A stretch of 64,000 bases of DNA, taken from an uncultured Spirochaetales bacterium (GTDB taxonomy: Bacteria; Spirochaetota; Spirochaetia; DSM-27196; DATKUC01). Location of the stretch: positions 95,592 through 159,591 of the forward strand of contig CAZKMA010000001.1 of assembly GCA_964553615.1 (NCBI GenBank). Direction: 5' to 3'. Below, piece by piece: positions 1-64,000 of the stretch. The translations under genes and the position numbers were made by a program. Position 1 is the stretch's first letter, and every line of letters begins with the position of its first letter. The notes under the pieces are model-generated. The model was not told the DNA's origin. It did not search any database and worked only from the letters and a program-made list of their open reading frames with translations.

Positions 1-593
1 CGGTTTGAACTTTCCGGTGAAGACAACGTAATTATCTGTTTCGTGCTCTCGTTTCGAATCCCCAGAGCTGCAGCAGTCATTGTTCCGACGAACACCCGAG
101 TCCGCTGGTCCATGTTTGCTCCAATCTGGAACCACATGCTTGCCGTTACCGTATTCTGGCCGGTGTCACGCGCAAACCGACCTGTCAGCATGTTCATGCC
201 GTTGAACTGCGCCTGAGAGGCTATGCGGTCCACTTCTGCGACGAGTTGTGATACCTCGACCTGGATCATCATGCGGTCTTCGTTGGTGTAAATTCCGTTG
301 GACGATTGCACTGCCAGTTCGCGAATGCGCTGAAGAATGTCCTGGGACTCCTGCAGATACCCTTCCGTAGTCTGAATGAACGAGATCCCGTTCGACGCGT
401 TAGTGGATGCCTGTTTCAACCCGCGTATTTGAGAACGCAGTTTTTCGCTGACCGCGAGTCCTGAGGGATCGTCTCCAGCACGATTTATCCGTTGTCCACT
501 GGAAAGTTTTTCAATGTCTGTCTGAAGCTTCTCATTGTTGAGTTTGAGCTGCCGGTCGGCAAACATTGCGCTGAGGTTATGGTTTATGACCAT
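1..593 (-). CDS. flaB: Flagellin core protein FlaB (spirochete periplasmic-flagellum type), N-terminal ~197 codons; 3' end runs off the left window edge
   Basis: Absent from the ORF track because there is no stop in the window. My reverse-strand translation from ATG 593-591 gives [140 protein letters not shown]..., a canonical flagellin N-domain. AAGGAGG lies 5 nt upstream of the ATG. Confidence 0.93.
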
Positions 594-881
594 CGTTTCC
601 TCCTTGAAAAGATGATTTCCGGACTTCGCCGCGCCGTGCGCGTGAAGTTCCGGGTGTTCCTGGTCGACATCCGGGCTTCCTTGCCCGTGTCGGAGTGGCC
701 GCACCGAGGTTGATGATGCAAGCCGGATAAGAACGATGTGCCGCCGGGAACGGTTGTCTGGACTACCGGACGCTCGTCGACTCTGTCGGTACGACCGCCC
801 GCCACCTTTCTTCTGTTTCCGATTCCTCCTTCCGGCCCCCGCCTCTGTGGCGAAGAAGCGCATCAATCTGCGATTATTCGC

Positions 882-908
882 TCAAGTATCAGTTCGACCG
901 GCCGATAG
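882..908 (+). promoter_or_regulatory. Second sigma-28-type box in the opposite orientation (no obvious downstream gene)
   Basis: The plus strand reads TCAAGTATCAGTTCGACCGGCCGATAG, i.e. TCAA-N15-GCCGATAG. The hexamer/octamer is the same as at 973-1000 and 9661-9688, but the flanks are unrelated. Confidence 0.4.
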
Positions 909-972
909 TTAGAGTAGGGGAAAGTCTTGGCAGCCGCTTTTCATGCTGAAAAAAGACCACACCCCGATCATG

Positions 973-1000
973 CTATCGGCAGGAGTGCCTACAAACTTGA
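973..1000 (-). promoter_or_regulatory. Sigma-28 (FliA)-type promoter box, presumably for flaB
   Basis: The reverse strand reads TCAAGTTTGTAGGCACTCCTGCCGATAG, i.e. TCAA-N16-GCCGATAG. The enterobacterial/Bacillus consensus is TAAA-N15-GCCGATAA. It lies ~40 nt after the TPR gene stop and points toward flaB. Confidence 0.6.
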
Positions 1001-1039
1001 GAGTTTATTTACGGAAAATTTGCGGGTAATTATGCGTTG

Positions 1040-2152
1040 TCACGCCTGTTCGAGTTGTTCCAGATACCGCTGGGCAATGGGGTCTTCGGGCTCGAGTTCC
1101 AGAACGGTGCGGAAGAACCGTGCGGCTTCCTCCGGTTGTCCTTCTTTCAGCGCAAGAATACCGAAATTCGATATGATTTTGACGTTCTCCGGTTCCAGTT
1201 GATAAGCACGAGTCAGCCGAATCCGGCACTCATCCAGCTCTCCGAGTTCCATCTGGCAGATAGCCAGTTCATTGAGCGTATCCGCCTGTTCCGGGCCCAG
1301 TTCGAGCGCCTTCAGAAACGCCTTTTTCGCGTCAGCATATGCCGAGAGCCGCCTGCGTCCCCATCCGAGAATGAACCATGCGTTCCACACGTCCGGATAG
1401 GTCGTCAGAAATTTCTCGATCTTTTCAATGCCTTCCGGCTCGCGGCCCATGCGTATGAAGTCGTATGCTTCCTTGAAAAGATTGTCGAGAAGATTCTGGT
1501 TTTCTATTTCATTGACAATGCGTTGCGCCTCCGCCTGTTTCTCCGGATCGGTCCCAAGCTTGATGTAGGTGCTGAAATGATCGCGCGCCTTGTTGAAGCT
1601 ACGCTGCTTCAGGAAGAAGAAGCCGGCGTTCAGATGCGCTTCCGGCAGTACCTCGTCGGCGCCGAACAGCTCCTTGTAAGTCTCAAAGGCACGGCTGGAA
1701 TAGTGCGTCTGCAGTTCTTCGTTTCCAATTTCCTCGTATGCATCTGCGCGTTGCTCATAGACGAGGGCCAGGTTCATTCGTGTGCGCTGATCCTGCGGCA
1801 ACAGGCCGTGCAGCGCACGGAATATCTCCTCCGCGAGATCGAGATCTTTGTTGCGCGCCTTCAGTATCGCGGTCTCGGTAAGCTCATCGACGATATTCGG
1901 TTTGGCCGCAAGGATGAAGTCCCGATAATAATCCGCCTCTTGGTGAAGCGGATCGTAGGCGAGCACCCGGAGCATTCCGGCAATAATCATTTCCCAGGAC
2001 AGATCCGACGGTTGCCAGTTCTCCTGGTTTTCCAGGACCTCCACGGGAAGCTTCCGGGTCGGATCGACGCGGAACTCTCCTATTGTGCGTTCGAGATGAT
2101 CAGGAACGGTGATATATACGATGTTTGAAAGCGGGCCGTTTGCTCTATTCAT
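1040..2152 (-). CDS. TPR-repeat protein
   Basis: ORF 1040..2299, trimmed to the ATG at 2152 (MNRANGPLSNIVY...), which overlaps the upstream PilZ stop by 8 nt. Repeated A/L/Y-rich 34-aa helical repeats are visible, e.g. AWFILGWGRRRLSAYADAKKAFLKALELGPEQADTLNELAICQMELGELDEC. Confidence 0.75.
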   Translation of the reverse strand: MNRANGPLSNIVYITVPDHLERTIGEFRVDPTRKLPVEVLENQENWQPSDLSWEMIIAGMLRVLAYDPLHQEADYYRDFILAAKPNIVDELTETAILKARNKDLDLAEEIFRALHGLLPQDQRTRMNLALVYEQRADAYEEIGNEELQTHYSSRAFETYKELFGADEVLPEAHLNAGFFFLKQRSFNKARDHFSTYIKLGTDPEKQAEAQRIVNEIENQNLLDNLFKEAYDFIRMGREPEGIEKIEKFLTTYPDVWNAWFILGWGRRRLSAYADAKKAFLKALELGPEQADTLNELAICQMELGELDECRIRLTRAYQLEPENVKIISNFGILALKEGQPEEAARFFRTVLELEPEDPIAQRYLEQLEQA

Positions 2153-2975
2153 CTGATTGCCCGACCGGAGGTTTGACACGGAATGTCTTGAGATAGTTGT
2201 TGATTCGGAGTTTATACTGCATTGGTACCTTATCTTCGGCAAACTGGATGGCGAACGCGGCAATGTCGGTTCTTCCCTCGACAGCTTCAAACCGGACAAT
2301 TCTGCCCGGAATATCCAGCGTCTCGGGTGGATCGTCGAGTTCCAGTTTCAGTATTGCATCGCGGTTCATGATGAACTGGGCTATTCCAAAGATAACAACT
2401 TTTGCGCCGGAAAACGAAAGATCCCGCAGAATGCAACGACGGGGCACACCCTGGACCATGACGGTCGTGTCTTTTCCCCGAAAACCCAGCTTTCGCATCG
2501 AATCCACTGTAAGGAACACCCGGTCCTCTTTCCGCTTCTGTGAGTTCACATTGGCTTCGAGGAGCTCGCCGAGAATTTCTATCAATCCGTCAGGTGGGCG
2601 CTGGGTGTATTGCAGCGTCACGAAGGTCAGGTCCGGCTTCTGAGGTCCGTAGGGTGTATAGCCGGTAATCTTGGCCGCAACGAAAAAGGTAACCGGGTCT
2701 GCCTTGTCACGCTGCAGAAAACTGAACCGGAGCGAAACCAGACTTTTCGCCTTGCGTACCGTTTCGTGGAACGACGAGTGCAGATTTACGACAACCCGTG
2801 CTCCCACCATGGAGCTCGAGTACACAATGCACGGCCATTGATATCCCAGGCACTTCAGGAAGACCTGTTTGGGATAGAGCAACGTGGCCTTTATGACCTC
2901 TTTCGTGAATGTTACGTCGATGTCGCTAAACTGCTCGTAGTATCGCGCAATTTGCTGGCTTGTTGTTATAGACAT
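2145..2975 (-). CDS. PilZ-domain c-di-GMP receptor (two-domain, PlzA-like architecture)
   Basis: 276-aa ORF. The C-terminal half carries the PilZ signature RRCILR (RxxxR) followed by DLSFSG (D/NxSxxG). The N-terminal half resembles a degenerate PilZ-like barrel. Confidence 0.8.
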   Translation of the reverse strand: MSITTSQQIARYYEQFSDIDVTFTKEVIKATLLYPKQVFLKCLGYQWPCIVYSSSMVGARVVVNLHSSFHETVRKAKSLVSLRFSFLQRDKADPVTFFVAAKITGYTPYGPQKPDLTFVTLQYTQRPPDGLIEILGELLEANVNSQKRKEDRVFLTVDSMRKLGFRGKDTTVMVQGVPRRCILRDLSFSGAKVVIFGIAQFIMNRDAILKLELDDPPETLDIPGRIVRFEAVEGRTDIAAFAIQFAEDKVPMQYKLRINNYLKTFRVKPPVGQSDE

Positions 2976-3056
2976 GGCCCACCGATGATATTAGGATATC
3001 CGCGTTCCCGGTGTCAATGCGATTAAAAATTGAGTGATCGTTCAGAAGGAGCCGAA

Positions 3057-4055
3057 ATGGTATCGGTATACGGGCTGGGCAACCCGCTCATGGACATAAT
3101 TCTGCGCGCGGATCATGAAGTCCTGCGCAGATTTGGCGCGGTTCCCGGCAGTATGAATCTTGTCGAATACTCTCGCCAGGAGGAAGTCATCTCCTGCGTC
3201 TCCGAGCGGGGGTATTCGCCGGGTGGAAGCTGCGCGAACACCATTCGAGGTCTGGCATGGCTGGCGGGCTCCGGAGGAGGGGAGGTCGGCTCTCCGGCGT
3301 ATGCAGGTGCCATCGGGTTGGATGAGAACGGGGACCGGTTCGAGAGTATATTGCGTGACTTCGGTGTTGTCACCCGACTTGCACGAAAGGAAGTACCGAC
3401 GGGTTCCTCGGCAATTGTGGTCACTCCGGATTTCGAACGCACCATGTTTACGTTTCTCGGAGCATGCCGTGAGTTTGAGGTGGCAGATTTCGACACGGCA
3501 CTTCTTTCCGAAACCCGGATATTTCACACTACCGGCTACATGTGGGATACGCCGAACGAAGAAAAGGCGGCAAAGCACGCAATTCTCGAAGCTCGGCAAC
3601 GCGGAATTCCGATTACGTTCGATATTGCTGATCCGTTTGTTGCCCACCGATACCGGAAGCAGCTGCTCGATTGGCTGCCCGGCAAGATCGATGTCCTCTT
3701 TGCAAACCTGGAGGAACTGCGCGCAATGACCATGTCACGGGGAAACCCCGAAGAGGTCATCCGGGCTGCAGCGTCGTATGCTCCGATCGTAGTGATGAAG
3801 ATTGGCAGGGACGGCTGCCTCATCTCGGGTCCGGACGGTCTTGTCGGAGTGCCGGGTGAACAGGTGACCCCGAGGGATACTACCGGTGCAGGTGACTCAT
3901 TTGCGGCCGGCTTTCTGTACGCGCGGCTGTCGGGTAGACCCCTCGAGATATGCGGCCGGCTCGCAAACCGGATTGCATCCCGGGTCGTTACCGTTCAGGG
4001 TTGTGATTTTCAATCGCTATCGCGCGAGGATGTGCTTGCTATAGTCTCTGAATGA
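3057..4055 (+). CDS. PfkB-family carbohydrate/nucleoside kinase
   Basis: ORF 3030..4055, trimmed to ATG 3057 (GAAGGAG 6 nt upstream). It has the PfkB C-terminal signature DTTGAGDSFAAGFLYA and an N-terminal GNPLMD/GG motif region. Confidence 0.85.
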   Translation: MVSVYGLGNPLMDIILRADHEVLRRFGAVPGSMNLVEYSRQEEVISCVSERGYSPGGSCANTIRGLAWLAGSGGGEVGSPAYAGAIGLDENGDRFESILRDFGVVTRLARKEVPTGSSAIVVTPDFERTMFTFLGACREFEVADFDTALLSETRIFHTTGYMWDTPNEEKAAKHAILEARQRGIPITFDIADPFVAHRYRKQLLDWLPGKIDVLFANLEELRAMTMSRGNPEEVIRAAASYAPIVVMKIGRDGCLISGPDGLVGVPGEQVTPRDTTGAGDSFAAGFLYARLSGRPLEICGRLANRIASRVVTVQGCDFQSLSREDVLAIVSE

Positions 4056-4071
4056 AGATGATCTATCCGGG

Positions 4072-4374
4072 CTACTGTGTTTCTCCGGGAATGGTTTCAT
4101 CGAGCTGAGCAATGAGTTCGGAAGCTATCCGGTGAACTTCCGCTTTGTCCTGTTCAGATTGCTGCGCATTTCCGCTCCGCTCCTTAAAAAGCTCGTCGGT
4201 AACGAGAAGCGCGGAGAGGATTGCAAGTTTGAGTGGGTCACGGGTTGAGACTCCCGAGCGAGTCTCCTCGATTTTCGATTTGAAGAAATCAACCAGATCC
4301 GTCACGTAGTCCGGATCTTCATCGCTCTGTAGAGTGAATGATGTACCCAGGAGCTCAATGCGCATGACCGTCAC
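4072..4374 (-). CDS. zapA: Cell division protein ZapA
   Basis: 100 aa: MTVMRIELLGTSFTLQSDEDPDYVTDLVDFFKSKIEE...PLKLAILSALLVTDELF, the typical ZapA pattern. GTG start at 4374 with GGAG 6 nt upstream. Confidence 0.75.
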   Translation of the reverse strand: MTVMRIELLGTSFTLQSDEDPDYVTDLVDFFKSKIEETRSGVSTRDPLKLAILSALLVTDELFKERSGNAQQSEQDKAEVHRIASELIAQLDETIPGETQ

Positions 4375-4389
4375 GGTCCGCTCCGGTAT

Positions 4390-4974
4390 TCAGAATATGT
4401 CCAGCTCAGATTCTGAGCTTTCCTGTTTCGAGGGTTCTAGCTCCTCCTCGAACTCACTTTCCGAATCTTCGTCAACTTCGACTGTGTCGGCCTCAAATGT
4501 TTCGGCGGATTCAATGGGAACCGCGCTCTTCTCCGGAGCTTCTGTCTGTTCTCCGGGAGATCCGGTGTCAACCGACGGCTTGGTGTCAACCGACGGCTTG
4601 GTGTCAACCGACGGCTTGGGTGCACTGCCTGAAGTGTCTGATCCGGGTATCGGCGCGGCTGGAGCGGTTTCATCTTCGAGCACCGCATCCTCGAGCTGGT
4701 CGAGTTGCTTCAATGCGTTTGTTATGCTGTGCTCGATCTCGTCCTGACCAGCTTTGAAATCACCAACTACTTTTTCGAGATCTCCGATGCGCTTCTCGTA
4801 CTTCTCAAGGGAGACGCGCAGGGACGAGTTCTCCTCAGCGAGCCGAGCGGCCTCGCTGGAGTGCTGCGCCTGTTCGCTCGAAAGGCGCGAGTTTTCATCC
4901 CGAAGTTTTTGAATGTAGTCGATGGCTTTCTGGACACGGGACTCGAGAAGACGAATCTGCTCCAGGTTAACCAT
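4390..4974 (-). CDS. zapB: ZapB-like coiled-coil cell-division protein with an acidic, repeat-containing C-terminal extension
   Basis: The N-terminus LEQIRLLESRVQKAIDYIQKLRDENSRL resembles E. coli ZapB ([29 protein letters not shown]). The C-terminal half is low-complexity D/E/S-rich with KPSVDT x3. Confidence 0.6.
   Translation of the reverse strand: MVNLEQIRLLESRVQKAIDYIQKLRDENSRLSSEQAQHSSEAARLAEENSSLRVSLEKYEKRIGDLEKVVGDFKAGQDEIEHSITNALKQLDQLEDAVLEDETAPAAPIPGSDTSGSAPKPSVDTKPSVDTKPSVDTGSPGEQTEAPEKSAVPIESAETFEADTVEVDEDSESEFEEELEPSKQESSESELDIF
4564..4617. repeat. Perfect 3 x 18-bp in-frame tandem repeat (GGTGTCAACCGACGGCTT) encoding KPSVDT x3 on the minus strand
   Basis: Read directly from the sequence: 4564-4581, 4582-4599 and 4600-4617 are identical. 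Confidence 0.95.
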
Positions 4975-4978
4975 AATA

Positions 4979-5338
4979 TCAGGCTCCTACTGCCTCTCTG
5001 GACTTTTCAACGAGTGCCTTGAATGCCTGTGCGTCCTCGATGGCGAGATTGCTCAGTGCCTTCCGGTCGATCTGGATGTTGGCGCGTGACAGTCCGTTCA
5101 TGAAGCGAGAGTAGGTCATCCCTTCATTCCTGCAGGCAGCGGATATTCGTGCAATCCAGAGCTGGCGAAATTCCCGTCTGCGGCCCCTGCGATCCCGGTA
5201 GGAATAGGAAAGGGCCTTTGCAAGTGCATCTTTCGCCACGCGGTGCAATTTGCTCCGCTTTCCCCAGTAGCCCTTTGTCTGCTTGAGGATTTTCTCACGT
5301 CTGTCTTTTCGCCTGGTTCCGTCTACTGCTCGTGGCAT
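4979..5338 (-). CDS. rplT: 50S ribosomal protein L20
   Basis: MPRAVDGTRRKDRREKILKQTKGYWGKRSKLHRVAKDALAKALSYSYRDRR... is the classic L20 sequence. Confidence 0.97.
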   Translation of the reverse strand: MPRAVDGTRRKDRREKILKQTKGYWGKRSKLHRVAKDALAKALSYSYRDRRGRRREFRQLWIARISAACRNEGMTYSRFMNGLSRANIQIDRKALSNLAIEDAQAFKALVEKSREAVGA

Positions 5339-5363
5339 GGGTGTAGTTCTCCTTCAACCGTAA

Positions 5364-5561
5364 TCAGCCGTACGGCATCAGAACGTGAATACGTTTGACT
5401 TCCGACGCGCTGAGGATTCCGGCTTTTCGCAGTTGACGCTTCCGTTTCGGACTCTTCTTGGTCAGGATATGCCGGAGGCTCTGCTTCTTGTATTTGACTT
5501 TACCGTTCGCGGTAAAGCTGTACCGCTTGGCGGCACTCTTTCTGGTCTTCATCTTTGGCAT
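5364..5561 (-). CDS. rpmI: 50S ribosomal protein L35
   Basis: [46 protein letters not shown] is the classic L35 sequence. Confidence 0.97.
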
Positions 5562-5587
5562 GGTATTACCTCATTGGAGAGGATGGT

Positions 5588-6109
5588 CTATTTCTTGGCT
5601 CTTGGACTGACAATCATTGACATGAAACGCCCCTCCATAAGGGCCGGGCGGTCAAGCACGTAGGAATCCTCGAGGAGTTCTAGAAGATCGTCCAGAACCA
5701 CCTTGCCGAGCTCGGTATGCGCCAATTCGCGGCCGCGGAATCGAATGGTCACTTTGACCTTGTTTCCTTCGTCGAGAAATTGCTGAACATGTTTTGCCTT
5801 GAACCGGAGATCATGATCCTCGATCTTTGGCTGCATCCGGATCTCTTTCATTTTGACCAATTTCTGTTTCTTCTTGGTCTCCCGGTTCTTTTTCTCGAGT
5901 TCGAACTTGTATTTCCCGTAGTCTAGAATCTTACATACCGGCGGACTCGCCTGAGGAGCAATCTCAACCAGGTCCATTCCCTTTTCTTGCGCCATTCGGA
6001 CGGCTTCCGGAGTCGGCACTATCCCTGCCTGATTCCCTTCTGCATCGATAAGGCGCACTTCCCGCACACGAATCATCCCATTTGTTCGCAGATCCTTGTT
6101 TGTAGCCAA
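5588..6109 (-). CDS. infC: Translation initiation factor IF-3
   Basis: [23 protein letters not shown]...MDLVEIAP...[14 protein letters not shown]...IRFRGRE is the canonical IF-3 sequence. The in-frame start is TTG (6109-6107), 4 nt after AAGGAGG. Confidence 0.95.
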
Positions 6110-6194
6110 TCGACCTCCTTCACTGGCTTGAGCGACCTTACTGGTCGCGGAATAACGCGGTCAACAATCTATCATTGTTCCCGGAAAGAGTCAA
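6110..6194 (-). promoter_or_regulatory. Putative infC promoter and ~50-nt leader with a hairpin
   Basis: On the reverse strand: TTGACT (6194-6189), 17 nt, TAGATT (6171-6166). The leader contains GCGACC-agtaa-GGTCGC (6132-6148) just ahead of the SD. Confidence 0.5.
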
Positions 6195-6230
6195 ATATCA
6201 GTATGACCGTGAAACAGAGTATAGCCGATA

Positions 6231-6878
6231 TCAGTATTGTTCGTCCAGATTCATTGCCTGACCTTCGAGCAGGTAGCACATTTCGGTGGCTCGAATGTTC
6301 AACAAAGGCCCACGGATGATGCGCGAACCTATGAGACTGATTTCCTGAAGGATTTTTATCCGCAATGTGCGACACAAATCGGTGAAGTCGCGGCGGGTGA
6401 ACAGGTGGATATTGGGCGTATTGTACCACTCGTACGGGAGGGTCCTGGTCACGGGCATTCTGCCGCCGAGCAGCAATTGGAGTCTGTTGGACCAGTAGGC
6501 GAAGTTCGGAAAGCTTACAATAACGATGCGACCGACCCTCAGCATCTCCCTGATCAGCTGAACCGGGTCCCTGATTACCTGGAGGGTCTGATTGAGGATG
6601 ACGTAGTCGTAGGAGGCGGTCCCGTAGTCCTTCAGTCCTTCGTCCAGGTTACCCTGGAAAACCGATAATCCCTTTGAGATGCACTCCCGGATGTGCCTTT
6701 CCTCGATTTCCACGCCACGACCCTGCACGTTCTTTTTCTGCGTCAGTTTCAGGAGCAGCTCGCCGTCGCCACAACCGAGATCCAGGACGCTGGATCCTTC
6801 TTTCACGAGTGCGACGATATCGTCGTAACGAAAGTGCTGGCGCTGCGGCCTGTTTTCATCCGTGACCATTGTTTCCAT
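6231..6878 (-). CDS. metW: Methionine biosynthesis protein MetW (SAM-MTase fold)
   Basis: VLDLGCGDGELL...YDYVILNQTLQVIRDP...IVSFPNFAYWSNRLQLLLGGRMPVT..LPYEWYNTPNIHLFT is the characteristic MetW sequence. It overlaps the metX 3' end. Confidence 0.9.
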   Translation of the reverse strand: METMVTDENRPQRQHFRYDDIVALVKEGSSVLDLGCGDGELLLKLTQKKNVQGRGVEIEERHIRECISKGLSVFQGNLDEGLKDYGTASYDYVILNQTLQVIRDPVQLIREMLRVGRIVIVSFPNFAYWSNRLQLLLGGRMPVTRTLPYEWYNTPNIHLFTRRDFTDLCRTLRIKILQEISLIGSRIIRGPLLNIRATEMCYLLEGQAMNLDEQY

Positions 6879-8016
6879 ACACCGTGCCCAGGAATGAGGA
6901 TATCATGCTTGTTTGCCGCTCGGTCTCCAGGAGAAAGGAATCATGGCCGTACGGACAGTTCAGTTCCGCATAGGAGACATCCTTTCTGTTTCTCATAAGG
7001 CTGTAGACGATTTCCTTGGACTGGTAGGAAGGGTAGAGCCAGTCCGACGTGAAACTTACCACGAGGAACTTTGCCTGGCAGTGGGCAAAAGCGGCGTCGA
7101 GTCCATCGAACCGTTCGCCAAGATCGAAGTAGTCCATGGCTTTCGAGAGGTAAATGTAGGAGTTTGCGTCGAATCGATCCACGAACTTTGTCCCCTGATG
7201 TTCGAGATAACTCTCCACTTCGAACTGGTCGTTGAAATCGAAACCGTATTGAGCACGTTGTTGCAGACGGCGGCCGAACTTCATCCCCATTGATTCATCC
7301 GAGAGATAGGTAATATGGCCGATCATTCGCGCTATTGACAGGCCCTGGGAGGGGAGTTCTTTTCCATAATAGTCCCCGTTGTTCCAGCGAACGTCGGACG
7401 TAATTGCGTTTCTGCCGACCGCATTGAACGCTATTCCCTGTGCCGTGAGCTGCGCGGTGGAGGCAAGTATGAGGGCCGATCCGACCCTTTCCGGATAGCT
7501 CACTGCCCAATCGAGCGCCTGCATGCCACCCATGGATCCACCCGCAACTGCCATGAGTCGGTCAATTCCCAGATGATCGAGGAGAATGCGCTGCACTTCC
7601 ACCATGTCGTGAATGGTAATGACCGGGAAAGTCAGTCCGTACGGGGCTCCGGTCTGTGGATCGACGGATCCCGGTCCGGTCGTGCCCTGACACCCGCCCA
7701 GAACATTTGAACAGATGACAAAGTATTTCCGGGTATCGAAGGCCTTCCCCGGCCCCACCATTGGGTCCCACCAGCCGCGATAGCGGTCAGTTTCAAAGTG
7801 GATTCCGGCAACGTGCGCATCGCCTGAAAATGCATGGGTAATAAGCACCGCATTCGAACGGTCTCTGTTCAGCGTTCCGTAGGTTTCGTATCTTACCGTG
7901 ACCGGCCCGAAATCTTTCCCGCTGTCCAGAAGTACGCCTGAGCCCACCGAGCCAAAGGTAAAGTTTTGCGGTATAACAATGCCGACGTCTTCCGTGTCGG
8001 CAGTCGTATCAGCCAT
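6856..8016 (-). CDS. metX: Homoserine O-acetyltransferase
   Basis: 386 aa with HAFSGDAHVAG, WWDPMVGPGKAFDT, the GGSMGGMQAL nucleophile elbow and a C-terminal GHDSFL. This is the MetX/MetXA alpha/beta hydrolase. Confidence 0.93.
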   Translation of the reverse strand: MADTTADTEDVGIVIPQNFTFGSVGSGVLLDSGKDFGPVTVRYETYGTLNRDRSNAVLITHAFSGDAHVAGIHFETDRYRGWWDPMVGPGKAFDTRKYFVICSNVLGGCQGTTGPGSVDPQTGAPYGLTFPVITIHDMVEVQRILLDHLGIDRLMAVAGGSMGGMQALDWAVSYPERVGSALILASTAQLTAQGIAFNAVGRNAITSDVRWNNGDYYGKELPSQGLSIARMIGHITYLSDESMGMKFGRRLQQRAQYGFDFNDQFEVESYLEHQGTKFVDRFDANSYIYLSKAMDYFDLGERFDGLDAAFAHCQAKFLVVSFTSDWLYPSYQSKEIVYSLMRNRKDVSYAELNCPYGHDSFLLETERQTSMISSFLGTVYGNNGHG

Positions 8017-8025
8017 ATTCCCGCA

Positions 8026-8104
8026 ATCCTAGACGGGTACCATCTGTGTGTCAAGCAGAATGGATTCCGTTCGACTTGAACAGTTGCCGGTTTCGTGATA
8101 GCTT
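8026..8104. promoter_or_regulatory. Back-to-back divergent sigma-70-type promoters for metX (-) and the 8114 membrane-protein gene (+), each ending 9 nt before its ATG
   Basis: Minus strand: TTGACA (8054-8049), 17 nt, TAGGAT (8031-8026), 9 nt, ATG 8016. Plus strand: TTGAAC (8076-8081), 17 nt, TAGCTT (8099-8104), 9 nt, ATG 8114. Neither start has an SD. Confidence 0.55.
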
Positions 8105-8113
8105 CGCCCAATC

Positions 8114-8764
8114 ATGCTCGTGTTCCTGCTTGCGGCCATACCTCTGGCTTATATTACGGTTGTCATGCTTCTCGAGGCCCAATCAACGCCGACCCGTATC
8201 ACGGTCATGCCGTTGGTGAAGGGTGCGCTCAGCTACGCTTTGGTCGTTGTGGTCATGGCAATTATTTCCGGGCTTTTCCCGCTCAATTACCATCCGAAGG
8301 CGATCTACATACACTTTCTGATGGATCAAACTCTTTTGCCTACGGTGTTGATCGTTGCATTCTTCTTTCTTTTCAGTCGCGGTCTGTGGCATGAGACGAA
8401 GGTGGATCGGTTCATCGGACTCGTGGCGTTTTTTGCGGGATACTACACGGTGGCCGGTGTGGTCGACCTGTTTACGCATAGCTACTACTTCAGTTCCTAC
8501 CGCCTCTTTCTGGTTCCGGCCATGCGCCTGACGTTCATGATTCTGATTCCGAGCGGCATTGTTGCGTTTAATGAAGAGCCTCGGTTCATGCGGTATGTCT
8601 ACCTCATAGGCGCGGTTATCGGCCCGTTCATAGGCGCTGCGATTGCTATGCTGCACACGACGAATGCTGTTCCAATTGCATATTTCGCCGGAGCGGGATT
8701 TTTCGTCGTGGGAACGCTGGTGTCGTATGCGATGGTCAGATTGTACCTGCCGATTCGCGTTTAG
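8114..8764 (+). CDS. Hypothetical polytopic membrane protein
   Basis: 216 aa and almost entirely hydrophobic, with about 6-7 predicted TM segments by eye. I recognise no family. Confidence 0.6.
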   Translation: MLVFLLAAIPLAYITVVMLLEAQSTPTRITVMPLVKGALSYALVVVVMAIISGLFPLNYHPKAIYIHFLMDQTLLPTVLIVAFFFLFSRGLWHETKVDRFIGLVAFFAGYYTVAGVVDLFTHSYYFSSYRLFLVPAMRLTFMILIPSGIVAFNEEPRFMRYVYLIGAVIGPFIGAAIAMLHTTNAVPIAYFAGAGFFVVGTLVSYAMVRLYLPIRV

Positions 8765-9647
8765 GGGATCGACCTTCCGGTCAATCCTGCTCCTTCTCAT
8801 TTCAGCGGGAGTTCTGATCTCGTGTTCTTCCCGCCCGAGCCTCGTCGTCATGACCGATGCGCTCTATTCCGCAAGCCACGGGGCTGCGTCGCTCAATACA
8901 CAACTTGCGCCAATTGCGTCTGTCCACAAGCAGGATATTTCGGTAATCCGCGTGCCATTGAATGCAGGGACGGAGTTCTACGATAAGCTTGATCTTCGAT
9001 CTCCCGCCGGTTTCCTGCTCACACCCATTCTTGCACCGGATGCTCCGGCAATTGCCCGGCTGTATCCGTCGGCACGCATCGGAATCATTGGCGCTCCGGC
9101 CGCAGCGGCGAAGGGAAGGATTTCCGTCATTGAGTTCGACGATGCGGACGCGATGACACGAGTAGGCGAACATCTTGCAACCTTTGCTGCTGCGAAGGCG
9201 GTGCAGCGCAGTTCCGGCGAACAGCAGTCGCCAGTGCGGGTAGAAGTACTCTTTACAACTGAAAATGAAGTGGAGCGTACAAATCTTGCGGCCTTTCGCC
9301 GCGGAGCGACCGCCCACGCCGATCCCGGCGTCCGGTTTCAGTATGTGACTTTCAGTACGGTTCCGACGCGGGATCAGGTACGGGAAATCATTCTGCGGGG
9401 GAAAGGCGCCGTTGCTTTTGCATTCTTCACAGGGTCAATGGATGCCTACTGCATGGAACTCGTTGCTGGAGACAGTGCGAAAGTCGCGCTGAGCGGTTCC
9501 GCGGCAATAGAGGCCTATCCGGACCAATTGCTCTGTACCGTCGAAGAACCCCTTGCCACGGCGGTGGATGCGTTCCTGTCGGAGACCGGGCAGGTCATTC
9601 ATGCCCGCGCTCAGGTAGTCTGTCCTTCATACTCCACAATCCGGTAA
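8727..9647 (+). CDS. Hypothetical lipoprotein
   Basis: ORF 8643..9647. The most plausible start is ATG 8727, giving MRWSDCTCRFAFRGSTFRSILLLLISAGVLISC|SS (basic n-region, hydrophobic core, lipobox L-I-S-C). The start is uncertain and I recognise no family. Confidence 0.55.
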   Translation: MRWSDCTCRFAFRGSTFRSILLLLISAGVLISCSSRPSLVVMTDALYSASHGAASLNTQLAPIASVHKQDISVIRVPLNAGTEFYDKLDLRSPAGFLLTPILAPDAPAIARLYPSARIGIIGAPAAAAKGRISVIEFDDADAMTRVGEHLATFAAAKAVQRSSGEQQSPVRVEVLFTTENEVERTNLAAFRRGATAHADPGVRFQYVTFSTVPTRDQVREIILRGKGAVAFAFFTGSMDAYCMELVAGDSAKVALSGSAAIEAYPDQLLCTVEEPLATAVDAFLSETGQVIHARAQVVCPSYSTIR

Positions 9648-9660
9648 TAAATCGGACAGC

Positions 9661-9688
9661 TCAACTTTTGGCATGGAACTGCCGATAG
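9661..9688 (+). promoter_or_regulatory. Sigma-28-type box upstream of flaA
   Basis: TCAACTTTTGGCATGGAACTGCCGATAG, i.e. TCAA-N16-GCCGATAG. This is the third copy of the same box in the window. Confidence 0.55.
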
Positions 9689-9765
9689 TGAGAATGGTGT
9701 GCTGCGCGCGCTTTTCGAGGTTTCCGCAGTACGGGATTCGAGGTAAATTGTTTCTGGAAAACTGT

Positions 9766-9794
9766 TTGACAAAGGTTTTCTATGGAAATATAAT
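9766..9794 (+). promoter_or_regulatory. Consensus sigma-70 promoter for flaA
   Basis: TTGACA (9766-9771), a 17-nt spacer, then TATAAT (9789-9794). Both hexamers are perfect. It lies 50 nt upstream of ATG 9844, which has a GAAGGAG SD. Confidence 0.8.
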
Positions 9795-9843
9795 TCACCC
9801 TATCGTGAGTCAGTCTAAGTAGCGTCGAAGAAGGAGCACAGTA

Positions 9844-10581
9844 ATGAGACGAGGCGGTCTGCTCTCCATAAGCCTGTTAGCTGTTTTTTTGCTAGTAGCG
9901 AGTTCCGCAGTCTTTGCCGACGAGGTGACGCAGAATCTGCAATCAGTCATACTGGACAATTTCGCAGAACCGCAGCAACAGCAGTGGATCGTTACAGGCA
10001 GCAAATTCGCAGCCCAGGGGTTTCCCCAATCGGCTTTCGTCAAGACATGGCCGGATGCTCTGTTCCGAAAAGAACCGGCCGGAAAGGACCTTCGTTCGCT
10101 TGGTATTCACGCGAAGTTCGACCGCCTTGGCTACAACTACATCGAGATTATTCCTGCAAAGAAGGATCAGAACGGAACACTCGTTCCTGACCCGATTCAG
10201 ATACCCGGACGCCTGAAGAGTCTCGATGTCTGGATGTGGGGTTCATATCACAGCTACTACATGGAAGTGCAGCTTCGGGATTACCGCGGCATTGTGCACG
10301 TGTTGCGGCTCGGCACTCTTGATTTCCGCGGATGGCAGGATCTGAACGTCAATATTCCGAGCTCAATACCGCAGACCGTCACCTATATTCCCTCAACGAA
10401 GGGCCTCCACCTGGTCAAGTTTGTAATCTGGACACTGCCGAATCAGCCGGTGAATGATTTTTACACCTACATGAATCAGATCAAGATAATGACCGATACA
10501 TTCGAATCGCCGTGGGACGGTGAGACACTGGCCAATCCAAGTTATGTAGACAAACTCTGGTCGGACGCGAAGGGCAAGTAA
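9844..10581 (+). CDS. flaA: Flagellar filament outer-layer (sheath) protein FlaA, paralogue 1
   Basis: Signal peptide MRRGGLLSISLLAVFLLVASSAVFA|DE. The core SLDVWMWGSYHSYYMEVQLRDYRGIVHVLRLGTLDFRGWQDL matches the FlaA pattern (Brachyspira FlaA: [40 protein letters not shown]). Confidence 0.8.
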   Translation: MRRGGLLSISLLAVFLLVASSAVFADEVTQNLQSVILDNFAEPQQQQWIVTGSKFAAQGFPQSAFVKTWPDALFRKEPAGKDLRSLGIHAKFDRLGYNYIEIIPAKKDQNGTLVPDPIQIPGRLKSLDVWMWGSYHSYYMEVQLRDYRGIVHVLRLGTLDFRGWQDLNVNIPSSIPQTVTYIPSTKGLHLVKFVIWTLPNQPVNDFYTYMNQIKIMTDTFESPWDGETLANPSYVDKLWSDAKGK

Positions 10582-10593
10582 ACAGGAGAGTAT

Positions 10594-11301
10594 GTGATGA
10601 AGAAGGCTGGTCTTGTAGGTCTGATAATTTTTGTTCTGTCAATTCCTCTGTTTGCCCAGGCCACCGCGGCGCCCAATCCGGCGACACTCGGAACAGATAC
10701 CGCACAGCAGGACCTCAAGGAAATCTCGGTTTCCAAATTTGAAGACCCTGGAATGTGGAAGGTTTCGATGCCGATCGATCAGGGCGTTGTGGAGAGCAGG
10801 CGTTTTGCCGGGGCTCCTGCGGATCGGAAGCCCATCCCGGATGAACAGAAGCTCGGCATAGCCGGAGAAGACAAGTATGTGCTGGGCGTCAAGGCTCAGT
10901 ACTTTGGCCGTGCCAACACACAGATCTATGTGCAGCCAATACGGCCCCTCGCTGTTCCCGGAATAACGAAAACCATTTCTGTCTGGGTGGCAGGAAGAAA
11001 CTACACCCATGAACTGAAACTGGTTGTAGAGGATCAGTTCGGTAACATCGATGTGATCAGCATGGGAAGAATGAACTTCACGGGTTGGCGGAAGATGACT
11101 GTGGCCATTCCTCCGAATATTGATCAGAACAACATTCATTATCCCGGGAGAAGCGGACTCAATATCATGGGATTCATTATAGATCCGAGTCTCCTGGAGA
11201 CATACGGAACATACTATGTCTACTTTGATGATCTTCGTGCCGTGACCGACCTTTATGCACAGCAGAGCCGCGAAAAGGATGATATTCCCGACACATGGTG
11301 A
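10594..11301 (+). CDS. flaA: Flagellar filament outer-layer (sheath) protein FlaA, paralogue 2
   Basis: Signal peptide MMKKAGLVGLIIFVLSIPLFAQA. The core ISVWVAGRNYTHELKLVVEDQFGNIDVISMGRMNFTGWRKM matches FlaA. The start is GTG 10594 or ATG 10597, after AGGAG. Confidence 0.82.
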   Translation: MMKKAGLVGLIIFVLSIPLFAQATAAPNPATLGTDTAQQDLKEISVSKFEDPGMWKVSMPIDQGVVESRRFAGAPADRKPIPDEQKLGIAGEDKYVLGVKAQYFGRANTQIYVQPIRPLAVPGITKTISVWVAGRNYTHELKLVVEDQFGNIDVISMGRMNFTGWRKMTVAIPPNIDQNNIHYPGRSGLNIMGFIIDPSLLETYGTYYVYFDDLRAVTDLYAQQSREKDDIPDTW

Positions 11302-11341
11302 CAAGTCCTATGTTCCGCTATATTTTCTTCGGGAGCATGCA

Positions 11342-11375
11342 AGAGTCCTCACATTCAGATGAGGACTCTTTTTTT
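11342..11375 (+). terminator. Rho-independent terminator after flaA-2
   Basis: Perfect 10-bp stem AGAGTCCTCA (11342-11351) / TGAGGACTCT (11360-11369), an 8-nt loop, then a T6 run. Confidence 0.85.
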
Positions 11376-11383
11376 GCAGGGCT

Positions 11384-12556
11384 ATGCTGACACCTCATTT
11401 CAAGTTTCTTCGCAGTGCATATTTCTTCCAGGACCTTACGGATGCAGAAATACAGACAATTGCCGAACTGTCCCGGGAAGAGTCCTATACTGCGGGAGAC
11501 GTAATCTTTCGGGAGACTTCCCGAGCGGACAAATTCTACATAGTCCTCGACGGAAAGGTGGAGGTCTGGAAGGACTATGATTCGATCCACAGAGATATCC
11601 TGGCAGTACACGGCGAGGGGCACCTTTTCGGAGAGATGGCGCTCATAGACGATCTTCCCCGAAGCGCAACGATCGTAGCGAGAACGGGTGTTCGCGTACT
11701 TTTCCTCTATCGGGACGACTTCATTCGTGTACTTCGAACGAACGCAAACGTGGCCCTGTCGTTGTTACGCTCTCTCTCGGCCATGGTGCGAAAAAGCAAC
11801 GACACATTCATCGAAGACCTTCGGAGCAGGAACCTGGAGCTTGAAGAAGCAAATCGACAGCTGCGGGAGGCTCAGGAAGAACTGCTGCGCGCGGAACGGC
11901 TCTCGAACCTGGGCAAGTTCTCTTCGCTCATTCTTCACGACATCCGCAATCCCATTTCCATTGTCAAGAGTTACGGAGAGATGCTGCTCATGAGTGCGGA
12001 CGATCCTGAAAAGCGGGATCTGTACGCGCGGAACATAATCCGTGAGGCCGAAAGGCTGAACTTCATTGCAAGCGAGCTTCTGGACTATTCGCGGGGCGAG
12101 ATACGACTGAACATGTCCATTGTCACAATGGGCGATTTTCTCGAAAAGCTTCGCCGCTATCTGTCGGACCGTTTCGCGTCCCGAAATCTCCGGATAGTCT
12201 TCCATTCGACCGTTACGGCACCGGTTATTTTCGATGAGGAACGCATGCTTCGCGTGCTCATCAACCTTTCGGACAACGCACGGAAGGCAATGTCCCCCGG
12301 CGGCACGCTCACGGTGGACGTGGGACACTCCAATGATCTGCTGACATTTGCAGTCCGGGATACAGGGGAAGGGATGCCACCGGAAATTCTGAAGCGAATT
12401 TTCGAGCCGTTCTTTTCTTCATCCAGGGACGGAGGAACCGGGTTGGGAATGGTCATAGTCAAGAACATCGTCGAGGCGCATCACGGGAGTCTCGACGTGG
12501 AAAGCGGGAAGGGCACGGGAACTGTCGTGCACATCCGCTTGCCCCTCCGCGGCTAA
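11384..12556 (+). CDS. Cyclic-nucleotide-binding-domain sensor histidine kinase (cNMP-HisKA-HATPase)
   Basis: The N-terminus FFQDLTDAEIQTIA...GDVIFRETSRADKFYIVLDGKVEV...LFGEMALIDDLPRSATIVA is a CAP/cNMP-binding fold. It continues with a coiled coil, the H-box SSLILHDIRNPIS, then N/G boxes (LSDNARKAM, RDTGEGMPPE, GGTGLGM). Confidence 0.85.
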   Translation: MLTPHFKFLRSAYFFQDLTDAEIQTIAELSREESYTAGDVIFRETSRADKFYIVLDGKVEVWKDYDSIHRDILAVHGEGHLFGEMALIDDLPRSATIVARTGVRVLFLYRDDFIRVLRTNANVALSLLRSLSAMVRKSNDTFIEDLRSRNLELEEANRQLREAQEELLRAERLSNLGKFSSLILHDIRNPISIVKSYGEMLLMSADDPEKRDLYARNIIREAERLNFIASELLDYSRGEIRLNMSIVTMGDFLEKLRRYLSDRFASRNLRIVFHSTVTAPVIFDEERMLRVLINLSDNARKAMSPGGTLTVDVGHSNDLLTFAVRDTGEGMPPEILKRIFEPFFSSSRDGGTGLGMVIVKNIVEAHHGSLDVESGKGTGTVVHIRLPLRG

Positions 12557-13101
12557 AATACTTTCATTGCACGGGAAACGAGCCCGTGGCCTATTTCTAC
12601 CGCTTCCAGTTTTCCACGGTTTGCCTCGGCACCAAAACGGTCAACCACCACCTGTCGTATTGCATCGATCCTTATGAAATCAACCAGACTCGCAAGCGCT
12701 CCGAGCAGTGCAAGATTGAGATTCCGGTCATCGCCCTGTGTATTGAGGACGGTATCATGCAGAGGCAATTCGACGCAGCGTGCGTTCAAGCTCTGTCTTC
12801 GGTGGACGAAATGCTGGTCAAGGACCACAAAGCCCCCCGGCCTGACGATCCATGAATATTTGTCAAACGAGAGCTGGCTCAGACATATGAGCACATCCGG
12901 CTCGACTACCTTGGGGAACTTGATTTCCTCGGAAGATATGATGACGTCCGCCCGTGCAGCTCCGCCACGTGCCTCGGCGCCGTAGGTCTGCGTCTGGACC
13001 GCGTTCAATTGTTCGTAGTATATTGCCGCCTCTGCAAGGAGGATTGCGGCGGTGATGACCCCCTGTCCGCCGGTGCCGGAGAAGACAAATCGGCTGATCA
13101 T
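12553..13101 (-). CDS. korG: 2-oxoacid:ferredoxin oxidoreductase, gamma subunit
   Basis: ORF trimmed to ATG 13101 (ATGA overlap with the beta-subunit stop). MISRFVFSGTGGQGVITAAILLAEAA...QTYGAEARGGAARADVIIS is the typical gamma subunit. Confidence 0.85.
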   Translation of the reverse strand: MISRFVFSGTGGQGVITAAILLAEAAIYYEQLNAVQTQTYGAEARGGAARADVIISSEEIKFPKVVEPDVLICLSQLSFDKYSWIVRPGGFVVLDQHFVHRRQSLNARCVELPLHDTVLNTQGDDRNLNLALLGALASLVDFIRIDAIRQVVVDRFGAEANRGKLEAVEIGHGLVSRAMKVF

Positions 13102-13943
13102 TCCTGTTGTCCCCCGTTTGTGCCTGCGAGTTTCGCTGCTGCCCGCTCCATGACTGACGCGTACGCATCGGTGTACTCGGTTCGTTCGATGTCCACGAAC
13201 ACGCCTATCGGAGTCTTGCCGTCCGTGCCGGTGAACTCCGCCGTGGGAACGTCGTCCTTTCGGACAGGAATAGTGTTGTCCCGATACCATTGCATCATTG
13301 CGACAGCATCTCCCTTGCCGTTCTTGCGCCCGTAGTAGGTGGGACACTGCGACAGCACCTCCACCACCGAAAATCCGTGGTGAGCAATGGCCCGTTTGAG
13401 AATGCCTGTGAGTGCCTGCGCGTGATAGGTCGTCGATCTCGCAATGAATGTAGCTCCTGCCGCCCTCGAAAGCTCTACCGCATCAAACGGGCGGTCGAGA
13501 TTACCGTATGGCGCCGTCGTGGCGTAATCTCCGCACGCGGTCATGGGCGAGTACTGTCCACCGGTCATGCCGTAGACCGAGTTGTTCATTATGATTGCAG
13601 TCATGTCGATGTTTCGCCTTGCGGCATGAATGAAGTGGTTTCCGCCGATTGCAAGCGCATCTCCGTCTCCCATTGGAACTATGATTGAGAGTTCAGGCCG
13701 GGCAAGTTTGACGCCGGTTGCAAAGGCGAGAGCCCGTCCGTGCAAGGTGTGGAGTGTATGAAAGTCTGCGTATCCTTCAATACGCGCGGAGCAGCCGATC
13801 CCCGAGACCATTACAATGTTGTTCTTTTCGATTGCCAGCTGTTCCACTGCACGCAGGAGACTGTTCAGAACAATGCCATGGCCGCAGCCCGGACACCAGA
13901 TGTGGGGCATGAATCGAGTTCGCAGATAGTCGGTGACCGGCAT
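13098..13943 (-). CDS. korB: 2-oxoacid:ferredoxin oxidoreductase, beta (TPP-binding) subunit
   Basis: WCPGCGHGIVLNSLLRAV...GIGCS...GDGDALAIGGNHFIHAARRNIDM. The start is taken at MPVTDYL (13943), directly after the alpha-subunit stop. Confidence 0.88.
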   Translation of the reverse strand: MPVTDYLRTRFMPHIWCPGCGHGIVLNSLLRAVEQLAIEKNNIVMVSGIGCSARIEGYADFHTLHTLHGRALAFATGVKLARPELSIIVPMGDGDALAIGGNHFIHAARRNIDMTAIIMNNSVYGMTGGQYSPMTACGDYATTAPYGNLDRPFDAVELSRAAGATFIARSTTYHAQALTGILKRAIAHHGFSVVEVLSQCPTYYGRKNGKGDAVAMMQWYRDNTIPVRKDDVPTAEFTGTDGKTPIGVFVDIERTEYTDAYASVMERAAAKLAGTNGGQQE

Positions 13944-13944
13944 G

Positions 13945-15132
13945 TCAGACCCCCTTCCCCTGAACGATCCGGATGACATTCTTGATATCCGACGGCGTTA
14001 TCATGTTGCCATCCACCCGGTTGGCGAGGAAGACTCTCTGCGGTTCATCCACTGCAGCCATAACCTCCCGGACGACCTGACCCATGTTCATCTCTACTAC
14101 AATGATGTAATGTGCGTTCCGACATTTTTCCCGGACGAGCTCGTCGGGAAACGGCCAAATCGTCTGAAGTTCGAGCAGCCCGATGCGCATGCCGACCGCG
14201 CGTCGGTTTTCCATGATGTGGAGGGCACTGCGTGCGGATGAGCCGTATGAAACGAGAACGACGTCCGCATCATCGAGGTAATATTCCTTGTGCCGGACCA
14301 GGAACTCCTTTCGGTTCTCTATCTTGTTGTTCAGGTGATGGATCAAGTCATTTGCCACGTCAGGCTTATCCGAGGGAAACCCCCACATGTCATGGACCAG
14401 CCCGGTAACATTGTACCGGTGGACGCCGCCGAAGTCGGACATTGGCAGCCGCCCGTCCTCCCGCGGAAAATAGGGATGATAATCAACGCCCTTCGGAACG
14501 GATGTCGACAGACGTTCGGTGAGCTCGATTGCCCCGGGTTCCGGCAGGCGGATCTTTTCCCTCATGTGGCCGAGCACCTCGTCCATCAGCACTATAACGG
14601 GCGTCCTGAAGATCTCCGAAGAGTTGAATGCGTGCACGACCATTTCGAAGAGGTCCTGATGGTTGCTTGCGGTTACCGCAACGATTGCATGATCACCATG
14701 GGTTCCCCATCGTGCCTGCATGACGTCACCCTGACTCGCCCGAGTTGGAAGACCGGTTGACGGGCCACCGCGCTGAACATTTACGATGACGCAGGGAATT
14801 TCGGCCATGACTGCGAATCCGACAGCCTCCTGCATCAGAGAAAAGCCGGGACCGCTGGTAGAAGTCATTGACTTCAGTCCTGTCAGGGAGGCGCCTATTA
14901 CCGAGCAGAGACTCGAGATCTCGTCTTCCATCTGGATAAATCGTCCACCGACGGACGGAAGTCGTTCGGAAAGGATCTCGGCGATTTCGGTGGACGGAGT
15001 TATCGGATAGCCGGCAAAAAAACGGAGACCCGCGTACATGGCCGCCTGGGCGCACACCTCGTTTCCCTGCATGAAACGGAAATCGGCGTGAGCGCTGCGC
15101 TTGGCGTAGGTTTGAGGTTCAGTTGTACTCAT
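13945..15132 (-). CDS. korA: 2-oxoacid:ferredoxin oxidoreductase, alpha subunit
   Basis: FMQGNEVCAQAAMYAGLRFFAGYPITPSTEIAE...MEDEISS...TSGPGFSLMQEA is the canonical KorA/VorA N-domain. Confidence 0.9.
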   Translation of the reverse strand: MSTTEPQTYAKRSAHADFRFMQGNEVCAQAAMYAGLRFFAGYPITPSTEIAEILSERLPSVGGRFIQMEDEISSLCSVIGASLTGLKSMTSTSGPGFSLMQEAVGFAVMAEIPCVIVNVQRGGPSTGLPTRASQGDVMQARWGTHGDHAIVAVTASNHQDLFEMVVHAFNSSEIFRTPVIVLMDEVLGHMREKIRLPEPGAIELTERLSTSVPKGVDYHPYFPREDGRLPMSDFGGVHRYNVTGLVHDMWGFPSDKPDVANDLIHHLNNKIENRKEFLVRHKEYYLDDADVVLVSYGSSARSALHIMENRRAVGMRIGLLELQTIWPFPDELVREKCRNAHYIIVVEMNMGQVVREVMAAVDEPQRVFLANRVDGNMITPSDIKNVIRIVQGKGV

Positions 15133-15385
15133 GTCGGATATTCTCCCGTGAAGATTCGTCGAAAACGGGGTCGGAAATCAGCCCGGGCATGGTGGTAATG
15201 GAAATTGCCAGATCGGGACATCGCAGCTCGCAGAGCTTGCAGAATGTGCAGTCGTCCGGTCGAACCGCTACCGCCTTGTCTTCGGTGTCAAGTTCAAGAA
15301 CATGCTGCGGGCAGAACGCAACGCAGATATTGCACCCTTTGCACCAGTTCCTGTTGATAACAAGAGACTTGGATTGAGTTGCCAT
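15119..15385 (-). CDS. korD: 2-oxoacid:ferredoxin oxidoreductase, delta (2x[4Fe-4S] ferredoxin) subunit
   Basis: 88 aa with CKGCNICVAFCP and CTFCKLCELRCP cluster motifs. It overlaps the korA start. Confidence 0.85.
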   Translation of the reverse strand: MATQSKSLVINRNWCKGCNICVAFCPQHVLELDTEDKAVAVRPDDCTFCKLCELRCPDLAISITTMPGLISDPVFDESSRENIRHEYN

Positions 15386-15456
15386 AATGATGTGGATCCT
15401 TTGCAGTAATTATAGCACGATGCCAATTCGACGCAATGGCAATGTTGTCTGCCGTT

Positions 15457-16251
15457 TCAGAACTTTGAGCCGAACAGTGCATTGAAGTTGAGCCTGACCT
15501 GTTCGGCGAGAGCCGGAACCGGTACCCCCCGTTCGGCTGCAACTCGTTCGTACGTGTGCCCGATGAGGCCCGGATGGTTCGTCCTGCCTCGCAACGGGTG
15601 CGGTGCAAGATAGGGCGCATCCGTCTCGAGGAGAATCCGGTCGGCAGGCACGAATCTCATGGATCGGCGAAGATCTTCGGCATTCTTGAAGGTGACATTT
15701 CCGGCGAAGGACAGGAAGAATCCGGCGTCGAGACAGTTCCGCGCAAACGGGATGTCTCCGGCAAAGCAGTGCATGACACCGCCTGCGGTGGGATCGACGG
15801 CCCGGATTGCCGCGAGAATTTCTTCGTCGGCATTGCGGTTATGAATGATGACCGGAAGCTCCCGGCCGCGGGCAATCTCCAGTTGGAGTCGAAACAGTTC
15901 CTGCTGACGATCAGGCGTGGCGTAGTTTCTGTGGAAGTCCAGACCAATCTCCCCAACTGCGACGACGCGCTCTGCATCCAGTGCAATATCGAGATCGCGC
16001 ACAGCCGTCTCAAAGTCGTCACGCTCCGCTTCGGATGGGTAGAGCCCCTCGGCACGCAGGACGGCAGCGAATGGTTCGGCAAGGCGTGTTCGTTCCCCAT
16101 GGTCTTCCAGATTCACACCGACATCGATAATTGCGGTCATGCCCGCTGCGAAACAGCGTTCGAGCAGCTCGGGTACATTCAACCCCTTATCTGCAATGTG
16201 CTGAAGGTGGGTGTGGGAATCGATGGTTCCTGCGAGTGTTGGTTCTGCCAT
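15457..16251 (-). CDS. tatD: TatD-family metal-dependent hydrolase
   Basis: IDSHTHL near the N-terminus, then GEIGLDF, PVIIHNRNA, GVMHCFAG and LLETDAPYL, all TatD motifs. GGAGG SD. Confidence 0.9.
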   Translation of the reverse strand: MAEPTLAGTIDSHTHLQHIADKGLNVPELLERCFAAGMTAIIDVGVNLEDHGERTRLAEPFAAVLRAEGLYPSEAERDDFETAVRDLDIALDAERVVAVGEIGLDFHRNYATPDRQQELFRLQLEIARGRELPVIIHNRNADEEILAAIRAVDPTAGGVMHCFAGDIPFARNCLDAGFFLSFAGNVTFKNAEDLRRSMRFVPADRILLETDAPYLAPHPLRGRTNHPGLIGHTYERVAAERGVPVPALAEQVRLNFNALFGSKF

Positions 16252-16330
16252 TGGCCGCCTCCGGGAGATCCTGAAGGTATGGTTGCACGAGAAATAGAAC
16301 TGAGCAACCCTCGGGAAAAAGAACCCGCGC

Positions 16331-16359
16331 TTGACCGCTGTGGGCGGCGCTGGTACGAT
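16331..16359 (+). promoter_or_regulatory. Sigma-70-type promoter for tRNA-Leu
   Basis: TTGACC (16331-16336), 17 nt, TACGAT (16354-16359), with 9 nt before the first tRNA nucleotide. Confidence 0.6.
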
Positions 16360-16368
16360 GGGCAGAAT

Positions 16369-16453
16369 GCCGGAGTGGTGGAATGGTAGACACAGGGGAC
16401 TTAAAATCCCCTTCGCCGTAAGGCGAGTACGGGTTCAAGTCCCGTCTCCGGTA
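16369..16453 (+). tRNA. tRNA-Leu (anticodon UAA), class II with a long variable arm; CCA not encoded
   Basis: GCCGGAGTGGTGGAATGGTAGACACAGGGGACTTAAAATCCCCTTCGCCGTAAGGCGAGTACGGGTTCAAGTCCCGTCTCCGGTA. It is near-collinear with E. coli tRNA-Leu(UAA). The anticodon loop is CTTAAAA and the T-arm is GGGTTCAAGTCCC. Confidence 0.92.
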
Positions 16454-16474
16454 GAAGAGCCAAGGGTCGAATTG

Positions 16475-18196
16475 CTACCTGCAGACCCGGTTGCGGCCGG
16501 TATTCTTTGCCCGGTACAACGCTTCATCGGCAGCGCGGATAAGATCTTCCGCCGTGGGGGGGGTGTGCGCCGGCCTGTGTGAAGCAACGCCTCCGCTGAT
16601 TGTCACTTCACGTCCGTTCGGCCAGGGGTGCCCCTCGACTGCAGCACGAATTCGTTCGGCAAGCCGCAATGCACCCCGCGTTCCAGTCTGAGGCAGCAGA
16701 ATCACGAACTCTTCGCCCCCGTAGCGCGCTGCGTAGTCAATACTCCGAAGTTCACCGGTAATTATGGACGCGACCGTCCGTAGCACCACGTCTCCGTCGA
16801 CGTGCCCGAAGGTATCATTCAATTTCTTGAAGAAATCAAGGTCCATCATGACCAGCGACAGAGGTCGTCGATATCGGCGCGAAATCTGGATTTCGTGCTC
16901 GAGCGTATCCTGGAGATGGCGACGATTGTGCAGACCGGTCAATTCATCGGTTGTAGAGACTATTTCGAGGCGACTTTTTTCCTCCTCCAACAGTTTGTTG
17001 GCCTGTTCGAGTTGTCGGGTCCGTTCGGCGACGGTCTGCTCGAGCGATCTGTTTGTTACCGACAATTGGGCTGCATGCACCTCCACGGACGCATGGAGCG
17101 ATGCAATCCTCATTGCCACCAGGGTGGCGAGTCCGCAGCCGAAGAAGAACATCATGTAGTGTCCGGTCGTGTCGCTCCACGGCAGGATGCTTCTGGCAAC
17201 GAGGATGTCATGAACGTTGAAGATCGCCATCAGGAGAAAAGTTCCCAGAAGGATGGCGGCTTCGGCGCCACGGTTCCTGAGGGAGGCGGCGCTGGATACG
17301 AGATATGTGAGGATGAACAGACCGAACAGTATTTCGGAAGGGTTGAAAAGCATGAACACCGGAAAAACTCCGGCCACCGACAGGAGAGTGCCGCCGGCCC
17401 CGGCGGAAAGGTAGACGATTCCTGTGATCTTCATTACGAAATTGAAGGGGGGTACCACGATATTCACCAGAAAGAACGCGACAAAGCCCGGTATGAAGTA
17501 TGCGGTGGCCGCGTCAATGTATTGCCACATGAGTGGATTGTTGAGGAGAAGCTGTTTCAAATAGCTGTCGCCAATCACCCGAAACATCATGAGGATGACA
17601 ATTGTGGCGAGCAGCGCGTAGGCGCGACGCTCACGGGCGAAGAGGAACACCAGGGCACCGAGAATGGCAATGGTGCAGAGTGCTGCTGCCACAATGAAAC
17701 GCGGTGCGTCACGTCGCACCATGGTGAGGTAGATGCCGTTACGGTCACCGATCTGTACATTGCCCCACAGACCTATGTCTCGATAGTTTGAAAAGACGTG
17801 AAATTCGACTTCGTGCCCTGCGGCCTCTTGTGGAAGTGGTATTACATGCCAGGGCCATCCGCTGAACTGACCGTCAAACCGACCGCCGGGTAAGCCATAG
17901 GAATAGATATCCCTTCCGTCGATACGCGCCACGAAAGCCGTGTCTACGCTCGGAATGAAGAGAGCCGCGTCTTTCGCCAGAAGCGGAGGAAGCGAATGGC
18001 GGAGCCAGAGCGACCGCTCTTGTTCGCGGCCCGGAGGATTGCTTGGGTAGTCGATCTGGTGCCATGGGGACGGGGCTTCTCCAACCCGTTCCCAGCGGTA
18101 CTCCCACGGCCCTCCGAGCGTAGTTACCGACCGGACTGACCCGACGGCGGGCCGTTCCGCTGCTTTTGCCACCCCGGGCGCTCGTTCGGCGAACAT
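16475..18196 (-). CDS. Membrane sensor diguanylate cyclase (7TMR-DISM extracellular + 7TM + GGDEF); the true start is probably upstream of 18196
   Basis: A C-terminal GGDEF domain (LTGLHNRR, active site RYGGEEF, I-site RSID 5 aa upstream) follows 7 hydrophobic helices and an N-terminal soluble sensor domain. See the finding on its start codon. Confidence 0.88.
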   Translation of the reverse strand: MFAERAPGVAKAAERPAVGSVRSVTTLGGPWEYRWERVGEAPSPWHQIDYPSNPPGREQERSLWLRHSLPPLLAKDAALFIPSVDTAFVARIDGRDIYSYGLPGGRFDGQFSGWPWHVIPLPQEAAGHEVEFHVFSNYRDIGLWGNVQIGDRNGIYLTMVRRDAPRFIVAAALCTIAILGALVFLFARERRAYALLATIVILMMFRVIGDSYLKQLLLNNPLMWQYIDAATAYFIPGFVAFFLVNIVVPPFNFVMKITGIVYLSAGAGGTLLSVAGVFPVFMLFNPSEILFGLFILTYLVSSAASLRNRGAEAAILLGTFLLMAIFNVHDILVARSILPWSDTTGHYMMFFFGCGLATLVAMRIASLHASVEVHAAQLSVTNRSLEQTVAERTRQLEQANKLLEEEKSRLEIVSTTDELTGLHNRRHLQDTLEHEIQISRRYRRPLSLVMMDLDFFKKLNDTFGHVDGDVVLRTVASIITGELRSIDYAARYGGEEFVILLPQTGTRGALRLAERIRAAVEGHPWPNGREVTISGGVASHRPAHTPPTAEDLIRAADEALYRAKNTGRNRVCR

Positions 18197-18350
18197 CAGG
18201 TGCGGCAGGGAGACGGCGCCTGTGAGGATGAGCGCGAAAGTCCAGACACAGGTTCTGATGGGACTCCTCCAGCAGCCATCGACTATCAGGCGGAATGGCT
18301 ATTGGGAGTATAGCAAACGCACGCGCTGATTGCCAGTTGTCCGCCCGGCG

Positions 18351-20150
18351 TTACAGGAGATTGTTCGGTTGGGTTGGTGCCGTAATCTCGACTGTTTTTC
18401 CTGCCAGTTGTGAATCCTTGGAGCGAACCACAATTCGTATTGTAACGGTGTTCTGTTTGACGTTGTGCTTCCAATCTATCAGCCTGAACACATCCTGAGG
18501 TATGAGCCCCGTTTCGTCGGCGATGCTTCCCGGATAGACTCGTGACACCTGGAACAACCGCTGAAATGTTGATTTAACCGGTTTCGCGTCCATGCCGAAC
18601 AGTGCAGGGAAGAGCTCTTCCGGCTTCTGTGACTGTATGGCCGATGCAAGCGGTTTGAACTTTCTCGGCTCGGTTACCAGAAGTCCATCCATCGATTTGC
18701 CATTGTGCTTCCAGCTGATCGTGACGAGGCTCCGAACGGGGCGGGACACCAGGATATCCTGAGCGTCCTGGGTTTTCGTTACCGGGTGGCCGTCTATGCG
18801 GGAAATGACGTCGTTCTCCCGAATGCCCGCCGTATGCGCGGGGGAATCGGGAGCAACGTATGCCACGGTGAGACCGGTTTCAGTCTCCACCACTCCTGCG
18901 CCCATCCACGGAATGGGAACGTTCCCCGTTTCATAGAGTTCAGGAAGGAGTTTGCTGATCCAGTAAGAGGGAATTGCAAAGTTCACACCCTGAAACTTTG
19001 CAATTCCTGCAAAGACGATACCGACAACGTCGCCGTTCGAGTCGAGGAGGGGACCGCCGCTATTCCCCGGATTCACCGGTACATCCATCTGGATCTGATC
19101 CCCCATCTGCATGAAGCGTCTGCCGGTTGCAGACACTATGCCCGATGTCACGGTATTGTCGAGTCCACCGGGCGACCCCATGGCCACGACCGGGGTGCCC
19201 GCACGGAGTCCGTGTTTCTGCACGAACGAGAAGACATAGCTCGGTTTGATGTCCACTTTCAAGAGGGCCACATCGAAGATATGGCTGTACCCGACAACAT
19301 GAGCTGGATATTTCGTGCCTGGGTGATCCGCACGCTCCACGAAGAGTCGTGAATATCCTTTGTACTCGGGATCCACTTCGCTGCTGATTACATGGTAGTT
19401 CGTGATCAGGTATCCGCGTTTGTCAACGAAAAAACCGCTACCGATTACCGTGTCGGCATACCCGATGCCGTTCTGCATCTGAATTCCACGGTTTACAACG
19501 ATCGTAACCATTCCTTTCAGCATGGTCGACTGATCCACCTGAGCTTTGAGAAAGCGCGAGAAATCTGCGGGAACGGACTGTTTGAGCGACCTGAGGAGTG
19601 CAATGATCCGGGAAAGGCCCTCCCTGTCATTCAGTTCCATTGCAATCCTGCCGTATTTCTCGAGAAGCTTCTGATCCACAATGCCGTGCGGATGTTGAAT
19701 CCTGAGGAACAGAGAGAGCGCAGCAGGGTCATTTCCCATAGATAGATGCTTTTCCGCCGATTTGAGCCGCAATTCATCCATCGAAATTGTGCCGGTGGAT
19801 CGGGCAGCAGTCGGCAGCACGTTGCCGGAGTCCAGGGCTTCGAGCGAATGCAGATAGATCGATGCACGCGCGAACTCTTTCTGTTTCAGCGCCTCCTTGA
19901 GGTGGTCCTCCATCGCATGGATTCCGTCGGTCGTGTATTTTTCTATAGTCGTCGGAGGCAGTTCTCCGCTCCGGCGGTAACTTGCTATGAGCGGAAAAGC
20001 CTCCTGCGGGCTCGGGGATGAGACGAGTTTCTGCAGCTGTTCGGTCATGGATGCCGCAGTGATCGGAGGTGTCGACGCTATCTGCCGGACAGAAGCGCAG
20101 GAGAAGAGGACGAGAGTAGTTGCAACTATGATTGTAAGGCTCGGTTTCAT
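18351..20150 (-). CDS. Lipoprotein S1C (HtrA/DegP-like) serine protease with a helical N-terminal domain and a PDZ domain
   Basis: Lipobox MKPSLTIIVATTLVLFSC. The triad context is TNYHVI / DVALLKV / GNSGGPLL. A PDZ-like segment GIRENDVISRIDGHPV is present. AGGAG SD. Confidence 0.85.
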   Translation of the reverse strand: MKPSLTIIVATTLVLFSCASVRQIASTPPITAASMTEQLQKLVSSPSPQEAFPLIASYRRSGELPPTTIEKYTTDGIHAMEDHLKEALKQKEFARASIYLHSLEALDSGNVLPTAARSTGTISMDELRLKSAEKHLSMGNDPAALSLFLRIQHPHGIVDQKLLEKYGRIAMELNDREGLSRIIALLRSLKQSVPADFSRFLKAQVDQSTMLKGMVTIVVNRGIQMQNGIGYADTVIGSGFFVDKRGYLITNYHVISSEVDPEYKGYSRLFVERADHPGTKYPAHVVGYSHIFDVALLKVDIKPSYVFSFVQKHGLRAGTPVVAMGSPGGLDNTVTSGIVSATGRRFMQMGDQIQMDVPVNPGNSGGPLLDSNGDVVGIVFAGIAKFQGVNFAIPSYWISKLLPELYETGNVPIPWMGAGVVETETGLTVAYVAPDSPAHTAGIRENDVISRIDGHPVTKTQDAQDILVSRPVRSLVTISWKHNGKSMDGLLVTEPRKFKPLASAIQSQKPEELFPALFGMDAKPVKSTFQRLFQVSRVYPGSIADETGLIPQDVFRLIDWKHNVKQNTVTIRIVVRSKDSQLAGKTVEITAPTQPNNLL

Positions 20151-20208
20151 TGCGCTGCTCCTGTTCTACACATAATAAGATATTATCGTGCGTGCCGGCC
20201 ACCCCGAC

Positions 20209-20238
20209 TGAAGTATCAACACGGTTGTTGATACTTCA
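20209..20238. repeat. Perfect 13-bp-arm inverted repeat (TGAAGTATCAACA cggt TGTTGATACTTCA) in a divergent intergenic region
   Basis: Read directly from the sequence. There is no flanking T-run on either strand, so it is not a canonical terminator. Confidence 0.9.
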
Positions 20239-20342
20239 CAGGTGATTCGTCCCGTTGCCTCCGAGCGGACCCCCCGGACGGAACTGCATACCGCCGCAGG
20301 TTGTTTGTGCATCGATTATGTTCGCATTCTCCGCTGACCGGC

Positions 20343-20372
20343 TTGACAATATGCGTGCTATTTGGTTATATT
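20343..20372 (+). promoter_or_regulatory. Sigma-70-type promoter for the thioredoxin-like/permease operon, overlapped by a short inverted repeat
   Basis: TTGACA (20343-20348), 17/18 nt, TTATAT/TATATT (20366-20372). CAATAT (20347-20352) and ATATTG (20368-20373) form a 6-bp inverted repeat spanning the spacer. Confidence 0.6.
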
Positions 20373-20403
20373 GCCAATAAAGACAACAGTATGGAGGAAG
20401 ACT

Positions 20404-20643
20404 ATGACTATCCAGATTCTTGGAGGCGGATGCCCGAAGTGTCACGCACTCGAGCGCAATGCGCGCGAGGCGCTGTCTTTGCTTGGATTGGATGCGACGG
20501 TGGAGGCTGTGACCGATTCAGATCGGATCACGGATATGGGCGTCATGTTTACTCCTGCTCTGGCAATAGACGGAGTTGTAAAAAACGCCGGAAAAGTGCT
20601 GAGCGTTGACGACATCAGCGCCATCCTCTCCGACGCACGGTAA
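20404..20643 (+). CDS. Thioredoxin-fold 'redox-active disulfide protein 2' family protein
   Basis: Trimmed to MTIQILGGGCPKCHALERNAREAL... (CPKC motif; GGAGGAAG SD). About 79 aa, the typical size and sequence of this family. Confidence 0.82.
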   Translation: MTIQILGGGCPKCHALERNAREALSLLGLDATVEAVTDSDRITDMGVMFTPALAIDGVVKNAGKVLSVDDISAILSDAR

Positions 20644-20649
20644 TCCCCA

Positions 20650-21906
20650 ATGTCTACGGTACAGACTGAAGACTCGGCGGTGAAGCCGCCGAAGCGCGGT
20701 CAGGCCTTTTTTGTAAGCATGAAGTCTTTCTGGAAAAGCCGGAAAAACGTAACTCTCGCCATAATCGTGGGTGTGTTTCTTGCGGCATACTTCATACCGT
20801 TTTCCCAGCCCCGGGTGTCCATCGCGTTGAACGAGGCATTCCTCATGCTGGGAGACTACGCCAGGAGACATGTTCTCCTCTGCCTTGTACCGGCTTTCTT
20901 CATTGCCGGTGCAATAACGATGTTCCTGAATCAACAGGCGGTCATAAAGTATCTGGGCCCACAGGCGCGGAAGATAGTTGCGTACACGGTAGCCTCCGTG
21001 TCGGGGACCATTCTGGCGGTATGTTCCTGTACCGTTCTCCCGCTGTTCAAGGGGATTTACCGCAAGGGTGCGGGGCTTGGCCCTGCCGTGAGTTTCCTCT
21101 ATTCCGGGCCTGCAATTAACGTGCTCGCCATTGTTCTTACGGCGAATGTGCTGGGATTCAGACTCGGTGCTGCACGGGCAATCGGCGCCATTGTGTTCGC
21201 GTTCGTTATAGGGATTCTCATGCACATCATTTTCCGAAAAGACGACAATGCACGTACAACAAACGCGGCAATGTTCACAGCACCCGAAGATGCAGGGCGT
21301 CCGCTGTGGAAAACCACGGTATTCATGGGAAGCATGATCGGAATTCTGGTGTTTGTGAACTGGGCGCGTTCAGGCGGGTCGGTTGGTGGCTGGGACCTGG
21401 TGTATCGGCTGAAATATCCTATTACTGCGGTGTTCGGTGTTGTCCTCATCTTCTCACTGGTCCGATGGTTCGGTGCAGCGGAATTGACTGACTGGGTTCG
21501 AGCCACGAGGGACTTTGCCGTTCAGATACTGCCGCTTCTATTCGGCGGCGTGCTCGTAGCCGGATTTCTTCTCGGTCGGCCCGGTCACATGGCGCTGATT
21601 CCCGAGTCGTGGGTTGCAGCGGTCGTCGGAGGGAACTCTCTCTTTGCCAATCTCTTCGCAAGCGGCTCAGGAGCGCTGATGTATTTCGCAACGCTCACGG
21701 AGGTGCCGATTCTCCAGGGATTGATAGGTGCCGGCATGGGACAGGGACCGGCGCTTGCGCTTCTGCTTGCGGGGCCGTCGATGTCTTTACCGTCACTCCT
21801 GGTTATCGGAACCGAACTGGGGGCGAAGAAGACGCTTACATATGCAGGACTCGTCGTTGTTATGTCAACTCTGGTGGGTATGGCATACGGGACGATAGTC
21901 GGATGA
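20650..21906 (+). CDS. COG0701-type permease (ArsP-like) with a vicinal-cysteine CSC motif
   Basis: 418 aa and polytopic, with SGTILAVCSCTVLPLF in a TM helix. Pairing with the small thioredoxin-like protein is the usual context of this family. Confidence 0.75.
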   Translation: MSTVQTEDSAVKPPKRGQAFFVSMKSFWKSRKNVTLAIIVGVFLAAYFIPFSQPRVSIALNEAFLMLGDYARRHVLLCLVPAFFIAGAITMFLNQQAVIKYLGPQARKIVAYTVASVSGTILAVCSCTVLPLFKGIYRKGAGLGPAVSFLYSGPAINVLAIVLTANVLGFRLGAARAIGAIVFAFVIGILMHIIFRKDDNARTTNAAMFTAPEDAGRPLWKTTVFMGSMIGILVFVNWARSGGSVGGWDLVYRLKYPITAVFGVVLIFSLVRWFGAAELTDWVRATRDFAVQILPLLFGGVLVAGFLLGRPGHMALIPESWVAAVVGGNSLFANLFASGSGALMYFATLTEVPILQGLIGAGMGQGPALALLLAGPSMSLPSLLVIGTELGAKKTLTYAGLVVVMSTLVGMAYGTIVG

Positions 21907-21929
21907 TTTCAAGATAAGGGAGCACGGTA

Positions 21930-22958
21930 ATGAAGAAGATAATTGCGGGATTCAATCCCGCATGGGGCGCCGCCGTCATGGGCACAGGAGTCTTGAGCAT
22001 ACTTTCCGTTCAAGCGGGAGACGTATTTAAGATTCTTGCAATCGTTCTGTTCGGAATCAACGCCCTCATTCTGGTGTATTCGCTCGTTTGCTGGATTCTG
22101 ATGTGGTTCGTTGCACCAAAAAAGATCGAAGCGATCGTGAACAATGCATCCATGATCGTATTCCTGCCGACGGTCCCGATTGGATTGGTGGTGTTCGCGA
22201 GCAATCTGATGGCGCTGCGCGGGGATTACTTTCCCGGTCTCGGACTCGTGCTGCCGGCGGTACTCTGGATTGTGGCAAGTCTCGTAATAGTGGCACTGGC
22301 CGTCCACTTTCTGGACAGAATGTTCTCAAGCCCCGGGATCGAGATACAGCACTCAACATTCGGCTGGCTCATCCCCCCGGTTGCGTTGCTCGTTATTCCG
22401 CTTGGAGCCCCGGCAGTTGTCGGTGCATTTTCTCCTCCGGTTGCCGAGACTCTGGTCCTGTTCTCCTTTGCGAGTTGGGGAGCGGGTTTCTTTGCATACC
22501 TGTTCGTTAATGCGGCGGTTACTCACCGGTACTTCTTTCATGAGCTTCCGGTAAGTCAGATGACTCCGTCAGTCTGGGTCGGTCTGGGGCCACTTGGAGC
22601 AGGCGCCGCCGGACTCCTGTCGCTGACTCGGGTGGCAGATGGTATGAAAACGATGCAGGGTATAGGAAATATCAGTTTTGCGCTGGCGGTCCTCATGTGG
22701 GGGTTCGGCCTTATCTGGTATCTCGTCTCTCTGGTGTTGACAATGCGCAAGACAATCTTCGAACGGATTCCGTACACCATGGGGTGGTGGGCGTTCACCT
22801 TTCCGTTGGGTGCCTTTGCTCTGGCGACACGTCTTCTTGCGGTTCGCACGGGTATTGTGGCCATTGACGTCATCTTCTGGATCCTGTTTGCAAATCTGTG
22901 GGCGTTCTGGGTGATTACCGCGTACAGAACCGCCGCCTCCGTAGTCCGAAGCGCCTGA
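21930..22958 (+). CDS. TDT-family (TehA/Mae1/SLAC1-like) anion transporter
   Basis: 342 aa with about 10 TM segments. The N-terminus NPAWGAAVMGTGVLSIL and the C-terminus WWAFTFPLGAFALAT are patterns typical of the tellurite-resistance/dicarboxylate transporter family. Confidence 0.7.
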   Translation: MKKIIAGFNPAWGAAVMGTGVLSILSVQAGDVFKILAIVLFGINALILVYSLVCWILMWFVAPKKIEAIVNNASMIVFLPTVPIGLVVFASNLMALRGDYFPGLGLVLPAVLWIVASLVIVALAVHFLDRMFSSPGIEIQHSTFGWLIPPVALLVIPLGAPAVVGAFSPPVAETLVLFSFASWGAGFFAYLFVNAAVTHRYFFHELPVSQMTPSVWVGLGPLGAGAAGLLSLTRVADGMKTMQGIGNISFALAVLMWGFGLIWYLVSLVLTMRKTIFERIPYTMGWWAFTFPLGAFALATRLLAVRTGIVAIDVIFWILFANLWAFWVITAYRTAASVVRSA

Positions 22959-23199
22959 GCGTATCCCGACAGGCATCCGGCAGAATTGTGGCAACTGAAC
23001 CGGGAAAGTCTGCGGATGGTATTGTCAACGGAAGTAAGGTGCCGGCGCGTGGCGGAGTCGTTGTCACGCGTGGTGCGAATCGTGGAGAGACGACACAGTC
23101 TCCGCGCACGCGGATGGAGACCTTCCGGACCGTTCAGTACGTCTGCACCGACACAATGAGCCGGTACCGGAGCGCTCCTCCGATACCGGCCGCCTTGAA

Positions 23200-23355
23200 C
23201 TACTTTTTGTCTTCGTGCTGGTATTTTTTCGGGTTCGATTCAAACTCTTTCTTACACCCGGGCGCACAGAAATAGTAAGTCTTGCCTTCGTACTCGCTCG
23301 TCCACTTCGCCGTCTTCTCTTCCACTTCCATCTTGCATATAGGATCAATCGCCAT
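23200..23355 (-). CDS. YHS-domain (TRASH-type) small metal-binding protein
   Basis: Trimmed to MAIDPICKMEVEEKTAKWTSEYEGKTYYFCAPGCKKEFESNPKKYQ, the YHS signature DPxCxM...YYFCxxxCxxxF. GGAGGAAAAAG lies immediately upstream. Confidence 0.85.
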   Translation of the reverse strand: MAIDPICKMEVEEKTAKWTSEYEGKTYYFCAPGCKKEFESNPKKYQHEDKK

Positions 23356-23758
23356 CTTTTTCCTCCAATGGAGAATCGCTTTTCGTCTCCTCGATTGCCC
23401 GTGAGACGATTTCGGGAAATTCATACCACACGACTCCGTTGCTGCTTACATCCATTCTCACATGCGTCCCGTCCGACATGGCCTGAAGCAGTTTCTCCGC
23501 TTCCTCGCTCGGAAGTCCGGTATCGATGATCAACTCCGAAACGGTGAGTCTTCCGCCGTGTTTCTGGGCAACGCGGTAGATTGCGGCCTCCGGCACCGAT
23601 TCGTTCCGGGTATTCTGAGGAAATTGATCACTCCCAACCTGGCGCCGTCTCAACCGGTGCATGAGGGCAGACATCCCGTAGATCAGGAGCGGCAGGAATA
23701 TCCAGCCGAAGTCCGGCGGAAACATGACCGAATGCATCATCATGGGTGTCACGTTCAT
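23345..23758 (-). CDS. Hypothetical single-pass membrane protein with a small cytoplasmic alpha/beta (winged-helix-like) domain
   Basis: 137 aa with one TM segment (FGWIFLPLLIYGMSALM) followed by RRRQ. The C-terminal pattern GGRLTVSELIIDTGLPSEEAEKLLQAMSDGTHVRMDVSSNGVVWYEF looks wHTH-like. Its 3' end overlaps the YHS start by 11 nt. Confidence 0.55.
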   Translation of the reverse strand: MNVTPMMMHSVMFPPDFGWIFLPLLIYGMSALMHRLRRRQVGSDQFPQNTRNESVPEAAIYRVAQKHGGRLTVSELIIDTGLPSEEAEKLLQAMSDGTHVRMDVSSNGVVWYEFPEIVSRAIEETKSDSPLEEKDGD

Positions 23759-23820
23759 AAGTTACTATACCCCCGTAGCGTATGTCAATATGAGTTGACC
23801 CAGGAACTGCCGGATACCGG

Positions 23821-25089
23821 TCATGTTTCGTCGTTCACCGGGACTGGCTGGGTCTTGCGGACGACGGCAAATATGGCTGCTATCCCTACGAGGACTGAAA
23901 CTGCAACGAGGCCGTTGGCGAGTCCGAAGCGGTCCGCAAAGAAGCCGAGAGCCACCGCTACGAGCGCAGCCACAATAGTCTCCACCTGCGACTCGGCCGA
24001 GAGAGCAGTGGCAAGGATATCGGATCGCATCTTGTCGCTGACGTAGGAGATTCCGATCGGCTTTCTCAGGTTTTCGATCAGATATATGCCGACATAGAGG
24101 ATGACTGCGCCAACGGTGGACCCGAGCGCGTAGAGTATTCCCGCGCCGATGCCGAGCACCGGCCCGATGAACATCGTAATGTTCAACGGATACTCGAGAG
24201 ACTTGAAACGTTCGGTGAAACCACCTGCCGAACGGGAGGCGAGGGATGTAAGGACGTAGATGAGCGAATAGACCACGCCAACAACGATTGCAGTCCGTTT
24301 CTGGGCACTCACCACGGTCAGAATTGGAATGGCGAGCGCCAGGCTTTTCAGGAGTGGCTGCAGGAAGTCTTTCGCCGCCTTGTAATACCCGGTGTAGAGT
24401 GCGAGGTTGAGTATGGACTTCAACAGGCTCCGGTCTCTGAAAGAGTAGGCAAAGTCCTTGACCACTGAGGTGAACTGGGAAACGAACTTCTTTCCGCTCA
24501 CGCTTCGCCGGGTGCCGTCCAATTCCCGGGGATAGGTCAGCATGAGTGTCAGATCAAGCAGATAGGGGATTATCGAGAACAGGAATATGGAGGCGTAACG
24601 TCCTCGGAAGAACACGAGCCCCATGGCAATCAACGCCGACAGGGCCGAACCCATCTGCGACCATGAGCGCGTGTGGCCGTAGTAGTGCACCTTCTGGTCG
24701 GTCCATCCGTTTATCCGCAGATACTCGAAGATCATCGCCTTGTGCGTGCCTGTCCTGAAGGCTTCTCCAAAAGAGAAGAGCACCATGGCTGCAACAAAGA
24801 TTGCGAACTGCCCGGAGAGGTAAAAGACGGCAAAGGAGACAATGTAGGAGCCGAAAGAGAAGACCATAGTCCGCCGGCGCCCGAGGGAATCGGCCGCAAC
24901 GCCGGTCGGAATCTCGAGAATATTGGTTGCGATCTCCTTGATGGCGTACAGCGTACCGATTTCGAGGTAGGACAATCCCTTTTCAAGGAAGAACAGTATA
25001 AGGAACGGCTCGAAGAATCGGAGGTTCTTCAGGAAACCATACACGCAGAACTTGTAGTATTGAAGGTCGCGGATGAATCGGTCTGCCAT
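23821..25089 (-). CDS. MFS transporter
   Basis: About 12 TM segments and the MFS loop motif AADSLGRRRTMVF. The start is taken at ATG 25089 (MADRFIRD...). The ORF-track TTG at 25098 overlaps a candidate -10 element. Confidence 0.8.
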   Translation of the reverse strand: MADRFIRDLQYYKFCVYGFLKNLRFFEPFLILFFLEKGLSYLEIGTLYAIKEIATNILEIPTGVAADSLGRRRTMVFSFGSYIVSFAVFYLSGQFAIFVAAMVLFSFGEAFRTGTHKAMIFEYLRINGWTDQKVHYYGHTRSWSQMGSALSALIAMGLVFFRGRYASIFLFSIIPYLLDLTLMLTYPRELDGTRRSVSGKKFVSQFTSVVKDFAYSFRDRSLLKSILNLALYTGYYKAAKDFLQPLLKSLALAIPILTVVSAQKRTAIVVGVVYSLIYVLTSLASRSAGGFTERFKSLEYPLNITMFIGPVLGIGAGILYALGSTVGAVILYVGIYLIENLRKPIGISYVSDKMRSDILATALSAESQVETIVAALVAVALGFFADRFGLANGLVAVSVLVGIAAIFAVVRKTQPVPVNDET

Positions 25090-25173
25090 GATATGCAACT
25101 ATCTCACCAAAAATGAAATCGCGCAACACGAATTACGGCATATGCCGACGCTGCAGACCCGCGCGCTTGACAT

Positions 25174-25198
25174 ATAATACCCTGGTAGGGTATATTAC
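25174..25198. promoter_or_regulatory. CsoR-type operator (ATACCCT-ggt-AGGGTAT) embedded in the csoR / MFS divergent promoter region
   Basis: TATAATACCCTGGTAGGGTATATTA has perfect 7-bp arms at 25178-25184 / 25188-25194. It lies between TTGACA (25168-25173) and TATATT (25192-25197), 4 nt before the csoR ATG. Confidence 0.65.
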
Positions 25199-25201
25199 CC
25201 C

Positions 25202-25483
25202 ATGGACCAGCGACATACAGAGAAGACTCTCGCGCGTTTGCGACGGATTGAAGGTCAGATCCGCGGGATTCACAAGATGCTTGAAGAGGACCGGTACTGC
25301 GTTGATATCCTTACCCAGACAAGCGCTGTCATTGCCGCGCTGCACGGCGTGGAAGACCTCGTCATGGAAAACCATCTGAATACCTGTGTCGCAGATGCCA
25401 TGAAGAGCAACGATCCGGATGAGAAACGGGAGAAGATCGATGAGGTCATGACCGTAATAACGAAGTTTCGCAAGCACGGATAG
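25202..25483 (+). CDS. csoR: CsoR/RcnR-family metal-sensing repressor with the Cu(I)-type x-C-H-C ligand fingerprint
   Basis: TLARLRRIEGQIRGIHKMLEEDRYCVDILTQ...ENHLNTCV. The Cys in RYC plus H-x3-C gives the CsoR copper-sensor pattern. 93 aa. Confidence 0.88.
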   Translation: MDQRHTEKTLARLRRIEGQIRGIHKMLEEDRYCVDILTQTSAVIAALHGVEDLVMENHLNTCVADAMKSNDPDEKREKIDEVMTVITKFRKHG

Positions 25484-25627
25484 GAGGCAACGGAGGAGTT
25501 GTTCACTCCGAATGCCTTTCGTGAAAAGGAACACGTCCGGCCGATCTGACCTGACGTGTTCCTGAAAGCGCGACGGTATGAGAGCCTCCTGAACCGATCC
25601 GCGGTTGATGAGCTCTTGCCGAAGGGC

Positions 25628-26170
25628 CTAATTGCCCAGCTGTCGCAAGAATGAACTCAGGTGATTTCTGCTACCCGCCTCCAGATTGCTGAAGACAGCG
25701 AGGATATCGGTCTTGTCTGTACGTGAACTTGCCGCCTGCAGGTCGCTGATGTCCAGTTCTTCGATGAGTTTCCCGACATTCAATGCCGACTCGATGCTGC
25801 CCGAACCCTGATCCACCAGGCGGGTGTAGAGTTCCTGAAGCGCCGGATCAGTAAACACGCCGCGATCTGCCGCAGGATAGGGAAGCCCGTAACTATCCAG
25901 TAGAGCGAGTATTCTGTCCATGTGCTGCTGTTCACTCTGGGCAATATTCGCAAAAATCTTCAGATTCCAGTTTTCATAAAGCGCCAGGTATACATCCCGT
26001 GCGAGCTTTTCTTCCTCACTCATGTACCGAAGGTCGGTCAATTCTGTCGGTGAGAGTGCACTTGCCGACACTGTTGTTTCGGCCGAAAGTTGCGGAAGCG
26101 ACAGCGGCATGACCGCGAGTAAGAGTCCGAAGGTCAGAATGGACATCGCCCTTGTCATCGATTTTTTCAT
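25628..26170 (-). CDS. Secreted DUF2202-type ferritin-like protein
   Basis: Trimmed to MKKSMTRAMSILTFGLLLAVMPLSL... (GAAGGAG SD). LRYMSEEEKLARDVYLALYENWNLKIFANIAQSEQQHMD is characteristic of DUF2202. Confidence 0.7.
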   Translation of the reverse strand: MKKSMTRAMSILTFGLLLAVMPLSLPQLSAETTVSASALSPTELTDLRYMSEEEKLARDVYLALYENWNLKIFANIAQSEQQHMDRILALLDSYGLPYPAADRGVFTDPALQELYTRLVDQGSGSIESALNVGKLIEELDISDLQAASSRTDKTDILAVFSNLEAGSRNHLSSFLRQLGN

Positions 26171-26289
26171 TTTTTTCTCCTTCTGTCTGTGACATCTACA
26201 CATTAGCAAGAAGCGGGCCAAGATCCGAGCGTTCTGGGGCCGGAGGCGGCACGCGATTCAATGGGGTCGGGGTAATGAGTTCCTGTCCG

Positions 26290-26634
26290 CTACAGGTGGG
26301 AAATATTTGCTCGCTGTGGGAGCCCGGATCCCGCGGGTCGGGATTCGGGGCGCGTGGTTTCTTCGAGCATGGTGAGATAGGCGAAAGCTTCAGCATCGGT
26401 GTTGCCGCACATCTCCTGCGACGGGTTCAGGTTCGTACAGGCAGCCGGGCGTTCGGGTTTCTCGAATAGCCTGCACAAGTTATTGTCGGTGAGCTGGACA
26501 CAGCGGACCCCTGCGGGCTTGCCCACCGGCCGTCCATTCACGATGGTTGGCTCCATACCGGGGATGGGAGAGGAAATTGAAATCACAATGCAGCATGCGC
26601 CGCAGCCGGGTCTGCACCTCATTGGTACAGTCAA
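26290..26634 (-). CDS. YkgJ-family cysteine-cluster (putative Zn/Fe-chelating) protein
   Basis: N-terminal CRPGCGACC cluster plus downstream C...C residues. About 110 aa. The start is TTG 26634 or ATG 26622. Confidence 0.65.
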   Translation of the reverse strand: MTVPMRCRPGCGACCIVISISSPIPGMEPTIVNGRPVGKPAGVRCVQLTDNNLCRLFEKPERPAACTNLNPSQEMCGNTDAEAFAYLTMLEETTRPESRPAGSGLPQRANISHL

Positions 26635-26786
26635 CCGGGGAATCTGATCTCGGTCAAGTGTTCTTTCCGTCGGGCGTGAGTCCAGGCGGGCTACCCACAG
26701 CAGTTGCAGTATCTGCCATTCCCGGTCCCGAACGGCACGGATTCCGTCGACTCGATGTGCACGCTGACCGCGTCTTCGAGTCCGAG

Positions 26787-28499
26787 TTACCGTACCTTCG
26801 GCACCAGCGCAACGAGCTCGCCTGCGTTGACCCCGGCCGCGGCATGAACGGCATCCTGGACGCTCCGGGCCATCGATACAAACATGTCCGGATGCGCTTT
26901 CACGTATTCGCCCAGGGCAGCGTTCTTGAAGTCCAAGTCCTTCGACAACGACGCGAGCACTCTGCCGCGATAGTATTTTTTTACTTCGTCGACGCGTTGC
27001 TGCATGAGGTATGCCTGGAACTCGTTGATGACCAGATAGTCATCTTTGGCGTTGTATTCGCGACGTCCCAGGAAGATCCGAAAAAACTTCTGTTGCTGGG
27101 CGGGAAGCGCGTTCCATATCCTGTGGACTGCATCACGGTAGCCGGGATGCGTGAAATAGATGCCGTGGTAGCCTTCATGGGTCAGCAGAATGTAGCGCAA
27201 CCAGTAGGGGTCATTCTGTGAAAAACCGATGATTGCACCCTTTCCAGCTGCGAATCCGTCCGCCGTGCGGACAATGATGCCATTTGCGACAAGGATGTCC
27301 TGAAGCGAGATTTCTTCGGGATTCAACGGGAAATGCTGACTCTGCGCCATCGTGAAGAATGCCGCGAGGTCTTTCGGCCGGTAGTCGTGGGCGTTCCAGC
27401 CGTGGAGCGGGGATATTACGTAGTTTGGCCAGAGTTTTCCCGCATAGCCCGCCTTCTCGACGAAGTATGCGAGTCGCTTGAGATATTTCGATTGAACAGC
27501 GAGGGTTCGAAAGTCAAACACAAGAACCGACGGAGCGAGGCTCCACGAGAAAACCTCGTAGTCTTTCTGTCTCCAATGATCGGGGGAGTAGGTCAGGATG
27601 GTTCCGAAGTTCGCGGGAACGGGGCTCGATCCTCCGCCGAATGGTCTGGCTTCTACCGACTCGACACTGAATCCGGAAGCCGCCGAGACGAGAGTGATCT
27701 GTTCCGGATTTATTCCGACGCTTGCAGTGTAAAAATAGAGTGTGTGATTGCCGTCCTGCGGATAGAGGGAGAACTGGCGCGTGTTCGTCCCATCTCCCAC
27801 CGTTATGTGTATGTCCGCTCCCGAGCCCGAATAGGAGTATTTCAGCGCGAGCTGTGCCTGACCGGTTCCAAGGCCCTTGAGCAGCTTCGCGAAAGAGAGC
27901 TCATAGGTCGTCTGTGAACCGTCCAGGCTTTCCTTTAGTCCTACGCCGTCCCTGATGAGCAGGTTGCCGGTACCGAGGCGGACGCCGGGATAGTCCGGTA
28001 CGAGTGCAGCAGCATGCACGTGGACCGTAGCGTTCTGATCCGTACTGGTAATGCGGAACTTGTTGACGTCGGTGCCGTCCGGAAGTGGCAGCAGAAAGGT
28101 GACCGGTTCGGGTTTGCTGAGAACCGGAAGGATTGCGGTCATCTCACGGCTCTGCTTGGTCTGCGGATCCGTGAGGAAGACGTGAAGGGCGATGGCTGAC
28201 CCCTGTGCCGTGTAGGTCAGGGAAAAGCTCTTTGTCCGGTTGGCAACGGCCACCGGCTGTTTCAAGCCGAATAGCGCGGTTCGTAGCCCATCAGTCGTGC
28301 CAGGCAGGAACTCGCCCTGCGCTCCTTTCGGAACACGCGAATCTGCGTTGAGCGCAACCATCCGGCCGCCTGCTTCGAATGTAAAATCCTGCACAGGATG
28401 CGCGCACCCGAGCACCGTAGCAGAAACCAGAATCGCCGTGAGGAGAAGGCGAAAAAACACGCGGTAGCGTTTACTATGAAGACTGTCTGTACGTGTCAC
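26787..28499 (-). CDS. Hypothetical lipoprotein with a C-terminal HExxH motif (candidate metallopeptidase)
   Basis: The ORF starts at GTG 28499 or 28460, giving ...RYRVFFRLLLTAILVSATVLGC|AHP (lipobox). The C-terminal region contains LLTHEGYHGIYF (HEGYH) followed by NEFQAYL. I recognise no family. Confidence 0.55.
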   Translation of the reverse strand: MTRTDSLHSKRYRVFFRLLLTAILVSATVLGCAHPVQDFTFEAGGRMVALNADSRVPKGAQGEFLPGTTDGLRTALFGLKQPVAVANRTKSFSLTYTAQGSAIALHVFLTDPQTKQSREMTAILPVLSKPEPVTFLLPLPDGTDVNKFRITSTDQNATVHVHAAALVPDYPGVRLGTGNLLIRDGVGLKESLDGSQTTYELSFAKLLKGLGTGQAQLALKYSYSGSGADIHITVGDGTNTRQFSLYPQDGNHTLYFYTASVGINPEQITLVSAASGFSVESVEARPFGGGSSPVPANFGTILTYSPDHWRQKDYEVFSWSLAPSVLVFDFRTLAVQSKYLKRLAYFVEKAGYAGKLWPNYVISPLHGWNAHDYRPKDLAAFFTMAQSQHFPLNPEEISLQDILVANGIIVRTADGFAAGKGAIIGFSQNDPYWLRYILLTHEGYHGIYFTHPGYRDAVHRIWNALPAQQQKFFRIFLGRREYNAKDDYLVINEFQAYLMQQRVDEVKKYYRGRVLASLSKDLDFKNAALGEYVKAHPDMFVSMARSVQDAVHAAAGVNAGELVALVPKVR

Positions 28500-28667
28500 G
28501 CACGCGATGGTATCACAACCGGCACACCCGGCGTAAGGCCCCGAACGTGCAAGAATGAAGGGTGTGTTGCACTGCAACCGCTCTGCCCGGCAATATATTT
28601 GAAGAGAGGTCAGTTGAGTAATCTGCAGGGGCCTGGGACTCGTACTATTCCGGGAGAAGGAGTTTCA

Positions 28668-29210
28668 ATGTTCGGCATTGTGTTATCGCGGATACGCGTT
28701 GGAGCGGCTGCACTGGTGTTCATTCTTCTTTCTGCGGCAGCTGCGGCAGCCGCGCCGGCGGGTCATGTCGACTGGTTGAAACCCTCAGACGGCCCCTATC
28801 CGGTCCTGCATCCGGGCGATCCGATCTCCATCCATGTTTCGATCTCCCGCCAGCGGGTGTATATCATGCGCGGCAAGCGGGTGATATACACCATGACCGC
28901 GTCCACCGGACTGGAAAATCCGAAGGACGACGCGACACCGCAGGGCGTGTTCTATATCCAGCGCGAGCGCGGGCTTTCATTCTATGCACCATCCGAACAC
29001 GAAGGCGCGCGCTACTGGGTGTCGTGGCTTCATCACGGCGAATACCTGTTTCATTCAGTGCCAGTGAATCGAAACGGGGAAATTATCCGGAGCGAGGCTG
29101 AAAAGCTCGGTCGCGAGGCATCGCATGGCTGCGTTCGGCTTACGGTTCCCGATGCACGCTGGTTTTACCGTCATATTCCCTATCACACCAAGGTGGTTAT
29201 CGGGCAATAG
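28668..29210 (+). CDS. L,D-transpeptidase (YkuD domain)
   Basis: Trimmed to ATG 28668 (GGAGAAGGAG SD) with a signal peptide. The catalytic motif is HGCVRL, preceded by YLFHSVP. Confidence 0.88.
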   Translation: MFGIVLSRIRVGAAALVFILLSAAAAAAAPAGHVDWLKPSDGPYPVLHPGDPISIHVSISRQRVYIMRGKRVIYTMTASTGLENPKDDATPQGVFYIQRERGLSFYAPSEHEGARYWVSWLHHGEYLFHSVPVNRNGEIIRSEAEKLGREASHGCVRLTVPDARWFYRHIPYHTKVVIGQ

Positions 29211-29238
29211 GCTCGGTTGATCCCTTCGAATCAACTGC

Positions 29239-30192
29239 TCACTGCCGCGGAAGAACTGTGGCGGGGTCGGTGAGCACTCCGCTGTCAAAGTACATGTAAT
29301 TTATCGGGCCTCCGGCTTTCCCGACTACCTGCCCTGCGCGCGCCACCGACCCGGTGGACTCGGTCACCGCCGCCAGTCCTGAAAGGAGAATTGTCTGCTC
29401 TGTGTGCCGGTTTGTGATCTGGATACGAAGGCCAAGCACGGTGTCTTTGAACACGCGTACTTCGCCGGTCATCGGGGCTACAACGTTCTCGGACCCGCCG
29501 GTCTTTTCAGACGCAGGCGAGAGTTCGATTGATGCAAGGTCACGATTCACCGACTGTGAGCTCTTGAAGGATCGTATGATTGAGTAGCCGCGGCCCAATG
29601 GGGCAATGTGAGGCGTGTCGGCCGGATACGGCGAGAAGGACAACTGTCTGTATCCGAATCCGAACTCCTCTTTTATCCACTCGGCTGCATTCACGTCGTT
29701 TTTCCAGTACATGCCGTTGTGCCAGCGGGACGCAATGGAGAAGTGCAAATGAGGTTCGAGGTACTGCGCCCACCTGCCGGTGCGTCCTACTGTTCCGAGC
29801 GTCTCCCCGGCATATACCCGCACTGCGGTGGTAATCCATGTGTCGTGCAGATGGGCATAGTAGTACTGTCGACCGTCATCTCCCCGCAGGATCAGCGCCG
29901 TACCGCCAAGCTGGTTGTCGGCCGGAAACGCGGTTCCCGATATCACCGCAACCACATGGTACTGACTGAACGCGGCGCGGAGTGGCGAACTCGAGGCGAG
30001 TTCAGGCGCTATTCCGATGTCTACTGCATTTCCTCCGTCCCAGTGGATATGGGTCCAGCTCATGATAGAAACGTTGCCCGAGACCGGGAACGCGTACTTC
30101 CGGTTGTGGGAAAAGTGCACTGCTGCGCCCGCGCTTGCATGTGCGAGGGTAGCCAGGGTGAAGAACAGCACGGGCATCAGGCGTAGGTTCAT
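29239..30192 (-). CDS. M23-family (LytM-type) metallopeptidase
   Basis: Trimmed to MNLRLMPVLFFTLATLAHASA (signal peptide). It has HWDGGNAVDI (HxxxD) and PHLHFSI (HxH) zinc motifs, plus an extra C-terminal barrel-like domain. Confidence 0.82.
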   Translation of the reverse strand: MNLRLMPVLFFTLATLAHASAGAAVHFSHNRKYAFPVSGNVSIMSWTHIHWDGGNAVDIGIAPELASSSPLRAAFSQYHVVAVISGTAFPADNQLGGTALILRGDDGRQYYYAHLHDTWITTAVRVYAGETLGTVGRTGRWAQYLEPHLHFSIASRWHNGMYWKNDVNAAEWIKEEFGFGYRQLSFSPYPADTPHIAPLGRGYSIIRSFKSSQSVNRDLASIELSPASEKTGGSENVVAPMTGEVRVFKDTVLGLRIQITNRHTEQTILLSGLAAVTESTGSVARAGQVVGKAGGPINYMYFDSGVLTDPATVLPRQ

Positions 30193-30274
30193 ACATAGAT
30201 TTTCGTTCGGGAACCGGCGATACTTGACCCGGTTCATGCGAGGAGTCCGGCGGTATCGCCGACCCCGAACCGGT

Positions 30275-30871
30275 TCACCCGTGATGCACCGCGGCGCCAT
30301 CGAGAAATATGGACACAATCTGTTGAACAAGCGTTGTCAGGGAGCCTTCCGGGTCTTTGCCGTTCCCGTAGAAGAACGGGTACATCATTCCGAGCAGGAC
30401 CCATGTACCGGTCCGGGTATCCATGGGGCGGAGCTCACCGTTGGCGACTCCCTGTTGCAGAATGGATTCTATCCGTTCAATGAATTTCCGGTGGTACACC
30501 TCATTGAATCGGCTGCGCTTCTCCGGATCGAGCTTTCCCATCTCCTGGCTCGCAAGGCGCATAACCGCACGCTGGTCGGGTGGTTCCGAAAAGATCATTT
30601 CCACAAGTCGCGCTATCTGTTGACGGCAATTGCAGTCGGTTCCAAGACTCTGGGCTATCAGCCCTTCCATCCTGTCCAGGTAGCTGTCGAGAATTGCCAC
30701 CATGAGGTCCTGTTTGTCTTTGAAGTGGTAGTACAGAGCTGCCTTTGAAACTCCGAGCGATTCGGCAATCTGTCGCATGGAGATGCCGTTGTACCCGGCC
30801 TCCACGAACATGACCGTTGCACTTTCGATTGCCCGTTGTCGCAGAGTGTGCGGCGCTTCAGCGGTATTCAT
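30275..30871 (-). CDS. TetR/AcrR-family transcriptional regulator
   Basis: The N-terminal HTH GYNGISMRQIAESLGVSKAALYYHFKDKQDL is canonical for TetR. Confidence 0.9.
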   Translation of the reverse strand: MNTAEAPHTLRQRAIESATVMFVEAGYNGISMRQIAESLGVSKAALYYHFKDKQDLMVAILDSYLDRMEGLIAQSLGTDCNCRQQIARLVEMIFSEPPDQRAVMRLASQEMGKLDPEKRSRFNEVYHRKFIERIESILQQGVANGELRPMDTRTGTWVLLGMMYPFFYGNGKDPEGSLTTLVQQIVSIFLDGAAVHHG

Positions 30872-30885
30872 TGTTCGCCTCCCCG

Positions 30886-32289
30886 TCAGTGTACCTCTTG
30901 TGCTTCAGAGCTCTGTTCCGCAGTGGAGGATTCTGCCACCCGGTGTTTCAGGCCGGCTGCAACCGCGATCATCAGTACGCTCACTATCCCCATGATCAGA
31001 AATGCTCGTGTGTACCCGGCTCCGCTTCCTCCACCGGAGGCAGCAACGGCTCCTATCACCGACGCCCCGAACAGCTGTCCCGTACTCGTGAAGATGGTGA
31101 CGGCCCCTTGTGCTGCAGATCGGTCCTGCGCGCTCACCTCGTTCAGCGTGATGTATCGGATTGGCGCGCCAAGCAGTGTTGACAACCCCAGCCCAACAAG
31201 GGCGCCATCTACCATGAACATGGAAAGCGATCCGGACGTTGTAGACAGGAGGATCATTCCTGCCGCAGTAATGACCAGTCCGGTCAGTATGACAATTCTG
31301 GACCCGATTCCGTCAAGAAGCCGCCCCACGAGGGGAGAGCCGACCGCCATGGCAAGAACCACCGGCATGAGCAGAAAACTCGCCTGTCCAGGGCCGACAC
31401 CGGAGATTGTCGCAATGGCGAGCAGCGGCATGAACACCACGGCGGCTTCACCGAGCCCTGCTCCTGCGGTGAGCACATAACCGATTCGCAGTTGCCGCGA
31501 TGCGAACAGCGCCGCGGGCAGGATCGGGTTCCTGCTCCGCCGTTCCACGAGTGAGGCCAGGAAACCCACCACAACGGCTCCGGCAAGGAACGGGAGCACG
31601 GCCAGACTCACCACACTGTGAAAGAACTTCGCAGTATCGATGTTGTTCAGACCGTACACCAGTGATGCGAGGGCAAGCGAAACGAGAATCGTACCGGCCC
31701 AGTCGAACCCCGACTGACCGTCGCGTTTCTTTGACGGCAGGAGGCGCACGCCAAACACGAGTATTACAAGGGCAACGGGAATGTTGATGAGGAAGAGCCA
31801 GTGCCAGGTCGTTACGCTCAGGATAAATCCTGCCAGGGCAGGGCCTATGATAAATGCAAGGCCAAATACTGCGCCGATCAGGCCAAGCGCACGTCCGCGG
31901 CGCTCCTTCGGAAACGTATCACCAATTACCGCACTGGCAACCGGGAAAATACCACCGGCGCCGAAGCCCTGCACTGCCCGGCCAACCAGAACTACCAGGA
32001 ACGACGGCGCGGCCGCTACAATCAGTGAGCCCACCGCAAATAGCGCGAGGTCGATTGAATAGATGAGCCTTCGACCGGCGATGTCCGAGAGCTTGGCCAT
32101 GATGGGTGTGCCGATCAGATTGAACAAAACGTATGCAGAGAAGATCCAGGCAAGCGAACGATCTCCCGCGCCGGCAAATGTCGAGCGGATGGCCGGAAGA
32201 GCGGGGCCCACTATTGCTATGTCCAGTGCTCCCATCAGCACGCCGAAGAACAGCACGAGCAGTATCTGATTCAGGCGTTTTTTTTCCAT
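30886..32289 (-). CDS. MFS transporter, DHA2 (14-TMS, EmrB/QacA-like) family
   Basis: Trimmed to MEKKRLNQILLVLFFGVLMGALDIAIVGPALPAI. Also LSDIAGRRLIY and about 14 TM segments. GGAG SD. Confidence 0.85.
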   Translation of the reverse strand: MEKKRLNQILLVLFFGVLMGALDIAIVGPALPAIRSTFAGAGDRSLAWIFSAYVLFNLIGTPIMAKLSDIAGRRLIYSIDLALFAVGSLIVAAAPSFLVVLVGRAVQGFGAGGIFPVASAVIGDTFPKERRGRALGLIGAVFGLAFIIGPALAGFILSVTTWHWLFLINIPVALVILVFGVRLLPSKKRDGQSGFDWAGTILVSLALASLVYGLNNIDTAKFFHSVVSLAVLPFLAGAVVVGFLASLVERRSRNPILPAALFASRQLRIGYVLTAGAGLGEAAVVFMPLLAIATISGVGPGQASFLLMPVVLAMAVGSPLVGRLLDGIGSRIVILTGLVITAAGMILLSTTSGSLSMFMVDGALVGLGLSTLLGAPIRYITLNEVSAQDRSAAQGAVTIFTSTGQLFGASVIGAVAASGGGSGAGYTRAFLIMGIVSVLMIAVAAGLKHRVAESSTAEQSSEAQEVH

Positions 32290-32388
32290 AGGTATCTCCA
32301 GAAATGATTTCCCATTCCTTACTGACCGGTCGGTAAGGAGTGCTCTTCGAAGATACCGCCGCAATGGCTGACAGTCAAGACGTGCTCC

Positions 32389-32979
32389 CTACGCGGTTCG
32401 AAGATACCGGTAGAGGAAAAACGCCGGGATAATTGCAAGGGCTTTGTCTACGAGGTTCACGACAATGCGTGAGAACAGTGCCGCCGAGAAGACGCTCTGC
32501 CCGATTGCAATCAGCCCCGTAACTACATAGTCGATCTGGGCGCCGGAAGTTCCTCCGTAGACGATAGTGGCTATCATTGCCCCCAGCAACGCATTTGCCA
32601 GAGTTACGGCAATCAGGACAACGATCGCATGAAGGATCGTATTGAATCTCCCTGACTTGACGGCGTATCCGACTATCAGCGCGGTTGCGATGCTGCATAT
32701 TGACCACGGCCAGTAGAGTCCATTAAAGCCAAATCCCGCGTCTTCGAACACATTGGTCAACGCGCCGGTGAGCACGCCCGGCACTATGCCGAAGAGCGCT
32801 GAAGAGATGGCCGTGAATGTAGAATCCAGGAAAAATGGAAGGTGGAGGAGGAGATTGATTCGCTGCAGAATGGCATTCCCTGCCGCGAAAAGGACGGCAG
32901 CAACAATGACAAGAGACATCCTGCTGCGGATTCCCGAGTAGAGCATGTACGCTGGGCTCACCCCATTCGCTCTTTCCAT
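32389..32979 (-). CDS. Small polytopic membrane protein, ECF-transporter S-component-like
   Basis: 196 aa with about 6 TM segments. The glycine-rich helices and C-terminal VDKALAIIPAFFLYRYL resemble ECF substrate-capture subunits. The assignment is tentative. Confidence 0.45.
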   Translation of the reverse strand: MERANGVSPAYMLYSGIRSRMSLVIVAAVLFAAGNAILQRINLLLHLPFFLDSTFTAISSALFGIVPGVLTGALTNVFEDAGFGFNGLYWPWSICSIATALIVGYAVKSGRFNTILHAIVVLIAVTLANALLGAMIATIVYGGTSGAQIDYVVTGLIAIGQSVFSAALFSRIVVNLVDKALAIIPAFFLYRYLRTA

Positions 32980-33040
32980 TTCTGCTCCCAGAATACAGAG
33001 TATTTCTCAGTCGCTGCAAGTATGGTATCATGTATGACAA

Positions 33041-34243
33041 ATGACTACTCGGAGAGTTGTTCGGTCGACCCTGTTTGCCCTGGGCACTGCAGCCATGATC
33101 GGAATGGTAGTCGTGGTTTCTGTGTCCTATTCCTCTGTTCGCAATTCAATTCATCAGACTGAGCTTCAGTTGAGCGAGTCTCGCACTCGATGGGCTCGGG
33201 CAATGGCCTACATGTCCACGCCCGACATATTGAGTGCCGCCCATCGTTCCGAACGATTGCTCGTCCGACGTGCGTTCGATGGACTCGCCGCCGTCGAACG
33301 GGTTCGTTCGCTGCATTTTCTCGGACCGGATTATCCGAAGGTTGCCGGGGCCCTGCAGATTATCGAATCCGCACGGAATCGGGGCTACGCTGCGACACCG
33401 GTGTATCCGGCCAAAGCCGCAGTTGAGGTCGAGCGCGCCCTTTCTACCGTTTCCGCCGATTTCGGTCGCTATTCCCAATTACAGGAAGAGTACGTATCTC
33501 ATTTGAATACGTTTGTGCTTGTTGTGTCGGGCATTATTCTGGCTCTCTTCCTTCGCGGTGAGCGAAAGAATCGGAATCTCCGGCAAGCGGAACAGAAGGC
33601 GCGGCAGATGTCGCGATTTCTGCTCTCAGACTACGAGAGTAAAATGCATTCAGTTGCACTGGAGCTGCACGACGACATTGCACAGGAGATCTACCTTGCA
33701 TTGTCTGCAGATTCGGCCTCCCTGGTTCGACGTGAGCACCTGCAATCGGTGCTCGAAAAGGTGCGCGCTCTGTCGCAGGGTCTTCGACCGGGAGAAGTCG
33801 CATCCCTTTCGCTGAACGGAAGTCTTCAGTCATTATGCCGGAAGATTACGCGAACAACGCCGCTCAGCGTGACGTTCATCAGTTCGGAACTGGAACTATT
33901 CCAGCCGCCTTACGAGTCGCGGATCCAGATATATCGGATTGTTCAGGAATGTCTCATGAATGCCGTACGGCATTCCGGCGCGGGTACGGCAACTGTAGAG
34001 GCGCTGCTTCAGGAAGGCCAGTTCCTCGTTCGGGTTGAAGACAGCGGCAGCGGGTTCAGATTCGACGAGTCCAACCTCCATACCCATCCCGGCCTTGGAA
34101 TCAAGGGCATGTACGACCGGGCGTCCATCCTCGGCGGCACGGTATCCATCGATTCCGCGCCCGGCGCGGGAACGAGGGTGGAACTGCGGCTCTCCATTGG
34201 AGAGTTCTCGCGGGATCGTGCCGGACTGGACGGCAGTGGATGA
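33041..34243 (+). CDS. Membrane sensor histidine kinase, HisKA_3 (NarL-partner) type; no response regulator adjacent
   Basis: Two TM segments flank a periplasmic domain. The H-box is VALELHDDIAQEIY. The HATPase_c has NAVRHSGA and DSGSGF...GLGIKGMYDRASILGG. Confidence 0.85.
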   Translation: MTTRRVVRSTLFALGTAAMIGMVVVVSVSYSSVRNSIHQTELQLSESRTRWARAMAYMSTPDILSAAHRSERLLVRRAFDGLAAVERVRSLHFLGPDYPKVAGALQIIESARNRGYAATPVYPAKAAVEVERALSTVSADFGRYSQLQEEYVSHLNTFVLVVSGIILALFLRGERKNRNLRQAEQKARQMSRFLLSDYESKMHSVALELHDDIAQEIYLALSADSASLVRREHLQSVLEKVRALSQGLRPGEVASLSLNGSLQSLCRKITRTTPLSVTFISSELELFQPPYESRIQIYRIVQECLMNAVRHSGAGTATVEALLQEGQFLVRVEDSGSGFRFDESNLHTHPGLGIKGMYDRASILGGTVSIDSAPGAGTRVELRLSIGEFSRDRAGLDGSG

Positions 34244-35733
34244 TTCGCGGGCGTTCCCAACTCCTGGCGGTTCTATTCTGTGTCGCGCTGGTCGGGGGCT
34301 GCTCGGGCGTCCGCAACACGGAGTATGCAACGCTTTCCGGCGTGCCCTGGAACGACCGGTCGGTCTTTCTCGCCGGAGCGGCGGATAGAGATCTCTTTGC
34401 CGCCTACCCGAACCTTGAAACTGCGCCATCCTATCATATCAGGATTGATCTTGCGGACGACCTGGACAGTGCAGACTGTTCAATGTCCGTCCGGTATCGC
34501 ACCGGGGATCGGCAGCACGCCGGTACGTTGGATTTTCTCCTGCTTGCAAATCAGTCGCCCGGTGCAATGGAGGTTCAGGAGATCACGGTCGACGGTGCGC
34601 CTGCGCGGTTCGAGCTGATGGATGAATCCACCATGGTGCGGGTGGACCTGCCCGACCGGAGCCCCGGTCCCACGGAGACATATATCTCGATCCACTACCG
34701 GCTGAACGATCTCGGGTCGAGGAAGGCGGGCTTCGGCGGGTTTGGACGTTCCGGGGAAGTGGTTGCGCTCGCGTATGCCTACCCGGTCATTCCCGCTCAG
34801 AACCCGTGGGACCTCGGCAGGCCTGCGGTGTGGGGAGACATAACCGCAAATCCGCAGGCGTTCTACGTTGTGGAAGTGAGTTATCCATCAACCCTCGTTC
34901 TCGCTGCCCCCGGAACGGAACTCCATCGGGCGCGGAGAGCCAATCGCACCACGACCCTTATTGCTCATGGACCTGCACGGGACTTTGCCTTCGCACTCTC
35001 CGCGGATTTCCAATACTGGGAGCGGGCGTACGGCGGAACCAGAATCCGCCTCTTCGCTCGGAATACCAATGACCAGACCGCAGAATCCGTGCTGAGGGAC
35101 GCGGGTGCCGCCGTGGAAATATTCGGCAGGAGCTTTGCCCCGTATCCGTATGATTCTCTCACGTTCGTGGCTTCCCGGCTCGATGCACTCGGGCTTGAGT
35201 TTCCCGGGTTCGTAATCCTTGCTCCATGGCTGACTGAGAACAGCGGAAGCGCGAGCAGAGTCGCACGAGTGAAGACGCTCCTCGAGGCTACCATTGCCCA
35301 CGAGACAGCACACCAGTGGTTCTATGCACTCGTCGGTAATAACCAGCTCCAGCAACCATGGATCGATGAGGGACTTGCACAGTACGCGACCTGGATGTAC
35401 TACCAGGAGCGATACGGCCCCGGAGCGGGACGAAACATTCTGGACTCCTTCTCCAAACGGTGGCAACGAGTCGCCGATCGGAATATCCCGATCGGCCGTC
35501 CCGTACGCTCCTATACCCCTCAGGAATACAGCGCAATTGTCTACGGTCGCGCTCCGCTATTTTTCATGGCACTGAATGAACGGATGGGTCCGATCGCATT
35601 CGACGCATTTCTTGCCGCATTGACGCACGACTATGGCTTTCGGGAAATCACCGGTCTGGACGTAAAGCTCGAGGCTGAAGCTGCGTGCGGTTGTTTGCTG
35701 GACGATATTTGGAAGAAATGGGTTGATGGCTGA
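34240..35733 (+). CDS. M1-family (gluzincin, aminopeptidase-N-like) zinc metallopeptidase lipoprotein
   Basis: Lipobox LAVLFCVALVGGC|SG. Zinc site: HETAHQWFYALVGNNQLQQPWIDEGLAQY, i.e. HExxH-x18-E. The ATG overlaps the kinase stop (ATGA). Confidence 0.85.
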   Translation: MIRGRSQLLAVLFCVALVGGCSGVRNTEYATLSGVPWNDRSVFLAGAADRDLFAAYPNLETAPSYHIRIDLADDLDSADCSMSVRYRTGDRQHAGTLDFLLLANQSPGAMEVQEITVDGAPARFELMDESTMVRVDLPDRSPGPTETYISIHYRLNDLGSRKAGFGGFGRSGEVVALAYAYPVIPAQNPWDLGRPAVWGDITANPQAFYVVEVSYPSTLVLAAPGTELHRARRANRTTTLIAHGPARDFAFALSADFQYWERAYGGTRIRLFARNTNDQTAESVLRDAGAAVEIFGRSFAPYPYDSLTFVASRLDALGLEFPGFVILAPWLTENSGSASRVARVKTLLEATIAHETAHQWFYALVGNNQLQQPWIDEGLAQYATWMYYQERYGPGAGRNILDSFSKRWQRVADRNIPIGRPVRSYTPQEYSAIVYGRAPLFFMALNERMGPIAFDAFLAALTHDYGFREITGLDVKLEAEAACGCLLDDIWKKWVDG

Positions 35734-35789
35734 GCGGATCCCGGGGGATCGTCCTTCTCCGCGGCCGTCAGGCGTGCTAAGCTCGCTGC

Positions 35790-37004
35790 ATGGCCGTGCT
35801 CAGACAATTCATCCCGTTGACCGCGCTTTCCTTGCTCATGATGGCGTACGGTTTTTCCGTCACCATGATCGGGCCGCTGCTTCCGGACATTCTTGCTGGG
35901 TACGGACTGAACCTTTCCTCCGGGGGACTGTTCGAAACCTTTCGCAGCATTGGCGGTATCATCGCGGCGTTCGTAGGCGGACTTGTCTCAGACCGTGTTT
36001 CGAAAAAATGGCTCGTCGCCCTGATGTTTGCGGGCTATGGGCTGACACTGGCCGCCATTGGGCGCGCGCCGGAGCATGCGCTCCTGCTCCTGCTGTTCTT
36101 TACGCTTGGGTTCACGACTCGCCTCGTGGACTCGGTTTCCAATGCACTGACGGCGGATCTCTACCCGACATCGAGTGGTACCGCCCTGAACCTGCTGCAC
36201 ATGATGTTCGGCGTCGGCGCCCTCCTGGGCCCACTGTTCGCCCGAGCCGTACTGAACGCGCATGCTTCGTGGCAATCCACCTATGGCTCGCTTGTCGGCC
36301 TGTGTGCATTCGTCCTGGTATTCTACGTGCTTGCGCTCTATGTCTCGCGTCACCGGTGGGGCTTTCCGATTCATCGGACCGCTGGAATGACGGGTCGCGG
36401 CATACAACCGGGGTTTCTCCGCAGCATGATGCGCTCTCTGCCTCTCTGGATGGCCGCAGGGATCATGTTTCTTTACGCGGGACACCAGGCGACCATGTCT
36501 GTCTGGCTTCCCCTCTATGTGGAGAATGATCTTGGGGGGTCCGTATTCGTTGCTTCTCTCGGATCTTCAATGTTCTGGATTGGTATTGTCTGCGGCCGCT
36601 TCGTATCAATGCTACTGGTGCGTCAGGTCCGCGCTGAAATCATTGTGGCAATGGGATGTATTCTGGGCGGTATCCTCCTCGGTGCCGGATTCCTTTCTCA
36701 TTCGGCAGAGATGCTGCTTGCCGCATCGCTCCTGACGGGGTTGCTCACCGGAGGAACCATTCCTCTTCTGATATCCGTGACGTGCGCATGGTTCCCCGCG
36801 TCCACCGGCAGTGTCTCAGCGTTCATATACCTGAGTGCATCCGTTGCACGCGCAATCATTCCCTGGCTCACAGGAGTTCTGGGTCAACAGATCTCGCTGC
36901 CGTTCGGCATGGCGCTGGCCTGGTTGACACTCCTGACCGCCGGTATCCTGTCGTACGTTATGCAACGCCTGTCCAGCGGCGATCGGCGACGAGGTCCTTC
37001 ATGA
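35790..37004 (+). CDS. MFS transporter
   Basis: 404 aa with 12 TM segments and the loop motif GGLVSDRVSKKW. Confidence 0.8.
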   Translation: MAVLRQFIPLTALSLLMMAYGFSVTMIGPLLPDILAGYGLNLSSGGLFETFRSIGGIIAAFVGGLVSDRVSKKWLVALMFAGYGLTLAAIGRAPEHALLLLLFFTLGFTTRLVDSVSNALTADLYPTSSGTALNLLHMMFGVGALLGPLFARAVLNAHASWQSTYGSLVGLCAFVLVFYVLALYVSRHRWGFPIHRTAGMTGRGIQPGFLRSMMRSLPLWMAAGIMFLYAGHQATMSVWLPLYVENDLGGSVFVASLGSSMFWIGIVCGRFVSMLLVRQVRAEIIVAMGCILGGILLGAGFLSHSAEMLLAASLLTGLLTGGTIPLLISVTCAWFPASTGSVSAFIYLSASVARAIIPWLTGVLGQQISLPFGMALAWLTLLTAGILSYVMQRLSSGDRRRGPS

Positions 37005-37132
37005 GGAAGCAGGTGAAGCCGGCCCGAACGATGGCGCGTCGCTGCCCGTTGAAGAAATCGTGCTCACGTCGGGATCGCGTGTCCTGCCAGGTCCAGCCGG
37101 GGGGTAAATCAATCCAGTCGTCGTTGTATCGC

Positions 37133-37177
37133 GCCACGGACTTGGCGGCACGCCACGGACTGGGCGGCACGCCACGG
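37133..37177. repeat. Intergenic 19-bp tandem repeat, 2.4 copies (GCCACGGACTKGGCGGCAC)
   Basis: 37133-37151 and 37152-37170 differ at one base. A partial third copy spans 37171-37177. Confidence 0.85.
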
Positions 37178-37200
37178 GTGCTGAGCTCGCCAATGCGTTG

Positions 37201-38877
37201 TCAGGCGGAGTTTTTTTCTTCGGTTTCCCTGCCGGCAAAGATCAGGCGAGGTCTGTTGTGATAGTTGAATCCAGATTCCACAATTCCGTGCTCACCGGCC
37301 TTCAGGATGGTCTTCCGAGCGCCGTTGTCCGGAACGCGATATTCGAGGTTTCCGAATACCAGCACGACGCCCTTGAACATGATATCTTCCACCACCGCTA
37401 TGCTGCGCCGGGAGGCGCGGAGACGGTCCCTCAAGCTGGGAACCCGGCCGCGCAGCTCCGCCATTTCTCCCGAAAGCTGAGAAAGTGACGCCTGAAGCTG
37501 ATTCTTTGCTGCCAGTACGCGCTCGTCCGCTCTCCCGTCGTGAATGACTCGTTCCAGCTGTTCGAGCTGCTGCTCGACCTTGTTCGCGTCTTCCTGCTTG
37601 GCCGCTATGTTGCGCATGGTTGACCGATAGGTGAGCAGGAGATTGGGTTCCACGCCGATAGCCACCCGAGTCGCCGCCTCGTAGATATTGCCGAGTTTTT
37701 TGCACCAGAAGCTTTCGCCCACTATGAGCTCGCTCGCAATGACCTCGGATCGACGTCCGTTCAGGACACAGTGTTTGAAGGCGGTCACATGGGAGTGCAT
37801 GATTGCCTCTTCTACGAGCACGTGGCCACGACAGGTAACCGTGGAGCTCTCAATGTACTTGGCATACAGGTCCCCGCCACAGTCGATGGTGCCTTCTCCG
37901 CTACCGGTAATTCCGGTCTTCAGAAGAATATTTCCCCCCGCCTTGAGCGTTGCCCTGCCGACGCCTTTGCCCACCTGAATATCACCGTCCGCTTCCACGA
38001 TGAATCCGTCCGCTATTCCGCCCTCTATGACGACCGAGCCCTCGAAATGGATATTCCCGGTTTCGTAGTTCACATTTGCAACGGAGACCACCGGCTCAAC
38101 GACGACAATGCCGTCCACGATCTTGACGTTTCCGTCGCAGGTTGCATAGAGACGGGTAAGATCGGAACCGATACGGGTGTTGGCCCCTTCCAGGAGTTTC
38201 ACGGTTTCTCCGTCCATTTCTGCCGGAATGATCTGACCGGTGACCGTCTGACCGTCCACGGGCTGAATTGGCGGTTCGAGCTCGGCAAGTAGATCACCTG
38301 CGTGACAGTTCTCTATGAAATTCAGCTCCTTGAGGTTTATTCGGCCGAAGTCCATTTCGAGATACGGCTTTCCCCGGTTCACGTTGAAAAAGTAGACAAT
38401 GCGATGGCCCTTCCCGAATATCGGTTCAATTCCTGTCGCAATTCTGATCGGCCTGCCGTATTCCCGTGCGGATAGAAGCCGCTGGATTCGATCCCGGTCA
38501 ATGCCGAAGATTACTCCTGCATGGTTGAGCTCTTCGAGGACGTCTGCGATGACGGGTGAGGCGGCGCCCTTCTTTGGCGGCTCCACTGCAACCGACGCCG
38601 TCATCCGGTCTTCGGAAATAGAGACCTCGATTGATGCTGCGAGGGCTTTCCCGGCGGGCCACTCTACCAGGGCTTCGGGTTTTCCGCTTCCCTGTTCAAT
38701 GAGATCTCGAATGACCTTCCCGCGCACCGGTGGCACACGCAGGAGCTTCATCCGGTTCTCTATTTCTTCGGGATAAACCGGACGGCCGGATGCCGCGGGC
38801 GGATACACGATGAGATACGCCCATCCTTTGCGATAGAAGAGCTTGAACTTGCCGTCGGGTGAAGGGTCAAAAGACAT
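37201..38877 (-). CDS. FapA-family (DUF342, flagellar assembly protein A-like) protein
   Basis: 558 aa. The central beta-helix-like repeats NIHFEGSVVIEGGIADGFIVEADGDIQVGKGVGRATLKAGGNILLKTGITG are followed by a coiled coil, the typical DUF342 layout. Confidence 0.75.
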   Translation of the reverse strand: MSFDPSPDGKFKLFYRKGWAYLIVYPPAASGRPVYPEEIENRMKLLRVPPVRGKVIRDLIEQGSGKPEALVEWPAGKALAASIEVSISEDRMTASVAVEPPKKGAASPVIADVLEELNHAGVIFGIDRDRIQRLLSAREYGRPIRIATGIEPIFGKGHRIVYFFNVNRGKPYLEMDFGRINLKELNFIENCHAGDLLAELEPPIQPVDGQTVTGQIIPAEMDGETVKLLEGANTRIGSDLTRLYATCDGNVKIVDGIVVVEPVVSVANVNYETGNIHFEGSVVIEGGIADGFIVEADGDIQVGKGVGRATLKAGGNILLKTGITGSGEGTIDCGGDLYAKYIESSTVTCRGHVLVEEAIMHSHVTAFKHCVLNGRRSEVIASELIVGESFWCKKLGNIYEAATRVAIGVEPNLLLTYRSTMRNIAAKQEDANKVEQQLEQLERVIHDGRADERVLAAKNQLQASLSQLSGEMAELRGRVPSLRDRLRASRRSIAVVEDIMFKGVVLVFGNLEYRVPDNGARKTILKAGEHGIVESGFNYHNRPRLIFAGRETEEKNSA

Positions 38878-38928
38878 CGTGAAAGATTGTACTTCTCAGG
38901 CTGATCGAAGGCAATGGTCGTGCGGACG

Positions 38929-39930
38929 TTAGTCCGACAGGCTTTCTTCAATCATGCGGGATTGGGCGCGGATGTCTTCGATCTCTTTGATCCAGAATGC
39001 CTCGCTGCCCCATTCCGGGAAGGCTGATTGAAACCAGAAGTCGTGCCGCTGCCGGGCCCGCCACGCAAGAAAGTAGACTATGCGCATGAAACGCAGTGGT
39101 TCCACCAGCCGAAACTGACGAAAATCCAGCTCTGCAAAACGGGAGTATCCGTCCTGGAGCAGCGCAACCTCTCGTCCACAGTGTTGTACGTGATCCGGGA
39201 GCAGGAGCCATAGATCCTGCACCGCGGGAGCCATCATCATATCGTCGAAATCAATAATAAGGAGCCCGGTCCCCGGCCGATCGAGGATATTGCCACGGTG
39301 ACAGTCCCCGTGGACACGGTGAATCGGGACACCCTGGAAGAGCGGAGTAATGGTTTCTACCGTTGATCTGCAGATAGTCTCGAATTCGTCTCTGACTTCC
39401 GGATGCACTACCCCCGCCTCCAGTAGCTCGTCGAGGAATGAGACGGTAAGGCCGTCGGGACTGCATGTTACCCGGTGCGGCGCCGGGCGGAGCTTCGCAA
39501 CCGCGTGGCACCGGCCAACTATTCCACCGAGTCGGTCCCAGTCCTCATCGTTTTCTGCATCGAAGTTTCTGCCGCCCATTTTTGGATACAGTGCGAAGTG
39601 AAAGGTATCTTCGTTCTCTGCCCCGTCAACGATTTCGACTGTGGAAAGCGTGTCGTTGTCCGTGTTCAGGATTGGAGGTACCACCGGGATTTCCGCTTCC
39701 GCGCAGTCAAGGAGAAACTGGTGTTCGTCGAGGATTGCATCTTCGGTCCAACGCCCGGGGCGGTAGAACTTGACCACGAACTCGGTTCCGGAATCCGAGC
39801 GCAGTCCGTACACACGGTTGATGTAACTCGGATATGGCTGAACGGTTCCGTCGAGGACCAGATCGTAGGCGGATTCCACAGCCGAAACAGCCGCCTGAGG
39901 CGTAAGCAGATCAAAGAGTCCGGTCAGCAT
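38929..39930 (-). CDS. SrkA/RdoA (YihE)-type Ser/Thr protein kinase, APH fold
   Basis: INRVYGLRSDSGTEFVVKFYRPGRW...HGDCHRGNIL...LLIIDFDD. The start is taken at ATG 39930 (GAAGGAA 6 nt upstream) rather than TTG 39966. Confidence 0.8.
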   Translation of the reverse strand: MLTGLFDLLTPQAAVSAVESAYDLVLDGTVQPYPSYINRVYGLRSDSGTEFVVKFYRPGRWTEDAILDEHQFLLDCAEAEIPVVPPILNTDNDTLSTVEIVDGAENEDTFHFALYPKMGGRNFDAENDEDWDRLGGIVGRCHAVAKLRPAPHRVTCSPDGLTVSFLDELLEAGVVHPEVRDEFETICRSTVETITPLFQGVPIHRVHGDCHRGNILDRPGTGLLIIDFDDMMMAPAVQDLWLLLPDHVQHCGREVALLQDGYSRFAELDFRQFRLVEPLRFMRIVYFLAWRARQRHDFWFQSAFPEWGSEAFWIKEIEDIRAQSRMIEESLSD

Positions 39931-40076
39931 GCACGTTCCTTCATGGACCGTAACTATGCCCGACAATTGCCGTTTGTGCTACAGCCGGCAGCGGTTGCGG
40001 ATCCACCGGATCCGCAACTTCATCAGATTTTCCCGGAACGGAACGCTCACATCCCGATTCGACTGTTGTTGCAGTA

Positions 40077-40625
40077 CTACAGGGTGAACGAGAACTTACC
40101 GCCGAAGTAGAAAACGTACGGGACGACGCTCGTGCCGGCGGATACATCGGGGCCAAGAAGGAGTGCAACGCCTGCTCCAAGACGGAATACCTTTCCTATC
40201 TTGAAATACGCAGAAAGATCCGGTATCCAGACACTCCCGGTTCCGAGGTGATTGTAGAGGCCAAAGAACAGGAATGCCCCACCGCCGACGTTGAAGTCGA
40301 TGGCAACAGGGCCAAGGTTCGCTTCGGCGAACAGGTTAGGCCATATGAGAGATTCCACGATGAAGCTGAGTCCCCGGACCCCGATGCCGAAGTTCATTGG
40401 ACCAACCGGGACCTGGTACATGACACTTGCTTCCGGCAGGAGGAACAGATAGTTCGTAAGCACATCGATACTCTGTGTCTGGGTTGTACCGCCGATTCCG
40501 CTCACGGCGACACCCATATTGATAGGAATATCTGCGCCCACATCTATGCGCATCTCAGCGAACAACGGCATGGCAAGTATTGCAAAGAGGGCGAACATGA
40601 CGAGAATCTTCTTTCGTCTGAACAT
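40077..40625 (-). CDS. Small outer-membrane beta-barrel protein (hypothetical)
   Basis: Signal peptide MFRRKKILVMFALFAILAMPLFA|E. It has alternating hydrophobic beta-strand patterns and an aromatic C-terminal strand GGKFSFTL. GGGAGG SD. Confidence 0.6.
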   Translation of the reverse strand: MFRRKKILVMFALFAILAMPLFAEMRIDVGADIPINMGVAVSGIGGTTQTQSIDVLTNYLFLLPEASVMYQVPVGPMNFGIGVRGLSFIVESLIWPNLFAEANLGPVAIDFNVGGGAFLFFGLYNHLGTGSVWIPDLSAYFKIGKVFRLGAGVALLLGPDVSAGTSVVPYVFYFGGKFSFTL

Positions 40626-40707
40626 ACAACTCCTCCCGTATAGTGAGACCTTCTATCAATTCTACACCGGATGCACCCGGATTGCACGAACTTTGACATC
40701 ATGTCGC

Positions 40708-40771
40708 TTGACCCGTTATTCGAGCATCCTTATATTCTGATTGCTTCGCTTTCGAATATTACGAAAGCGAA
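40708..40771 (+). promoter_or_regulatory. marR-operon promoter followed by a perfect 10-bp inverted repeat (candidate MarR operator)
   Basis: TTGACC (40708-40713), 17 nt, TATATT (40731-40736). Then TTCGCTTTCG (40745-40754), aatatta, CGAAAGCGAA (40762-40771), immediately after the predicted TSS. Confidence 0.6.
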
Positions 40772-40794
40772 ATAGATTGCAGAGGCAGAATAGA

Positions 40795-41232
40795 GTGGAT
40801 AACTACCGGCTTGTGGAACTGCTCAGCCTGGTCAGCCGCAGGATGCACCGATATCTGGTGCCCGTGGCAGAGGCTGAGGGGCTTTCTTTTACCGAAATTG
40901 TTGTGTTGTGGAAAATGAACAGACGCAAGGCGTGCCGGGTCACCGATCTGGCGGGCGAGGTGAGCATGCCGCCGAGCACCCTGACCGGAGTGCTCGATCG
41001 GCTGGTTGCGAAGGGCTTGCTTGTGCGCGTCCCCGACCCTGAAGACCGCAGGGCCGTAATCCTTACGGTCGGTGAACACGTGCCGGATCTTCTTGAGACC
41101 ATGAAGGATGCAAGCCGCGAACGATTATCGGCTGCATTTCGAGCCGTTCCCGATGAACATCTTGAGCGGCTCGCCGGTGACTTGCAGGAGCTGCTCGACT
41201 GTCTTGAAGGCGAAGATGAGGAATCTGTGTGA
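40795..41232 (+). CDS. MarR-family transcriptional regulator
   Basis: wHTH LSFTEIVVLWKMNRRKACRVTDLAGEVSMPPSTLTGVLDRLVAKGLLVRVPDPEDRRAV. The ORF track starts at TTG 40741, inside the promoter/operator, so I place the start at GVG 40795 (TTG 40777 is an alternative). Confidence 0.82.
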   Translation: MDNYRLVELLSLVSRRMHRYLVPVAEAEGLSFTEIVVLWKMNRRKACRVTDLAGEVSMPPSTLTGVLDRLVAKGLLVRVPDPEDRRAVILTVGEHVPDLLETMKDASRERLSAAFRAVPDEHLERLAGDLQELLDCLEGEDEESV

Positions 41233-42806
41233 GTGATACGAAAATGACCGGCGGGCCGAACGGCGCCGGAGAGAGTGGCGAGAAGACGCGTCACTGGATA
41301 GCTCCGGTGCTCGTTGCCCTGATCGGGGCGTTCATGTCAATCCTCGATACGAGCATTGTCAATGTTGCGATACCGACTATCATGAATGTTTTTAATGTAG
41401 GGACCGGGGACGCGCAGTGGATAGCAACCATCTACATGCTCGCGCTTGGCGTGGTAGTTCCCATGAGCGGCTGGATCGGGGACAAGCTTGGATTCAAGCG
41501 GCTGTACATCCTCGCTATGGCGGTGTTCGTTGCCGGTTCAATGCTGTGCACGCTCAGCTGGAGTCTGACGTCATTGATTGTCGCTCGCGTTATCCAGGCA
41601 ATTGGCGGCGGTATGATCATGCCGACGACCATGGCAATGATCTACCGGATGGTGCCTCGAGACCGGATCGGCGGCGCAATGGGAATTTTCGGCATTGCGC
41701 TGCTTGTCGCGCCGACAATAGGGCCGACACTCGGCGGCTATCTCGTGGAATATGTCGATTGGCGCTGGATCTTCACCATCAATCTTCCGATCGGCATCAT
41801 AGGTATCCTGCTCTCGCTTGCGGTGTTGCCGGATTTTTCTGCCGGAAAGGCGGGCAAACTCGATGTTCCCGGCGCACTGACGTCGGCAATCGGGCTTTTC
41901 TGTCTTCTGCTGGCTCTGAGCAAGGGAGCCGCCTGGGGCTGGGGCGATGAGAAGACGGTGTTGCTGCTCTACCTGAGTGTCACGTTTCTGTCGCTCTTTG
42001 TGTACATAGAGCTCACTTCGCCGGCTCCGCTGCTCGAGCTTCGGGTATTCAAGTATGCAACGTTCACGTTTGCGAATCTGACCGTAATTGTCACAACGAT
42101 CGGCATGTTCGCGGGGCTTTTCTATCTTCCCCTCTTTCTCCAGACGATTCGCGGACTTGGCGCAATGCAGACAGGTCTTCTTCTCATGCCCGGCGCGCTC
42201 ATATCGGCGATAATGATGCCAATAACCGGAAGGTTGTATGACAAGATTGGCCCTCGGTTTCTTGTGGTGACGGGTCTGCTGCTCCTTGCTCTTCTGACTT
42301 ACAACTTTCGCTTTCTCAATCTGGACACGCCCTACGCAACTATAACCCTCTGGATTGTCCTTCGCGGCGGAGTCATTGCGCTTGCGAACATGCCTGCGCA
42401 GACTGCAGCGCTTGCGGTAATACCCACGGAGCTCGTAAGCCGCGCCTCTGCAATGACAAACGTATTGGGACGTATTGCGAGCTCATTTGGCATTGCGGGC
42501 CTCACATCGGTTCTCACGCACCGCATAGCCTTCCATTCGCAGAACATGGCTCAAAGCGTAACCGCCGGGAGTCCGGGGACCATTGACTACCTGACCAACT
42601 TTGCCGCCGGCCTGGGCGGCACGGTGGCTTCGACCCGATCGGTTGCAATCTCATACCTTTATGGACATGTTCAGAAGCTTGCGTTCGTGAAAGGGATAGA
42701 TGACGTATTTCTCATAGCCGCCGGATTGACGCTCCTCGGTGTGGTTCCATCCATGTTCCTGAAGAAGGGTTCGGTTGCAGAGACACCTGCTGTTGCCGGC
42801 GAATAA
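41229..42806 (+). CDS. MFS multidrug efflux pump, DHA2/EmrB-QacA family (14 TMS)
   Basis: LIGAFMSILDTSIVNVAIPTIMNVF...WIGDKLGFKRLY is the EmrB-type sequence. The start overlaps the marR stop (GTGTGA). ATG 41244 is an alternative start. Confidence 0.88.
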   Translation: MSDTKMTGGPNGAGESGEKTRHWIAPVLVALIGAFMSILDTSIVNVAIPTIMNVFNVGTGDAQWIATIYMLALGVVVPMSGWIGDKLGFKRLYILAMAVFVAGSMLCTLSWSLTSLIVARVIQAIGGGMIMPTTMAMIYRMVPRDRIGGAMGIFGIALLVAPTIGPTLGGYLVEYVDWRWIFTINLPIGIIGILLSLAVLPDFSAGKAGKLDVPGALTSAIGLFCLLLALSKGAAWGWGDEKTVLLLYLSVTFLSLFVYIELTSPAPLLELRVFKYATFTFANLTVIVTTIGMFAGLFYLPLFLQTIRGLGAMQTGLLLMPGALISAIMMPITGRLYDKIGPRFLVVTGLLLLALLTYNFRFLNLDTPYATITLWIVLRGGVIALANMPAQTAALAVIPTELVSRASAMTNVLGRIASSFGIAGLTSVLTHRIAFHSQNMAQSVTAGSPGTIDYLTNFAAGLGGTVASTRSVAISYLYGHVQKLAFVKGIDDVFLIAAGLTLLGVVPSMFLKKGSVAETPAVAGE

Positions 42807-42835
42807 CACACATCTGATGAAAAGAACTCGAAATA

Positions 42836-43555
42836 TTGAAGACGGACAAGAGGTACATTGTGTCAAGGAATAAGATAATCATCATTGTAATTTCCGCTAT
42901 TCTCGCAGGAGGACTCGGAATAATCGGCTTTTATGCATATCAGGGAGCACGCTACGTTTCCACCGACGACGCCCGGGTCAGCGCGGATCTGGTCCATGTG
43001 TCGCCGGAAATCGCCGGCAACCTGCTGGTCTGGAATGTCAAAGAGGGTGATATGGTCACCGCCGGGCAGATTCTCGGGCGGCAGGATCTGGGTGCGGCAA
43101 TGACATCCGGTGCAATGAATCCGTCGTCCATAGCGAACGTAGGCGGTGTGATAGCCCAGAAGGCGCTGCTGAAAGCGCCAATAAGCGGTCAGATCATCAA
43201 GTCCAATGCGGTGGTGGGGCAGATGGTCATACCCGGCACAACTCTTGCCATCATCGCGGACACCGGTGATCTGTACATTTCGGCCGACATAAAGGAGGGC
43301 AATTTTGCCCGGATCCATATCGGCCAGGTTGTGGATGTTCATGTGGACGCGTACCCGGGTACGACCTTCCCCGGACGCATTCAGAATATCGGTCGTGCCA
43401 CCGCATCCACGTTTTCGCTTTTGCCGGCGCAAAACAACTCGGGCAATTACACGAAGGTTACGCAGGTCATCCCCATCAAGATCCATCTTCTCCAGATGGA
43501 CGGCGCCCATCTCATGGTGGGCATGAACGCCAGCATCCGCATCCACGTGGAGTGA
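42836..43555 (+). CDS. EmrA-like (HlyD-family) membrane-anchored periplasmic adaptor lacking the alpha-helical hairpin
   Basis: 239 aa with an N-terminal TM segment. STDDARVSADLVHVSPEIAGNLLVWNVKEGDMVTAGQILGRQD and FSLLPAQNNSGNYTKVTQVIPIKIHL align with E. coli EmrA. Only ~27 aa separate the two lipoyl half-motifs, versus more than 100 aa in EmrA. Confidence 0.8.
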   Translation: MKTDKRYIVSRNKIIIIVISAILAGGLGIIGFYAYQGARYVSTDDARVSADLVHVSPEIAGNLLVWNVKEGDMVTAGQILGRQDLGAAMTSGAMNPSSIANVGGVIAQKALLKAPISGQIIKSNAVVGQMVIPGTTLAIIADTGDLYISADIKEGNFARIHIGQVVDVHVDAYPGTTFPGRIQNIGRATASTFSLLPAQNNSGNYTKVTQVIPIKIHLLQMDGAHLMVGMNASIRIHVE

Positions 43556-43559
43556 TGAC

Positions 43560-44732
43560 ATGAATACAAGGAGTACTTCTGTGGATAAGACTGTATTGAA
43601 GAGGCTGAGCATCGGGCTCGCCGCACTGGCGGTTGTTTTTCTGCTCGGCGCATGTTCTGCAAAGAGTTCGAATCGGGTAACCGTGACAACCGCAGTGTCG
43701 GCCAGGGGAACTGTCGTGAAGAGCGTGAATCTTTCGGGAATTCTCGCCCCTGACCAGACGGTCAATATCTTTTCCGAGCTTGGAGGATACGCGACCAGGG
43801 TGACTGCCGCGGTAGGTGACCCGGTGAAGGCTGGTTCGCTGCTGGTTCAGATAGATGATCGCCAGCTTGAGGCGCAACTCGAGGTGGCTCGCGCCGCGGT
43901 GCAGGCGGTGGATGACCAGGCGGCGCAGGCGAAAATCGGGATTCAGACGGCGAAAGCGAATCTTGACCTGGCGCAAAAGTCCTATGCCCGAATTGACTCG
44001 CTTTTCAAGAGCCAGGCGGTTCCCCGGAACCAGATGGACGATGCCCGGAATAAGCTCGATCTGGCGCAGAGCGCATACGAAAACGCCCAGAAGCAGTATC
44101 AGCAACTCACAGGATCGAGTCTTGCCCAGGCAAAAGCCCGGGTGGACCTCATCCAGGTGCAGATCAGCAACAGCATCATCAGGAGCCCGCTCAGTGGTGT
44201 TGTAACGAACCGCAACGTCAACCCCGGGGAGATGGTCAGCATGGCCGCACCCGTCATGACGATTTCCGATACGTTCACGCTGAAACTGCAGGGTACCGTT
44301 GCGCAGGCTGAGGTACCGCTCATGCACATGGGACAGAAGGTCACGGTGACGGTGGACGGAATGCCGGATGTAACCTTCTCTGGCAGCATCATCCAGATCG
44401 GTCCAGTGGCAGCCTCGACCGGTCAGTATTTTCCGGTGGTCGTTAGTCTGAAGAACGACGGCAGGCTTCTTGCCGGCATGACTGCGATGGCCTCGTTCAA
44501 ATTGACCGGACCGGAGAGAGTGCTTCTCCCGCTGTCAGCAGTGAAGGCTGAAGGTGGTGAAAACTTCGTGTTTGAGGTCCGGAACGGCACCGTTCGGCGC
44601 GTTGCCGTTGAGCTCGGACTCGCGAACTCGACGCAGGTCTCAATTGTCCGCGGACTGGATGCAGGGGTTACGGTTGCAACAAGCAACCTCGGCACGCTCC
44701 AGGACGGCATGGCAGTGACGGTCGGGAACTGA
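43560..44732 (+). CDS. Periplasmic adaptor (membrane-fusion) lipoprotein with a full coiled-coil hairpin
   Basis: Lipobox LAVVFLLGAC|SA. A lipoyl domain, an ~95-aa heptad-rich hairpin (LEAQLEVARAAV...AKARVDLIQVQISN), then beta-barrel and MP domains. Confidence 0.85.
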   Translation: MNTRSTSVDKTVLKRLSIGLAALAVVFLLGACSAKSSNRVTVTTAVSARGTVVKSVNLSGILAPDQTVNIFSELGGYATRVTAAVGDPVKAGSLLVQIDDRQLEAQLEVARAAVQAVDDQAAQAKIGIQTAKANLDLAQKSYARIDSLFKSQAVPRNQMDDARNKLDLAQSAYENAQKQYQQLTGSSLAQAKARVDLIQVQISNSIIRSPLSGVVTNRNVNPGEMVSMAAPVMTISDTFTLKLQGTVAQAEVPLMHMGQKVTVTVDGMPDVTFSGSIIQIGPVAASTGQYFPVVVSLKNDGRLLAGMTAMASFKLTGPERVLLPLSAVKAEGGENFVFEVRNGTVRRVAVELGLANSTQVSIVRGLDAGVTVATSNLGTLQDGMAVTVGN

Positions 44733-44744
44733 AGAGGGGTCGGA

Positions 44745-46169
44745 ATGCGAAAGCAACAATTTCTCCGGAGCAGTGGTGTTCGGTTTGCCTTTCTCATGAC
44801 GCTGGTCTCGGCGTTCCTGTCCGGGCCGATTTACGCACAAGGTGCACCAAAGAGTCTGACAATAGAGCAGGCGGTATCCGCATCGCTTCAACACAGTAAC
44901 GGCATTGAAGGTGCCCTGGCCGACTGGCACAGCGCACAGGAGAAGGCGGCGGAGGCCAGGCTTCAACAGTTGCCGTCCGTTAAGCTCTCCGGTTCCTATA
45001 TGCGTCTGAGCAAGGTTCCCGGCTCCAGCATCCCCCTCGGACCGACGACGACTCTAACCCTCCCGGCGTCGCCCGAGAATGCATTCAATTTCGCCGTTGA
45101 TTTGCAGTACCCGATATTCGCCGGGTTCAGGCTGAAGGAGGCGGTGAAGCTTGCCGAGCTTCAGTCGGCGGGGAAGAAGATCGGGGTGCAGATTGTGCGC
45201 CAGGCACTGCGCTTCGAGGTGCGCAGAGCGTACTGGGAGGCAGTGCGCGCATCCGCGGCCGTCAGTACTATGAAGAAGAATCTCGATCTTGTCGGCGTTA
45301 TGCGAAAAGAGGTGGAGGACGAGGTTACCCAGGGTCTTGCAACTCAGTCCGATTTGCTTCAGGCGGAAGACCGGTACAATCAGGCTCAGCTGATGCTGAC
45401 GGATGCCATATCCGGGAGGAACAAGGCACTCCTTGCACTTTCGTCGTTCATGGGAGACGATTCGGTCGGCGCGCTCATTGCGGGCGGCGCATCGGCCGGC
45501 TTCTCGCTGGACGCGAAACCGGTTTACGATCTCTCGACGAAGGCCTCCGGAGTGCAGTTCCCGAAACTCGAAGCTCCGATAGATCCGCAGAAGCTCCTCT
45601 CCGATGCACTCTCGAATAGGCCGGAGACACAAACGGCAACGGTAGGGGTGGAGAGTGCGCGGCATGCAAAAATGATGAGTCAGGCAGGACTTTTCCCGAC
45701 TCTCGCGCTTATCGGTAACTACACCTATGCGGATCCAAACCAGCGAATTTTCCCAACGGTAGACGGATTCAAAGGCACCTGGAATGTCGGGGTGGCATTG
45801 AGCTTCGATGTCGGGAAGCTTCCGGCAAACGTAGCAGGCTCCACCGCTTCAGCAGATGCGCTGAAAAAGGCCGAAGCGCAGGCGGCACAGGCCAGGGAGT
45901 CCGTGGTGCTGGATGTGCGTACAACCCTGCTTTCGTACGAGCAGGCGAAGCAGGACCTTGGAATGACGAAGGGTATGGTGACCCAGGCGACCGAGAGCCT
46001 GCGCGTAACCAGACAGAAGTACGAGAACGGTCTTGCCAAGCACTCGGACGTCCTCCAGGCAGAGGTTTCACTCCTGCGCGCGCAGTACGGGGTCATCAAC
46101 AAAGAGGTGGATGTTCGCATTGCAGCCGCAGATCTTGCCCGGGCAAGCGCGCTCGATCTGATGCAGTGA
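44745..46169 (+). CDS. TolC-family outer-membrane efflux channel
   Basis: 474 aa with a signal peptide and two OEP repeats (LTIEQAVSASLQHSNGI...; RPETQTATVGVESARHAKMMSQAGLFPTLAL...). Confidence 0.88.
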   Translation: MRKQQFLRSSGVRFAFLMTLVSAFLSGPIYAQGAPKSLTIEQAVSASLQHSNGIEGALADWHSAQEKAAEARLQQLPSVKLSGSYMRLSKVPGSSIPLGPTTTLTLPASPENAFNFAVDLQYPIFAGFRLKEAVKLAELQSAGKKIGVQIVRQALRFEVRRAYWEAVRASAAVSTMKKNLDLVGVMRKEVEDEVTQGLATQSDLLQAEDRYNQAQLMLTDAISGRNKALLALSSFMGDDSVGALIAGGASAGFSLDAKPVYDLSTKASGVQFPKLEAPIDPQKLLSDALSNRPETQTATVGVESARHAKMMSQAGLFPTLALIGNYTYADPNQRIFPTVDGFKGTWNVGVALSFDVGKLPANVAGSTASADALKKAEAQAAQARESVVLDVRTTLLSYEQAKQDLGMTKGMVTQATESLRVTRQKYENGLAKHSDVLQAEVSLLRAQYGVINKEVDVRIAAADLARASALDLMQ

Positions 46170-46199
46170 CATACTCGACACGTTTTCCGCGTTCGCTGC

Positions 46200-46973
46200 C
46201 TAACGATATGGGATATCGCCCCGTTTCGCGGAATCCAGAGAAACGAGCAGATCTGCTACTTCCTCACAAATGGCATTGAAGTAGACCTTTCCCTTCTCCG
46301 CGGTAGCTGCGGCAGGATCCCCGCTCCCGGTATCCGGATGGATTGCCGACCAGGGTCGGGGGGTCCAGACTCCCGGTGCGGTGAGTCCGGGGATTTCGAA
46401 CGGTAATCGCTCACCCTTACCGGCCGCAGAAATATCGACGGAGTCGGGGCGCAGATGCATAACCAACGACGTCTCCATTTCGTCGGCATGATCGCCTGGA
46501 GCATCGAAGACGGAAGATCGGGTTTCCGGTATGAGCTGGTAGAAATTGACGACGACGCACAGGATGGCATTCGAATGCATCAGATCTCGTACGAGCGGTT
46601 TGAACTCATTGCCGCCGTGTGAATTGAGAATTACCAGGCGATCTATGTGCTGCGACAGGAGGGATTGAGCCACGTCTTCGAGGATGGCCGCAGCGGTTCC
46701 GGTAGAGAAGCTGATAGTTGCCACCTGATCCATCTGCTGTGCATTGTTCCCGTACGGGATAGTTGGCAGGACAATCGGTAATGCTCCGCGCGCGAAGGCA
46801 ATCTCGGCGGAGTGCTCTGCAATTTCGGTTGCCTCGAGGATGTCGGTTCCGTGTGGAAGATGCAGGTTGTGGGCCTCGGTTGCCCCCCATGGCAGCACAG
46901 CCACGCGCGGTTTCCGATTCTTCAGTTGTCCGTAGGTTGCCTCATACAGCACGTATGGTCGATTCTTTCGCAT
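46200..46973 (-). CDS. Creatininase-family amidohydrolase
   Basis: VAVLPWGATEAHNLHLPHGTD...ILNSHGGN are the family metal-site motifs. Confidence 0.8.
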   Translation of the reverse strand: MRKNRPYVLYEATYGQLKNRKPRVAVLPWGATEAHNLHLPHGTDILEATEIAEHSAEIAFARGALPIVLPTIPYGNNAQQMDQVATISFSTGTAAAILEDVAQSLLSQHIDRLVILNSHGGNEFKPLVRDLMHSNAILCVVVNFYQLIPETRSSVFDAPGDHADEMETSLVMHLRPDSVDISAAGKGERLPFEIPGLTAPGVWTPRPWSAIHPDTGSGDPAAATAEKGKVYFNAICEEVADLLVSLDSAKRGDIPYR

Positions 46974-46979
46974 ATGGAA

Positions 46980-47579
46980 TCATACCACACCGAGGATTCG
47001 TTGGAGACCCTCCTTCACCCCTGTCCATTCCGCGGCAACGAGGCTGTACATGACCGTGTCTCGAACATAGCCGTCCGGCAGGATTCGGTGTTTTCGGAGT
47101 ACACCTTCTTTTCGAAACCCGATTCTTTCAATGGCGCGCTGTGATACAAGATTCCGACTGTCGGTCTTGATCTGAACGCGAACCGCACCCAGCGACTCGA
47201 ATGCATACCGAAGCAGCAGATACTTGCATTCGGTATTGATCCGGGTTCTGCGGGCATCCGCGGCGAGCCAGGTCCAGCCTATCTCGAGGTTTCGGTGCTG
47301 CGGTGAAATATCGAGATAGCGCGTGCTGCCGACGATGCGATTCCGCTCCGGATCGAAGATGGCAAACGGAAACTCGGTTCCTGCCAGTTTGGCGGCAAGA
47401 GCGTGTTCTACGACCAGACCCATGTCCGCCAATGATCCAATGCTGACCGGCATGTAGGTAAAGGTCCCCGGATCCAGCGCGGTCTGATACAGGCCGGCAA
47501 CATCCGATGGTTTCATGGGCGAGAGTACTGTTCGGCAGTTCCTGTCTTCGAGCCTGAGCGATTCGGGAATCCATCCCAT
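46980..47579 (-). CDS. GNAT-family N-acetyltransferase (RimJ/RimL-like)
   Basis: YLLLRYAFESLGAVRVQIKTDSRNLVSQRAIERIGFRKEGVLRKH is the acetyl-CoA-binding core. Confidence 0.85.
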   Translation of the reverse strand: MGWIPESLRLEDRNCRTVLSPMKPSDVAGLYQTALDPGTFTYMPVSIGSLADMGLVVEHALAAKLAGTEFPFAIFDPERNRIVGSTRYLDISPQHRNLEIGWTWLAADARRTRINTECKYLLLRYAFESLGAVRVQIKTDSRNLVSQRAIERIGFRKEGVLRKHRILPDGYVRDTVMYSLVAAEWTGVKEGLQRILGVV

Positions 47580-47590
47580 TGTATTTGCTC

Positions 47591-48202
47591 CTACGGCAGC
47601 TCGTCTTTCAATCGAGAGTAGACGTAACCCTGGGCGGAGACGATGAAACTCATGGCGAATGCTACAAATACAATGACGACGAGTGTAGAGAGAAACCTGG
47701 AGATCAATCCGAAGACAAGACCAAGGACCAGGGCTCCCACGGCCGTGATGAGCCCAATGACAATGAATGCCCAGAAGATGGCAGCTTTCTTGCCGTGGGT
47801 GACCGAATTGCTTCGGGTTATTGCCTCCATCGGGCCCATTTCAGCGTCCACTGCAAAGAGCGGTGCAAGCATCCACGCAATACTCAGCACAATACCGGGA
47901 ACAAAAAAGAGAGCCAATCCGACGCTGGTGCCGGCGCTTACAAGACCGGTCACCAGAAAATAGCTGCTCATCTGTTTCCGGTACACGGGATCAAAAATCT
48001 CGGTGAACGATATCTGCTCTTCCCGGCTCGATTTGGCAACAATGCCGACGAATAGTCCAATGGTTGTGCCGATGTTCAGATATGGAATCCAGAATGTCAG
48101 AATCCAGAGCAGAAAGTTGACGGCAATGGAAGCAATGTTCTTGAGCCCATGGGAAAGCCCGTAACTGATAATCTCGCCCGTTCGCAAGTCACTCATGTAC
48201 AC
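47591..48202 (-). CDS. Hypothetical membrane protein (about 5 TM segments)
   Basis: 203 aa and hydrophobic. I can assign no family with confidence. Confidence 0.55.
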   Translation of the reverse strand: MYMSDLRTGEIISYGLSHGLKNIASIAVNFLLWILTFWIPYLNIGTTIGLFVGIVAKSSREEQISFTEIFDPVYRKQMSSYFLVTGLVSAGTSVGLALFFVPGIVLSIAWMLAPLFAVDAEMGPMEAITRSNSVTHGKKAAIFWAFIVIGLITAVGALVLGLVFGLISRFLSTLVVIVFVAFAMSFIVSAQGYVYSRLKDELP

Positions 48203-48325
48203 CCTCCTGTAATGTGAATGATGTAAAGCAGACGCTGCAGGTCAGTTATTATACCCTGAGTGTGCTACGGAGCAAATGATTTTTTTCAGTATGTCGGGAA
48301 CAGTCACCGGGGAAATTGAGTCCTG

Positions 48326-48769
48326 TCAGGCACGCCCCCCGGTAATGTAGTGCTCAAGTTGCTCGATAATGAATTCCTGATTCGAAATGATGGACTTTAC
48401 GACATCTCCAATAGAGACGAGGCCGAGGAGCTCCCCGTTCTCGATGACCGGCACGTGTCGAATGCGTTCTCGTGTCATGATTGCCATGCATTCGTTTATC
48501 TTCTCGCCGGGTTCCACATAGAAGACACGACTTGTCATTATGCTTGATACAGTAATGTCATGAGAGGACTTGCCGAGAAGGGCTACCTTACGTGCGTAAT
48601 CACGTTCGGAGAATATTCCCTGTAGCTCTTCCTGGCTGTCAATTACCAGTACTGCGCCGATATTCTTCTCCGCCATCAACTTCAGTGCATCGTATACGAT
48701 TGTTTCCGGAGTCACCGACCAGACCTGATTGCCTTTGCTATCGAGGAGTTCTTTGATGGTGTCGAGCAT
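48326..48769 (-). CDS. CBS-pair domain protein
   Basis: Trimmed to MLDTIKELL (GGAGG SD). There are two CBS motifs (NIGAVLVIDSQEELQGIFSERD; IRHVPVIENGELLGLVSIGD). Confidence 0.85.
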   Translation of the reverse strand: MLDTIKELLDSKGNQVWSVTPETIVYDALKLMAEKNIGAVLVIDSQEELQGIFSERDYARKVALLGKSSHDITVSSIMTSRVFYVEPGEKINECMAIMTRERIRHVPVIENGELLGLVSIGDVVKSIISNQEFIIEQLEHYITGGRA

Positions 48770-48902
48770 GCTACGCCTCCAGACCACAGTATACACCACA
48801 TCATTGGGGCCGGCAAAGAAAACGTATTGAATTGATAAGGTTCTGCGGTGAGTTGATCTTCCGGGATTCTGTTCGTATGCTGTGAGGAGAATCGAGGAAA
48901 AT

Positions 48903-49703
48903 ATGGAAGATTCCCAGAAGAAAACCGACGGTTATCTGGATCCCACGATAGCGGGGCGCAAGGTTTTTTTCCTCTATCCGCACAGCGTGCTCCAGGAGCA
49001 GCTCATGGAGCTTATCTTTCAAGCCGGGTATGAGGTGTACCTGCTTCGTGAACACACGAAGGTGAAACGTTTGCTCTCCCGCTATCCTGGTTCAATACTC
49101 TTCATTAACATTGACGAGCGTATCCGGGATACGTCCTGGGAAGTATACGTGCGGCAGTTCACGGGGCCGGAAAACACGTACGATATCCGGGTGGGCATAC
49201 TCTCCTATAACGATGATCCCCAACTTGCGCGGCGCTACATCATGGAGATGTCGGTGCAGTGCGGATTCATACGGCTGAAGCTTTCGCTTGCAGAGAGCGC
49301 AAAAATACTTTTGTCCGTGCTTGAGGCGAATGAGGCCCGCGGCACGCGGAAGTTCGTTCGTCTTGCCGTGCCCGAGGACAAGCACATCACGTTCAACGTA
49401 CGGCGCGATCATGCATTTGTTTCAGGGCGGATACTCGACCTGAGCGTTGCGGGAATGGCAGCCGCGTTTGTTGACGAGCAGGACTTACATCCGGGAGACA
49501 CTGTTGAAGATATTCAGCTCAACCTGAGGGGATCCATTGTCCGGGTTGCCGGGAAAATTGCCGGCACGCGAAAGTCCGGTGACAGATTGATCCACGTCAT
49601 TCTGTTCGAAATCGATGACGCGGGGGAATCCCGGAGAAAGCTCCGCACGTTCATTTATGCGTCACTTCAGGCACAGATGGATAAGGTCCTCTCAGGACTG
49701 TGA
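48903..49703 (+). CDS. PilZ-domain c-di-GMP receptor with an N-terminal alpha/beta (receiver-like) domain
   Basis: Trimmed to ATG 48903. The PilZ signature is RKFVR (RxxxR) followed by DLSVAG (DxSxxG). Confidence 0.78.
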   Translation: MEDSQKKTDGYLDPTIAGRKVFFLYPHSVLQEQLMELIFQAGYEVYLLREHTKVKRLLSRYPGSILFINIDERIRDTSWEVYVRQFTGPENTYDIRVGILSYNDDPQLARRYIMEMSVQCGFIRLKLSLAESAKILLSVLEANEARGTRKFVRLAVPEDKHITFNVRRDHAFVSGRILDLSVAGMAAAFVDEQDLHPGDTVEDIQLNLRGSIVRVAGKIAGTRKSGDRLIHVILFEIDDAGESRRKLRTFIYASLQAQMDKVLSGL

Positions 49704-49727
49704 ACAGATGACGGTCCCGTCGGACCA

Positions 49728-50687
49728 TTACCCCCGTTTCTGGAATATTTCCGGATTGTTCAGAAGGTAGCGGACCGTGCTGCGGACTCCGTCTTCAATG
49801 CTTGTCCGCGGTTTCCATCCGAGCGCATTCAGACGGGCGGTATCCAGGTGGACAAAGGGACTATCTCCAATCCATCCTCTCTCCCCACCGGTGAACGAGT
49901 ACGAGACATTTGCAAGACCCATCTCTTCGCAGATGATATCGGCGACCCGCACAACGGGTATCCAGCTATCGTGGCCGAGGTTAAAGGTGTTTTTCCTGTC
50001 ACGGGAGTGTTCCAGTGCTGAGAAGATACCGCTTACCCCGTCTTTCACGTAGAGATAGGACTTCTTCTGCTTGCCGTCTCCGAGAATTTCGAGCTCGGTT
50101 GAGTTGGCGGAGAGTTTCTTGACGAAATCGTAGATGACGCCGTGGGAGTAGCGCTCACCGATCCACGAGACGAATCGAAATGAGAAGGTTCTGATTTCGT
50201 AGTATTCTGAATACGCCTGAATGTACGCCTCCCCGGATGCCTTGCTCGCTCCGTACACCGAGGTCTGTACGAGTTCCGAGCTTTCCGGTGTTGGAAAGGT
50301 GTCCGGTTCACCGTACACAGTTGCGGAACTTGCGAAGGCAAGGGTCTTCCCACCGGTATGCTTTATCGCCTCGAGAACTGAATGTGTTCCCAGTACGTTC
50401 TGATGAAGGTCGATGAGGGTATTTTCCACGCCTCCACGGACGTCCGCGTTCGCTGCCAGGTGGAATACCGTGTCGCAGCCCTCCATGGCCCGGGTAAGGC
50501 GGGCCGTTTCAAGAATATCGCCTTTGATGAACCTTACGCGGGAACCGAACTCCTTCAGGTGCTTTTCGAAACCCGAAGAGAGATTGTCGTAGACTGTGAC
50601 ATCCACTCCCTCGTTTACCAGGCGTTCCACGATGTGGCTGCCTATGAATCCGGCTCCTCCGGTTACCAGTGCTCGTGAGATATCCAA
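49728..50687 (-). CDS. NAD-dependent nucleotide-sugar epimerase/dehydratase (extended SDR)
   Basis: TGGAGFIGSH Rossmann motif and YGASKASGE (YxxxK). Confidence 0.88.
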   Translation of the reverse strand: MDISRALVTGGAGFIGSHIVERLVNEGVDVTVYDNLSSGFEKHLKEFGSRVRFIKGDILETARLTRAMEGCDTVFHLAANADVRGGVENTLIDLHQNVLGTHSVLEAIKHTGGKTLAFASSATVYGEPDTFPTPESSELVQTSVYGASKASGEAYIQAYSEYYEIRTFSFRFVSWIGERYSHGVIYDFVKKLSANSTELEILGDGKQKKSYLYVKDGVSGIFSALEHSRDRKNTFNLGHDSWIPVVRVADIICEEMGLANVSYSFTGGERGWIGDSPFVHLDTARLNALGWKPRTSIEDGVRSTVRYLLNNPEIFQKRG

Positions 50688-50690
50688 CTG

Positions 50691-51830
50691 CTACTCCTGA
50701 TCTTTCAGCTGTTCCAGAACAAAATCAACAATGTCTGCGCTGCCGTTTCGGTCGGTCACGCTTCGAAACGGTTGCAGTGTCTGCTGATAGAGCTTTTCAT
50801 CGCTTGCGAGTGTCTCGATACGTGCGGTAAGATCCGCGGGTCTCGGCGTATAGACGGCGAAACCTCGCTTGACCATATAGTCACGGTTATCCGCCTCATT
50901 CGGTGCTCCGAGACTGTTCACCAGAAGCGGCTTCCTGGTCTTTATTGACTCCATTGCAAAGCTCGTGCCGCATTTCCCCGACAGTACATCCGTAGCAGCA
51001 AACGCAGTTCGCAGATCGGGCAGAAAGCCCACCGGAACTATCTTTGCATACCCTTCCCGTGACGGATAGCGGCGGTGCAGCGATTCGAGCAGATCCGTGT
51101 TCTTTCCTGTCAGTACCAGGATCTGCGCGTTTTTGCCTCGCGCATAGTAGTGGTCGAGAAACGGGAACGCCCTGCCGAGACCCTCTCCGCCAAGGCTGAA
51201 CAGGACGGTAAACAGATCTTCAGTGAGCCCGAGAGAACGGCGGGATTCCGTACGGTCAGGAAGGTCTCCGAGAAGCTCATCCTGAACGACCAGTGAAATG
51301 ACCCGGATATTCTTCCGGGCTATACCGATATGCATGAGCGAGGCAAGCGCCTCCTCGGAGAGGCAGAAATACATGTCGGCACCGCATTTTATCTGTGGAT
51401 AGGCGCGGGCGAACTCCGAAAAAACATAGTAGATCGGGTATGTAAGTCCGGAGGCCGAACGAGCATGATCGAAAACGTGACCGCATCCCCAGTGGGTGGG
51501 CAGGACGAGATCCGGATGATATCCATCCAGGAACTGAAGTACGTGCGGCAGCGCCTCGCTCATGGCCCGACGACTCGCAATCTTGAACGCCCAGGGAACC
51601 ACGCTGTTCAACTTGAACAGGATTGTTTTCACCCAGTTCGGTTGGGCGAGAATCTTCAGCCAGGATCTGACATACAGATCGGTGAGCCGTTCGCCGGGCA
51701 GCTCGGCTCCGACATCCATGAGCCGCACCTCCCAGTCCGGGCGCCTGCGTTTGAACTCCGCTTCAATTGCCCGCGCAAACGAGATGTGTCCGAAACCGGC
51801 ATTGAAGTACGGGATGAGTACGCGTTTCAT
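50691..51830 (-). CDS. UgtP/MGDG-synthase-type (GT28) diacylglycerol glycosyltransferase
   Basis: KRVLIPYFNAGFGHISFARAI, LTGKNTDLLESL and TDVLSGKCGTSFAMESIKTRKPLLV...NEADNRDYMVKRGFAV are collinear with B. subtilis UgtP (KRVLILTANYGNGHVQVAKTL, VCGKNTALKESL, ITKPGGITLTEA...). Confidence 0.75.
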   Translation of the reverse strand: MKRVLIPYFNAGFGHISFARAIEAEFKRRRPDWEVRLMDVGAELPGERLTDLYVRSWLKILAQPNWVKTILFKLNSVVPWAFKIASRRAMSEALPHVLQFLDGYHPDLVLPTHWGCGHVFDHARSASGLTYPIYYVFSEFARAYPQIKCGADMYFCLSEEALASLMHIGIARKNIRVISLVVQDELLGDLPDRTESRRSLGLTEDLFTVLFSLGGEGLGRAFPFLDHYYARGKNAQILVLTGKNTDLLESLHRRYPSREGYAKIVPVGFLPDLRTAFAATDVLSGKCGTSFAMESIKTRKPLLVNSLGAPNEADNRDYMVKRGFAVYTPRPADLTARIETLASDEKLYQQTLQPFRSVTDRNGSADIVDFVLEQLKDQE

Positions 51831-51837
51831 TTCGCTG

Positions 51838-52407
51838 CTACACCCGGAGGGCGTCGGCGGTAAGGAGGTTTACCAGGTTATGGTTCAGAATCAGGTGCAA
51901 GTCTTCGGCAATTTGCATGTGATCGATTTTCAGACAGATATTGTGCTGTGCAGTCTGTTGCAGCTTACCGGTCTTATAGCCGGTGATACCGATCGTGATT
52001 CCGTCGTTCCTGTTCGCATATTCGACAGCCTTCAGGATGTTCGGCGAGTTCCCGCTGCCCGACAGCCCAATGACTACATCCCCCGGACGCAATGCGTTCT
52101 TGAGCTGCTCCACGAAGATGTCATCGTATGAAACGTCGTTCGCGAATGCGAGAAGGGTAGAACTGTTGTCCGACAACGCAAAGGCGTTGTAGCGGCGCGA
52201 GTAGCCGTAGCTCGCCCCCTTGCCGAGATCGCACGCCATGTGGCTTGCCATTGCTGCGGATCCGCCGTTGCCGCACACATATATCGCGGCCCGTCTTTCT
52301 CCGGCTTCGCGGATGACTTCGGCCACGTGGATGAGTTCATCCCGGGACACCGAATCCAGCGTCTTCTTCAGCTCCTCGAAGTACTCATCGATGATCTTTC
52401 TGTCCAT
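51838..52407 (-). CDS. gmhA: Sedoheptulose-7-phosphate isomerase (SIS domain)
   Basis: IYVCGNGGSAAMASHMACDL...GDVVIGLSGSGNSPNI is the GmhA pattern. Confidence 0.85.
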   Translation of the reverse strand: MDRKIIDEYFEELKKTLDSVSRDELIHVAEVIREAGERRAAIYVCGNGGSAAMASHMACDLGKGASYGYSRRYNAFALSDNSSTLLAFANDVSYDDIFVEQLKNALRPGDVVIGLSGSGNSPNILKAVEYANRNDGITIGITGYKTGKLQQTAQHNICLKIDHMQIAEDLHLILNHNLVNLLTADALRV

Positions 52408-52428
52408 TTTCCTGTCTCCTCTTTCTGA

Positions 52429-53406
52429 TCAGTGACTGTAGACAACGACCGACCCGGCGTGATCGAACCGGAACTGCAGCTCGCGAAGGTCCGAAAGCGC
52501 ATGTCGGACGCGTTCCCGGCTGTGGGACGGCACGTAAAACAGAAGGAAACCGCCGCCTCCCGCTCCGAGCAGCTTCCCGCCGGTTGCGCCTGATGATATG
52601 GCAAGGTCGTGATAGTGGTCTATTTTCGGGTTACTGACACCCGAGGCAAGTTCCTTTTTATAGTGCCAGGATGCGTGAAGTATCTCTCCCAGTGCGTCTA
52701 TGTTCTGCTGCTCGAGTTCGCGCCGGAGATCCAGGGCGAGTCCGGTCATCTTCCGCAATCCGGCACGCTTGTCCGCCTGTTTCTCCAGGTTCGATTTCTG
52801 TTCGGCGAGGATGCCTCCGGCCGAGCGCACATCTCCGGTATAGAAGACGAGCAGGTTTTCCTGGAGTTGCTCCCGATGCGCTATATCCATCGTGACAGGT
52901 TCAACGATGACCTCTTCGTCCGGAGAGAAGGTTATGAAGTTCAGCCCGCCGTACGCCGCGGCGTACTGGTCCTGTTTGCCGATTGGTTCGTTGAGCCGTC
53001 CAATTTCCACTTCTGACGCTGTCGCGGCAAGATACTCTTTTCCGGCGAAACGCCCGGCGTATGCACAGAGTGCGTGTACGAGCCCGACCGTGAACGTGCT
53101 GGATGAACCGAGCCCCGTTCCCGCGGGAATATCTGCAACGCTCGAAATATCCACGCCCGAGACATTGAACATCGAAAGCACCTCTCGAAGAATAGGGTGC
53201 TTGATGTCCCGTATATTCTCCACCAGCTCAGTCTCCGAATATTTCAGGAGCGTCTGTTCGGCGTAGAAGTAGGGGTGGATGGAGATATACATGTACTGGT
53301 TGATGGAAGTGGAAAGCACCATTCCCGGTTCATGCTGGTAGTAGGCACGCAGGTCGCTGCCGCCTCCGGCGAAGCTGATGCGAAACGGTGTTCTGCATAC
53401 AATCAT
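52429..53406 (-). CDS. hddA: GHMP sugar kinase, D-glycero-alpha-D-manno-heptose-7-phosphate kinase type
   Basis: RTPFRISFAGGGSDL at the N-terminus and the PAGTGLGSSSTFTVGL GHMP motif, in a gmhA/hddC context. Confidence 0.8.
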   Translation of the reverse strand: MIVCRTPFRISFAGGGSDLRAYYQHEPGMVLSTSINQYMYISIHPYFYAEQTLLKYSETELVENIRDIKHPILREVLSMFNVSGVDISSVADIPAGTGLGSSSTFTVGLVHALCAYAGRFAGKEYLAATASEVEIGRLNEPIGKQDQYAAAYGGLNFITFSPDEEVIVEPVTMDIAHREQLQENLLVFYTGDVRSAGGILAEQKSNLEKQADKRAGLRKMTGLALDLRRELEQQNIDALGEILHASWHYKKELASGVSNPKIDHYHDLAISSGATGGKLLGAGGGGFLLFYVPSHSRERVRHALSDLRELQFRFDHAGSVVVYSH

Positions 53407-54725
53407 ACGGCACCTTTCAGGATAGAGTTCACCGCCTCAGGGACGGAATCGAATCGGTGGGTGTAGCGCGCAGTGACCGTGTCTCCAGCTACTCCCTGGT
53501 GGGACGCCTGAGCCTCCGCATCTGCTACCGAACCAATGAACAGGGAAGCGCGGAGGCCCGCCCGAATTCCAGCTTGCGTGTCCCGGATATTATCTCCAAC
53601 GATGAAGGACGAGGCAAGGTCGATGTTGAACCGTTCGGCGGCACTGAGAATCATTCCGGGCTTTGGTTTGCGGCAGTCACAATCTATCTTGAGTTCGGGG
53701 ACCTCGCCCGGCCAGCCCTTCTCCGGGTGGTGAGGACAATAATAGAGCGCGTCCACGAACGCTCCTTCAATACCGAGGAGGGTATCCATCTTTGCATGGA
53801 CGGCATACAGGGTCTCTTCGGTCATCAGGCCTTTTGCAATGAACGGCTGATTGGTTACCACCACCGCCAGATAGTCGCTTGCGTTTATCTTCCGCAGCGC
53901 CTGCACAATGCCGGAAGTGAGCTCGAACTCCGCCGGAGAGAGGACACCGCCGGACTCGGTATTTATTATTCCGTCCCGATCGAGGAATATGCATTTCTGC
54001 CGGGATTCCAGGTTTCGCCGTGCCGGTTTGTCAGCCGAAAGGTCCTGCTCGACTTCCGAGAGCCTTTCAGGCGTTCCCATGTCCTTCAAATATTCCGGGG
54101 TCGAATATGCGCGAAGGGTCTCTCCCGCGGCCAGCACCGCCGGAAACACGTGCTTTCCCAGATCGCAGGCACCGTTTCGTGGAATGTACCGGAAAATCTG
54201 CGGGCCAAGGACGTAGAGCGCCGCGTTTACGAGGTTTCGGTACGTGCCCTCGTTGTGCGGTTTCGGGTGAAATGCGCGAACCGTCCATCCGTCACCGGTC
54301 TCTACAAGGTCCGAATCGGCAGGATGGCTGTTCGGATGCACGACGAGAGTACCGGCGGCAGGCACCTGCCGGTGAAACTCGACAAGCGCACGCAGGTTCA
54401 TGTCCACGAAGACATCGCCGTACAGGACGAGAAAATCGTCCTCGATCGAGTCTTCAACCTGCAGGAGGGCGCCACCGGTGCCCAGCGGTTCGGATTCGAT
54501 CCGGTATTCGATTCTAACTCCGTAGCGGCTCCCGTCACCAAGGTGGTCGACGATGACCGATGCCAGGTAGCCGGCAAGGATGACCACTTCGTTGAATCCG
54601 TACCGGGCCGCGAGTCGGACCTGATGTTCTATGATGGGAACGCCGCGGACCGGCGCCATCGGTTTCGGTATGTTCGAGAGTCCAAGCCGCGTGCCTTTGC
54701 CGCCGGCGATAATGACACATTTCAT
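53403..54725 (-). CDS. Fusion protein: sugar-1-phosphate nucleotidyltransferase (HddC-like) + HAD-IIIA heptose-1,7-bisphosphate phosphatase (GmhB-like)
   Basis: Trimmed to MKCVIIAGGKGTRLG (NTP-transferase G-loop). The C-terminal half has FLDRDGIIN (the HAD DxD nucleophile motif), VVTNQP and CRKPKPGM. Confidence 0.82.
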   Translation of the reverse strand: MKCVIIAGGKGTRLGLSNIPKPMAPVRGVPIIEHQVRLAARYGFNEVVILAGYLASVIVDHLGDGSRYGVRIEYRIESEPLGTGGALLQVEDSIEDDFLVLYGDVFVDMNLRALVEFHRQVPAAGTLVVHPNSHPADSDLVETGDGWTVRAFHPKPHNEGTYRNLVNAALYVLGPQIFRYIPRNGACDLGKHVFPAVLAAGETLRAYSTPEYLKDMGTPERLSEVEQDLSADKPARRNLESRQKCIFLDRDGIINTESGGVLSPAEFELTSGIVQALRKINASDYLAVVVTNQPFIAKGLMTEETLYAVHAKMDTLLGIEGAFVDALYYCPHHPEKGWPGEVPELKIDCDCRKPKPGMILSAAERFNIDLASSFIVGDNIRDTQAGIRAGLRASLFIGSVADAEAQASHQGVAGDTVTARYTHRFDSVPEAVNSILKGAV

Positions 54726-54765
54726 GCGCTGTGATACTAACACATCCCACCACATGTGGGAATAT

Positions 54766-55479
54766 TCATCGCTTGTCCCGGTACGCCTGAACCAGCGCCT
54801 TCACGATACGGGCGGTCATTCCCCATATCTGGTGTTTGTCCCAGGAATACACAAAAAGAATGTGCTCGCGCTCTCCCCAGCTCCGGTGGTAGCGCTCCGG
54901 CAATCCCAGTTCCCGGGCAGGAAATGTGTAGACCTCCCTGCCTGTTTCGTCCGTGTAGAAGGAGCGGACCTCGCTGTGTGCGGTATAACGTTCAGGCTCG
55001 GTCCGGACGAAGTAAGAAAAGGGGACGGAGAACACCTCCGCCACCTCCGACTCAGCCGGGTTGAGCTCATCTATTCCGGTTATGCGCAGGATGCCCGGGT
55101 ACACATCAACTGTGGCGCCGTGTCCGGTAACCACTGTGCCGATTCTTCGATACGCACGGATGCGACCCGACGGAATGCCCAATTCCTCCATCGTCTCCCG
55201 TACTGCGGTGTCTTTCGTTGAACGGTCGTGCTTGTCGTCGAAACCGCCCCCGGGAAAACTGATTTCTCCCGGCTGACGAATGTTCTGGGCACGTTTCTCG
55301 AAAACGAGGTGATATTCTGAATCAATGAGCAGGAAGGGGGCGAGCACCCCTCCGACAAACTGATCGTCCTCGGGAATGGCACCTGGATTGCGATCGAACC
55401 GTCGAAGTATCCGTTTGATGTCTCGAATCTGTTTCATAGCAATGAGTTCAGTATACCAGCGAAGCAGAACGGGAGCCAT
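54766..55479 (-). CDS. NUDIX hydrolase, CoA-pyrophosphatase (NudL/NUDT7)-like
   Basis: GEISFPGGGFDDKHDRSTKDTAVRETMEELGI is the Nudix box with the upstream FPGG context typical of CoA pyrophosphatases. The start is uncertain (ATG 55479 or 55437). Confidence 0.78.
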   Translation of the reverse strand: MAPVLLRWYTELIAMKQIRDIKRILRRFDRNPGAIPEDDQFVGGVLAPFLLIDSEYHLVFEKRAQNIRQPGEISFPGGGFDDKHDRSTKDTAVRETMEELGIPSGRIRAYRRIGTVVTGHGATVDVYPGILRITGIDELNPAESEVAEVFSVPFSYFVRTEPERYTAHSEVRSFYTDETGREVYTFPARELGLPERYHRSWGEREHILFVYSWDKHQIWGMTARIVKALVQAYRDKR

Positions 55480-55518
55480 ACTGAGGCCGTGAGTGGATGC
55501 GGAAGTGGCGAACGGTCG

Positions 55519-56934
55519 CTATTCGCTGTCGAAGATCTTACCCGGGTTCATAATGCCGTTCGGATCCCATGCGTTCTTGATTGCGCGCATGAGATGAAGC
55601 TCGGTCGGATCAATGATTTCGGACATGTACTTCTTGCGCTTCAGCCCTATTCCGTGTTCGCCGCTTATCTTTCCACCGAGTTTTTTCGTAATTGCATACA
55701 GCTCGCGAAGTGCCTGAGGCTCAATCGCGTGCCACTCCTCCATGGTGTGATCAGGGTTCTTGACCAGCGTTGCATGGAGATTTCCGTCTCCTGCGTGTCC
55801 GTAGCACGGGATCTGGATGCCGTACTTGCCGGAGATGCGTTCGAGCTCGGGTATGATGTCCGGGATGGCGGATATGGGTACGACAATGTCTTCGAGGCTC
55901 TGGACCGGGCTGTATACCTTGAACGCCTCGGCAATGTTTCGCCGGACACTCCAGATGCGCTCCTGGGTTGTGTAGTTGTCCGCAACGTAGACTTCTATTG
56001 CCCCGTTATTCATGCACAAGTCTCCGGTCGTCTCCAGATCGGATTCCACCTGTTTCGGATCGGTCCCGTCGATCTCGATCAGGAGCATTGCTCCGCACTG
56101 GTCGTAGGGAAGTGTTTCGTTGAGGTATCTGCAGGAGGTCTGGACCGAAAGTCGATCCATGAACTCGATGCTCGTAGGAATGATTCCTCGTCCCATGAGA
56201 AGCGGCACGCAGTCTATCGCCTCTTTCGGGGACCCGAACAGGCAGAGCAGGTCCCCCTTCGCCGTGGGAAGCCCGGTGAGCTTGACAATTGCCTTGGTTA
56301 CAATTCCCAGAGTTCCTTCCGAGCCGACGACAAGCTGCTTCAGGTCATACCCGGTTACGTCCTTCGCGAGTTTTCCGCCAAGCCAGACAATTTCTCCAGT
56401 CGGCGTAACAAGCTCGAGACCCATGATGTACCGGCCGGTAACCCCGTACTTTACCGCCTTCCCGCCACCCGCGTTTTCTGCAATGTTGCCGCCGAGAAAG
56501 CAGGTTTCGAGACTCATTGGGTAGCCCGCATAGAAGAGCCCCTTTTCCCGTATGGCGCTGTTTATTTCGTTGGTGACAATGCCGGTCTCAGCAACAATCA
56601 TCATGTTGCCGTAATCGATCTCGATGATGCTGTTCATCTTTTCCACAGAGAGTACAATGCCGCCATAGATCGGGATGGCACCTCCCGAAAGACCCGAACC
56701 CGCCCCTCGCGGGGTTATCGGTATCCGTTCCCGGTTCGCAAGTTTCACGACGTCCGCAACCTGTTCGGCGGTTGTCGGCGTTACCGCAACCTCCGGCATG
56801 TGGCCGTACTCCTGTGCAGAGGTCTCGTCGTGTGAATATGTCTCCAGCTTCTCCATATCCGAGATCACATTCTGTCTTCCGACGATTTCCGAAAGTTCGT
56901 CGACGATTGCTCGGGTTACCGCGTTGTATGTCAT
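55519..56934 (-). CDS. FAD-binding oxidase (GlcD/D-lactate dehydrogenase family), Lct-type dehydrogenase subunit
   Basis: 471 aa with an FAD_binding_4 N-domain (PRGAGSGLSGGAIP) and a C-terminal GEHGIGLKRKKYM. ATGA overlap with etfA. Confidence 0.88.
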   Translation of the reverse strand: MTYNAVTRAIVDELSEIVGRQNVISDMEKLETYSHDETSAQEYGHMPEVAVTPTTAEQVADVVKLANRERIPITPRGAGSGLSGGAIPIYGGIVLSVEKMNSIIEIDYGNMMIVAETGIVTNEINSAIREKGLFYAGYPMSLETCFLGGNIAENAGGGKAVKYGVTGRYIMGLELVTPTGEIVWLGGKLAKDVTGYDLKQLVVGSEGTLGIVTKAIVKLTGLPTAKGDLLCLFGSPKEAIDCVPLLMGRGIIPTSIEFMDRLSVQTSCRYLNETLPYDQCGAMLLIEIDGTDPKQVESDLETTGDLCMNNGAIEVYVADNYTTQERIWSVRRNIAEAFKVYSPVQSLEDIVVPISAIPDIIPELERISGKYGIQIPCYGHAGDGNLHATLVKNPDHTMEEWHAIEPQALRELYAITKKLGGKISGEHGIGLKRKKYMSEIIDPTELHLMRAIKNAWDPNGIMNPGKIFDSE

Positions 56935-57938
56935 GCCGGATTGCCCTTTTCAGAAGCCCTGGCGAGCCGCAGGGTAAGACGTGGAAGGACTTCGAACAGA
57001 TCTCCCACAATGCCAAAATCCGCAATCTTGTGAATCGGGGCCTCCGGATCCACGTTGATGGAGACTATTGTCCCGGCGGTTTTTATTCCGGCAAGGTGCT
57101 GGATTGAACCGGAAACTCCTGCGGCAATGTAGAGTTTGGGGGATATCGTCTTCCCGCTCAACCCGACCTGGTGAGGGTATTCGATCCATCCACGGTCAAC
57201 AGCATCGCGGCTCGCGCCCACGGCGGCACCGAGCCGTTCAGCGAGTGCCCGGATGAGCTTGAAATTGTCCGCGCGCTTCAGCCCGCGGCCTCCTGCCACA
57301 ACGATATCCGCTTCTTCCAGATTGACGAACGCTTCGCCTTCGCTGCGATATCCGAGGACTTCTACTCGGGAGTCGAAGAGCTCCTCCGGTACCGGCACCT
57401 CAATTATCTTGCCGATGCGAGTCCGGTCTTCCGGAAGCGGTCGCGATGATTTCGGACGGACCGTAGCCATTTGCGGGCGATGATGCGGGGTCTTGATGGT
57501 TGCCATGATATTCCCCCCTATTGCCGGCCGCGTCTGCAGCAGATTGTGCGTCTCAGGTTCTATGTCGAGTTCCGTACAGTCGGCGGTCAGCCCCGAATGT
57601 GCCCGTACAGCGACATGAGGCATGAGTGTTCGCCCGGAAGACGTGGCCGCGGCGAGGACCGAATGGGGATGGTACTGCCTGATCAGAAAAAGAAGGATAT
57701 TGCTGAACGATTCGCACACAAACTCGGAGAGCCGTGGATCGTTCACGTAGTAGACCTCGTCCGCGCCATGATAAATGAGCCGGTTGAGCTCTTCCGGCGC
57801 AATGTCGCTTCCGAAGACTATGGATGCAAGCCGTGTTTCGAGGGTATCCGCCAGCCGTCTGCCGCGGGAGAGTAGCTCGAAGGAGACGTTTTTCAACCGA
57901 CCACCGGTCTGTTCGGCAATTGTCCAGACAAAACTCAT
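56931..57938 (-). CDS. etfA: Electron transfer flavoprotein, alpha subunit
   Basis: VWTIAEQTGGRL...IVVAGGRG...LGAAVGASRDAVDRGW...QVGLSGKTISPKLYIAAGVSGSIQHLAG. Confidence 0.92.
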   Translation of the reverse strand: MSFVWTIAEQTGGRLKNVSFELLSRGRRLADTLETRLASIVFGSDIAPEELNRLIYHGADEVYYVNDPRLSEFVCESFSNILLFLIRQYHPHSVLAAATSSGRTLMPHVAVRAHSGLTADCTELDIEPETHNLLQTRPAIGGNIMATIKTPHHRPQMATVRPKSSRPLPEDRTRIGKIIEVPVPEELFDSRVEVLGYRSEGEAFVNLEEADIVVAGGRGLKRADNFKLIRALAERLGAAVGASRDAVDRGWIEYPHQVGLSGKTISPKLYIAAGVSGSIQHLAGIKTAGTIVSINVDPEAPIHKIADFGIVGDLFEVLPRLTLRLARASEKGNPA

Positions 57939-57953
57939 GGCTGCCGTCCTCTT

Positions 57954-58751
57954 TCAGATGATTTCTTTTTGCCGGAGATACTCGAGCAGTTGATCCACAG
58001 CAGTTTCGATCCCCTCGTCGTCCGTCGCCGTGACAAGCACTCCGTTGCGCGCCACCTTCGGATGCTGAATTTTCACTACGCGCGTCGGCGACCCGTTCAG
58101 ACCGATGAATGATTCGTCGAGTGGCATAGACTCTGCGGTGTATACCGGAATCTCTGCAAGCCGTGCGCGCTTCTTGCCGCCAAGAGTTGGCAGGCGCGGC
58201 GGAGCAATCTCTTTGACGACAGTCAGAAGCGCCGGAAGCGGCAACCTCAGTCTTTGATACCCCTCTTCAACCAGCCGTTCTACGGTCAGTCCGGTCGAAT
58301 CGATTTCGGAAATTCTGCTTACGTAGGTTGCAACCGGAAGATCAAGCCACGCGGCGATTCCCGGTCCGACCTGACCGGTATCTCCGTCCGTGGCGCGTTC
58401 TCCGCACAGCACCAGATCGAATGCGCCGGCTTTCCGGATTGCCTGCGCAAGCGTGTAGCTGGTTGCCCATGTATCGGAGCCCGCGAACTTCCTGTCGGAA
58501 ACAAGAATCCCATTGTCGCAACCCATTGCAAGCGCCTCGCGGATAGCCGAAACTGCCATGCTGGGTCCCATGCTCAGTACCGTGATCTGTCCGCCGAACC
58601 GTTCTTTGATCCGCACCCCGACTTCGATGGCGTACAGATCGAGCGGATTGACGACCGTCCCGACACCATCGCGAATCATAGTACCGGTTTCGGGATCCAT
58701 CTTGACGTTGCTTGTTTCCGGAACCTGTTTGATTGGAATGGCGATGTTCAC
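57954..58751 (-). CDS. etfB: Electron transfer flavoprotein, beta subunit
   Basis: (V)NIAIPIKQVPETSNVKMDPETGTMIRDG...NPLDLYAIE. The start is taken at GTG 58751 (AGGAG 7 nt upstream), after the lctP stop. Confidence 0.9.
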   Translation of the reverse strand: MNIAIPIKQVPETSNVKMDPETGTMIRDGVGTVVNPLDLYAIEVGVRIKERFGGQITVLSMGPSMAVSAIREALAMGCDNGILVSDRKFAGSDTWATSYTLAQAIRKAGAFDLVLCGERATDGDTGQVGPGIAAWLDLPVATYVSRISEIDSTGLTVERLVEEGYQRLRLPLPALLTVVKEIAPPRLPTLGGKKRARLAEIPVYTAESMPLDESFIGLNGSPTRVVKIQHPKVARNGVLVTATDDEGIETAVDQLLEYLRQKEII

Positions 58752-58761
58752 GACGGTGCTC

Positions 58762-60441
58762 CTAAAAGAGATTCGGGACAATCCAGTAGACTGCGATGAT
58801 TCCGATTATTCCGGCCGCGAACGAGTAGATGAGTGTCGGGATGAGGTTGCGCCGGATAACCTTTCCTTCTTTTCCGAGCACACCCACAGTCGTGCATGCT
58901 GCGACAACATTGAACACGCAGATCATGTTCCCCGCGGCCCCACCCACTGCCTGGAGACCCACCGTTACAATCCGGGAGATGCCTGCGTCCGTGGCCACGC
59001 CAAACTGAAATCCGGAAAACAGGATGTTGGACACCGTGTTGCTGCCCGACATGAACGCTCCAAGCACTCCGATGAGGGGCGCGAAAAGCGCCCACACGGA
59101 ACGAAAGATCTGCGCAGCACCCTTTGACAGGACCTGCATCATGCCCGCTGCGCCCGAGGCGTTGTTGGTGGAGTTGAGCATGACCTGCACGAGTGCAACG
59201 GCGAAAACGAGCGACACTGCTGCGGGAATAACCTGTGTGAGTGATTTTGTCCACGTTTCCCGAACTTTTTCCCGGTTCATCCGGTGAAGAGGAACGGTTA
59301 TGAGTGCAACGAGCATGAACGGTACGGTACCGGGCAGGTAGAGCAGCTGAAGCGCGTAGTTCAGCTTTGTTCCGAAGATGGCGGGCCAGCGGATCGTAAC
59401 CGCGGGATCCGTCAGGATCTGCTTGAGGCCAAATGCAGGAATCCGGGTCAACACCAGGATTACCGAGATGAGCAGGTACGGGGTCCACGCAAGGAAGGCG
59501 CCGATCCTTGATTCTTCGGTATCGAACTTTCCGACATCCGCTACGCCTCCCCATTCCGAGTTCCATGACTCACGCGGCCCGAAATCCCAGGCGGTCGCCG
59601 GCTGCAGAAAGCCACGGCGAGCGGCAAAGACCGTTATGGCGAGACCGATTAAGGCGCCGAGCAAAGAGGGAAGCTCCGGCCCGACGAACAGTGCTATGAG
59701 CAGATAGGGCAGTGTAAAACTCAAACCCGCGAATATGGCAAATGGGGCAACGGCAAACCCTTCGCGGAATGACCGATTTGGGCCGAAGAACCGGGTCAGT
59801 ATGACCACGATCATGAGCGGGACGAACGTCCCGATAATTGCATGGGGGATTGCCGCCCATACGCCGACCTGGTGCAGAAAGTCTCCCGTGGTCAGTCCTG
59901 CCGCCTGGATGGTGTTCACGATATCAGGCGATCCAAGTACCGAGGAGACGCCGCCGATAATGGGTGTACCCACTGCGCCGAAGCTGACCGGTGTGCTGTC
60001 GCCAATGAGTGCGAGTGTTGCCGCCGCCATCGGCGGAAAGCCAAGGCCGACCATCAACGGTCCGGCAAGTGCCGCCGGGGTCCCGAAACCCGCCGCCCCT
60101 TCTATGAGCGCAACGAAAAGGAACGCTGCGATTATTGCCTGTATCCTCCGGTCGGGACTTACCCCGAAGAACGTGCGATTGATTGCCCTGATTGCGCCGC
60201 TTGTCCGCAGAGTGTTCATGAGCAGGATTGCGCCAAATACGATAACGAGGATGTTCATCCCGCTCAGTGCTCCGTAGATGGAAGCACCCGCGAGCCACTG
60301 AAACGGCATTTGCCAGACGGCCGCAGCCAGAACGACCGCGACGGCCCAGGACAGGGGCATTACCCATTTTGCAGGCCACGTAAGTCCAACCATCAGGACA
60401 ATGGTCAGCAGGATCGGGAGCGAGGCGAGTACTACGAGCAT
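58762..60441 (-). CDS. lctP: L-lactate permease (LctP/LldP family)
   Basis: Polytopic. [11 protein letters not shown]... matches the LldP N-terminus (LIASLPILFFFF). The start is placed at ATG 60441 (GGAGGG 5 nt upstream). The ORF track extends to TTG 60534. Confidence 0.85.
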
Positions 60442-60652
60442 ATGCACCCTCCGAAATGGCGCTCTTTGTATCGCGGTATGTTGGATAACATGGTAGATGG
60501 TCTGACCAAACATATTCTTTACCCGAACCGACAATCTGTCAACGAAATCTTTCTATTCTCTACTGCGCGGAGTCGGGGTAGACCATAGTCGGATTTAATA
60601 TAGTCCGTTTGGTTTATATCCACTCTTCGCGTAGATACTCCAAATTTAGACC

Positions 60653-61057
60653 ATGAACGCAGCAAACGGGTACCCGGCGGATATCTGGACGGTACCGGTC
60701 TATTTTGGTGCTGTCCTTATCATGACGGCCGCGATAATTGTGATTTCGGCCTTACTTGGTGAGCGTGGCAAATCGCGGGAAAAGCAGCTCCCGTACGAGT
60801 CCGGTCTGCCGTCAACGGGAAATGCACACATTCGATTTAACGTGCAATTCTACATCGTTGCCATGATATTTCTCGTTTTCGATGTTGAAACGGTGTTTAT
60901 CATGACCTGGGCGATAGGCGGAAAACAGCTTGGGTGGGGGGGATACTTCGAAATCGCGGTGTTCATTGTTCTCCTCCTGGCGGCTCTGTTCTATCTTGCC
61001 CGGATCGGGGCGCTTGATTGGCGAAGAAGGAATAGAGAAGGGAGCCGACGCACATGA
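60653..61057 (+). CDS. nuoA: NADH-quinone oxidoreductase subunit A
   Basis: PYESG...[17 protein letters not shown] is the ND3/NuoA signature. Confidence 0.92.
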
Positions 61058-61671
61058 GTGATCAGAGTTACTCCTTGACCCGAGGAGAATTGCCCGTACA
61101 GGAACTGAACAAGTCATTCGTGCTGACGAAGCTTCAGGATCTGATCGGGTGGGGAAGGAAATATTCGGTGTGGCCATTCAACTTTGGCCTGTCCTGTTGT
61201 TACGTCGAGATGGCAACAGCGATAACGAGTAAGTACGACATTGCCCGTTTTGGATCCGAAGTTCTTCGCGGTTCCCCCCGGGAATCCGATTTGCTGATCG
61301 TTGCAGGAACCGTTTTCATGAAAGTCGCACCGATCATACGCAGACTGTATGAGCAGATGATGGAACCGAAGTGGGTTATCTCGATGGGCTCCTGCGCAAA
61401 CTCCGGCGGCATGTATGACATCTACAGTGTTGTCCAGGGTGTTGATCGAATACTGCCGGTCGACGTGTACGTTCCTGGTTGTCCACCGCGCCCCGATGCG
61501 TTTCTTCAGGGACTCGTGATGTTGCAGGAGAGCATCGGCAGGGAGCGTCGCCCGCTCTCCTGGGTTGTTGGCCCGCAGGGTGTGGAAAAGCCGACGTTCA
61601 TCCCGCAGCGGGACCTTCGAACAGCGGAGCGAATGAAAGCAACCGGATTAAGGAGCCCCGATGAAGTCTGA
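61054..61671 (+). CDS. nuoB: NADH-quinone oxidoreductase subunit B
   Basis: SCCYVEM...MGSCANSGG...VPGCPPRP are the N2-cluster motifs. ATGA overlap with nuoA. Confidence 0.95.
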
Positions 61672-63418
61672 AACTGAGGCACGCGATGTCGGAAGCGCCC
61701 TTGTCGAACGGTTCCCCGGGACACGTGAAATTCGGGGCGAGCAGAAGGATGGAATTCCATCGTTCTGGGTGGATCGTCAGCAGATCGAGGCGGTAATCCG
61801 CTACCTGAAACAGGATGCGCGTCCGCACTACGCGATGCTCTACGACCTCACAGCTATCGATGAACGGGAGCGGCAGCGTCCGGCCGTGGACCCGCAGCGG
61901 GATTTCTCCCTGGTCTACCTGCTTCTTTCATTTGAAGCCCGTTCACTGGTGCGGCTGAAAGTTCCGCTCGAAGGCGAGTTCCCACACGCGCCGAGCATTA
62001 CCCGGGTTTTCCCCGCGGCGAACTGGTACGAACGCGAAGTGTGGGACATGTTCGGGATTGTCTTCGACGGACACCCTCACCTGAAGAGAATCATCATGCC
62101 CGAGACCTGGAAAGGCCATCCGCTGCGCAAAGAGCACCCGGCGCGTGCAACGGAGATGGATGATTACTCGCTTCCGGATGTCCGCTTCGAAGAAGAGATG
62201 GCGGCATTCACATTCAACCCCGAAGAGTGGGGGATGAAACGAGAGAGCGAAGATACCGATTTCATGTTTCTGAACCTGGGGCCGAACCACCCGGGCACTC
62301 ACGGTCTGTTTCGCGTTGTGTTGCAGCTGGACGGAGAAGAGATCGTGGATGCGATTCCGGAAATCGGATTTCATCACCGTGGTGCGGAGAAGATGGCCGA
62401 GCGGCAGACCTGGCACAGCTATATTCCGTACACGGCTCGCACCGATTATCTGGGCGGAGTAATGAACGACATGGCGTACGTTCAGTCGGTGGAGAAACTG
62501 GCAGGCATCGTGGTTCCCGACAGGGCGAAAGTCATGCGAATCATGCTTGCCGAGATGTTCAGGATATCCAGTCATCTGGTCTGGTACGGCACATTCGCTC
62601 AGGACATTGGCCAGCTCTCGCCCATATTTCTCATGTTCGGCGACCGCGAAAAGGTGCTGGACATTATCGGCGCAATAACCGGTGCACGCATGCATCCAAG
62701 CTGGTTCAGGATCGGCGGGACAGCGATGGATCTGCCCAACGGCTGGGAGCCGATGGTTCGAGATTTCATTGGAGAGTTCCGCAAACATCTGGTCGAATAC
62801 GAAAAGATGGTCATGAAGAATCGCGTCTTCAAGGCCAGAACTCAAGGCGTCGGCGCGTACGACATGGAGACGGCACTGGAGTGGGGAGTAACGGGTGCCG
62901 GCCTCCGGGCAACGGGATATTCCTGGGACTTCCGCAAGGATATGCCCTACGGAGGGTATGAGCAATTCGATTTCGATATACCGACAGGGCAGCGTGGTGA
63001 CTGCTTTGATCGCGGGGTCGTGCGCATCGAAGAGATGGTGCAGAGCACCCGCATCATTGAGCAATGTCTGAACAACATGCCTGCCGGTGACTACAAGGCC
63101 GATCACCCGCTGACGACGCCGCCGCGGAAAGAACGCACAATGAAAGACATAGAGACTCTCATTACGCACTTCGTCTCAACTACCTGGGGCCCCGTAATGC
63201 CCGCCGGAGAGGCGGTCGTTCCAATTGAGGCAACGAAGGGCAGCAACGCGTACTACGTGGTGAGTGATGGAAGTACGAACTCGTACCGGACGCATATTCG
63301 TGCACCCTCCTTTCCGCATCTGCAGATGCTTCCGCTCATGAGCAGGGGCGAGTTTGTGTCGGATATGGTGGTAATTCTCGGCAGCATAGATTTTGTCATG
63401 GGCGACGTGGACCGCTAG
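61661..63418 (+). CDS. nuoCD: NADH-quinone oxidoreductase fused subunit C/D
   Basis: 585 aa. The N-terminal 30-kDa domain ([19 protein letters not shown]) is fused to the 49-kDa domain ([12 protein letters not shown]...GFHHRG). Confidence 0.93.
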
Positions 63419-63432
63419 GAGAGTCTGAAGAA

Positions 63433-63909
63433 ATGTTGAGTGATACGGAAAAAAAAGAAATTGAGGCAACCGTTCAACACGCCGAAACCCAGCGGTCCGC
63501 ATGTGTCGATGCGCTGCTGATTGTTCAGCGCCATCGCGGCTGGGTCAGCGACGAAGCGCTTGCCGATGTTGCCGCCGCGTTGGAAATGTCGACTGCTGAG
63601 CTTGACAGCATAGCGACGTTCTACAATCTGATCTTTCGCAAACCGGTGGGCAAACACGTTGTTCATGTGTGCGACGGAATATCCTGTTGGATCATGGGAG
63701 GTCACGCAGTCCGGGACCGCGTGCGGGAACGACTCGGCATTCGTGCCGGGGAGACAACCGAGGACGGGGAGATTACGTTTCTTCCTGCGGACTGTATGGG
63801 CGCATGTGACCGGGCGCCGACGATGATTGTTGACCAGACCCTCTACGGCAATGTGACGCCGGAGAAGGTCGATGAGATACTCGATGAGCTGGGGGGCAAG
63901 AAGGTATGA
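63433..63909 (+). CDS. nuoE: NADH-quinone oxidoreductase subunit E ([2Fe-2S] thioredoxin-like)
   Basis: VCDGISCWIMG...CMGACDRAPTMIV. Confidence 0.92.
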   Translation: MLSDTEKKEIEATVQHAETQRSACVDALLIVQRHRGWVSDEALADVAAALEMSTAELDSIATFYNLIFRKPVGKHVVHVCDGISCWIMGGHAVRDRVRERLGIRAGETTEDGEITFLPADCMGACDRAPTMIVDQTLYGNVTPEKVDEILDELGGKKV

Positions 63910-64000
63910 GCAGTGCACGTCCGCTGACCGAGGCCATGCGTGCAGACGGTCTTGCCCTTTCGATCGGAGAGTACGAGAAGGCAGGCGGTTATAGCGCGGC
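63906..64000 (+). CDS. nuoF: NADH-quinone oxidoreductase subunit F, first ~31 codons (runs off the right edge)
   Basis: ATG 63906 overlaps the nuoE stop (ATGA). MSSARPLTEAMRADGLALSIGEYEKAGGY resembles NuoF N-termini, and the operon position fits. Confidence 0.7.
   Translation, partial: MSSARPLTEAMRADGLALSIGEYEKAGGYSA

Follow-up and report, generated by a model that had tools for sequence, protein, structure and literature searches.

The locus analysed here probably holds two CsoR-controlled units, an autoregulated csoR gene and a separately promoted gene pair encoding a single-pass membrane protein (the TM protein) and a small YHS protein, with the MFS transporter gene lying between them as a neighbour. 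We hold this reading, in which copper handling by the pair and a docking function of the TM protein are proposed from sequence, with moderate confidence. The TM-YHS pair is supported as a CsoR-linked metal-handling module without an adjacent copA or copZ. Descriptions of CsoR regulons usually name csoR together with copZ-copA, and the TM family appears to be an undescribed, unannotated additional component of such regulons that recurs across Spirochaetota. Literature searches on CsoR with YHS and on CsoR in Spirochaetota found nothing relevant. A first-pass annotation of this DNA had also proposed a CsoR-controlled metal module; its linkage of the TM and YHS genes to CsoR is retained here, and the MFS gene drops out of the core. 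The features are listed in Table 1, with positions counted along the whole 64-kb stretch of DNA that was analysed (the window).

Table 1. Genes and predicted regulatory sites of the csoR locus
Feature	Position	Strand	Remarks
YHS gene	23200-23355	-	51-aa stand-alone YHS/TRASH protein
TM protein gene	23345-23758	-	one TM helix and a winged helix
TM-YHS promoter (putative)	23759-23788	-	TTGACA 23788-23783, candidate -10 TAACTT 23764-23759, spacer 18
Operator O2 (predicted)	23767-23783	.	ATACGCTACGGGGGTAT on the minus strand, ATACCCCCGTAGCGTAT on the plus strand; core 23768-23782
MFS transporter gene	23821-25098	-	alternative ATG start 25089
Intergenic region csoR/MFS	25099-25201	.	103 bp, divergent genes
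csoR promoter (predicted)	25167-25196	+	TTGACA-N18-TATATT, 11/12 consensus positions, sigma70-like
Operator O1 (predicted)	25177-25193	.	ATACCCTGGTAGGGTAT, perfect 7-3-7 palindrome, TAC-N9-GTA core 25178-25192
csoR	25202-25483	+	93 aa; Cu(I)-type CsoR-family repressor by sequence

The regulator and its predicted operators

The assignment of the regulator as a Cu-type CsoR, predicted to leave its DNA sites in a Cu(I)-dependent manner, is supported by several features of the protein. It matches PF02583 (Trns_repr_metal; E=1.5e-31, 109.1 bits, cut-off 22.8), and its nearest solved structures are 4M1P (5e-19) and 4ADZ (6e-17), whose Cu(I) ligands align with C33 of the RYC motif and with H58 and C62 of H-x3-C, in agreement with the ligand fingerprint read in the first-pass annotation. 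Tyr32 directly precedes Cys33, completing the x-C-H-C fingerprint, and the RLXR DNA-binding motif on helix alpha-1, as defined for CsoR (PMC3902906), reads R12-L13-R14-R15 (RLRR). The csoR frame has no in-frame start upstream of 25202.

These features bear on whether the protein could sense nickel, like InrS, or persulfide, like CstR, with the TM-YHS pair handling that species. Such a signal is very unlikely, given that the closest solved relatives with the same ligands, preceding Tyr and RLXR motif are copper CsoRs, that the operators match copper-CsoR sites, and that orthologues of 71-72% identity (those of loci L096 and L113) adjoin copA with two HMA domains, CopB-type ATPases and a CopZ-like protein. 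What speaks for it is that CsoR-family members with similar ligand sets do sense Ni (InrS matches the window CsoR at 8e-13), that the NCBIfam RicR match falls under its cut-off and that distant TM-family clades adjoin HypA-like and Mrp-like genes.

CsoR regulons are known for an autoregulated csoR, several operators per genome and TAC-N9-GTA operators that overlap promoters, with the operator consensus ATATACCCCTNAGGGGTATAT (PMC3902906). Both O1 and O2 fit this motif, including its G/C tracts. O1 is the palindrome that the first-pass annotation had noticed in the divergent region, where it is indeed present and of the canonical CsoR type, and as a perfect palindrome it is unique within the window. 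It occupies the spacer of the predicted csoR promoter and overlaps the -10. This promoter is the sole promoter-like site in 22900-25700, and the ATG of csoR lies 5 nt past its -10, the csoR mRNA being probably leaderless. Since O1 sits inside the -35/-10 spacer of csoR itself, autoregulation is what it demonstrably fits. No promoter-like site was found on the minus strand of 22900-25700; the start of the MFS gene is so near to O1 (about 80-95 bp) that an unrecognised divergent MFS promoter could also be affected, which counts against our reading of two units. An Rfam scan of 19000-29000 gave nothing credible, so that the MFS gene has no riboswitch ahead of it.

O2, overlooked in the first reading of the sequence, lies where 62 bp separate the MFS gene from the TM gene and fills the spacer of the putative TM-YHS promoter, immediately downstream of its TTGACA. 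Across six aligned orthologous upstream regions of the TM gene TTGAcA is invariant or nearly so; the candidate -10, TAACTT, is a weak match at 3/6 positions. In other Spirochaetota an O2 box is kept in the same register to TTGACA upstream of TM orthologues of 38-50% identity, with diverging sequence around the two conserved elements. Boxes in register are found at loci L001, L089-L093, L096, L113/L116 and L150-L152, a further box precedes a copB-TM-DUF305 operon at L148, and L095 and L149 show no clear box. With a conserved box and a TTGACA of its own ahead of the TM-YHS pair, the simple picture of the three minus-strand genes as a single operon with a single operator therefore does not hold.

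Short GC-rich palindromes arise by chance, and the 10-base core pattern with one mismatch allowed occurred at least 2 times in 16/100 shuffles. Nevertheless, each of the two full 14-base sites falls exactly within a promoter spacer next to a start codon, the longer box pattern with up to 2 mismatches was seen 2 times in the 64-kb window against 0.07 expected by chance, and distant orthologous loci have conserved O2, so that the idea of chance palindromes with no regulatory role is hardly credible. No CsoR box other than O1 and O2 occurs in the 64 kb, and the background rate of boxes is 3 per 814 kb. Both were found by direct reading and pattern search; a repeat search with a minimum length of 12 returned no inverted repeats because the arms measure only 6-7 nt.

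The MFS gene and the orthologous loci

The first-pass annotation was right in seeing an MFS transporter gene here (MFS_1, 49.2 bits, cut-off 33.4), but the module that it had built on this transporter, with all three minus-strand genes in an operon under a shared operator, is not borne out. When 80 orthologous MFS loci were compared, neither csoR nor the TM or YHS gene occurred within 6 kb in any of them, and none (0/80) has a CsoR box within 400 nt upstream. The family is large, with members 50-60% identical across phyla, and the neighbours of the orthologues (LacI, TsaD, YdjC and similar) are unrelated to metals. In the closest relative carrying both, a metagenome-assembled genome, the 73%-identical MFS gene and the TM-YHS pair are on different contigs. 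The MFS gene is thus probably a lineage-specific neighbour and not part of the conserved module. Some caution is called for in this regard, as it was the MFS gene that gave the locus its unusual look, and yet it is probably an accidental neighbour.

The alternative in which one CsoR operator governs one MFS-TM-YHS operon, the MFS protein being a metal exporter that replaces CopA, draws on the co-orientation and close spacing of the genes (the 62-bp gap and then an 11-nt overlap), on the position of O1 in the shared intergenic region, on the want of a terminator-like site on the minus strand after the MFS gene and on the lack of a P-type ATPase in the window. We nonetheless consider it unlikely. 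O1 falls within the csoR promoter, a second conserved operator with TTGACA precedes the TM gene, relatives with divergent csoR and TM genes have one box per promoter where the MFS side has none here, and it is the TM orthologues, not those of the MFS gene, that are linked to CopA and CopB ATPases. Our preferred reading of two units is itself weakened by the poor -10 of the TM gene together with the missing terminator; transcription may read through from the MFS gene, or all three genes may be co-transcribed.

As annotated before, no P-type ATPase or CopZ is encoded in the window: neither DKTGT nor [GS]MxCxxC occurs in six frames over the 64 kb, and there is no ORF of at least 600 aa. The adjacent P1B-type ATPase and HMA chaperone of canonical cop operons are accordingly missing from the window and present at L096 and L113. 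In other Spirochaetota the TM gene is either paired with a YHS gene with no MFS gene nearby or found beside csoR, CopA/CopB ATPases or DUF305. The pair with the identical 11-nt overlap, and with neither csoR nor an MFS gene, is found at L001-L006 and L089, and adjacent TM and YHS genes were also detected by tblastn at L090-L094. At L096 three boxes stand before csoR-copA, the TM gene and copB, respectively, and at L113 and L152 csoR is divergent from the TM gene, each promoter with its own box. The copper ATPases next to csoR in L096 and L113 pass TIGR01511, the TM-linked ATPases of L096, L113 and L148 have His-rich or HMA N-termini, and a regular-expression scan for YHS gave no match in L096 or L113. 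Because TM orthologues stand beside csoR and copper P-type ATPases, the TM-YHS system probably works alongside an ATPase whose gene lies elsewhere in the genome and does not substitute an MFS protein for it.

The membrane protein and the adjoining YHS protein

From a short Met/His-rich N-terminus (MMMHSVM) the TM protein continues into a single TM helix, then a stretch of basic residues next to the membrane, and finally a winged-helix domain that is cytoplasmic and acidic. Its true start is probably ATGATGATG at 23743-23735, and the orthologue alignment begins at M7. The AF2 model, with a pLDDT of 86 overall and 95-97 within the winged-helix domain, shows one TM helix and the element order H-b-H-H-b-b, upholding the earlier description of a single-pass membrane protein with a wHTH-like domain. 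No match was found in Pfam or NCBIfam, and all family members are annotated as "hypothetical". The family was revealed by an exhaustive HMMER search (724 representatives at E<1e-3), a word-indexed homologue search having yielded 3 matches only; the scan of TM loci used a 13-sequence subset, the 57-sequence alignment being too diverse. P0002, considered as a natural TM-YHS fusion, was rejected as a frameshift on a 952-bp contig. The wider family occurs also in non-metal contexts and without boxes. The Met/His-rich N-terminus is confined to the copper-linked clade, which is tracked by His at position 3 (38/244 family members); an ATCUN-like or Met-motif role of the MMH N-terminus is a lead only.

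That this N-terminus is Met/His-rich only in the copper-linked clade, and that the confidently modelled winged helix has its nearest solved folds among the ArsR/SmtB, MarR and CadC metal-responsive repressors, could suggest a transcription factor tethered to the membrane, or a one-component sensor, whose periplasmic Met/His tail senses copper and whose winged helix binds DNA. The fold matches returned by Foldseek are, however, only generic wHTH ones, with E about 1e-2, and the domain is acidic, above all in the helix at the recognition position (mean net charge -4.2 for the whole domain and -2.9 for the helix-3 region, 238 members). It has no conserved basic wing, and by Pfam/NCBIfam and by charge it falls outside the known HTH families with a basic or polar recognition helix. 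We therefore regard DNA binding by the TM protein as quite unlikely. Cys is almost never present in the domain across family members; since the winged helix is Cys-free, copper binding, if any, would have to come from the YHS partner or from the periplasmic Met/His tail.

The YHS protein, identified as such in the first-pass annotation, matches PF04945 (E=2e-16, 60.1 bits, cut-off 30.3) and is 73-80% identical in relatives. Its Cys triad, C7-x22-C30-x3-C34, fits C-x19-22-C-x3-C and makes it a predicted binder of Cu(I) or another transition metal. The 11-nt overlap with the TM gene, also noted before, spans 23345-23355. The YHS gene has a strong Shine-Dalgarno sequence, GGAGG, at 23366-23362, and the protein is probably abundant.

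Proposed mechanism and comparison with known systems

The findings presented here allow us to put forward a model in which apo-CsoR would bind O1 and block the promoter of its own gene, and would likewise repress at O2 a TM-YHS bicistron whose separate promoter lies within the 62-bp gap. On binding Cu(I) at C33/H58/C62, CsoR would come off both operators, and a cytoplasmic Cys3 YHS/TRASH metal binder and the translationally coupled membrane protein would be made. The latter might act as a docking or hand-over partner, for the YHS protein here and for CopB-type ATPases or DUF305 in relatives, a role that we advance purely as conjecture, and an exporter whose gene lies elsewhere in the genome would receive the copper bound to the YHS protein. 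The MFS protein, a widely conserved transporter presumably of an unrelated substrate, would have come to lie between csoR and the TM-YHS pair in this lineage.

More tentatively, and with rather less than even confidence, the TM protein may be a copper component, undescribed so far and found mainly in Spirochaetota, that forms a core member of the CsoR regulon and works as a trans-membrane adaptor or sensor docking or regulating interchangeable partners. Its periplasmic Met/His tail would then link periplasmic copper to copper trafficking in the cytoplasm, and its acidic winged helix would dock or regulate free YHS at the present locus and, in other loci, CopB-type ATPases or DUF305. If true, this would give a function to several hundred "hypothetical" proteins of the TM family, a physiological context to stand-alone bacterial YHS proteins, and a testable case of a copper carrier, neither HMA nor cupredoxin, with a docking partner in the membrane.

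The locus shares with the CsoR-copZA regulons of B. subtilis, S. lividans and M. tuberculosis (Firmicutes, Actinobacteria) the C-H-C ligands, the RLXR motif and the TAC-N9-GTA operators with G/C tracts overlapping promoters, but it has a membrane-anchored winged-helix protein and a stand-alone YHS protein beside csoR instead of copZ-copA, with no ATPase or HMA chaperone within 64 kb. CupA of Streptococcus pneumoniae, a membrane-anchored copper chaperone of the copY-cupA-copA operon, resembles the TM protein in its single N-terminal TM anchor, its cytoplasmic domain and the location of its gene near a copper ATPase under a copper repressor; its fold, however, is a cupredoxin with Cys and Met copper ligands, and that of the TM protein a Cys-free winged helix.

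In archaeal cop clusters the regulator CopR/CopT combines HTH and TRASH domains, and a small TRASH protein, CopM/CopT, serves as chaperone (PMC7830388). A small stand-alone TRASH/YHS protein with three Cys, co-regulated with copper defence and accompanied by a winged-helix module, is common to those clusters (PMC7830388) and, as read from sequence, to the locus described here. There, a soluble DNA-binding regulator carries HTH and TRASH in one fused chain and the cluster contains CopA, whereas here the regulator is CsoR, and the winged helix, acidic and anchored in the membrane, belongs to a polypeptide of its own. Finally, the YHS domain PF04945 with its Cys triad has been proposed to bind copper (PMC4626032), and the same domain and triad occur at the N-terminus of copper P-type ATPases and in the sensor module of a mycobacterial adenylyl cyclase; in contrast to both, the domain stands here as a free 51-aa protein.

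A copper-type CsoR and two predicted operators

The nearest solved structures to the regulator encoded in the window are copper CsoRs, those of Geobacillus thermodenitrificans (4M1P, 5e-19) and Streptomyces lividans (4ADZ, 6e-17). Residues Y32-C33, H58 and C62 align with the Cu(I) ligands of both, and an RLRR (RLXR) motif lies on helix alpha-1, which bears out the copper-type assignment made in the first-pass annotation. The perfect palindrome that it had described between csoR and the MFS gene (O1) is likewise present, at an expectation of 0.07 occurrences in the window with up to two mismatches, and its three minus-strand genes, the last two overlapping, are arranged as it had listed them (see table). 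A palindrome search and a search for the TAC-N9-GTA core returned the identical two sites, O1 and a second box overlooked earlier (O2), with no third site for either pattern in the whole 64-kb window. Both match the published CsoR operator signature, 5'-TAC-N9-GTA-3' flanking G/C tracts (Streptomyces consensus ATATACCCCTNAGGGGTATAT; PMC3902906). In every respect that can be checked computationally, the regulator and both predicted operators agree with a CsoR system.

Coordinates of csoR, the predicted operators and the minus-strand genes in the window
Feature	Position	Strand	Description
csoR	25202-25483	+	93 aa; PF02583, 109 bits
O1	25177-25193		Predicted CsoR operator; perfect palindrome ATACCCTGGTAGGGTAT, from a pattern search of the window
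MFS gene	23821-25098	minus	MFS_1, 49 bits
O2	23767-23783		Predicted CsoR operator; ATACGCTACGGGGGTAT in minus-strand reading; in the 62-bp gap from MFS stop to TM start
TM gene (single-pass membrane protein with winged helix)	23345-23758	minus	137 aa; no Pfam match
YHS gene	23200-23355	minus	51 aa; PF04945, 60 bits; 11-nt overlap with TM gene

The only sigma70-like promoter in 22900-25700 (TTGACA-N18-TATATT, 11 of 12 consensus positions) is directed into csoR, and O1 lies inside its spacer, overlapping the -10 element. O1 is therefore predicted to be, first of all, the autoregulatory operator of csoR. Since the csoR ATG, which has no Shine-Dalgarno sequence, falls 5 nt past the -10 (25191-25204) and no in-frame start exists upstream of it, the csoR mRNA is probably leaderless. 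In turn, O2 fills the stretch between the two elements of a putative TTGACA-N18-TAACTT promoter ahead of the TM gene, its first base being the final base of the minus-strand TTGACA.

The TM-YHS pair in relatives, and TM in copper loci

A word-based search retrieved only three TM homologues, and an exhaustive profile search was needed to recover the family, which comprises 724 cluster representatives at E<1e-3, of which 204 reach E<1e-10. Its members, of about 110-140 aa, share a single architecture that has no Pfam or NCBIfam model; all are annotated as hypothetical, and the named organisms are all Spirochaetota. In the loci holding the closest orthologues (L001-L006 and L089-L094, 42-50% identity), TM adjoins a 51-aa YHS gene, the 11-nt overlap is kept wherever the genes were called (L001-L006, L089), and most carry a CxxCxxCC-domain gene upstream; neither csoR nor MFS lies nearby in any of them. 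Upstream of these orthologues the block TTGACATAC-N-CTACGGGGGTAT holds a constant register while its flanks have diverged. L095, which also belongs to this group, has the pair with neither the overlap nor a clear box. One retrieved TM-related protein, P0002 (174 aa, from a 952-bp JGI contig; 90% identical to the window protein), was considered as a natural TM-YHS fusion and rejected, as its frame switches at the junction of DVS with RTESCGMNFPKSS, by frameshift or assembly error.

More distantly related TM orthologues reside in explicit copper loci. At L096, csoR-copA, TM, a cupredoxin-like gene and a CopB-type ATPase follow one another, with one box each ahead of csoR-copA, TM and copB; the CopA has two HMA domains and a CPC motif, and the CopB-type enzyme a CPH motif and a His-rich N-terminus. 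At L113 and L116, whose csoR is 71% identical to that of the window, csoR diverges from TM-copB with one box per promoter and a CopZ-like gene behind csoR; in L113 (3786-4139) this HMA protein has an 'LDCC motif' mini metal-binding domain (NF040898) at its C-terminus. Additionally, csoR diverges from TM at L152, with two boxes, Spirochaeta dissipatitropha (L148) has a copB-TM-DUF305 operon behind TTGACATACCCTATAGGGGTATATTAT, and variant boxes precede TM at L150 and L151. Near the L150 homologue, which has two CsoR-type boxes upstream, lies an ABC-transporter ATPase with a fused YHS domain and an FtsX-like permease (3725-4615). Under a stricter box definition, 814 kb of unrelated loci contained three boxes.

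Taken together, box conservation, these copper-locus contexts and the low box background lead us to conclude that TM (in the window, TM-YHS) forms a conserved part of the predicted CsoR regulon and is served by an operator of its own. The earlier idea of one operon under one operator does not hold, given that O1 belongs to csoR's own promoter and TM-YHS is preceded by its own conserved box.

The MFS gene and its surroundings

The MFS gene belongs to a very large family (at least 4,495 proteins at E<1e-3 and at least 592 genome loci), 50-60% identical across Bacteroidota, Desulfobacterota, Spirochaetota, Chlorobiota and Thermotogota. In the 80 loci retrieved of the at least 592, no homologue of csoR, TM or YHS lay within 6 kb of the MFS orthologue, and the 400 nt upstream of it were free of GC-rich TAC-N9-GTA boxes. 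The closest orthologues (68-73% identity) lie among sugar-related or unrelated genes, and beside the others LacI-type regulators, TsaD and ABC components recur. In the related MAG GCA_964577375.1 the MFS gene (73% identical) is on contig 44 and TM-YHS on contig 2, unlinked. Of the proposal of a CsoR-controlled metal module built on an MFS transporter, a CsoR-linked metal module other than copZA stands, and its MFS basis does not: the MFS gene is not what defines the module.

Relatives have the order CxxC-TM-YHS, versus CxxC-DUF2202-csoR-MFS-TM-YHS in the window, which suggests that the DUF2202-csoR-MFS block was inserted or rearranged in this lineage. Where csoR diverges from a regulated gene in relatives, every promoter has its own box; in the window, the csoR-MFS intergenic region has none on its MFS side. 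With no terminator detected behind the MFS gene, this gene may still be co-regulated through O1 or be read through into TM-YHS. A perfect 12-bp palindrome distinct from the CsoR box, CGGCATATGCCG (25136-25147), whose exact match occurs once in the window, is found 38-58 bp ahead of the MFS start; it may serve another regulator of the MFS gene, or may be there by chance.

Convergent with csoR is a ferritin-like DUF2202 protein gene with a signal-peptide-like N-terminus (25628-26634); upstream of it lies a CxxCxxCC gene (PF03692), in relatives the conserved upstream neighbour of TM-YHS. A 596-aa minus-strand ORF at 26787-28577 has no Pfam match. On the other side, plus-strand genes for a Thioredoxin_3 small redox protein, an ArsP_1 permease and a SLAC1/TehA-type channel (20362-22958) stand between YHS and HtrA-GGDEF-TatD. 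Because YHS is directly followed by GGDEF and TatD in L001, this cluster resembles an inserted cassette for metalloid or anion resistance.

The TM protein, a proposed model and known systems

The AlphaFold2 model of TM (57-sequence alignment; mean pLDDT 86, domain 95-97) comprises a transmembrane helix (residues 15-40), a basic juxtamembrane RLRRRQ that points to an N-out, C-in topology, a winged helix (57-113) and a C-terminal helix. Foldseek against the PDB matched generic winged-helix proteins only (E ~1e-2), including ArsR/SmtB, MarR, CadC, TFE-alpha and ESCRT-II. The domain is acidic family-wide (mean net charge -4.2), its helix at the "recognition" position has a mean charge of -2.9 and Cys is almost absent, which argues against direct DNA binding and thiolate metal binding; we favour a protein-interaction module. 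Orthologue alignment suggests that the true start is ATGATGATG at 23743-23735, giving MMMHSVM or MMHSVM. The copper-linked members (window, L096, L113, L148) have Met/His-rich N-termini, and clades beside HypA-like, Mrp-like, NifS-like or housekeeping genes have MFFFF starts and no boxes, a correlation that is suggestive only. Distant MFFFF-type members (L104, L107, L109, L110, L117, L122; also L111, L120, L142) have a HypA-like zinc-finger protein and an Mrp/NBP35-like P-loop ATPase encoded after them, in five of these loci at a distance of 12-23 nt, and in some a NifS-like cysteine desulfurase precedes TM. This suggests a wider link of the family to metal-centre assembly.

From the observed sequence anatomy, family assignments and comparative conservation, we infer a model covering regulation, metal specificity, a TM-YHS interaction and a distal exporter. 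Apo-CsoR on O1 and O2 would block RNA polymerase at both promoters, and Cu(I) at C33/H58/C62 would release it. A strong GGAGG Shine-Dalgarno sequence 6 nt before the YHS ATG, within the TM gene end, as against little or no leader for TM, suggests that an abundant soluble Cys3 copper binder (YHS) would be made together with a scarcer membrane partner. TM could tether YHS at the membrane or deliver it to an exporter whose gene lies elsewhere; the TM proteins of relatives would contact CopB or DUF305 partners directly.

What is truly new here is the repeated appearance of the TM family in the predicted CsoR regulon; the literature searched yielded no papers that connect YHS proteins, or this family, with CsoR. 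In CsoR-copZA systems copZA is adjacent, whereas the window, as the first-pass annotation had stated, has no P-type ATPase or CopZ, since neither DKTGT nor GMxCxxC occurs in any frame across the 64 kb and all ORFs are shorter than 600 aa. CupA of pneumococci, a membrane-anchored chaperone, is a near functional analogue of different architecture. The same applies to archaeal cop clusters, in which a regulator combining HTH and TRASH accompanies a small TRASH chaperone (PMC7830388), and to the YHS modules on ATPases and a mycobacterial adenylyl cyclase, proposed as copper sensors (PMC4626032): they come near the window locus in function and differ from it in architecture.

Follow-up and report, generated by a model that had tools for sequence, protein, structure and literature searches.

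The five-gene operon at positions 49728-54725 of the window (the whole 64,000-nucleotide stretch of DNA that was analysed) may direct the transfer of GDP-heptose, possibly after 4-epimerization, to diacylglycerol or a similar lipid, a reading to which we assign a probability of roughly 0.5. The five ORFs all lie on the minus strand, and gaps of −4, 21, 7 and 3 nt recalculated from the ORF listing agree with the preliminary description, which had reported one-strand genes separated by 3-21 nt or overlapping. The gene families named there were likewise recovered, with Pfam, NCBIfam and PDB sequence searches giving the same result for all five at the family level. The NCBIfam equivalog matches of the operon genes all score below their curated cut-offs, and the assignments are thus made at the level of the family rather than of the orthologue. 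The genes, together with the next one upstream, are as follows.

49728-50687, minus strand: extended SDR of the GDP-Gal4E subgroup (PDB search; alignment to PhGal4E_1)
50691-51830, minus strand: glycosyltransferase with GT-B fold, GT28, MGDG-synthase/UgtP branch (PF06925; family profile; AF2/Foldseek)
51838-52407, minus strand: SIS-domain sedoheptulose-7-phosphate isomerase, GmhA-like (Pfam SIS_2, 2e-20; NCBIfam; PDB)
52429-53406, minus strand: HddA-type GHMP kinase, a putative D-glycero-D-manno-heptose 7-phosphate 1-kinase (NCBIfam; PDB; motif)
53403-54725, minus strand: fusion of an HddC-like sugar-1-phosphate nucleotidyltransferase (residues ~1-235) and a GmhB-like HAD-IIIA phosphatase (residues ~240-440) (Pfam; NCBIfam; PDB)
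54766-55479, minus strand: Nudix hydrolase, CoA-pyrophosphatase-like (Pfam NUDIX, 1e-6; NCBIfam PRK10707, 63.5 bits, cut-off 134)

The heptose cassette and its putative epimerase

The isomerase has gmhA (TIGR00441) as its best NCBIfam family (104 bits, cut-off 209), and phosphoheptose isomerases make up 13 of its 16 PDB matches, including the top ten (best 1tk9, 1e-23). The kinase, whose start shares 4 nt with the stop of the upstream fusion gene, is best matched in NCBIfam by HddA (1e-46, 160 bits, cut-off 600) and in the PDB by 3k85 (7.5e-45), followed by WcbL (4usk/4usm) and 4n3o, the HddA and WcbL structures spanning 7.5e-45 to 1e-37; its GHMP motif PAGTGLGSSS is intact. The reading frame of the fusion gene stays open to 54755, but the ATG at 54725 is favoured as its start because homologues are 424-436 aa long. 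The fusion protein matches Pfam NTP_transferase (3.4e-30) as well as HAD families, and its phosphatase half is assigned, at the family level, to the D,D-heptose-1,7-bisphosphate 7-phosphatases on the strength of NCBIfam GmhB (PRK08942, 157 bits, cut-off 178), the PDB match to GmhB (2gmw, 2e-34) and an intact Zn-binding loop (CPHHP...CDCRKP); it also exceeds the cut-off of the histidinol-phosphatase-domain subfamily TIGR01656 (132.6 bits, cut-off 84). The motifs GGKGTRL, DRDG, VTNQ and GDNIRD (GDxxxD) can also be read in the fusion protein.

A heptose-pathway enzyme is thus the top match in both NCBIfam and the PDB for three of the four cassette activities (GmhA, HddA and GmhB), and the gene identities proposed in the preliminary description hold at the family level. 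The nucleotidyltransferase domain is the weaker link, since it lies nearer to Man-1-P guanylyltransferases (152 bits in NCBIfam, against 77 bits for HddC with its cut-off of 300) and, in the PDB, to UGPase (8x7s, 6e-32) and GMPPB (7d72, 8e-25) than to HddC (5xhw, 1e-15). Because these enzymes outscore canonical HddC, GDP is no more than the putative nucleotide, backed indirectly by the GDP-type SDR partner. The four activities predicted for the cassette are those of the known route to NDP-D-glycero-D-manno-heptose, the structures of GmhA (1tk9), HddA (3k85) or WcbL (4usk) and GmhB (2gmw) being nearest and that of HddC more distant. It differs in the fusion of nucleotidyltransferase and phosphatase, an uncharacterized architecture that is nevertheless very common (more than 7,900 matches at E≤1e-30), and in its predicted destination, which would be a lipid-type transferase and not a polysaccharide.

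The SDR gene starts with TTG, with AGGAG 7 nt upstream. Its product is closest in the PDB to PhGal4E_1 of Pyrococcus horikoshii (8rdg/8rdh, 2.6e-80 for 8rdg; 45 % identity over 314 aa) and to the other members of this archaeal promiscuous subgroup (3ehe, 7e-79; 3icp/3aw9, 1e-62/1e-58), whereas the next match, an ordinary UDP-Glc 4-epimerase, follows at 1e-35; a generic GalE was rejected on this ground. The motifs SSATVYG (of the epimerase type) and YGASK are present, with the S/T-Y-K triad that includes Y145 and K149. In the alignment the residues R83 and H182 and the Trp of an RGW motif are kept, and this Trp is a candidate for the GDP-stacking Trp described for PhGal4E_1 (PMC12171764), whereas Ala takes the place of P80 and Ser that of N174. 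PhGal4E_1 is a 4-epimerase that prefers GDP-sugars and accepts UDP-Glc too, and alanine substitution of its N174 abolishes the activity on UDP-Glc (PMC12171764). Two further differences from this subgroup are the bacterial host and the position of the gene within a heptose cassette, the latter suggesting that the natural substrate may be an NDP-heptose. Similar SDRs are found inside the cassette in three other lineages (L091, L092 and L093), there accompanied by GT2, GT1 or GT8 transferases. We propose that the SDR would epimerize NDP-heptose, most simply at C4. Known heptose pathways with dehydratase, epimerase and reductase sets (DmhA/DmhB; Cj1427-1430) differ in this respect, a single GalE-like SDR of the 4-epimerase type being present here.

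The glycosyltransferase and its neighbourhood in relatives

As a single sequence the transferase scores 24.5 bits against PF06925 (cut-off 25), and its family profile matches MGD1 (4wyi) at 9e-55, UgtP (9wde) at 1e-42 and MurG at 1e-8, values that rule out a MurG-like identity. The AF2 model (pLDDT 91.7) has MGD1 (4x1t/4wyi) as its top Foldseek match, with a TM score of 0.83. Base contacts in MurG are backbone-mediated and hence cannot be read from sequence. Residue H15, in the motif AGFGH, aligns with H155 in the GGGH motif of MGD1, which is the catalytic base of that enzyme (PMC7419546), and is near-invariant both in the family and across all 72 aligned relatives. The profile matches, the fold and the retained histidine together bear out the earlier placement of this protein in the family that glycosylates diacylglycerol. 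The nucleotide-binding Lys and Glu residues of the C-domain are also conserved (K286, E294 and E312), and the sugar-contact motif GQE of MGD1 and UgtP is replaced by PNE, as part of a clade motif GAPNE; since GAPNE is also found in tier-2 (more distant) relatives without heptose genes, it is no heptose signature. At the positions of MGD1 T151, which contacts diacylglycerol, and R156, which contacts the activator PG (PMC7419546), the transferase has A11 and I16. It has no transmembrane segment (maximum KD19 1.13), and amphipathic helices rich in aromatic and basic residues occupy residues 47-77, the position of the diacylglycerol-capturing LOOP of MGD1. Both features, like the flippase-like neighbours seen in relatives, lend indirect support to diacylglycerol at the membrane interface as the putative acceptor.

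The transferase thus shares with MGD1 of Arabidopsis and with UgtP/YpfP, a processive diacylglycerol beta-glucosyltransferase (CAZy GT28, PF06925), the GT-B fold, the catalytic His of G-x-G-H, the C-domain Lys and Glu, the absence of a transmembrane segment and an amphipathic insert in the N-domain. However, its identity to them is just ~20 %, and its gene lies beside genes for NDP-heptose synthesis and for a GDP-type epimerase instead of UDP-hexose genes. We propose that it could be a soluble, monotopic lipid heptosyltransferase.

The clade to which the transferase belongs is rare, with 24 representatives at E≤1e-30 among 1.84 billion. The preliminary description had raised the question of whether its orthologues ever co-occur with heptose genes, and they do: the cassette adjoins the transferase in eight of 11 distinct genomic contexts (the window, L001/L004/L010, L089/L009, L006, L011, L007, L002 and L090). 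In a neighbour-joining tree these eight span the whole tier-1 clade, including its basal and deepest branches, and they comprise five different flanking contexts and transferase identities down to 41 %; in each, the transferase is the sole one beside the cassette. The SDR is decayed in L006. The other three contexts (L088/L008, L003 and L005) have no adjoining cassette. The nearest relative, L088/L008, is 67-68 % identical and of the same synteny, and has the Nudix gene and the transferase without cassette or SDR; in L003 and L005 no cassette was found within 8 kb of the transferase. Taken as a whole, the genomic context points to GDP-heptose as the likely donor of the transferase.

In L002 and L090 a gene for an MprF-type flippase-like protein (PF03706) separates the GmhA gene from that of the transferase, and in over 20 tier-2 loci a PF03706 homologue (37-44 % identical) immediately follows the transferase. 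The presence of a flippase-like gene beside the transferase in these relatives points to a membrane-lipid product. These loci pair a synthase with a flippase-like gene in the same way as ypfP-ltaA of Staphylococcus aureus and the MprF flippase domain, and the logic may be alike, with synthesis at the inner face followed by flipping. LtaA is, however, an MFS protein, whereas that of the relatives is of the PF03706 type, and tblastn detects no PF03706 homologue anywhere in the window, which thus has no pair of glycolipid synthase and MprF-type flippase.

Proposed product and alternative readings

In the pathway that we favour, GmhA would convert sedoheptulose 7-phosphate to D-glycero-D-manno-heptose 7-phosphate, the HddA-type GHMP kinase would form the alpha-1,7-bisphosphate, the GmhB domain would remove the 7-phosphate and the nucleotidyltransferase domain would yield NDP-heptose, probably the GDP form. 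The GDP-Gal4E-type SDR could then, as an optional step, epimerize this sugar, most simply at C4, to give D-glycero-D-talo-heptose. The transferase, with His15 as the base, would act as an inverting enzyme and link the heptose as a beta-glycoside to diacylglycerol or a comparable lipid alcohol, and in some relatives the MprF-type flippase-like protein might shift the product to the outer leaflet. The suggestion in the preliminary description of a heptose or modified-heptose glycolipid is favoured by three independent kinds of evidence, namely the adjacency of the cassette in eight of 11 contexts, the GDP-type SDR and the flippase-like neighbour in relatives, and is weakened by the loci L088, L003 and L005, which have no cassette.

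These same three loci, in which the transferase is retained, fit the rather doubtful view that the enzyme is an ordinary UDP-Glc/UDP-Gal:diacylglycerol transferase, possibly fed by the SDR as a UDP-hexose 4-epimerase, and that the cassette serves a transferase elsewhere (for LOS core, capsule, flagellin or S-layer glycan). To judge from the names of the PDB matches, all characterized members of the MGD1/UgtP branch use UDP-hexose donors; PhGal4E_1 is promiscuous and epimerizes UDP-Glc (PMC12171764), and in other lineages the cassette occurs in GT2, GT1 or GT8 clusters. Against this, the cassette and the transferase stay adjacent throughout the tier-1 clade, across its range of identities and flanking contexts, with no second transferase nearby. 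Relatives of the SDR accompany the cassette rather than the transferase, and the transferases of L006 and L088 have no SDR. Moreover, the nearest relatives of the SDR favour GDP-sugars, and N174, the residue relevant to UDP-Glc (PMC12171764), is Ser here. The more conservative reading offered earlier, a GalE paired with a galactosyl-diacylglycerol synthase, therefore loses ground on the side of the SDR, given its GDP-sugar subgroup and the cassette-embedded SDRs of L091-L093 beside GT2, GT1 and GT8 transferases, but draws some support from the transferases without a cassette.

It is improbable, though less so than a change of sugar, that NDP-heptose is used with an acceptor other than diacylglycerol, such as a polyprenyl-phosphate-linked intermediate, a fatty alcohol or diol, a sterol- or hopanoid-like lipid or an existing glycolipid, the last by processive or chain-extending action comparable to the internal position of heptose in a lipid of Acholeplasma modicum. 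MurG also belongs to GT28, UgtP is processive (according to the molecule name of 9wde), and the diacylglycerol and PG contacts T151 and R156 of MGD1 (PMC7419546) are not kept in the transferase. In L003 and the tier-2 loci the neighbours include SDRs of the NAD_binding_4/3-beta-HSD type, an Rce1-like protein, an MMPL transporter and an acyltransferase, which suggests a lipid other than plain diacylglycerol. The similarity to MurG is marginal beside that to MGD1 and UgtP, however, and neither the window nor the cassette-linked loci contain genes for an unusual lipid acceptor. That the SIS, GHMP, HAD and nucleotidyltransferase proteins activate some other sugar (a hexose or octose derivative) and do not make a heptose nucleotide is very unlikely indeed. 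The scores for HddA, gmhA and HddC do fall far below the NCBIfam cut-offs (160 against 600, 104 against 209 and 77 against 300), and we found no characterized member of the fused nucleotidyltransferase-GmhB clade; but the top characterized match of the isomerase, of the kinase and of the phosphatase is in each case a heptose-pathway enzyme, the four activities together are the defining set of that pathway, and the Zn-loop and HAD motifs of the GmhB domain are intact.

We know of no enzyme identified as building a heptose glycolipid. In the lipid of A. modicum the heptose is reportedly internal in the pentasaccharide and not attached to diacylglycerol. This lipid, a heptose-containing pentaglycosyl diglyceride described by Mayberry, Smith & Langworthy in 1974, as cited in PMC4221730, tempers the earlier claim that a heptose glycolipid would be unusual, and genes of the GDP-heptose pathway are present in Acholeplasma oculi (PMC4221730). 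The A. modicum lipid provides a chemical precedent for heptose in a glycosyl-diacylglycerol; the two cases differ in that the precedent comes from a mollicute, with no enzyme or gene assigned, and the operon from a spirochaete.

Surroundings of the operon

The close-packed array of genes on the same strand extends upstream, with the Nudix gene after a 40-nt gap and then a lactate-type operon (GlcD-EtfA-EtfB-LctP), and the transcription unit may thus be longer than the five genes. A scan for promoters and terminators gave sites no more numerous than in shuffled sequence, and none in the intergenic gaps. Among 30 window ORFs searched with Pfam, including 20 of the larger ORFs outside the region, no second glycosyltransferase was found. 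The Nudix hydrolase is an uncertain member of the system: its gene is missing from L002, L007 and L090, which are divergent loci, but its upstream position is conserved in close relatives, where it immediately precedes either the cassette (L001/L004, L006 and L089) or the transferase (L088/L008).

The heptose operon and its products

Five genes occupy 49728–54725 on the minus strand and are separated, in order, by −4, 21, 7 and 3 nt in the ORF listing, as the preliminary description had stated. The families it named for them also stand in Pfam, NCBIfam and PDB sequence searches, as family-level assignments, since all NCBIfam equivalog scores of the operon proteins are under the curated cut-offs.

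Genes of the operon
53403–54755 (probable start 54725), minus: NTP_transferase plus HAD-IIIA fusion ORF (Pfam, NCBIfam)
52429–53406, minus: GHMP kinase (best NCBIfam match HddA, 1e-46)
51838–52407, minus: SIS protein (best NCBIfam match gmhA, 7e-30)
50691–51830, minus: PF06925 MGDG_synth glycosyltransferase (Pfam, 24.5 bits; cut-off 25)
49728–50687, minus: extended SDR (Pfam, NCBIfam)

The SDR gene begins with TTG and has AGGAG 7 nt 5′ of its start. The minus-strand array extends 5′ of the operon through a Nudix gene, after a 40-nt gap, and then GlcD-EtfA-EtfB-LctP, as far as the nuo genes, which are divergent and lie at 61 kb. A promoter and terminator scan of the window gave counts equal to the shuffled expectation and is uninformative on operon boundaries; an Rfam scan of the window found no riboswitch near the operon.

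The first three genes form a putative heptose cassette. In NCBIfam the fusion protein matches both GmhB (PRK08942, 157 bits) and mannose-1-phosphate guanylyltransferase (152 bits); its best GmhB structure is 2gmw (2e-34), and its translation contains GGKGTRL together with DRDG, TNQ, CPHHP..CDCRKP and GDxxxD. A 100 % identical copy of this fusion is present on a 5.3-kb Logan contig (P0021), and nucleotidyltransferase–phosphatase fusions are very common (>7,900 matches at E<=1e-30). The kinase, with the motif PAGTGLGSSS, matches HddA (3k85, 7.5e-45) and also WcbL (4usk) in the PDB, and the isomerase matches GmhA (1tk9, 1e-23).

The transferase matches the NCBIfam diglucosyl-DAG synthase model at 3e-19, and its family profile finds Arabidopsis MGD1 (4wyi, 9e-55, full length) and a processive DAG beta-glucosyltransferase (9wde, 1e-42) in the PDB; a MurG-like enzyme is ruled out, the profile reaching MurG at 1e-8 only. 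The AlphaFold model (18 input sequences, pLDDT 91.7) has MGD1 (4x1t/4wyi, TM 0.83) as its top Foldseek matches, and His15, nearly invariant among relatives, is aligned to H155, the catalytic base of MGD1 (PMC7419546). The protein has no transmembrane segment, and amphipathic aromatic/basic helices at 47–77 correspond in location to the DAG-capturing LOOP of MGD1. Fold, histidine and helices together suggest a lipid-directed GT-B enzyme, monotopic and inverting.

The best PDB matches of the SDR are PhGal4E_1 (8rdg, 2.6e-80), an Archaeoglobus fulgidus protein (3ehe, 7e-79) and P. calidifontis 3icp and 3aw9 (1e-62 and 1e-58), the next being ordinary UDP-glucose 4-epimerases at 1e-35. PMC12171764 places these leading matches in a single archaeal subgroup, whose 4-epimerases are promiscuous with a preference for GDP-sugars. 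The window SDR is 45 % identical to PhGal4E_1 over 314 aa and conserves Y145/K149, R83, H182 and the 'RGW' tryptophan, a candidate for the residue that stacks on GDP, although it differs at P80 (Ala) and N174 (Ser). Its translation contains TGGAGFIGSH, YGASK and an epimerase-type SSATVYG. A DmhA/DmhB-like dehydratase or reductase, one of the placements considered in the preliminary description, is ruled out by that last motif and by matches to GMD (4e-11) and dTDP-glucose dehydratases (1e-25 to 3e-29) that are far weaker than those to the GDP-Gal4E group; nor is the SDR a member of the HldD 6-epimerase family (77 bits against a cut-off of 275). Epimerisation at C4 would be the simplest case, with another position possible.

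Genomic contexts of the transferase and the cassette

Contexts were gathered from contigs encoding homologues, from one genome scan and one metagenome scan, and from a tblastn screen with the window proteins. The transferase clade is rare, with 17 close homologues among 5.8 billion proteins and, among 1.84 billion representatives at 50 % identity, 24 matches at E<=1e-30 against 3,115 at E<=1e-3. Eight distinct contexts of the close clade (tier 1, 41–68 % identical to the window transferase) have the cassette directly 5′ of the transferase, namely the window, L001/L004/L010, L089/L009, L006, L011, L007, L002 and L090. The transferase is the sole glycosyltransferase nearby in each of the eight, at least five of which have different flanking genes. 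The L001 metagenome-assembled genome is labelled 'Spirochaetia bacterium'. L007 has two methyltransferases between cassette and transferase, and its SDR is on the opposite strand; the intervening segment (4957–6580, between GmhA and the transferase) holds the two SAM-methyltransferase genes and a small ORF, which suggests a possibility that the heptose is O-methylated in that lineage. L006 retains a 47-aa SDR remnant (7143–7283, 66 % identical to the window SDR) 3′ of the transferase, where relatives have an intact gene, an apparent case of pseudogene decay in one lineage.

The cassette is not adjacent to the transferase in three further tier 1 contexts (L088/L008, L005 and L003). The L088/L008 transferase, the closest relative at 67–68 % identity, stands in exactly the synteny of the window (nuo, Nudix-GT, PilZ-CBS-UPF0259-GNAT) without the cassette, the SDR or the lactate genes; that of L005 adjoins a prophage; and L003 has the order SDR-Rce1-SDR-GT-...-MMPL. 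In a neighbour-joining tree the cassette-linked members span the whole clade, including the basal L002, L090 and L007, with the three unlinked members branching within, which indicates an ancestral linkage and at least three losses or relocations. We note that the L003 segment (5172–13439) encodes, besides a transferase 50 % identical to that of the window, three SDRs of the 3-beta-HSD/NAD_binding_4 type, an Rce1-like protein and an MMPL transporter with sterol-sensing-domain matches, and that a second, shorter contig with this transferase has a PlsC-type acyltransferase gene directly 3′ of it; these neighbours hint at another lipid acceptor or export route in this branch.

More distant transferases (tier 2, 33–38 % identical) were found on about 35 contigs, which often come from peat, soil or sediment samples, and none of these contexts contains heptose genes. 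About 30 of the contigs (L018–L049) share a conserved module of four genes, SDR(NAD_binding_4), Rce1-like, transferase and PF03706 flippase-like, which looks like an uncharacterised glycolipid system; in L031 (6150–10192) it comprises an Epimerase/NAD_binding_4 SDR of about 350 aa, an Rce1-like CPBP protein, the MGDG-synthase-like transferase and an MprF-type PF03706 protein. In L002 and L090 a PF03706 gene homologous to these (37–44 % identical) separates GmhA from the transferase; no homologue of it is present in the whole 64-kb window. This recurrent MprF-type flippase-like neighbour is the strongest indirect evidence for a membrane-lipid product of the transferase family.

The donor-binding motifs were compared in an alignment of 72 transferase relatives with MGD1 and UgtP. 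K286, E294 and E312 of the nucleotide-sugar-binding C-domain are invariant, save that the ribose-binding E294 is Met, Leu or Ser in many transferases of the L018–L049 module. The 'GQE' of MGD1 and UgtP is 'PNE' in the window transferase, which is not diagnostic of heptose because it is common to relatives without heptose genes. Two longer motifs fail as predictors of the donor: 'GAPNE' sets both tiers apart from the UDP enzymes yet is no guide to whether a member is linked to the cassette, and the 'G[FY]LP' loop is specific to tier 1, with L088 the sole deviant.

Three cassettes from other lineages, with fusions about 50 % identical to that of the window, were also inspected.

Cassettes in other lineages
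L091, 6066–9866
L092, 6066–9856
L093, 7001–10822

All three have the kinase, the isomerase and a PhGal4E_1-like SDR inside or abutting the cassette (in L093 between fusion and kinase), the SDRs being 41–43 % identical to that of the window and 42–45 % to PhGal4E_1. The clusters around all three are of the polysaccharide type; they encode GT2, GT1 or GT8 enzymes and in no case an MGDG-like transferase.

Proposed pathway and alternatives

In the proposed pathway GmhA would convert sedoheptulose 7-phosphate to heptose 7-phosphate, the HddA-type kinase would form the alpha-1,7-bisphosphate, the GmhB domain would yield the alpha-1-phosphate and the nucleotidyltransferase domain an NDP-heptose. For these steps we rely on the established pathway (reviewed in PMC10680097) together with the family matches. 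The SDR may then epimerise the NDP-heptose, an optional step, and the MGD1-like enzyme would attach the sugar, with inversion, to DAG or a similar lipid; these last two steps we infer from genomic context. GDP is favoured as the nucleotide since mannose-1-phosphate guanylyltransferases are the closest match to the domain and its partner SDR belongs to the GDP type; the GDP-heptose route itself was reportedly described by Kneidinger et al. in 2001. We put the probability of the whole chain, from GmhA to inverting heptosyl transfer onto DAG or a similar lipid, at about 0.5.

Since all three cassettes of other lineages include a PhGal4E_1-like SDR and lack an MGDG-like transferase, SDRs of this type appear to travel with the heptose module and not with the transferase, which argues against the more conservative suggestion of a GalE and galactosyl-DAG pair beside a heptose cassette and in favour of an NDP-heptose substrate. 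That transferase and cassette are functionally separate, as might be supposed from the closest relative, L088, which keeps the transferase without the cassette, is less likely than the proposed chain. Heptosyl transfer to a non-DAG acceptor or to an existing glycolipid is unlikely, and a cassette product other than a heptose nucleotide highly improbable. The SDRs of the three cassettes also suggest NDP-heptose as a natural substrate of the promiscuous GDP-sugar 4-epimerases, a subgroup so far studied for its promiscuity only.

A more specific proposal than the heptosyl chain itself is put forward tentatively: that the transferase is the first GT28 enzyme of the MGD1/UgtP family with a GDP-heptose donor, possibly the 4-epimer (D-glycero-D-talo-heptose, which would arise through a one-enzyme GDP-heptose 4-epimerase), and that its product is a beta-heptosyl-DAG serving a group of uncultured Spirochaetia as an envelope glycolipid or lipoglycan anchor. 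If so, the widespread four-gene cassette of fusion, kinase, isomerase and GDP-Gal4E-like SDR would supply epimerised GDP-heptose for many glycans. To our knowledge, all known bacterial and plant glycoglycerolipid synthases of the MGD1/UgtP family use UDP-hexose.

The preliminary description regarded a heptose glycolipid as unusual. The parts appear to belong to known families, and no description of a GT28 lipid transferase wired to an NDP-heptose pathway and a GDP-type epimerase was found in the literature searched (heptose glycolipids, HddC-GmhB fusion). For the chemistry there is a precedent, as Acholeplasma modicum has, according to a citing article, a heptose-containing pentaglycosyl diglyceride (Mayberry 1974, cited in PMC4221730) and A. 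oculi carries GDP-heptose genes (PMC4221730). The heptose-glycolipid prediction is coherent, has good comparative support and would be a predictable extension of known chemistry. A heptose-specific transferase would add to the donors known for GT28 and to the known membrane glycolipids, and would offer a first candidate gene for a glycosyl diglyceride that bears heptose; we know of no genetic explanation of the Acholeplasma lipid and of no transferase assigned to it. Many spirochaetes display glycolipids instead of classical LPS, and heptose metabolites (ADP-, CDP- and UDP-heptose) are innate-immune agonists acting on ALPK1, so that a surface lipid bearing heptose would be relevant to the biology of the envelope and perhaps to recognition by a host.

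Neighbouring genes

A CoA-pyrophosphatase-like Nudix hydrolase gene (54766–55479, minus) precedes the operon. It is found directly 5′ of the cassette in every close relative that has one (L004 4377–5054, L006 2127–2804, L089 6242–6919) and 5′ of the transferase alone in L088/L008 (L088 2951–3679), whereas the divergent loci L002, L007 and L090 lack it. Its presence could reflect plain synteny or an accessory function (nucleotide-sugar or CoA-related), and its membership in the core system is uncertain, since it is kept among close relatives only. Farther 5′, also on the minus strand, is a tightly spaced set of lactate-utilisation type (55519–60534).

Lactate-utilisation-type genes
58762–60534, minus: lactate permease
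57954–58781, minus: EtfB
56931–57938, minus: EtfA
55519–56934, minus: GlcD-like FAD oxidase

The top sigma-70-like match of the region (10/12) is at 60542–60514, at the start of this array. An MFS (TRI12-like) gene takes its place in L004, L089 and L006; in L088 the four genes are missing and nuoA is directly divergent from the Nudix gene.

On the other side, a PilZ-domain gene (48882–49703, plus) is convergent with the SDR gene, with 24 nt between the stop codons, and keeps its position in L004, L006, L088 and L089; a link of c-di-GMP to the glycolipid genes through this neighbour is possible. The window also encodes a GGDEF protein (16475–18196) and, as the sole Rfam or ARAGORN match in 64 kb, a tRNA-Leu with anticodon TAA (16368–16454, plus). 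The plus-strand genes at 41229–46169 encode an MFS transporter (41229–42806), a putative membrane-fusion protein (43560–44732) and, as judged by eye, a putative TolC-like outer-membrane factor (44745–46169); they look like a tripartite efflux system and, if that is right, the host has an outer membrane.
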